NCBI GenBank assembly: GCA_037834085.1
Contig: JBBMKC010217243.1
Span: 1-34,446 of the forward strand
DNA: 34,446 bases
DNA from: Bipalium vagum
Taxonomy: Eukaryota
Direction: 5' to 3'
Numbering within the stretch: position 1 is the stretch's first letter; each line of letters starts with the position of its first letter. The notes below the pieces were generated by a model. It ran no database searches and was not told the DNA's origin. It was given only the letters and a program-made list of their open reading frames with translations. This document shows positions 1 through 34,446 of the stretch, one piece after another. The translations under genes and the position numbers were made by a program.

Positions 1-124
1 CTGTTATTAAAAACAAAGGTTATGCTTGTAAATATTAATTACAGGACCTATTTGTATAATTAATCTTATTTTTTAAATAAATGTTATGAAATATGTACTT
101 TTTAAAATTTTCTTTGTTTTCTAT

Positions 125-155
125 AGGTGTTCCTAAACTTTCCGCGGGTATTGTA
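125..155. mobile_element. Tc1-like transposon terminus (relic TIR)
   Basis: The reverse complement reads TA-CAATACCCGCGGAAAGTTTAGGAACACC, resembling the Tc1-type end CAGT..GGCCAAAAGTTT.G.ACACC with a TA target at 154-155. No partner end was identified. Confidence 0.4.
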
Positions 156-636
156 GATCAAAATGATTAAATCTTAAATTAATAAAAATTCAAAATATAG
201 AAAAATTAAAAGGCATTTTTTATTATGTTTATTTCTTTTATTATTAAAATTGTTTAAGATGAATTAATTTTTCATAACTAGATAAGGAAAATTAATAAAT
301 CTAATTTATGATTCTCAAAAATTTTGTTATAGGTGTAAACGATCATTTAAGGTCTTCATTTTTAGGTAATTTGTTAAAGTGTTTTAACAACATTCAACGA
401 GTTTGCAATTTTTGACCCAATGTCTCTGCAACAAGAAAGGAGAAGATTTATGTTGATAATATATAAATGCTGATTTGCCTACTTTAACGTGATACACAAG
501 TTATAAAAACTAATCTTTCGTCGTTCACCATCGCGTACTAACCCTGTTTACTTCTCATCGCCCAAATTTAGAAGCACTGGTTAAGTGGATGACACTTAAA
601 TTTATGAATGAAGATAAAACAAAAAAAACTAACTGA

Positions 637-1330
637 TTAAAAATGGATTAATTTAATGAGATAAATTATCGAACGAAACATTGATCTAAAAAAAGAATTT
701 AGCCAATCATAAAAAATATCAAAAAGTCTATAAGTAATATGGAATTTTTGAATAAAATGACGTAATCTTACATCTCCTGATATGGTAAATTGAAGTAAAA
801 CACCGTTGAATATTTCAATCATTTTTCCAGTTATCTTAGAACTGTGATCTGCATTCTGGAGCACAGAAAGCAAGAGGTCGTTGACCAAATTCAAAGATTG
901 ATTTTGCTTCGAATCGACTTCTTTTTCAGGTTTTGATTTCGGATCTGAGTTTTGTACTTGAGGGATAATAACCTCCGAAACTTTGTTCAGTTTATGCATC
1001 TGAACCTTGGTTGATTTTACTTTCAATTTCCGACATGGCTTTTGAGACGGAACAGAAACAGGTACTTCTTTAATCGAATTCACTCGGTTATTTTTTCGAA
1101 TGACCTAGACATATTAGAAAAGCTCAGGTTTCTATGATATTTACTTTAATTGATTCTAAATCATTATTCTTGAATATATATAATGAACAAACGACAAGGG
1201 CTGACAAAAAAATCCAAAAGTATATCAAAACATTTGTTATATCGTGGTTCGATTTATTTCTGTATTCAATCAATTTTTTAAAAAGGAAGTTCACGAATTG
1301 ATATAAAAATTCAATCAGTAAATTTCCCAT
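637..1330 (-). CDS. Spliced orphan protein with one N-proximal TM helix and a basic low-complexity middle
   Basis: ORFs 1124-1342 and 637-1083 join in frame through a 40 bp phase-0 intron (1144-1105, GTAAAT...TCTAG), giving ...NDLESIK|VIRKNNRVNSIK.... ATG is at 1330 and the TM segment is VLIYFWIFLSALVVCSLYIF. The 3' end is ambiguous: read-through to the stop at 637, or a second 44 bp intron (771-728, GTAAGA...TTATAG) ending ...SGD|TF* at 719. Confidence 0.5.
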
Positions 1331-2329
1331 TTTTCCATTCAAAAATTAAAACATTTACAGTCATAAATATTTCAGCATTAATGCATTTAAACAAATATCA
1401 AGGTCATTCGTTTTTAAGATGAATTATGATATGAAAAAGACTATTAGTATTAACATTAAATTGCTAATTAATATACCACTTTTTGTCACCATTTAATCAG
1501 CAAAAGGAAATATATAGTGACAAATAAAAGGATTGATTGCACAATAAATGTTATAAGAGTGGATCTGTGGAAGTTATATTTTGTTCATAAAATAATAGAA
1601 ATTAAAAAAAATTATATAAAAAGGTAATTAACTTCAAGTTAATCAATATTGATTTTTAACCTATTGATTTTTCATTATTATTTTAAATAAAATTTTCAAA
1701 AATTTATTTTAATAATTTTTTTATTTATTTAAAATAAAATGCACATAAATATATATTATTACAAATCACGAAAAATTATGTTAACCTAAAAAATTAAATT
1801 TTTTTGAGATTGCATCCCAATTAATGTATTATATTACATTTATATTATATTACCAAATTATGTATTAAAATTAATAATTAAAACTAATTACACGAACAAA
1901 GAAATTTAACAAATGGAAAATCTCTAATATAATTATTTGATTATTTTTAGAGAATATGAACTTTGTTTACTAAAGATAATAGCTTTCTTATTTAACATCA
2001 AATCATATATCTAAGAGTTCAAATTATTTTTATATTATCCTTTAAATGCAGTTCATTATGAAAAATAAAAAAGTAATTGAACCTTTTTTTTCAAACAAAT
2101 TTCAAACAAAAATTAATTCAATAAATATAATAATTTGAAAATAGATTTAATTGATTAACAGATCGATAATTAAAAAAATCGATTTTTTAATAAAACGTTT
2201 ATTTTAAATATTTTCCATAGTAAAAATATAAATAAATAAAATAAAAATGATCTAAATGCTCGAATTTAGGCAGATTGGGAAAATATTACAATAATAAAAA
2301 TATGCTGACAGTCTTAGTAATATGATAAT

Positions 2330-3502
2330 ATGAAGGTTGTTCATCGAGAAATGTCATCAAGCGAACGATTGCTATATCACATTTCTTGTTTTTTAAAAAT
2401 TATTTTGTCATGTCTCAGTTAAATATTTTAAATGATATAAAATATTAAAAAATAAAATAAATAAATGATTTTATTTATCCAGATTTTGAAAATATTACGA
2501 ATATTATTAAGCAAACAATTGCTCTTACGTTTTGCTATAAGCATATGTGATTGGTATTATTTATATAAATGAAAAATGGTTTAGACTAATCACCACATTC
2601 ATCGGTTTGACCGTTAGTTGATAAACAACTTTAATAAATCAATGAAATAGTCTTCCGTTGTCAAAGTATAATTATTTCTTATGTTTACTAAGTTAATCAT
2701 TAAAGTTAATATTTCAACAGATATTTATTGATTTTAATTATGAAAAACTAAACTTTCTGTACTATATTTTATTACTATTTTTAGTATCAATTGGAAAATA
2801 TTGATTCTAAAAATAGTCTTATACTAATACATCGAATTAAGAATATGTTGTTCAGTAAATTTGCATCTTTAAGTTGATCAATCAGCTCCGCTCACACAAC
2901 CGTTCTGTTAGAAACATCATCCTCTTCTAAATAATGAAATACTTAAATATGATAGGCTTTTTTTCAAAACAGTTGGCAGGATTCTGTAGACTGACACATG
3001 GAATATCTAAAAAATTTCCAGCCTCGCGAACCGATAAGTGAAGTGATTGCTGAAAAGTATCGCTAATCATTTGACATCTTTCATCAGATTTCCTTGGTCG
3101 TCCAGTTCTGAAATCATCATGAACAAATGAAGTTCTCTGAAATATCATTACCAACTCACCCATAGCTTTATCTGTCGACCCTTTTTATGATTTTTTAAAA
3201 CATTGTTTTCTTATTTGTTCTTATTTTACTACTTTTATTCTTAATGTAACTACTAATACTCGTTCTTCCATATTCATTTTCAATAAATAGATCTAAAACT
3301 AAAACAATCAATAAGAATATTTAACTGCATGATTAATTGTATAGGGTTCTAAAAGTTTTTTCACGATATTTATTTTGTTGCACCAGCTTTCAATAAAGTA
3401 CAAATAGAAAGAGACTTTTGTAGCATTTTCGGAAAAAAAACTTGTTTTTCAAAATTTTAAATATTTTTTGAAATGGATAGGACTTTCAAAACTCCTCGTG
3501 TT
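2330..3502 (-). mobile_element. Degenerate Tc1/mariner-superfamily transposon
   Basis: ORF 2927-3163 contains DDFRTGRPRK followed by a helix-turn-helix (HLSVREAGNFLDIP), the typical GRPR linker plus second HTH. Mariner-like end sequences lie near 3480-3501 and, more weakly, near 2330. Boundaries are approximate. Confidence 0.55.
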
Positions 3503-4126
3503 ACAAGGGGGTAATAATAAAATGTGTATTAGAGAATGTTCTCTGATCATATTTTAAAAACTATTAATATTAATATTAAAACTATTTCTGGAAATTTATT
3601 AAATTAAACCCTTATTGATTTTTTTTATAAAAAATGACGCAGAGGTGGTTCTCCAAAACTTGGTTTTTATATTAAATGCACATTTTTATCCATTAAACTT
3701 AATATTCAGTTTTAATGTTAATGTTGTTGCAGTTCCTTTTGGTTGTTGTCAATCGTAATTTTCATAATAACAAAAAATTTTAAAATTCGGAGGTTCATTG
3801 AAAATTTTGATAATAAAGTGACACACTTAAAGTGTATCCTCTCCCCGACGGCCATTTGTGAAAAAAGGTTTATGAAACATCAGCTCGTTCTAGTAAAACC
3901 AACACAAAAGATAGAGCAAAAATTAATTACTTGTTACATAAAAGTTTTGGGAATGAAAATAACCTTGGATCACAAACCTTTATATTTTCAAAATAATTAA
4001 TGGAGCATGTCAGCCAATAGAAACGAGCTTGTTCATATAAACAAACAATTATTCATGAATATTTATATTAATATAAACATATCGATTGTATTCTGCTCTG
4101 AAAACCGTTTTTTAAATATTAAATCA

Positions 4127-7100
4127 ATGAATTTTTTCATTTTATTTTCATGTGCAGTTTTTACTTGCTTACCTGTTCTTATGATTGGGGGTCGGCACAA
4201 TTTTATAAATCTATCCAGGTTTGATTATTATGTGCATGAGAACTTTGGAAAAAGCAAAATTCGCGTCATTTCCAAAAATGAGGGTTATGAAGTTATTTTC
4301 TTTCTTTTGTACAAATGATCAATTTCCGATAAAATCCAGATCACATGTTTCAATTGCACTTACGGATCATTCGAAAAAGCTTGTGAACATGGCAGCTTGA
4401 CAAGCTTAGAGGTGGTTATCACATTTGAGAACGTGGTCGTGTCGTTTCTATTTAACGTTTCATGTGAGACTAAGCCCAATTCAAGAAATCTTGATTCTAT
4501 TCTAAGTACCAAGGAAGTTATTGGAACAGACAATATTTCTGTGTCTTGGAACCATCCAGCTGATCATATAAATTATTTCTATATCATTTTTATGAAAACG
4601 TATTTCATTCAATAACACATGAAACTTTATTTATTTACTTTCTCAGGAACAATCTCAACTCAACTTTAATAACCGAAAAGGCTGAGGTCACCTTTTCCAG
4701 CCTAAAAGAAAAGTCACACTATCAATTCTGTATCGCCACCATTGATAAAAGGTGGAGGACAAGCTTGTTTTATTGTAAGGTAATTTTAATTGACTTTGTG
4801 GAAGGTAAACGGAAAGAAAACTATTGGTCAGCATGGGAAATTTGGAGAGCCAATCCGTTATCCCATGAAAGTAATTTTGAAGTTCAGATGGTTCCTTTCA
4901 ATAGAAATAAGAGATCTACAATTGAAAACTTCAATAATCAAGTTAAAGAAAGTAGAATAGAAAGAAAAGAATTATACTTTCTCATTTCTATTATTTTAGA
5001 CAGCGGGACTGTGCAAAATTTAAATATATTTCAGCTTGGTGATGAACTTCTGAAAATCAGTTTTGATGAACCCAAGAAACCAAAAGGAGTAATAATGAAA
5101 TATAAAGTGAGAATCACAAAGACCTCTATCTGTGTAAAGGTGACATGTTACTTGTCATATTCTTTCATTGACTTCTTTCAGCTCAATGAAGACCTGCACA
5201 TTACTTATATCAATAGTGATGAGAGATACTTACCTATATGTATGCTGAAGAAATGTGCGTCCTATTTGTTTGAAGTAAGCCCAGTAAATGAATTGAACAA
5301 CAAGGGAGGATTTGTCGAAATGGTCTCTGCACCATTTGAGTATTATAATAGTAAGTCTAAGTTGTAATTATCATACAATTGATCATGATGATTAGGTGAT
5401 CCAATGGAATCTACGGTGTTTCATGCAAAATTTATAGCTGCAAATATGATCAGCATTTCCGTTCGTAATTTGATCAATGAAAATAAATGTTCCATGAAAG
5501 GATTTGTTATTGAAGTTACTGGAGAAGACAATAAAAATAATTGTCTTACAATAATAAGCTTTGCAGATAATTGTACAGAATTGAGCGGGGTAAATATGTT
5601 AAATAGTTAATAATATTATTATTAATTATTGAAATGGCATTATTTTCAGATTTTGCAAGAGAAATATAAATGTCCTAATATTGAGTTTATAAAATTTGAT
5701 CGCTTAACAGAGAATTTTCAATATTTTTCTACAATGTTTAGATATGCTGAACGAGCCAAATTTGAAGCTTCAACGATTAATAATAAGCTCGGGACATCTA
5801 TTTATTCGAAAGTACTGTTTTCAGAACAGATTCAAGGTGATTTTATTATTAGTATTTAATTCTCATGTTGATTGAGGATAATTTGATGGAAAAATTTAAA
5901 GATATGTATCAAATACAATTGTGTACTATAAAAGTCGTTTATTGAAAAAGGCTGTCAAAATTGATCCAAAATGCAAAAATATACACCGGACTTAAACCGC
6001 TCTTAAACTAGAAAAGCATGCATCGTCACATATGTACCTATGCGAAATCTATTATTTTAGACCAGAAATTTTAAAGTTACTAGAATAAATACAATATTTA
6101 AATATTTTTAAATTACCTCTCTAAATTCATAAATTGCAAATAACCTACATATTAATTAAACAAACTTACAGATTTGATATTAAAATATGCGATTAGCTAT
6201 TCGTTAACCTGATAGATTTAATAAGAAAGTTTTATATTTAACGATGTTATAATTTTTTAAAGTATTTATTTTTGATTTAATTTTTTACAATTACTGAACA
6301 TAAAATCTGAACATTAATACAGAGATCTTAAGAACCGTATTTTTAGCAGTTTTTTTATTTATTAAAAAGTTACTTAAATTCTTGATCTTATTGTGAAGCA
6401 TTTTATTTGACTTTAAATTTCTGAATCAAAAACCATTAACTTTATCTAATGTTTCTTATAGACTGCTTCACCGACTGTTATTACCCTGGTGAAGAATATA
6501 AAGGAATTAAGTCTGTTACCAAGGATGGGTATACTTGTACGTATTGGAATGAAACTAAATATTTACATTACAAAAACGTTAAATCCAACATTTGTTCCTC
6601 AATTAAAAATAATTATCCGTGGTGTATGTCAAAAAATGGATGGAAAGAATGTGATGTACCGCCATGTTCTGATATTAATTATGGTTTTAATAATATTTTT
6701 ACAATTGTATTTTGGAATTGTTACTCTTTATAGGTACGGGTTGTGTGGAAGTTCTGAATAAAATCGAAACTGCAGAATCCGTCACAATAATATGGTCCTC
6801 AACTGAACAAAATGCTAATTATATTGGATATATAACACTTCTGTATAATCAGAATCACTCATGCGTGCAATACCATGTTCAATTATGCAAAGATTGTGGA
6901 TCAGTATGAGAATAATGAACAAAGATGGAGTATTTAATGTTTCTAGGATATCATTTTAGATAGGGTACTCGGAAGTTTCTATTTGTCATGTTTTACAGGA
7001 AAAGCTGACAGCAGTATCACTTTTAAAACTATTTTCAAAAGTCTTTATCCAAAAAGAAGATACACTGTTTATATTATTCCAATTATTGATCAATTTAGAA

Positions 7101-10100
7101 CAGGAGAAGTTAAAAAGTTAATTATTCAAACAAAATTAGGAAGTATTTCTTAATCTTATCATGTCACTATTGAAGTCAATTACATATTCAAGAGCCAAGT
7201 CAACCGAAGAATATATTAATGAAGCCAGTCTCACTTGGTCAAATGTATATCAAATGGGAAAAATCTGAAGAAATTACATCTGAAACTGTTACTTATTATT
7301 CTGTGGGGATAAGAATGTCAATTTCTATTGGAATACATTTTATCAATGTTTTTAATGTATCTAAAACATTAACGGACCTAAGACATTGCTGTGAATATTG
7401 TATTCAAATCGCCAGTAAAACGGAAGTTGATTCGAGCGACTTCTCACCAGAGGTTTGTGAATATACATTTGCTCCAAGTGATATTCTTTTATTTTATTCA
7501 TTAATTTTAATGGAATTAGAACCTAGTATTGTAGAACTTAAACAGCCAGTTTCTGGGTACATGCTTAATACAGTTTTGAACTGGAAATATCTAGGAACTG
7601 AAAAATGTTCTAAAATTTATCGAATTTATGCAAAAATTAAATTTCTGGAGGAAAACATCGAATTAACATCAGGTAATGTTCTACAATAAATATTATCAAT
7701 AATATAATTATCACAAAAATAAGTATCGGTTTGATATTAAAACTCTAATATTATTAATTTTTTTAAAATAATTTAACTATTTTTAAGGTTACGCGTTTTT
7801 CAATCACTATTTAAGATACTTATAATAATACAACATTTTCATTTCATTGGATATGGAAATTTAATTTGATAACTTCTTTTATTAGTAGTTCCAAATGAAG
7901 ACCATGTATCTCAAAGTGCAAAATATTTTACAAAAATTATAATCGATAAAATCTAATCGATCGATTTCAAAAATATTTTACATTTCACCATTGTTTAACA
8001 TGTACTTTCGAATGCATTAAAAAATTGAGAGGGAAAAATTTTGTTACAGGTGTGTTATCAGAGCCTTTGACTAAGAAATAACTAAATTAACCGGAATACT
8101 TTTGAGAAGAGTAGAAATGACTTTCCAAATGTAAATAGGATACATTCTTGAAAGAAGAAAAGGAAGTGGAAGGGTTCGAAAATTAAAAAAACAAATCAGC
8201 AGAGACTCAGCCAATTTTCATAAAAATGACAAAATTATTCTTTGATATGACAAAAGAAATGAAAAATCTTTGATCATAACAAGTCCAACCAAACACTATT
8301 TTAAATTACCTGTATTGATCTAGTTCTTCAGAAATCTCTCTTAAAAGAATTCTCAAGTTAACCTTGAAACATAATACGAATAGAGCAAAATGATGTGAAG
8401 AAAACAGAAAAAAGATGGAATAACTGGATTTCTGGTAATGAATGTCAATTTGAGCTGTATGACATGAAAAAAAAAGCTGGACCAAGATTAGACCTCAAGT
8501 TCCTGGTTCGAAATTCGGACCATCCATCATAATCATATTGAATGTAATTAGCTCTACAGGCAAATGAAATTCGATTTTTATAAAAGGTACAGGAAATATT
8601 AAAAAGGTCTTAAGATTCATTTTTAAGTCTTTAACAATATGGTATAACATCTCATACCTCAAAATCCACCCCTGATTGATTACAGAAGAGAAAATGTACG
8701 TTAAGTTTAAGATAAGAAAATTCTGTTGACCTTAATCCTATTGAAAATCTTTGGGAACTGAAAAGAAAATCAAAAGATGTGGGTAGTTTACAGCTTCAAG
8801 AAAATTTGGATGGTATACCAATTACAACTATGCCAAGTCTTCAATTCAAGACATGCAAACAAGACTTGAAAGTTTTATTGAAAAAAGGAATAAATTAAAT
8901 AATTATTTTTATTGTGTCCTTCATATACGAATATGTGAAGTATTTAGTAATTTTATTATTTTAAATTAAAGTAAAATGGCAAATAAGAACCACCACCATT
9001 TGTTGTGATAACTATATGTTTGATACTTACAATTATTCAAATATTATTTATTTTATTATATTATTTATTTAAATGTTTTTCAAAAAAATATTAAGTAACC
9101 ATGAAAACTTATACTCTTATAAAATAAATAAATATATTTTATATATCACAAGTCCACTAATATTACTAAAAAATGTAACTAAAATGTTTTATTAATGAAA
9201 ATACTTTCCCTCACAATCAACTATACTTTTCTAATGAGATGTTAGATACCTTTTATAGAGTTGAGAGTCTATAGAAATTGCCAGCTACCAATTAAATTTC
9301 TTTTCTATTTCGGAATGGCTTTTACTTGAGAGAAAGACATGATAATCAGCTTGAGAAATATCGAGAGAATATGGAAATTGTTACAATACTTCTATTAAAA
9401 TTCATAGACGTTTGTGTAGCGACTAGTAACCTTGGATTATTGTGTAGGAAAACTGCTTTATTTCTTTAGATAAAAGCCTATTAATTAAGGAGAATCTTAA
9501 TTTTTCCGCGTTTCAGCTGTTGTACATACAAATAGCCAGTTATTATCTGACCACTGTAAAAAATTTTGTGATGAACATTTTACCACACGCAAAGCATGAA
9601 TTGTGAGGAAAGGCAGCATTTTGAAGTCTGTAGCATCACATCCTTGATTATCAGTCAATGATGAGTTAGTTTGTTACTTTTGCGGTTTGGTCATTTGTCA
9701 TCAGAAATAACGTTGTAATTAAAAGATTTGCAACTTCATGACATCTCAGATGCGAACACATATTGTAATTCTTTGCAACATTTTCATTTATTAATGTCCC
9801 TGAGATCCACTTATTAATCTTCCAGTGTTTTCCGATTTTGTCAATAATCTCCAATAATGCTGAGCTTAAATTCATACAGTAAAAACAACCCTGCAGAAAT
9901 GTAATGAGTTTTGATTTACCTTTATAATCACAGAACTTGTTACTAATTCAGTCTTACCTCTTTAACAAGCTAGCCGATATTGGGCACGAAAGGTAGTTTA
10001 GAAGCTAAGATGATGTCGAAATAGCCTTCAATGAATTTTTTGTCTCCAGTGACAAATAATTACTCATAAGGGATCAAAAAACTTTTTACATTAACATAAA

Positions 10101-13100
10101 TCGAATTTTTTTATTTTGATGAGATTTACATTATTTTTACTTTCAAATCAGAAAACGTTATTACTTTTCAAAAACCTAATAAAAAATTATAAAAATGTTC
10201 TGCAAAATACTAAGTTACTACAATTAGTTACTTAACTTAAGCCTTTTGTAATTAATATTAATATACAAAACGAATAGAAAAATAATAAAATAATATATTT
10301 CTATTATTGGTTCAAATAAATATTAAACAGGTTATAATTCTTTACATAACCTTGAAATAAAAATTCACTGACTGATATAATTATCGTGCTCTTTAAAAAA
10401 AAAGGAATCAAAATAATGACAATAAACTCTTATTAGACAAAACAGGGATTTAAAATTACATAACATCCCAATTAATTACAAAGTAATAATCAAGTCAATT
10501 AGAATTAATAAAATAAATAAAAAAATATTTGATAATCGATTCACCTGCAAGTAGTATGAAACCGAAAGTTTATTATTTAATTTATTTATATAGTTATCAA
10601 TAGTTTACTATAGATTTGTAATGAAATTTAATAAATAGGAAAATAAAATATTTTTACTAATTTATTAATTGTAGTCGGCTTTTTTTTCATGCTTACCTTG
10701 CATCTGCTTTAGTAATGATTATTTTGCGTCCACTTGATTTATGATTGTTTTCCGTTCGTTTAATTTTATTTAGCTTCACCTTGCTCCTTTTGGTTCCACT
10801 GTTAGTGATACTTTCAGTGTATTTTTGTACTGATTTACTTCAGTATTAATATTATTAAACTTTTTGTATTTTCTAAATTTAGTAACTTGATGTTACTATT
10901 TATAGATTTTACAAACATTTTCAATCATAAATTTATTTTTAGAAGCCTTATTTAAAATTAAAAAATACATTTATTTTTAACAAATTTATTTTATTTATTA
11001 ATTTTTTCCAAATTAATCATCGAAATGATTATTTTTTACTTAATTATGATAATAATAATAATTTTTATATTTTATTTATTATTTTCATATTTAATATTTT
11101 ATTTGATAATTATTTTAACCTAAGAAAGAAGAATAGAAAGATTTAAGGTTCTAACTTTTACATAAACCTAATTTTGAATAAAAAAACTTTTATACAACTA
11201 CACAAAATTATATTATACATAATAACAGAATATTTCTTGTCAACATAAATGAATCAATGTATAATGTGTTTGTCAGGGAATTAATGTTTTGATGGAATTG
11301 ATGGTTGGAGTCTCCACATTATTATAAAATTTTTATTACTATTATTATCCAGACACTATTGTGGTTTTTAATTATTCCCTTTAAGTTTTAATTAGATCGT
11401 GGTTTTGAGTAACCCAACACAGATAAGAATTTGAAAATGACATTTTGGCAATTAAGGTTTATTAAGATTATTAGTTGATATTTATAATTAAGCTAATTTA
11501 ATTTTTAAAATATTAATTATTTAATTATTATTACTAATAAAAAATTATATTATTTATCCTTATTTAGAAAACCACACATTCCAAATTTAATCTTTAATTG
11601 GTTATAAATATAAAAATAGATTCACAAAGTATCATATTTAAATCTTTTTAGTTAAAGAGACAATTTTATTAAAAAACTTGAAGAAAAATGTGATTTATAC
11701 TGTCAAAGTGCGAGCCGAAAGTCAAATGAAAACTCTAGAGAATGAAAACATTGGAGAGTATTCGGAAATTAGGGAGTTCTATACTGGAAATGGTAAAGAT
11801 AAGAATGGGATTATCAATGAAATATTTATAAAATTCAGTTAGTCCCAATGTTTCTTTTTATAATACAACAATCAGTGTCACAAATGAAAATGTAATTCTG
11901 AATTGGGGGATAGAGGACCGAATGAAGGGGGCGATTTTTGAATTCATCATTTTGATAAAGTCCTCAGACTCGTGGTCACATTCCGTCCATCTCAAATGCA
12001 GAAACTGTACGAATGTAGAGCAAAATGTAATTTTTTTCTTATTTATTTTTAATATGCTACTCAGCCAATCATAAAAATTGAATAAAATGTTTGACAAAAT
12101 CTTCATTGTTATTGTGAAAATATAAAATTAACGAAAATTCCTGTGAATAATTATATTTTTATTCACAAAATAAAGGATAAACGAATGTATTAATTTATAT
12201 CATTTAACCTTCAGGTCATATTTTGATAATTTGTTCCTCACTTGAAAAGGCCTTTGATTTGATCAGTTTCAGTTATTCTTAAATTAATTGTAATTGTTTT
12301 TAATTTTAAAAAAATAATAAACTATTTCCAAGGGCTCTATAATATTGCATTATTTATTATATATTTATATTTTAATAGGGGTAGATAGCTACTTATAGAT
12401 GATATATAGTATGGATAAAGAAATATTTCTTGGTGTAATTAAAGCAGAAGACATTATAATATTAAGCATAACGAGGTATCACAAACCTTATGTATTTCTT
12501 TTGCTTATTAAAATATTTAAAATGAAAATATGCTAACAGACACCGTAAAACCCTTATAGTAAAGATCAATTTCCTGCAGTCTTGAAAAAATCCAAACTTA
12601 ATATTATACTGCTAGATATTAGTTTGAGAAAAAACTAGTATCGTATTTTATATATATTATTTATACTTTATATTTATTTGTAATATCTTCTATTTTTCCA
12701 CTCTCAAATGTTTGGCGAAAACCATGAAACACTGAATAATTTAGTAAGTTTTTCCAGCATATATTAATTCGATAAACGTAAAATATTATGTGGGCCGGAA
12801 ATAAACTTTATATATTATATATATAGCTGTAAATTTAAGGTTTTTAATCAATAAGTTATTGATTATTTTTATTGTTATATATCAAAGTAAAGGTCATTTT
12901 TCAATCTATATAACGGCATAATTTTTTTCTGATAAAATTAAAATTTGAGATTTAAAAATTCATGAAAATTATAGAAAAAATTCAATTTCGAGGGATATTT
13001 TTATTCTTCTTTAAATTAGAATGAAATGCAATAAAAAACTATTTATAAATGTATCTAGCATTCGGTAAAAATTTTCTTTCATTTCTACCATACAACGGTG

Positions 13101-15791
13101 ATTCCAAAAATTTTGCCATGGTGAAGAGAGCCTTGAAGGTCACGTTAACCAAGAAGATCTTGATGACAATGTCTTGAAGAGTGGTTGAAAAAAATCGTCA
13201 AGCAACCTTTCGGGAGCTTGCAAGGGATCTTAATTCTGCTCACATTACTATTGAGAGTGGACTGAACGTATTTGAAAGAAAAAAGCTCGAAAAATAGGTG
13301 CCGTTTGAATTGAAAAAAAGCGCATAAATTGCCATTATGAGGTCTGTTCAAAATATTTGCAGCGTCTCGCAATCCTCCATTTTCTCGATCGGATTGTTGA
13401 TAATCATTATTTAAAAATCAATTAGTTTATTCACATAACAATTATAATAGTCATTCAACCGTAACGCCTCTATGTTTATTCTGTACAAAACAGAAATGTG
13501 TTTGAATTTTTTAAAGTCATTATTTTATAAGAAATATGAACGAATAAAATTATATATGAAACTAAATATCATTCAATGTCTACCACGACCTTGTCTGCAG
13601 GCATCAAATCGAAAATACACAGTATTTTTGTAACAAGGTCCATTTTCATAATAGATTGTTGCACAATGTATGAATTCATGGATACAATTGTAATAATGAA
13701 TATTTAAACAATTTATATTATATTAAAAAGGATTTGGCACATATTTTTTAAATAGCTTAAACACACAGGCGTCACCATTGGAAGACCCTTTATATACACT
13801 CAGAGATAAATGAAGATACTCTAAGTTGAACTGACATTATATATTCCAAAGGTATTCAAAAATCTGGATAAATAATTTCAAACACATTCCCTTAATATTA
13901 AAAAAATAAGATAAGATGAAAGTATTTTATCTCATTATTTGAGCATTTTATTTTATTTTCAAGTTTTCCTCATTTTTGTATTTAATTTGTAAAAATGATA
14001 CATTTTGTTTTCAGAAATATCTAACCAAATCTGATCAAATGCTCCGCAAAACTTTGCTAAACAGATGTAGAACAATACAAATTGAGCAATTCGATCCGGA
14101 TCAAATCTTTTTTCATTCTAAAATCCAAACTACAGAGGTATTAAGAACTGTAGAGATTTACTCTGTGTCCTTCATAGGAATTAAATTACTGTACAAGACA
14201 CCCATAAAAGCAGGTATTCTTTAAAAATACACTTTTTTTAAAAAAGTTGAATAATGAAATCTTATACAATATTAAAAATGTTTCAATTTTATTCAACAGC
14301 GAATGGTATATTCATATAAAACCTTTATTCCAAACATAATTCAAATTTTATAAAAAGTAATTCTTTTTAGTGACTTTCTAATCTAAGTGTATTATTAATA
14401 TAGTGCATCCCATAAAAATTACTGTTTTTGATATACTCACATTAAATTAAATTACTTGCTGTAATAAGGATTAATAAACTATTGATTTTTGTATGAAAAA
14501 TTACATCGGTTGGTTAATAACATAGTGAAATTAACTTAATAGATATGTGTGGACAGTAAGGCACTGGTTTTCGAAATTCAATTCTGGTGATATCAACATC
14601 CAACAGATTCTAGAGACATTTGGTCGCCAAAGACGATGATCTACTGGATTATGTAGATTAAGGTCTGTCTCAATAAATTCGTAAATTATTTGCTCAAAAA
14701 TGCCATTCAAAATCTATAATTCATCGGCAATTTCGATGTATTGGCAAAAATATAGATCCTCGAATGGACCCACATTAACTGACAGATTCGCAAGTTGATA
14801 AATTTTTTCAAATTTATAAAAATTTGTTGGATAACCCATTAGATAAGCGGTTTTCCAAAGAATTGTCGCTATGAATGAAAAGTTTTTTTTTATGAATAAT
14901 CCATTAGAAAATGACAAAGATTATCAACAAATAACCCACATTATGGCGGGAATAAGGTGGCTAGATTTGGAAAGAAGTACAAGCTTCAATTTTCCGGAAC
15001 TACAACGGAATTTTAATCTTTGAAATTCTTTCAGATAGTTAAAGTATTAACTCAGATATCTATTCTGCACAATTGAATCGACTTCACAAAATTCTCACAA
15101 AAATATCATATTTTAATCAATCGGAAAAGAGCTCCATTATAAGAGAAGAACGGAAAATCTCATACCAAGAAAGTCCACGGAAACTACAAAATATTGAGGG
15201 AATTGAAGTATTACCACATCCTCCAAACTTCCCCGACGTCACAACATCAGACTTCCACTTGTTCCGTGCCGTTCCACTTGTTTTCAGAACAAGGAAGACC
15301 TGGAAAGAGACCCTCAGCGTTTTTTGAATTTAAATCTCCAAAACAAGATTCTCAAAATGCAGAACATTAGGTCTTTGTGTGTGAGAACGCTGAATTTTAA
15401 TTTAGTTCATAATTTTTTGATTAAACAAAAATTTTGTATTGAATTTTTTGAATTAAAGTGATTTTTTATGGGAAACCGTAAAGTAAGACTTGAAAAATAA
15501 AATTTTTCTAGAATTATTTAACATTTTTTTGAATTATAATTAATTTTTGGAATCCTAACGTAAATGATTTATCTTAGAGCTTTCGAAGGAGAAACAAATA
15601 ACCATTATTATCAGCATAATAATCATTCTTCTGTTTGTTGTGGTGTTCCTAGTTTTAGGAAAACGAAATCCAGATTTATTTCGGAGGTAGTGCTATATTA
15701 ATATTTCACTTATTTTTGATGTTTTAGATTGGTGAATCGAAATATTGATGAAAATCGAGATTCTTTTGTGATGGAAATGCAAGAAATCTGA
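4127..15791 (+). CDS. Type I transmembrane multi-FN3 + kringle receptor-like protein with a short cytoplasmic tail (~1048 aa, 17 exons)
   Basis: All junctions are GT-AG and phase-compatible. Exons: 4127-4291, 4340-4599, 4647-4951, 5000-5139, 5182-5350, 5396-5589, 5650-5836, 6462-6683, 6734-6903, 6947-7142, 7193-7477, 7520-7672, 11652-11792, 11839-12026, 14015-14213, 15578-15686, 15728-15791 (3147 nt, no internal stop). Signal peptide: MNFFILFSCAVFTCLPVLMIG. FN3 signatures: ISVSWNHP...LKEKSHYQFCI, MYIKWEK...LRHCCEYCIQIAS, VLNWKY...LKKNVIYTVKVRAES. Kringle in exon 8. TM: ITIIISIIIILLFVVVFLVLG followed by KR. AATAAA follows the TGA at 15793. Three in-frame introns (4952-4999, 5140-5181, 7478-7519) are the least certain. 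Confidence 0.85.
6462..6683 (+). other. Kringle-domain exon (phase 1-1) of the FN3 receptor gene
   Basis: DCYYPGEEYKGIKSVTKDGYTCTYW...NICSS...YPWCMSKNGWKECDVPPC has the six kringle cysteines and the Y-x-G, T-x-x-G-x-x-C-x-x-W, PWC and C-D-V-P-x-C motifs. Confidence 0.9.
7703..9016 (+). mobile_element. Degenerate Tc1-family transposon inside receptor intron 12
   Basis: Relic transposase: HTH and LERRKGSGRVRKL (about 8010-8185), and DLNPIENLWELK (8728-8763, the Tc1 SPDLNPIENLW motif). Imperfect inverted ends: TATAATTATCACAAAAAT at 7703 and ATTTGTTGTGATAACTATA ending near 9016. Many stops and frameshifts. Confidence 0.75.
9200..9480 (-). mobile_element. Mariner transposase C-terminal relic
   Basis: The minus strand gives VFLHNNPR...EVL*QFPYSLDISQADYHVFLS, a decayed form of mariner HDNA.PH and HPPYSPDLAPSDYHLF. 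Confidence 0.7.
9500..10175 (-). pseudogene. Decayed spliced orphan coding sequence nested antisense in receptor intron 12
   Basis: Exon-like blocks with a GTAAGA donor (9957) and a TGCAG acceptor (9891): LIPYE*LFVTGDKKFIEGYFDIILASKLPFVPNIG*LVKE|GCFYCMNLSSALLEIIDKIGKHWKINKW.... There are two in-frame stops and no recognisable family. Confidence 0.35.
12785..13405 (+). mobile_element. 5' half of a mariner element (relic) in receptor intron 14
   Basis: The plus strand 13090-13400 reads approximately QR*FQKFCHGEESLE...DDNVLK..VEKNRQATFRELARDL...KKLEK*VPFEL...PFLDRIV, matching the mariner N-terminus and WVPHEL motif. A TIR-like TATTATGTGGGCCGGAAA lies near 12785. Confidence 0.75.
14401..15478 (+). 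mobile_element. Mariner relic with both TIRs in receptor intron 15
   Basis: The left end TA|TAGTGCATCCCATAAAAATTAC and right end GTGATTTTTTATGGGAAACCG|TA are imperfect inverted repeats. Internal IVAMNEKF (decayed DEKW) and IEVLPHPPNFPDVTTSDFHLFR (ORF 15073-15327). Confidence 0.85.
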
Positions 15792-15999
15792 AAATAAAAA
15801 TAATCGTCTTTTGTTTCTTGAAACATTCATAAATAAATATTTTCTGGGTAAACACGCCGTTTAGGTCACAAAGTTATCTTTTGTTTTAATATTGGTCTTT
15901 TAACAAAAATAGAATTTTTATATTATTATTCCGATCAAAAGCAAGGTAGTCACGATTCACTAATGCTAGTCATTTCTCCTTTAGTGTTTTTTGAGTAAA

Positions 16000-17010
16000 G
16001 AAACCAAGTTGATAACAATATTATTTCACAATGATACTTTCCTCAGCCTAAAAGAAATAATCATAAACTATACCAGCCCTTGACCACCAAATAGGGATTA
16101 TTATTTTGCTTTAGATATTAGCTTGTTGATTGTATTAGTTCGAGTTTTCATGATTTTAAATTTTTAAACTAGCCAATGAATGCTGCATTAACCTGAATAA
16201 ATGGTAGTCCGAGGAGGCCAATTCAGAGCTATATGGCAAATGAAACAGAAATTTCCAATGAATTTCTTTAATTTTTCCTTGAACAAATTTTGCTACCTGT
16301 GGTCTACCGCTGTTCGTCATAAAATCTATTTCTCCTATATTCACGCTGTGTAATTGAAGTACTTAATATACGCGATCTAATAGTTTTACGTACAGAGCAC
16401 ATGTGATTGTCTGACCAGGATTCAGCGCTTCAAAGTAAACTAAGCCATCCGTACTCCACCACATACACAATAGCTTTTAAATCGTGCATTTTCTATTTAG
16501 GAGTCCTCATTTGGCTTTCACTAGAACTAAACTTCTGCTATTTTCTACAGAAAATTCAAAATGTATGCACTTGTCACCCGATGTATGGATTGTTTCAACA
16601 AAAGCACTAATCTTAGATTTGAGCAATAACAGTTACCAAATTTAACACGTACTGCCATGTTTCAAGACTATGTTGATGTGCCATTCATCTTTCCATCTCT
16701 GTTTTGTTAATTGAATGTATATCATTTCCTATGGCTACGTGGTTGCATTTAAACCTCTCAGCATATTCTGGATTAGTTTGTCCAGGAGATGTCTCAATGA
16801 ATTCTTTTAAATCATTATTATCTACCGTTTGAGGAGGTCGTTCATGTTGATAACTTTTAGATCAAAATTTCCATGTTTAAATCTTTGAAACCATATACTG
16901 AATTGACTATTACTAATTATAATGTCATCAAACACATCGAATATTGGTTCATATGATTCTCCGACAGTCTTTGATTTTTAAAATTGTTGGGTTGGAGCAA
17001 AGACACAACC
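16000..17010 (-). mobile_element. Degenerate mariner transposon
   Basis: The minus strand has WFQRFKHGNFDL near 16860-16895, GDKCIHF (decayed GDEKWI) near 16560-16580, and WKFLFHLPYSSELASSDYHLFRLMQHSL (ORF 16156-16344). Boundaries are approximate. Confidence 0.85.
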
Positions 17011-17189
17011 CTTTAACCATTAAAATCATAAAATCGCTAAAGGGTTTAGAATAATATAATAATAAATAATAATAATTCAAGAAATAATATAATTATAATT
17101 AAAAGTAAAAACATTAATAATAATAAAATATTTTTAAAATCTTTGATATTTTAATTCTGACAATTGCGAAAGACAAGTTGCCAATATTA

Positions 17190-19935
17190 GATCAGAGTCC
17201 GCAAATAGGGACTAAAAACAGACAGAATTTACAAGTTTTAAAAATGAACGAGGAAACTAGAACAGACATAAGTACGTAGCCTTTTGAGGGATAATTTAGA
17301 ATTTTATCAATTATCTTGAAAAAAATAATATACCGGAGAGTTCTTAAAATTTGCACGAAAATAATCGATTTCAAGAAGACTACCAATCCAACTAAATATA
17401 TTTTCTAATATATCCTGACAGCGCTTTATCCAAAGTATTCAACATCCCTACCTGCATCATCCATCGGTATAATCATTGGAATCGTGGTTCTACATAAGAA
17501 GCAAATTTTTTCTCAACTAAGAAATGTTGCATTACCTGGAACAGGTGGTAGGCAAAATATGGAATGTTCATAGTACAATGATAATAAGATAATTATTGAC
17601 TCCATTTCTGTTTGCTAATGCTGGTCACTTTTTTCAATTTTACTTTTCAAACTCTAGATGAGCACAAAATGATGATGTTCTTATTGTTTCATCAAACTGT
17701 AAAAGCTCGAAATGTATAATAAGTTTAAGTATCTATAAATTACACTACTCTACAAATTTAAACTTTTTTGGATCGGAAACAACATTATGATAATAAGGTA
17801 TATTTTTTGCAGCTTATTACGAATATGAAGTCCTTTTTCCTGCAAGACATCTGGTTTAGGCAAAATACATTTTAAAGGAAAATAAGAAAAACACTTAATT
17901 TAAAAATAATAAAATAAATAATAATATAAATAAAATAAGTAATACATTAAAGACATGTTAATTATTTCTTTTTAAATGACTCTCATTTGTCAAGTTATAA
18001 AATGTTATAAATTTTTCAAACATGGATTTTAGAGGTTTCGAGTCTTTTGTAAGGGATGTGTTTGTATAAAGATTTCTCCATTATAATTATGCAGGCTGTG
18101 ATATACCCTGTCACCCATATTTCTATGCATCAGCTAATAAAACCTGGTGACAGTCAATCAGATAATCTGCATTATTAAGTTTTATTTATGTCACAAAAGA
18201 ATTGTTTTATTTCTTTGCCAATTTTTATTATTAAGTAAAAGCTTGTGTTACAAAAGAAAAGTAAAAATAATTTTTTATTTCTATGCCAATTTTGACAATA
18301 TTCAAACTTTTATAAAACTGAAACATTTCTCGTTTTAACTTAATCATATTTAAAAAGTAGTTTAATAAAAACACGCTCTCAGCCAAAGCGAAACAAAATC
18401 TCTTTAACATCTCTGAGATCATTTGTGAAGTTTTCTGATTTCTCCAAGATTTCTGATCAAAATTGAATACACATTTTATTTCAGTAAAACTGCATTTGAT
18501 CAATCGGTTACGGCATGCGAGAGATAACAAAAAATGATCCTAAAGATCGCAGATAAGTTAAATATATTATCAAATTCTGATTGGTCTAAATTATTATGGA
18601 TATTCTTTTTTAAATTAATCAGAGGAAATACTAACAACAAATTGGATTTTAATTTTTCCCTGTTTGGATGTTAATCTTTGATTGTCGATCTTTATTAATA
18701 ATAATACGGAAATCATGAATGTTATCAAAAATGTTCATAATCACTTTAACTTCTTCATTAACTTTGCCTTTTCGTAAAACGCAATTCATTAAATGGTCCA
18801 AGACTTTACTGGTTCTGCTGGATTGCGAATGCTTACTAAGATGTGACCTGAGATGACGCTCTGTTTCCAATCTGTATAAGCTATTACATTAATGACATTT
18901 CAATTGGTACAAAATATATTAACTTGCAATATAACTGGTGTCGACGTTTTAATTTTTAATTAATTCTTCGTTTTCGCTATAATTGAAATTACTTTCAGAT
19001 CTTCTTTTTTTGGTTTTTCCATTACCTTTTAGAAGGTTTAACCATGTTGAGAATGTAATCTTCTTTTCTACTTTCTTTTGAAATTGTCTTTCTCAGTTAT
19101 TAATTTTTTCATTGATATTTTCCTTTCATTCTATAAAGGTTATGTATTCTTTGTTAATCCTTGTTTAAAAATATCAAATTCCTTGTGTTTCTCTACAGAG
19201 CCTGATGTTATTGACCATACTATATGAATTAAGTCTTCCATTAAGCCAGTTTACAATTATTCTTCACTGAAAATATTGCTTGAAGCATATAATACTGTAT
19301 TCGACTCTTTTCTATATAAACTGGTCTATGATTTAATATTCCTTTTCTTTGTTTTGATAAAGCATCTGAAAATGTCAGGTTCAAAATGATACCCATGTTA
19401 TTATCATAAAATGCAATCAATATTTCTTAAAATTTTGATTTGCTCTGATGTGCTTTTTTAATTCTTGGAAAAGAGGGCATTTTCCAATGCATGAATTGTC
19501 TTTTTGTTTCTGGGTCGTATTGAAAGATCCAGGTTTCGTCAAGAACTTTTTTAGAAGATCGGGATCTTCCTCAATATGTTCTAGCATAGTGTCACAAGTA
19601 ATGTATTTTCACAATGCCATATTATTTACAGCTTATCAATATTAGAAACAAGCGATTTTTCATCACCGGAAATCGTTATCTTTAAGAATCCATTAAGAGC
19701 TTTTTTGGTACAAGTTTATATAGTGTACAAATATTTTCTATAGATTACACTAAGCTATCATATCAACATTTAAAACCTTTGAGAAATTATGGATTGCTAT
19801 ATCTAACAAATTTCTTCGATTTCTCAAGATTTTCATAACAATTTCTTTCAATTTTCGATAATATATTGTTGCATTTGACCTCAAAATGTCTACTTCAAAT
19901 TCCAATTCTTTAACGATACCAACTCTAAACATCGT
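17190..19935 (-). pseudogene. Decayed multi-exon orphan coding region interrupted by a mariner relic
   Basis: Consecutive minus-strand ORF blocks (19750-19932, 18649-18870, 18231-18530, 17192-17386) have plausible splice sites, such as acceptors at 18872 and 18540 and a 46 bp GTAATG...TGTAG intron at 17535-17490. No stop-free path could be built. Confidence 0.3.
19210..19700 (-). mobile_element. Mariner transposase relic
   Basis: The antisense of ORF 19448-19645 reads DETWIFQYDPETKRQFMHWKMPSFPRIKKAHQSK, the conserved mariner block after the first catalytic Asp. Confidence 0.85.
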
Positions 19936-20027
19936 TTGACAGGAGAACCATTAGCAATTAAAAACAATATTAAATTTAAAAAGTTAGTTATTTCGTGTTA
20001 GTTTTCATTGTTAGGAAACTTTGAAGA

Positions 20028-20219
20028 CAGTTAAACGTGTTCAAGTTGAACATTCATCGAAATGAACAAATTTTTAAATGTTTTGAAACGACGTGCCTTT
20101 GTTGTAATGGTCATAATCTTCTTTGTCAAATATTTTCTCTTGGGTATGTTGAACGTTTTATTATTTGAAAATTAGCGGATTATTGGTCCCATGATGTTCA
20201 ACCTAATCAGGTTCTACTG
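20028..20219. mobile_element. MITE (192 bp), Tc1/mariner-pogo type
   Basis: Imperfect TIRs: CAGTTAAACGTGTTCAAGTTGAACAT (left) and CAGTAGAACCTGATTAGGTTGAACAT (right, reverse complement). TA flanks the right end and GA the left. No coding capacity. Confidence 0.75.
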
Positions 20220-20275
20220 TATAAAACTAAATAATCAATTTGGTTACCTAATGAAAATTTATGATAAATGATATC

Positions 20276-20436
20276 TGTAAGCACACTCAGAGTCTGATTG
20301 AAACATTTATTAATCACAAGTTTGAAAACTGCCTTTTCACCAAGATCAGTCAATTCAAAAAAATCTTTCTAAATTTTATATTGGTAATTAATATATATTA
20401 ATTAAAAATTCATGAAGACTTAAGCTTTTTCTGATA
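20276..20436 (-). repeat. 3' LTR of the gypsy relic (~160 bp)
   Basis: It follows the integrase end, shares ~34 bp with 23091-23124, contains AATAAA on the minus strand and ends ...GTGTGCTTACA. Confidence 0.6.
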
Positions 20437-22999
20437 CTTCCGCTGTTAAGAATCGGTTTAGCTTTTCGACATTTCGTTCCAGTTTTCGTCCTTCTTCATT
20501 TTCCAATATATACCGTCTATTGTGTCCATAAATCTCTCTTGGCCTTTGTTTCGAATTTCCATTTCTACCAGAACATTATCTCTAACTTCGAACTTTCTTT
20601 TAGTGAGGATTGATGGATATCAAAATCCACTGACTTAGTATAGCCTTAGTCACAGTTTGTTTGTCCTGTGAAGGTAGTGCAGTCAAAGAAATATAAGTAT
20701 CATACTGATCTATGATTCCCAGATTATGATTACCTTTTCCACCCCGAGGCCTTTTTTAACGGACCACAAATATCTACATATATGTTCTCGAACATTTATA
20801 GAACGTCTAGCTTGTATGTCTTTTCCATTGTCTTTGTTGTTGAAGTGTTAAAACGTTGACAATATTCACATGTTTTTAATATCTCTCTTACCTTTTCTTC
20901 TAGATTCTTTACTCTAAATTTATTGCTTGTATAGTACGCAACTTTTTAGATCCCACATGGGCTAGCTTTCCATGCGTTGCTTCGATAACTTTCTCTAGAT
21001 CTTTGTTACTTGGCATTTTCTTTCTTAATATCATCTAATTTCCTTGTCTGGATCTTATCTCGCTTTGAGTCTTCATGATATATCAGACATTGTGTGCAAA
21101 TATCACATTTCGGTCGAGATAAACATTGGTATTGTTTTACATTGAGCCTTTTTTGTATTCCAACCTGATGTCTAAAGAGCTCAAAAAATTTATTCATATC
21201 TGAAACTGAGACATTATTGGCCTTTTTGTCTTCACCATGAACGTGATAGCTTTGTGATCGACATGTAGTGTAAAACTTTTCCCATACAAGTAATGATTGA
21301 AAGGCTTGCAAACATAGTAGATTGTTAGTAGTTCTTTCTGGGTAATACAATATCCTTTCTTATGACTAGACATTGTATGCGACCCACGCGCAATTACTTT
21401 TTCTCGACCTTTCTCCTTTTTCTGTGATAATACCACTCCTATTGTGTCGAAGCTTGCATCCGTATCTAGAATAAATTCTCTTTGGACATCTGGTATGCAA
21501 CGGTAGTTAACGCTTTTCTTAGGTCTTCGAATGTTCTGTGTTACCTATCCATTCCAGTCGCTTGCTATCCACACTACACAGTTGTTCAAACGCCCTAGTC
21601 TTTTATAAACTTTCAATAATACTTGCATATGCCTAGAAAGCTACGTAGGATCTTAATGCATTTAGGTCCTGAGAAATTTCTTATAGCTTAAATCTTTGTT
21701 GGGTCCGACTAAATCACATTTTTGTTAACGATATGTGCCAAAATTTTGATTTCCTGTCTGAGAAATTGACACTTATCGGGATTTATCCTTAATCTGGCCT
21801 TTTTAATTCTTTAAATTACGTTATCCAATCTATCGTAATGGTATTTTCTATTTCCTGAAAATATCAGTATGTCGTCCAAATATACTAATGCTCTTTTGCT
21901 CTTTCCTACGATCTTCAGCATCTATTTCTGAAAAAATCAGGGGGCTGCTGCAATTCCAAAAGGCATTCGGTTGAAACAGAATTGTACCCATTTCGTAGAG
22001 AAAGCAGATTTTTCTTTGATGGGTCATCTAATTCTATCTTATAGTATACGTTATCCAGATCAAGTGAACTGAAAATCTTTGCTCCACCCACCAATCCATC
22101 ATTTCCTCAATATTTGGCATCGAGAAAGCTGGTTCTTTCGTCACTATATTCTGGTCTGAAGTCCAAGAAAAGTCGCAGATCCTTTATATCCTTCTTCAAC
22201 ACACATATCAGAGGCGCGTACGATGGAGAATTACATTTCTTAATAATGTTATTATCGAATAAATTTTTATTGTCTTCTCAATCTTTTCTTCTAAATTTAT
22301 TAGTTACCTAAACGGTTTGACATTGATTAACTCTCCTTTCGTTTTGATTTCATGGTTCATGACGTGTGTTCGATCAATGTCCCATTTATCAGCCATGAAT
22401 GCATCTTTGTATTTCTGAATGATAAATCTAAGTTTCTCGTGGTCTCTTGTATTTATTGAGATCAACACTTTTCTGATTGCCTCGTCCGTCTGTATTAATC
22501 TTCCAAACTTTGGTTCAATTTTACACAAAATTCCATTGAAGTCTTCGCCATTGTCTTTTACAATATTTTCCCCCATTCTTATTGCTTCCGTTGCATAACT
22601 ATATTCTGAACTGTCTCCCTAATGACGTATTTTATATCCAAATAACCTTTGAAAATCGATTCCTGCAATCATCCCCGGTACTGCGTTGTCCATCACAATA
22701 AATTCGACTTCTCGGTACATTCCTTCGTTCCGAACCATCACCTATATCTTTCCTAAGATCATTAGTTTTATATCATTTGCACAGCGTAATTGATCACTTC
22801 TTCCATCCATACCTATCTTCAGTAGTTTCTGAAAACACCTATTACTAATAACAGTTACCACTGCTCTTATGTCTAACAAGCAATCGAACTTTATTCCTTG
22901 AATTTCCATGATTGTGCTCGGTCGGCCTTGCATTCGATCTCATCAAATCTCGGCCACTTGCGTACTTGGAAAATTCTTGTCTTCTACCTGCTCCCTGTT

Positions 23000-23082
23000 C
23001 ACAATCCCCGTTGTTAAGGGCACCTGATTATAAGGGACATTTTCACGCTGTACGAACCGTCCCTTATAACGGGATTTAACTG
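23000..23082. mobile_element. Pogo/Tc1-like DNA transposon end inserted into the gypsy 5' LTR
   Basis: The minus strand reads TA|CAGTTAAATCCCGTTATAAGGGAC...GTCCCTTATAATCAGGTGCCCTTAACAACGGGG. It has a CAGT terminus at TA and subterminal CCCTTA(T/A)AA repeats. A related sequence lies at 27608-27667. Confidence 0.65.
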
Positions 23083-23349
23083 TATATTAAATATATATTG
23101 ATTAAAAATTCATGACGACTTAAGATTTGACAATTCTTTTAAAGAAGCACATTATTTATATTCCAACTTAATTAATAATATTTAACTTTAATTCATTGTC
23201 TCAAGACAGAAAGTTTTAATTGTGATAGGTTTAAAAATTGAAGTATAAGAGTGCTTTTCGTCTTCATAATATTTTATTTTTTAATTGGTCTTTTTTCAAT
23301 GAAATATTTTGTCTAACCGATAAACGAAAAATAAAATTAATTATTTTTT

Positions 23350-24079
23350 ATGAAGTTCCTTGAAATTTTTTCAACGATTTCTCTGCTTAGTGGAGTGCAT
23401 CTATTATGCCCCTTTCCTTATAATATTAAAAATGGAGTATGTGTCTTTGTAAATGAGACTGGAGTTGATGTCTGCAAAGCTTGGAAATCATGTATAAAAA
23501 TTCAAGGTACTCTTGGTTTATCAAAAGATATACGAGCTATTAAAACAACCTTGAAATATCAATTTTATTTCACTGGGATTAGTGATCTCTATAATGAAAG
23601 GTATAAATCAAAAACTGGGTGGTTAGAATTCGATGGAACAGAAATGAAAGATATTGATCTTTGGCATCGAATTGAGCCAGATATGAAACAACAAAGTCAA
23701 GATTGTGTTGTCTATAGAAATGGTTTAGGAGATACTGTTTGTCAAAGCAGATGGCCATTTATTTGTTTTTATAGAAAAGTCCAAATAAAAGACTCGCGAA
23801 CATTTCATATGAGAACATCTATAATTTTTAATCAGGACAATGAGGAAGGCTGCTACGAAATATATGATCTGAAAACCAAAATTAAATGTGCAATCAAGTT
23901 TGATTAGACAATTTTTTAATTTAATAATTAATTAAACATTTAGGTGCCTTCAAGTTCAATATTGCCTGTCTTTTTACTATACTGATTTGAAAAATGTGTC
24001 TTGTATCTTGTCAATCTATTTCGATAGCACATTACCGAAACGTTTTGAGAGACTTGGACAATGGTCAAGATTTTACTAA
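23350..24079 (+). CDS. Secreted C-type lectin + PAN/apple domain protein (227 aa, 2 exons)
   Basis: Exons 23350-23897 and 23944-24079, with a 46 bp phase-2 intron (GTTTGA...TTTAG). Signal peptide is present. Long-form CTLD: CPFPY..NGVCVF, AWKSC..QGTL, FTGISD, WLEFDGT, W..IEPD, DCVVY, D..C...PFIC. PAN-like C-terminus: KCAIKCLQVQYCLSFYY...CILS. AATAAA lies at 24117 and 24151. Confidence 0.88.
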
Positions 24080-24223
24080 ACACAGTGATGATGCCTTTGA
24101 ACATATTATGTGTTAAAATAAACATTTAATGTTTAATGTGCTGCTGTTGTAATAAATAAATAAAACAGAAATAAGTCATCCTTGAAATATTTTTGTAGAA
24201 ATAAAATATTCACACAAATATTA

Positions 24224-25000
24224 TGAGGATCAACAACTTTAGGGGATTGAAAATATTCTTCATTTTTTATAGATGAAATAAGTATTTAAAGGTAACATTT
24301 ATGTAAATATAATTAATTTTTATGAAAACCAAAAGTAATCGGTATACAAAAAATGTGCCATTTGCGATGGGTTTTGCACCAATCCTCAAAAAATATGGTG
24401 TCAAAGAAGAAACAAACAACTGTTTCCCACTCTTCTTTTGTTACAAATTATCGACCCCTAAAATTTTTAAAAAGATTTTTGAAGAGACAAAATTCACAGG
24501 GATATAAGTCTGGACTATAAGGAGGGTGTTGAAGCAACTCGACTCCCTTACCATTCAAATATTTGATTGTTAGTGAAGATTTATGATGACGAGGATTATC
24601 GTGGTACAGAATCATTTTCTTTACACAACACTTTTGACGGCTCTCAGAAATTTCTGCATTGCTTCTAGGAAAACAGATAAGCCGGATCTTGTATTTGATA
24701 TGGTGTGAAAGTTTGAGGTACCACATGTCTGGCATGCAGGCATTTAAGTAGAATATTGTGGATTCAATCTCCTTAGATTTTCAGCACGTCTGCTATTGGA
24801 TTTATAGTGAAACTGGGTCTTTGTTGGTCATATCTCAATCTGCATTCATATTTTCATCAGTAGTAACATTTGCTTGGCGACTCGAGCGCTGAAGATCACC
24901 AAAAGATGTTCTAAAGGTTAAAAACTTGGTAAGGATTGTGAGGATTTCGCAAAAATTAAATATAATACCTATTTCATCCATTATGAATTTTAATAATTAT
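24224..25000 (-). mobile_element. Degenerate mariner transposon
   Basis: ORF 24448-24735 has ILYHDNPRHH...VELLQHPPYSPDLYPCEFCLF. An N-terminal relic (DLQRSSRQANVTTDEN) lies at 24850-24900, and an end-like TA|TGAGG at 24222. Confidence 0.88.
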
Positions 25001-25976
25001 AAATAGTAAGAAAAATATGGTACCAATACTTTAAAAATTACTTCTTTATTTAATATTTTAATTGATTTCATTCAACAAATATTAATATAAGCAAATTGAA
25101 CCATGGATGATGAAAGGCTAAAGTGTTTTCAATGATGCTACTACTATTAATAAACCATTTATAGTTTATAATAAACTGATAAAATAATTCTGTTTTTATT
25201 TAATGAGATACATTTATCGGACAAGAATTTTTAAAAATTTTAATAATTAAATTAGACGAAAATCAACATATTTTAATAATAGAAATATAAGCCTTTATTT
25301 GAAAATATCATCAAGATATTATAAAAGCCATTTTGGCGCTTCTAATTTTAATTACAATTTTATTGTATATTATTTAATATTAATAAATTTTTTTTTATAT
25401 TAAAATAGTTCTAAGTTAAAATTCAGACAAAATTTTTAAATTGCCACAATAATTTCTTTAATGTTAATAAAATACTCATCTTGTGGTTTAAAAAACATTT
25501 TCAGTTAACAACATTTTATTTTAAAAATATATTTTTTATCTTATAAATTTTTATAATTAAATATTAAATTGGGATGAATTAAGAAGTTTTTTTTCATATT
25601 TTAAAAGATTAATTATAAATCTTAACAAATTTATTTAACCCAACACCTTTATTTTAAAATCATTAATAAAAGTTATAATTTTAAAAATTATTTAATCAAA
25701 TTATTCACAATTTCTCCTTTAAAAAATTTTTGATGTTGTTACCTTTTGCTTAATATATTTAAATATGTTTCAGTATTTTTTATTTAATAAGAAATTTTAA
25801 TATTTTTAAATAATTAAATTTTATTTGATTAAATTTGACGTTAATATTCCTTAATTCCAAAAATGATTAAATTTTTAAAATTATTTTATACGGAAAAGTA
25901 GTATTAAGAAATTTATATCCAATTTAATATTTTTACCCAATTAAATTCCAGTAAATTAAAATTATTAATGTGTTAT

Positions 25977-25989
25977 TGATTGGTCTAAA
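25977..25989. promoter_or_regulatory. Putative inverted CCAAT (NF-Y) box upstream of the HTH gene
   Basis: TGATTGGTCT (reverse complement AGACCAATCA) matches the RRCCAATSR consensus, about 40 bp before the ATG at 26024. Confidence 0.4.
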
Positions 25990-26023
25990 AAGAAATGTTA
26001 AGAAAACAAAGTAAGCTAAATAA

Positions 26024-26713
26024 ATGGAAGCAAATGATAGTAAAGTCACATCGGAACAAAATCTTTTTGTAAGAAAGACGTCAGATGAGAAATTGAGAGC
26101 AATTGAAATGTATGAGAGTGGATCATCATTAAGTGAAGTTGCACGACGTTTTAAAGTAACTCCACAATTATTAAATTACTGGATAAAGAGAAAAGATGTG
26201 ATCAGAAATGGCAAAAACAATAGTTTTAATAAAACTGAAAAAAACAACACAGTGAGAAAATCCTCTGTAAAAGGCTCAAAGAAGTTAAAAAAAGAAATAA
26301 AAGTCAACAATACTGAAATGGATCAGAGATCGGCAAATCTCATACATCAGACGCCAGAAAACTGTGACTTACAAATGTCAAGCAGAGATAATATAGACGA
26401 CAATTCGGATATCTCAAGGTTAAGGGGTAGTCCAAGTTTTAGCAGCCAAAAACAAAATAAAACTGCTAATAGTAAAAACGCTCTGGAGGTAGACTTTTTG
26501 AAAAAGTATTTGTATGAACGAGAATTCAGCCACATGAGTAAAATTATGAAAATATATTATGAGAGGTCAATTGACCTAAACAGTGCTGTCAAAAAGTCCG
26601 AAAAAACTTCTGAAAAAATGGATGAGGTCATGAGCGTTATAAACAGTGATTATTTTGCACAAATATCTGAAAAATATTATTGTTTCAAGAAAATGTTTTC
26701 GAAGGACAAATAA
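26024..26713 (+). CDS. Intronless protein with an N-terminal psq/CENP-B-type HTH DNA-binding domain (229 aa)
   Basis: Intact ORF with AATAAA at 26725. RKTSDEKLRAIEMYESGSSLSEVARRFKVTPQLLNYWIKRK is a tri-helical HTH. A Lys/Ser/Asn-rich linker and a helical C-terminus follow. No DDE domain. Confidence 0.8.
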   Translation: MEANDSKVTSEQNLFVRKTSDEKLRAIEMYESGSSLSEVARRFKVTPQLLNYWIKRKDVIRNGKNNSFNKTEKNNTVRKSSVKGSKKLKKEIKVNNTEMDQRSANLIHQTPENCDLQMSSRDNIDDNSDISRLRGSPSFSSQKQNKTANSKNALEVDFLKKYLYEREFSHMSKIMKIYYERSIDLNSAVKKSEKTSEKMDEVMSVINSDYFAQISEKYYCFKKMFSKDK

Positions 26714-27022
26714 GCATTTTGTTTAATAAAAATTATGTTGTAATATTTAGTGTTTATTTATGATAATTTTATGTTTTGACTATTTTTAATGACTTTTTGC
26801 AATATTACCTATTTAACAATAAGAACATGTTTTTGTTGTTAACATCGATAATTATTAAGTATTTTATTAGCAGTTTATTTTATAAATCAATCAGATAGTA
26901 AGAGAACTTGATCAAGCAAAATATTGTAAAATATTACAGTAAGCATTCTTATAAACTTAAGCCTGATAATAATTTAAGATAATAAAAATAAAAATAAATA
27001 AATTTCGATAACTAGTTGACTT

Positions 27023-27245
27023 TAAGCTTGTGAATAGTGAAGATTGCATAGTTTTGGATACAGTATTCTAAAACTATCCGGCGTTTTGAAGATGAGGTCC
27101 TCAACCTCGACCAATAGGCAGTTTGGAATCACTGGATCAATACCACCAACAGTCGGTTCGTATCCATACTTATGCCTAATTCACATAATAAGTTTTAAAT
27201 TTACCTTTTCCTGGAACTTTGCTGAAGATTTCTAACTTTTAAACT
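27023..27245 (-). CDS. Terminal exon(s) of an unidentified gene
   Basis: Higher-GC stop-free block (R)HKYGYEPTVGGIDPVIPNCLLVEVEDLIFKTPDSFRILYPKLCNLHYSQA* after an AATTAG acceptor (27176). A possible 29 bp intron (27204-27176, GTAAAT donor) keeps the frame with upstream NLQQSSRK. The start is not established. Confidence 0.45.
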
Positions 27246-27607
27246 AATTTCATTTTTTATTGTGACAGGAATAACGTTTTAACTTAAATTAAAATCACTT
27301 AAAATTTTTAAAAATGATTTTTTCTTATTTTTTAGAGAACAGAATTGTTTTAATTATTCTTCTCAACTGTGGATATATTTTAAATAAATTCTGAAGAATA
27401 AAAAATACATTTTTATAAATAAGGCCAAATTTTTAGGGACCAATTTCTATATAGCAAAACATCATACTCCCCGAAATAAAGGGCAATAATTTTATGAATC
27501 TTCATTGTTTCAAAATTATTTAAATAATAATTAATAATAATAAAATGAATTAAGTAATCTCATTAAATAACCAAGAAAGTTCCAAAATTCGTCAACATCT
27601 ACAACAG

Positions 27608-27667
27608 CACAACCCCTGTTGTTAAGGGCATCCCGTTTAAAAGACATTTTAACGGTGTTTGACTATA
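27608..27667. mobile_element. Second, more decayed copy of the DNA-transposon end at 23000-23084
   Basis: CACAACCCCTGTTGTTAAGGGCA...GACATTTT...AACGGTGTTTGACTATA aligns with CACAATCCCCGTTGTTAAGGGCA...GACATTTT...AACGGGATTTAACTGTA. Confidence 0.6.
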
Positions 27668-27916
27668 TGTAAAACTATTTTTATCATAAGTAACATTTAA
27701 TTAATCAGGTAAAAATAATTATTAAAATAAATATAGAATAATATTTAACTAAAAATTAACTAGATATTAAATTATTTTTATTTTTATAAAATTTTAAAAA
27801 TTATATATTGAAAATTATAATAATTAAGATATTAATATATTTCATAAATAAAATCTATTATTGTAAATAAACTATATCGATTATTAATTAATTATTTTTA
27901 TTAATATAGAATTAGT

Positions 27917-28723
27917 GTGATGAAATTTCTAATTGATATCAAGTTATACCCAAAGTACATAGTTCCCAAAAGAAACTTTTATATTGATATTAATCCCATT
28001 TACTCAAACTGGACGAACTCTAGCTTGTTTTGGCTTGAAACTATTCTTCGACTATATGTTTATTATTACCCTCTCCTTAGGAAGTTGATAACTAAGAATA
28101 GCGACTTTCAAATCATTCACAATTCGGAAAAACCCTATTTCCGAATTTTTGGTATTTTGCAAGATTATGAAGAATTACAGAAACTTGAATTAGGATACAA
28201 AGACGATTTAGGAAATAGATTTGAATGGTCATGGTTTGTTATGGAAAACTCTATAGGCCACATGAATATAAAGTGGGAGCACGTCAATATCAGAAAGAAA
28301 TCGATGCAAACAGCTTTTGTGAACGACGAAATTAAAATAATCTGTATTGTAATTGGTGGTCAATCAGATAACTACCTCAACTTAAGCTTACCAAAAGGAA
28401 CCGAGATAATCTACGAAGAACGATCAATTAATATCCCAAATTATCGAACTGTATTTGTGAAATTGTCGAAACCTCTATATCGAAAATCTGTCAATTGCTC
28501 TTCTACAATTGGAACGGAATCAAGAGTAAATTGGGACATACTAAAATTCCGAACATATGATTTTGAATATAAAAGACCATACAGCAACTTATCATTTCAC
28601 CTCAAGTTATTTGGATTGATTGTCCTCTATATATCAATAGTGTCGCTCATTGCATACTTTTACTTTTTAAAGAAGCGGGAAATAAAAAAAAGATATATTA
28701 AGGATTTACCAAATCAATATTAA
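27917..28723 (+). CDS. Single-pass membrane protein with a membrane-proximal Ig-like domain
   Basis: 807 bp open frame in AT-rich DNA. IKIICIVIGGQSDNYLNL...SVNCSS resembles a C2-set Ig domain (C-x3-GG, second Cys ~50 aa later). TM LFGLIVLYISIVSLIAYFYFL followed by KKR. No signal peptide, and a TTAG acceptor at 27912-27915 suggests an upstream exon may exist. Confidence 0.7.
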   Translation: MMKFLIDIKLYPKYIVPKRNFYIDINPIYSNWTNSSLFWLETILRLYVYYYPLLRKLITKNSDFQIIHNSEKPYFRIFGILQDYEELQKLELGYKDDLGNRFEWSWFVMENSIGHMNIKWEHVNIRKKSMQTAFVNDEIKIICIVIGGQSDNYLNLSLPKGTEIIYEERSINIPNYRTVFVKLSKPLYRKSVNCSSTIGTESRVNWDILKFRTYDFEYKRPYSNLSFHLKLFGLIVLYISIVSLIAYFYFLKKREIKKRYIKDLPNQY

Positions 28724-29052
28724 CAGACATTAAGACTCCATTTGATAAGTAACAGATAATATGGAAAACATGTTAAGATTATTTTACTTACGAAAACCAA
28801 GAAAGTTTTCTGAAAGCATTAACGTGGAAACAGTAACATAATAACATAATGAAAAAATTACAAGAAAAAATTGTTTTTTAATGTATAAAAAGTCTAAAAA
28901 TTAAAATACTATACTATATGTTTCTAAATATGAATTTCATGATACTATTAAAAACCATTATATTTTCAATATATTATTATATATCGCAAGCTGTCTTTTA
29001 TAACTAAAAATAATATCATTCTTCTGGATAATAAAATTTTAATAATAATTTA

Positions 29053-29490
29053 ATTACTGGTCCACGTACAACAGCTTGAAATCTTTTGAAAGATAGTGGA
29101 GAAGACTGAGGAAAAATGAGAAAGACTAAGGGAAGATAAAGGGATGAAGGAGAATTTCAAGAGATTTCTGGAAATATATAAAATGCTGCCAGTAGATTTT
29201 GATGACACCGACAACGAAATTGATCTTATCACAGGAAAGGAATATTAAAAGAAGCACCAAAGGCAGCTAATAGTCATCAGGAGGTAACCACGAATTTCAA
29301 AAAGAAAGTGACAATTCACGGTTCACCAAGTCATGATGTTACAAAATGGAAACGAGAAGTAGTACCAACAGTAAGGTTGGAAGACATAATATCAGAGGAT
29401 GATATCGTTGTCTTAACAGAACCGAAAACTTTGAAAAGATCATCAGAACTTTTTCAAACAAAATGTCACAATGAGAATTTATCATTTTAA
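29053..29490 (+). pseudogene. Decayed orphan coding fragment (charged/coiled)
   Basis: LLVHVQQLEIF*KIVEKTEEK*ERLREDKGMKENFKRFLEIYKMLPVDFDDTDNEIDLITGKE, then a frameshift into ILKEAPKAANSH...NLSF*. Purine-rich and codon-like, with two TGA stops and one frameshift. Confidence 0.45.
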
Positions 29491-29623
29491 AAATCTTTTA
29501 CTTCTGAAATTGACAATTTGATTGAATTGAACACATTACTGAATTTATTATTACTAATAATACATTAGTATAAGTAAATAAGTTCATAGTGATATTATTA
29601 ATAATACATGTAATTTTTAAAGG

Positions 29624-29888
29624 TTATTTTTCCTTAGTCTTTTTTTTCTTTTTTGGGTTTTTCTTTTTGAGTTTAGATTCAACAAATTGGTAAGCCTGCT
29701 TTTTCAACAAGCTACGGGTTGGAACATCATTTTCATCTTCTCCACTTTCCTGATCTTCCTCATCTATACTTTTGATCAATATACCTAATTAATTTTAAAA
29801 CAAAGTAACCATGGAAATCTTTTATCTGCTGACTTAAAACTATTCTTGTATTATGCGCTGGAATATTTTTTAAAACAGTGCTCTGGAA
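29624..29888 (-). CDS. CCDC151: Last two exons of outer dynein arm docking complex subunit CCDC151/ODAD3
   Basis: Exons 29888-29810 and 29763-29624 with a 46 bp phase-1 intron give FQSTVLKNIPAHNTRIVLSQQIKDFHDEEDQESGEDENDVPTRSLLKKQAYQFVESKLKKKNPKKKKKTKEK*. This matches the remembered CCDC151 C-terminus: P.YNTRI.L, an acidic tract, V.TR..LK..Q...ES and a basic tail. Upstream exons were not found in the window. Confidence 0.8.
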
Positions 29889-31362
29889 CTAAATGTAAAG
29901 TGTCTTCAAACTTTTTGTAAATTTACCAAACAGTTCTACCAAAGAAAAATATCAGTTCTTAAAATAATAAAAATCTATGCCAACATTTTTTTGTTGAAAA
30001 TCATTAAATAAGAAATATTGAAAGAAAATAGTGAATAAGTTTTAAGAGTTTCTGTTTTTAACAGATTAATGATGTTCATTTAACTTTTTACATAATAACA
30101 TTTGATACTTTTTTATTAATTGAATGAAGTTTGAATTTCATTGTTTTCTATGATTTTTCTATTCTTGATTTCCAAATTTGACTGAAATATGATATTGAGA
30201 TGGCATCTGAATGTATTATGGTCTCTGATTTCTAACTTTATGAAATCAAATTAAGAGAAACAATCTCAGTTAATATTTCTTGCAAACAAACATCGGAAAT
30301 AAAAACTGCAGACATTTGCATTAAGACTTTTTTCAACTTAATAACATTGGTTTACAAATTTAATTTTTTTGACAACGGAGATAAAATTAGATAGAATTTT
30401 GGGTCGCTAATCACAAATCTCCAAAACATTTTACCTTAGCACACCAGATTTAGCCAAAAAACTAAATTTAAAGAAAACAACCAAAAAACTTAATTAAAAC
30501 AAATTATTTTATTTACAAATGGAAATTTTTTCATTAAAATTTTCTTATGATGATGTTCCTTTGAAGTACTACAGCGTAAGGACCATTAGTAATCCACCAT
30601 GATGCTGAAATTCCATTTGCTATGAAATCTGCTCTTCACATTGGCAATGTCCTGGTGGATATTTTGCTCTAGTCTTCACTATAATATCCAAGATGTGCTA
30701 GAAAAATTATCAAGATTTGAGTCTAAAAACTGAAATTTTATACTTATTCGGCAACCTAGGACTTGAAAGTTTATGATCAACTTATATATTATCTTTCCAT
30801 AAAAAATATGCACAACTTCAACTAATGAATTCCAAGTATTAAATTCCACTGGTGTCATTTTTGAAGGATATTCTTTCTTTAATCATTTTTCGAATTTGAG
30901 GAAATATGAATATGAGGAAATATATTTCACTAATTTTTGGAAATTTTGTGGCAAGGTATTAAAATCTTTACAAACGTCTTCCTTAAGCCTAACTTGGTAT
31001 GTAGTAATGGTAGCAAAATGTTTTTGGGATCCATTAAAGGCATTGCTTTAAGACTGCGCCTTCCAAGTGTAAATTAGTTTCGCATTTCCCACTCTTCTCT
31101 GTTGTAATGTTCAGAGCTTGCTCAACTGCCCCACAAAAAAATAAACAAGAGAACTTTGAATGTCCGCTTTAAAGACCAAGCATAACAGCAATGACTTTCA
31201 AATCCCCACAGATTAGCTATTTATATTGGTTGTAAATATACGCAAAAATAAATTGCCGTCAGTAATGCTAGTTTAAAATTAAACTTTCTGGACCTGAAAA
31301 TATTTTTTCAGCATTTTTTTTTGTTTATGAAACTGCAGAAAATTCTTTTTTATATTACTTAG

Positions 31363-31389
31363 AATAATAATAATAATAATAATAATAAT
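31363..31389 (+). repeat. (AAT)9 microsatellite
   Basis: Nine perfect AAT units read directly. Confidence 0.95.
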
Positions 31390-31399
31390 ACAATTTAGA

Positions 31400-32260
31400 G
31401 AATATATGGAGAATAATATTAAATTTTAATGATTTCTAGAACGATAAATAGGAGTCTCGGCATCGAGACTTTGATTTATCGAACTTAAAAATTTTTAATA
31501 ATAAACTAAACTCTGTCTGAGTTTTTTGTTGACTTAATGTATCCTTTTGTCTAACTTTGTCTCGGCGTGGAGACAGAGTTATAAATTATGGGATATTGTT
31601 GGAAATCACAGTCTCGAGACATGGGGATTGGTGATCGTAGCCCAATCGAGACAGCTATATAAAGAGATGGCTATTTCTATCAATTTGCCTAAATGAAATT
31701 AACAAAAGTTTACAACAGCGACAGATTCGACAACGACAGTGAACAAGTAATTCGAGTCGATTCCAACTCCAAAGACGACTATTCACAAATTCTTATTCCA
31801 GGTTTTTGCAAGTGGATATCTCAATGCAAAAGGACTTATCAAGGGAGTCCAGTGAGCTTGAAAACACCTATGCGACCTGCAAAGGGCCTATAGGGCCACC
31901 CGTGGACCCCTTGTCGCTCTTGGTGAGATCGTTTATTAATTCGAAACCTTATCTTTAGTGATCATCTCTTTTATTTCTCTCTTTATAATTAGTAATTGAA
32001 TTTTTATCATTATTTTGACGTGACTATTATTTGACATTTTGATTAACGGATTTATTATTGTTAATTATTGGGGTGATTTACAGAATTAATTTTTGTTGTT
32101 ATATCTAGAGGTGATTGTTCTACAATAAAGTTTTATCGTGAGAGTTTTGATTCAGTTCTCAGGGTGGTGTATTGAGTATAATTGTTGGTGTTTTGATTCA
32201 GTAGATAAGCTTTTATTGAGAGGAATTTTATTCAAATTGAGTGTAACCGAATAACGAACA
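31400..32260 (+). mobile_element. LTR-like segment nested within the Chapaev3-like element
   Basis: Hairpin cluster, CCAAT (31642), TATATAAA (31656), AATAAA (32124) followed by GT-rich sequence, direct repeat GTTTTGATTCAGT (32144 and 32190) and an ...ACA end at 32260-32261. No second LTR or TSD was found. Confidence 0.4.
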
Positions 32261-32283
32261 CAAAATTGAAAAAGTGAGGACTT

Positions 32284-32782
32284 ATGGGTAGACCAGCGCA
32301 TGTTACTGTGTCAAGGTATAATAGTAACAGATCATTATTGAATTACTGATTAGCAAATCATATATTTTAGAAATGAGTTCTACCCTAATGGCACTCAAAA
32401 ATCTTTACTAAAAAGATCATCGAAATGTCATGTCTGGGCGAACTGTCCGCTGGAATTTGAAGAAACTTCTATGACTGATTTTTGAGCATCGAAAAAAGGT
32501 GGTAGACTTATGAAATCCAATGAAATACAAAGATTGACAACTTTAGCCAGAAATCGAATAACCACATCCTACTATGACCTACAATTTGAATTTGTAAATA
32601 TAGAATGTCCACCAGTTTCTCCCATAACAGTTCTCGAATATTTGCATCAACACTTTTAACGCCGCTTCACAAGACAAGACGAGTTGGTTGATGCAAACAT
32701 CATACTTTTACCAGGTGGAATCGATGGTGGTTTAGCGATGATTTTGACTATTTGAGATATTTTACTTTGTGTTATTGTGTAA
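32284..32782 (+). pseudogene. Spliced orphan ORF relic within the nested insert
   Basis: ATG at 32284; a 55 bp phase-2 intron (32316-32370, GTATAA...TTTTAG) joins MGRPAHVTVSR to NEFYPNGTQKSLLKR.... About 145 codons in one frame with three internal stops and no frameshift. Confidence 0.45.
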
Positions 32783-33684
32783 TTACTTTTGTATTTGTGA
32801 TTGAAAGAATAAAATTTTATTGTAGTCGTTTGATTCAATTGTTTGCGAATACGTTATTCACAGAAGTGACAGGGTTAGTAAAGATACGAGCTAAAATTAC
32901 AAATAGTTTCAATATTTCAAAATAAAAGTGTAACCCATATGAAATCAGTCCAGAAATGTCACAGCAATATACCAATTCATCATTAGTTTTAAAGATTTTG
33001 TAAAATTCTAGATCAAGATATCAAAGTACTGGCAACCAATAAGTTTATTTCTTATATTCTTCAAGCCAACTACTCAATTGACACTTGGTATATTTAAAAA
33101 GGTCGTAAAGCTCGTCTTGTGAAAGTAACTTTGGTTATTTGTCTTCATCGAGATTGTATAATTACTGTTATTGTCATTCTCTGAAATTTCAGAAATCTTC
33201 AGAGTTTGTATAGGAAGATGCTTATTTGTATGCTTATCAGGTAAGCAGAGCTGGGGGAATAATTGGATATTTTATCTTTTATTTTGTTTTCTTGTTTATA
33301 CCTTTTATCTTAGTGATACATTAATAATAGTCCTTGTATGATTAGTGGATTCTCTCCAGATCATCGGCATGACAAACGGCATACCACTTTATCAAGGATG
33401 TAACACAAGTAATATAAATTATGTGATGGTCCAGTTCTTGTCTTGTTCTTCAACTTTACATCCAAAAAAACATGATTTATTTTTAATTTTCATTGATAAT
33501 TGATTTTCTCTGACCAATGATCGTAAAACATCGAAAAGAATAACTGAAAAATGTTTTTAAAAATGTATTACATATAAACAGAATTCAAAAAATTTTATTG
33601 AGTAATATTAAAATTTTCATAATTTTAATTTTGTATTATTTCACGATCCTGGGGTGCTACAAATGTAATTTATATAACCACCAC

Positions 33685-33714
33685 CCCGATGCAAAATTGT
33701 TGAAGACCACTGTA
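33685..33714. mobile_element. Tc1-like terminal inverted repeat (orphan right end)
   Basis: The reverse complement reads TA|CAGTGGTCTTCAACAATTTTGCATCGGGG. Confidence 0.5.
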
Positions 33715-33744
33715 TTTAAAATTAATTTTATGTTTAAATTAAAT

Positions 33745-33920
33745 TTAATCCAATAAATATCTGTAATTAAAGAAACCAAGAATTATTACCTCGGTATAAT
33801 TTTCCAATATCTAAATATAAAATATCTTGTCAAAATGTGTAAAATGGATTTAATAAATAGAAATTAATGTGCAATGGCCAATTGTCATTAATATCAGTAA
33901 CGATGACTAAAATATTTGAA
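33745..33920 (-). pseudogene. Possible decayed cadherin-repeat fragment
   Basis: NILVIVTDINDNWP (33875-33916) matches the cadherin V.V.D.NDN.P calcium-binding linker. A nearby frame gives ILENYTEVIILG. Flanked by stops. Confidence 0.35.
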
Positions 33921-34372
33921 AGTTATTCTTTGATAAAAGTTTCTTTTCATAAAAATGTACAATTAATTAAATAAAGTTTTATGACATTACTGCAATACAG
34001 GCCAAAAATGATAAGAAAAATATTTTTTTACAAATTTCAATACATTTTCTGCTTTAACCATTTTTCAATCCTTGTAATCCTTATTTTCCTTTTTATATTG
34101 CCATATAAATTATTTTTTTAATATCTCTAATAATTGTGAAATATATTTCAGAGGCGTTTTGAACCCACAAAAAATGAAATGATTAAATCCCAAAAAATAT
34201 ATGAAATATTTTTCTCATAATAAATCTGTTTATTCATAAAAAAGAATTCATTAAAAGTACCATGTTTAAAACTTAAAATATTTTTCAATATCGATCCGAA
34301 AAAGCATACATTAGATCTTTTGATAATTTTTTTTATTATTAATTATAATTGACTATTATTTTTATATCAAAT

Positions 34373-34446
34373 TACAGTACCTGGCCATTGAAATAGACTC
34401 AAACAAAAAATACGTTTTTTTGACGTAAGAAATTAAACCAATTTAA
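34373..34446. mobile_element. Tc1-like left terminus running off the window
   Basis: TA|CAGTACCTGGCCATTGAAATAGAC resembles Tc1 CAGTACTGGCC.. termini. Confidence 0.45.

What the first reader, a model, noticed from the sequence alone, without database searches (positions are those of the whole stretch)
4127..15791. Hidden 17-exon orphan receptor: FN3 array with an embedded kringle, a TM helix and a non-catalytic tail
Seen: about ten separate short ORFs, plus exons missing from the ORF track, splice into one stop-free 1048 aa frame across 11.7 kb. The order is signal peptide, ~3-4 FN3, kringle, 4 FN3, TM, ~30 aa tail (KRNPDLFRRLVNRNIDENRDSFVMEMQEI). Known: membrane kringle proteins such as ROR/MuSK (Ig/Fz/kinase) and Kremen (WSC/CUB) use other partner domains, while FN3-array receptors such as RPTPs, Tie and Sevenless normally carry a phosphatase or kinase. 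Inference: this is a lineage-specific adhesion molecule, co-receptor or decoy with an architecture I do not recognise.
Basis: partly seen in the sequence, partly recalled or inferred. Interest (0 to 1): 0.8.

Follow-up and report, generated by a model that had tools for sequence, protein, structure and literature searches.

The report
Planarian FN3–kringle membrane protein gene
The window holds a real 17-exon gene for a single-pass cell-surface protein: a chain of fibronectin-III domains with one shortened kringle in the middle and a short non-enzymatic tail, one of a small gene family found so far only in this flatworm-like genome; it is a new mix of familiar parts, not a new kind of molecule.

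Summary

- **Kringle.** Exon 8 is a true but shortened kringle. A profile of five paralogous exons hits tPA kringle 2 at 1e-9 and plasminogen at 8e-27.
- **FN3.** The flanking exons are divergent FN3.
- **Distal exons.** Paralogs support their joining. Contig C196141 is collinear for exons 1-15, long introns included, with dN/dS 0.32. Two more distant paralogs carry the exon-15 homologue followed, after 53-nt introns of the same phases, by a transmembrane exon; one also has a homologous short tail ending in a stop.
- **No catalytic domain.** No kinase or phosphatase signal lies downstream.
- **Relatives.** It is one of at least five loci, so not a singleton. A scan of 1.84 billion proteins with exons 3-5 found only generic FN3 arrays.
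- **Origin.** All domain borders sit in phase-1 introns and the kringle is a 1-1 exon, as expected for exon shuffling.

There is no RNA evidence and function is untested. This is a new variant of a known kind, of moderate interest.

The parts
4127..4291 (+). Exon 1: start codon, hydrophobic signal-like peptide (about 22 aa), start of the N-terminal region
   Evidence: The paralog on C196141 also starts at a Met about 21 aa before the conserved RHNFINLSRFDY motif, with an in-frame stop upstream.
4340..4599 (+). Exon 2: Cys-containing N-terminal region of unknown fold, then the N-half of FN3-1
   Evidence: 50% identity to the paralog.
4647..4951 (+). Exon 3: C-half of FN3-1 fused in frame to the C-half remnant of a second FN3. 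The paralog has a full FN3 split by an intron here.
   Evidence: Frame-0 conservation of VILIDFVE and VPFNRNK with the paralog supports read-through of 4780-4951.
5000..5350 (+). Exons 4 (5000-5139) and 5 (5182-5350): one FN3 domain with an internal phase-0 intron
   Evidence: Pfam fn3 25.9 bits, E 1.2e-5, on 4564-5364.
5396..5836 (+). Exons 6 (5396-5589) and 7 (5650-5836): atypical FN3 with a Cys-rich insert split by a phase-0 intron
   Evidence: The profile of the N-halves hits titin FN3 pairs at 1.8e-5.
6462..6683 (+). Exon 8: shortened kringle on a symmetrical phase 1-1 exon. It has the six kringle cysteines plus one extra. The canonical lysine-site residues are not conserved.
   Evidence: Pfam Kringle 18.5 bits, E 0.003. 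Paralog profile against the PDB: tPA K2 1e-9, plasminogen 8e-27. AF2 model pLDDT 62; the top-ranked Foldseek hits listed are all kringle-containing chains, TM about 0.65. Atlas nearest clusters are kringle.
6734..7142 (+). Exons 9 (6734-6903) and 10 (6947-7142): second atypical FN3 with the Cys-rich insert
   Evidence: NDNF_C weak hit.
7193..7477 (+). Exon 11: complete FN3 on one phase 1-1 exon
   Evidence: Pfam fn3 E 0.002. Paralog profile against the PDB: PTP-delta FN3 1.2e-9, titin 9e-25.
7520..7672 (+). Exon 12: N-half of an FN3; phase-1 donor at 7673
   Evidence: 54% identity to the paralog.
7673..11651 (+). Intron 12 (3979 nt), inflated by a dispersed repeat (about 8050-8975)
   Evidence: At least 182 first-look copies in the genome at 65-74% identity. 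The paralog has a 2.36-kb intron at the same place.
11652..11792 (+). Exon 13: complementary C-half of the FN3 begun in exon 12
   Evidence: Weak fn3 hit to profile positions 50-72. 80% identity to the paralog.
11839..12026 (+). Exon 14: N-half of the third atypical FN3
14015..14213 (+). Exon 15: C-half of the third atypical FN3, membrane-proximal
14214..15577 (+). Intron 15 (1364 nt), holding a mariner-like repeat copy (about 14545-15470)
   Evidence: At least 297 first-look copies at about 75% identity. The same intron is 53 nt in paralog L033.
15578..15686 (+). Exon 16: juxtamembrane residues, a 21-23-aa TM helix, and a basic stop-transfer KR followed by NP
   Evidence: Homologous TM exons follow exon 15 directly in L033 and L034.
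15728..15791 (+). Exon 17: last 20 aa of the cytoplasmic tail and the TGA stop; AATAAA at 15793-15798
   Evidence: The L033 tail exon shares the pattern LVxRxxDExxxxFV and also ends about 20 aa later.

Best explanation
Window 4127-15791 (+) is an intact gene for a type I single-pass membrane glycoprotein of 1048 aa.

Domain order: signal peptide; a Cys-containing N-terminal region; about 3.5 FN3 domains; one shortened kringle; four more FN3 domains, three of the FN3s overall being an atypical Cys-insert subtype; a TM helix; and a tail of about 30 residues with no enzymatic domain.

Context: it belongs to a small family of at least five loci in an AT-rich planarian-type genome that also carries a large expansion of ordinary kringles.

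Origin (inferred): every domain border lies in a phase-1 intron and the kringle sits on one symmetrical 1-1 exon. The architecture is therefore best explained by classical exon shuffling, with a kringle exon dropped into a phase-1 intron of an FN3-array receptor gene. Later events were paralog duplication, transposon inflation of three or more introns, and an in-frame deletion that halved one FN3 in this copy.

Mechanism (inferred): a non-catalytic binding receptor. The FN3 stalk presents a kringle that lacks the canonical lysine-binding residues and so more likely makes a protein-protein contact, as in ROR or Kremen kringles. Any signal or sorting would pass through partners that bind the short conserved tail.

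Shown: gene structure, domain identities, family, purifying selection, TM and tail conservation. Inferred: membrane topology, exon-shuffling origin, binding role. Not shown: expression, ligand.
For: - Exon model and phases: from sequence read.
- FN3.
- Kringle.
- Collinear paralog: C196141 covers exons 1-15, including long introns between exons 12/13 and 14/15. All of its exons but the kringle exon are free of stops, and summed dN/dS is 0.32 with dS 0.85.
- Further paralog fragments.
- TM and tail: paralogs L033 and L034 have the exon-15 homologue followed by a TM exon. L033 has 53-nt introns of the same phases (1, then 2), and its tail exon is homologous to the window's and ends in a stop.
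- The clean TM run is rare in the window: 2 in six frames.
- Start codon and N-terminal motif are conserved.
- No kinase or PTP family appears in any + strand open stretch of at least 45 aa from 15.8 to 34.4 kb.
- Long introns 12 and 15 carry dispersed repeats.
- Twelve N-x-S/T sequons and 35 Cys lie in the ectodomain exons, none in the TM or tail exons.
- The genome is planarian-like: a mitochondrial HSP70 from the assembly is 88% identical to the Dugesia japonica mortalin-like protein, against about 80-83% for other phyla.
Against:
- The spliced protein was not run through a signal-peptide or TM predictor, because the joined step was left out by rule.
- The single-sequence Pfam kringle score (18.5 bits) is below the gathering cut-off of 34.3, and the AF2 model is of low confidence (pLDDT 62).
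- This copy has lost half an FN3, and the closest paralog has a stop and lost cysteines in its kringle exon, so the family shows decay.
- No paralog of the TM exon was found by direct search; its homology was seen only by reading downstream of exon-15 homologues.
- The contig was not itself shown to belong to the planarian rather than to another organism in the assembly.
Confidence: 0.8

Rival explanations
1. Two transcription units, or mainly a secreted isoform: a proximal gene (4127 to about 7689) makes a soluble FN3-kringle protein by reading through the 7673 donor to the TAA at 7687-7689, and the distal exons 13-17 belong to another gene or are rarely joined.
For: The frame stays open only five codons past the 7672 donor and then stops. 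The next exon is 4 kb away, across a transposon copy. There is no RNA evidence for the junction.
Against: Exon 12 encodes only the N-half of an FN3, and exon 13 encodes exactly the missing C-half in the right phase (fn3 profile positions 50-72). The same split, with a 2.36-kb intron, is kept in the C196141 paralog, where exons 12 and 13 are 54% and 80% identical to the window's. No start codon or signal peptide precedes exon 13. A minor secreted isoform is not excluded.
Confidence: 0.06
2. An unexpressed or decaying gene copy: a young pseudogene whose frame has not yet been hit by stops.
For: An in-frame deletion removed half an FN3 and an intron in exon 3 relative to the paralog. The sister copy C196141 has a TAA and lost cysteines in its kringle exon, and C261615 also has a stop. 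Three or more introns hold transposon insertions. There are no expression data.
Against: 3147 nt stay open across 17 exons in DNA of about 27% G+C, with all 32 splice dinucleotides intact. All six kringle cysteines and the PWC and W..C motifs are intact in this copy. dN/dS is 0.32 over 15 exons, although that value averages over both lineages.
Confidence: 0.1
3. The Cys-rich exon 8 is not a kringle but an unrelated small disulfide module that merely resembles one, so the 'FN3 + kringle' architecture is an over-reading.
For: The single-sequence Pfam score is below the cut-off. About 17 residues are missing relative to canonical kringles (alignment; Cys spacings 19, 18, 9, 8, 4). The AF2 confidence is low.
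Against: The paralog profile reaches E 1e-9 on single solved kringles and 8e-27 on plasminogen, aligning all six cysteines, the Y.G..S.T..G..C..W motif, PWC and W..C..P.C. The top-ranked Foldseek hits listed are all kringle-containing chains. The nearest Atlas clusters are kringle. Weaker hits of the exon in its own genome are canonical kringles.
Confidence: 0.03

Closest known systems
ROR1/ROR2, MuSK (some species) and Drosophila Nrk/Ror
   Same: Single-pass membrane proteins with one membrane-proximal kringle that is not known to bind lysine. ROR1/2 and Nrk kringles are among the sequence and fold matches.
   Different: ROR has Ig, Frizzled-CRD, kringle and an intracellular kinase or pseudokinase. 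Here there is no Ig or Fz hit, the kringle sits in the middle of an FN3 array, and the tail is about 30 aa.
Kremen1/2
   Same: Type I membrane protein with a kringle and a short non-catalytic tail, acting as a co-receptor (for Dkk; general knowledge).
   Different: Kremen is kringle-WSC-CUB with an N-terminal kringle. No WSC or CUB signal was found here; the partners are FN3 domains.
Tmed-krg1, the flatworm anchor-cell kringle protein (PMC9229212)
   Same: A membrane-bound kringle protein of a flatworm, with homologues reported in other flatworms. It shows that membrane kringle proteins are used in this phylum, and RNAi gave a non-adhesive phenotype.
   Different: Tmed-krg1 has six consecutive kringles, called lysine-binding by its authors, and no FN3 is mentioned. 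The window protein has one shortened kringle without the canonical lysine-site residues, inside eight or so FN3 domains.
R3-type receptor tyrosine phosphatases (PTPRQ, PTPRB, PTPRJ; DEP-1)
   Same: Long FN3-only ectodomain, single TM. PTPRQ of a caecilian is the best hit of exons 3-5 in 1.84 billion proteins (E 3.5e-7, 25% identity), and PTP-delta/LAR FN3s are top single-domain PDB hits of exon 11.
   Different: The similarity is generic FN3 only. There is no PTP domain or PTP_tm region, the tail ends after about 30 aa, and RPTPs have no kringle.
Non-catalytic FN3 membrane receptors (DCC/neogenin, Ihog/CDON/BOC, gp130-type cytokine receptors, FNDC proteins)
   Same: FN3 stalks, single TM and no enzymatic domain; they work through bound partners (general knowledge). 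gp130, neogenin and DCC FN3s appear among the PDB hits.
   Different: Those have Ig or cytokine-binding modules and mostly long cytoplasmic tails with known docking motifs. None has a kringle.

Membership tests
Kringle domain (Pfam PF00051) | Six cysteines in the kringle order, with flanking motifs (C-Y..G..Y.G..S.T..G..C..W, PWC, W..C..P.C) | tested here: met
   All six align to solved kringles and are invariant in five paralogous exons. There is one extra Cys at the exon start.
Kringle domain (Pfam PF00051) | Score over Pfam's gathering cut-off (34.3 bits) | tested here: not met
   The single sequence scores 18.5 bits, E 0.0027. However, a five-sequence family profile scores 42 bits (E 1e-9) on tPA kringle 2.
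Kringle domain (Pfam PF00051) | Kringle fold | tested here: inconclusive
   The AF2 model has pLDDT 62.5. The top-ranked Foldseek PDB hits listed are all kringle-containing chains, TM 0.57-0.71, but with E of 2e-3 or weaker.
Kringle domain (Pfam PF00051) | Canonical length (about 78-80 aa between the first and last Cys) | tested here: not met
   64 aa from the first to the sixth kringle Cys. Deletions lie in the Cys2-Cys3, Cys3-Cys4 and Cys4-Cys5 loops.
Lysine-binding kringles (plasminogen K1/K4, tPA K2 type) | Anionic pair (Asp55/Asp57), cationic Lys35/Arg71 and an aromatic trough. The residue list is from general knowledge. | tested here: not met
   In the K4 alignment, the window has K and N at the Asp55/57 columns and G at Arg71, and the Lys35 region is deleted. 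Only the two Trp are kept.
Fibronectin type III (Pfam PF00041) | Significant match to the fn3 profile or to solved FN3 domains | tested here: met
   fn3 25.9 bits (cut-off 25) on 4564-5364, and E 0.002 on 7174-7686. The exon-11 profile hits PTP-delta FN3 at 1.2e-9. The atypical N-half profile hits titin FN3 at 1.8e-5.
ROR/MuSK receptor family | Ig and Frizzled-CRD domains outside, kinase or pseudokinase domain inside | tested here: not met
   No Ig, Fz or kinase family in any exon or in downstream + strand open stretches. The tail ends after about 30 aa, as it does in a paralog.
Kremen | Kringle followed by WSC and CUB domains | tested here: not met
   No WSC or CUB hit in the exon-by-exon Pfam scans.
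Receptor protein tyrosine phosphatases (R3 and LAR types) | Intracellular PTP domain (PF00102) | tested here: not met
   There is a stop 30 aa after the TM, and no Y_phosphatase hit in 18.6 kb downstream on the + strand.
Type I single-pass membrane protein | N-terminal signal peptide, one TM helix, basic residues on the cytoplasmic side | tested here: inconclusive
   A hydrophobic N-terminus of about 22 aa and a 21-aa apolar run followed by KR are seen directly. The TM is conserved in paralogs. No dedicated predictor was available, and the joined protein was not analysed.

The most novel reading that the evidence does not exclude
The family is a planarian-restricted class of non-catalytic signalling or adhesion co-receptors. 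In this reading, a lysine-site-less mini-kringle, captured as a 1-1 exon from the genome's expanded kringle pool, forms a new ligand-binding site in the middle of an FN3 stalk. The conserved juxtamembrane NP motif and the LVxRxxDE..FV tail would recruit an adaptor or sorting partner. The kringle exon can also be lost again without breaking the frame, as the C196141 copy suggests.
Probability: 0.12. Interest if true: 0.6.

Novelty: new variant of a known kind. Interest (0 to 1): 0.35.

Why it matters
If it is expressed, this is a clean natural example of exon shuffling building a new cell-surface architecture. A kringle sits on a symmetrical phase 1-1 exon inside an FN3 array, with paralogs that show the module intact, shortened or decaying.

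It adds a candidate receptor or adhesion family to planarian biology, where membrane kringle proteins already have one known role in adhesion (PMC9229212).

It also shows that short-intron, AT-rich genomes hide long multi-exon surface proteins that ORF tracks miss.

It does not overturn anything. Lineage-specific mosaics of FN3, kringle and TM segments are expected in metazoan genomes, and non-catalytic FN3 receptors are common.

Tried and rejected
1. **Alternative splicing of 4780-5000.** I considered donor 4780, a 39-nt micro-exon at 4832-4870 and acceptor 5004, which looked attractive by splice consensus. I rejected it because the paralog conserves the frame-0 read-through (VILIDFVE, VPFNRNK) and the phases only close with weak donors.
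3. **Word search with 4564-5364.** Nothing at E of 1e-3 or better.
4. **Full library scan with the same stretch.** Three generic FN3-array proteins only.
5. **Direct search for TM-exon paralogs.** One weak hit, C23995 (E 1.6), which I read as chance. A DNA search found only the window itself.
6. **Exact look-up of the neighbouring lectin ORF** to identify the source: not on record.
7. **Literature.** No paper in the library describes an FN3+kringle membrane family.
8. **Tandem duplicate.** No second copy of the gene lies in the window.
9. **Joined protein.** Searching, folding or running predictors on the joined 1048-aa protein was left out.
10. **Complex prediction.** No job was sent: there is no candidate partner.
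Full report
**Setting**

The window is AT-rich (22-32% G+C over the gene) and is contig C217243 of a 440-Mb assembly in 272,664 contigs. A mitochondrial-type HSP70 from the same assembly is 88% identical to the Dugesia japonica mortalin-like protein and 93% identical to an unnamed Logan contig. It is about 80-83% identical to molluscs, trematodes and others. I did not show that this particular contig belongs to that organism.

**Observation**

- There are 17 exons and 16 GT-AG introns.
- Every split codon is phase-compatible and no exon has an in-frame stop.
- The total is 3147 nt = 1048 aa plus TGA at 15789-15791.
- Twelve introns are 41-60 nt. The other four are 625, 3979, 1988 and 1364 nt.

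All searches were exon by exon, by reference, and phase checks used only the three bases of each split codon.

**Domain identities**

Exon-level Pfam scans give fn3 at 25.9 bits (E 1.2e-5) for 4564-5364 and E 0.002 for 7174-7686. Several halves give weaker FN3-type hits.

- *Exon 11.* A four-sequence profile of exon 11 and its paralogs hits solved FN3 domains: PTP-delta 1.2e-9, titin 9e-25.
- *Atypical repeats.* The N-halves of the three atypical repeats (exons 6, 9, 14 and their paralogs) align with one another, share the C..C insert and hit titin FN3 pairs at 1.8e-5. This agrees with note s1-746248.
- *Exon 8 alone.* It scores only 18.5 bits on Pfam Kringle, below the cut-off of 34.3.
- *Exon 8 as a profile.* A profile of five paralogous exons hits tPA kringle 2 at 1e-9, plasminogen K4 at 5e-8, ROR1 at 1e-6 and whole plasminogen at 8e-27. 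All six cysteines and the flanking motifs align.
- *Exon 8 fold.* An AF2 model is of low confidence (pLDDT 62). Even so, the top-ranked Foldseek PDB hits listed are all kringle-containing chains, with TM about 0.65, and the nearest Atlas clusters are kringle.

Exon 8 is therefore a genuine but shortened kringle: 64 residues from Cys1 to Cys6, with deletions in three loops. In the alignment to plasminogen K4, the columns of Asp55 and Asp57 hold K and N, Arg71 is G, and the Lys35 segment is deleted. By the established definition of the lysine-binding site, which I take from general knowledge, this kringle should not bind lysine.

**Do the distal exons belong?**

This was the weakest point of the finding, and paralogs settle most of it.

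Contig C196141 (14.7 kb) carries a collinear copy of exons 1-15. It has long introns at the same two places, 2.36 kb between exons 12 and 13 and 2.2 kb between exons 14 and 15. Exon 12 encodes only the N-half of an FN3, and exon 13 encodes the complementary C-half in phase 1.

Summed over 15 exons, dN/dS between the two copies is 0.32 with dS 0.85, so the family has evolved as coding sequence.

The TM exon was not found by direct search. However, two more distant paralogs, C201372 and C232207, hold the exon-15 homologue at 50-52% identity. Each is followed by a TM exon whose hydrophobic core is followed by a basic pair and NP.
- In C201372 the intron before the TM exon is 53 nt and phase 1.
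- In C201372 a second 53-nt, phase-2 intron then leads to a tail exon that shares the pattern LVxRxxDExxxxFV with the window's exon 17.
- That tail exon also ends in a stop about 20 residues later.
- The intron phases (1, then 2) are the same as in the window.

Within the window, a clean 21-residue apolar run occurs only twice in all six frames, and one of them is exon 16.

The long introns 12 and 15 are inflated by old dispersed repeats, with at least 182 and at least 297 first-look copies at 65-77% identity. Intron 14 has a weak Tc3-type transposase trace.

**No catalytic domain**

The tail ends after about 30 residues, both here and in the paralog. None of the 58 + strand open stretches of at least 45 aa between 15.8 and 34.4 kb matches a kinase or phosphatase family. 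Only a C-type lectin and transposase fragments appear.

**The 5' end**

The paralog also begins at a Met about 21 residues before the conserved RHNFINLSRFDY motif, with a stop just upstream. This supports ATG 4127 as the start.

**Details that differ from a simple reading**

1. Exon 3 is a fusion. The paralog has a complete extra FN3 split by an intron, whereas the window keeps only its C-half in frame. The count before the kringle is therefore an N-terminal region of unknown fold, FN3, half an FN3, FN3 and an atypical FN3.
2. The gene is not a singleton.
   - Kringle-exon homologues lie on six other contigs, falling into at least four further sequence types.
   - Exon 11, 14 and 15 homologues lie on further small contigs.
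   - One member sits on an 810-nt contig of ENA metagenome assembly ERZ27257134, where an FN3-like C-half ORF lies upstream of the kringle exon.
3. The closest paralog's kringle exon has a TAA and has lost Cys2 and the PWC motif, while its other 14 exons are open. Because the exon is 1-1 symmetrical, it could be skipped in frame. This is an inference.

**Relatives elsewhere**

The word search with 4564-5364 found nothing. The full scan of 1.84 billion cluster representatives found three weak hits: PTPRQ of a caecilian at 3.5e-7 and two unnamed FN3-array proteins. All three are generic FN3 arrays, and none of the three has a Pfam Kringle hit.

The library does hold planarian sequences. The absence therefore suggests a narrow distribution, but only exons 3-5 were tested this way.

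The literature library has no FN3+kringle membrane family. The nearest flatworm item is Tmed-krg1, an anchor-cell membrane protein with six kringles whose knock-down abolishes adhesion (PMC9229212).

The genome itself has at least 65 canonical kringle matches over Pfam's cut-off, often in tandem. This fits note s1-747384.

**How it most likely arose and works**

All domain borders fall in phase-1 introns: after exons 3, 5, 7, 8, 10, 11, 13 and 15. The introns inside FN3 domains are phase 0 or 1, and the kringle is a single 1-1 exon. That is the classical signature of exon shuffling among extracellular modules.

My best explanation is that a kringle exon from the expanded local pool was inserted into a phase-1 intron of an FN3-array receptor gene. 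Duplication and divergence followed.

Functionally I commit to a non-catalytic type I binding receptor, either an adhesion molecule or a co-receptor. Its mini-kringle would make a protein-protein contact rather than a lysine contact, and its short conserved tail would serve sorting or adaptor binding. Topology and role are inferred; expression is unknown.

**Verdict**

The word 'orphan' and the premise about catalytic tails are overstated, and the function is open. This is a new arrangement of well-known modules, a new variant of a known kind, and of moderate interest.

Noticed in passing
window 23350-23907 (+): Single-exon ORF of 185 aa with a hydrophobic N-terminus and a C-type lectin domain (Lectin_C, 24.3 bits, E 5e-5). 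It looks like a neighbouring secreted lectin gene.
   Followed up: partly
window 27917-28723 (+): 268-aa open frame with no Pfam match and a hydrophobic, TM-like stretch near its C-terminus followed by basic residues. It could be another lineage-specific membrane protein or one exon of one.
   Followed up: partly
window 26024-26713 (+) and 24448-24735 (-): Transposase fragments: a CENP-B_N/HTH (pogo-like) N-terminal ORF and a DDE_3 remnant. More mariner/Tc1-like remnants sit in introns 12, 14 and 15 of the gene and just downstream (16156-16344, -).
   Followed up: partly
G000, many contigs (e.g. C193415, C48790, C201025, C252954, C12548): Large expansion of canonical kringle domains: at least 65 matches over Pfam's cut-off, often two or more side by side on one contig, each on a single open frame.
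   Followed up: partly
L019 (C196141) 6571-6789: The closest paralog's kringle exon has a TAA stop and has lost Cys2 and the PWC motif, while its other 14 exons stay open. Either the copy is a young pseudogene or it skips this 1-1 exon.
   Followed up: partly
window exons 13-15 vs L020 139-2886: The distal exons are much closer between the two paralogs (72-80% aa identity, dS 0.33-0.63) than the proximal ones (42-69%, dS mostly 0.44-1.4 and saturating in exons 8 and 12). This hints at gene conversion, or at a mosaic duplication history of the 3' part.
   Followed up: no
L044 (ENA ERZ27257134, contig k141_2080396) 365-619: A family member (mini-kringle exon, 57% aa identity, 24% G+C) with an FN3-like ORF upstream turns up in a public metagenome assembly. 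It is either a further paralog or a related species present in that sample.
   Followed up: partly
window 19000-23000: A composition shift: G+C up to 0.37, with strongly negative GC and AT skew. Minus-strand ORFs at 21006-21350 and 22304-22576 have no convincing Pfam match. It may be a repeat or a minus-strand gene.
   Followed up: no
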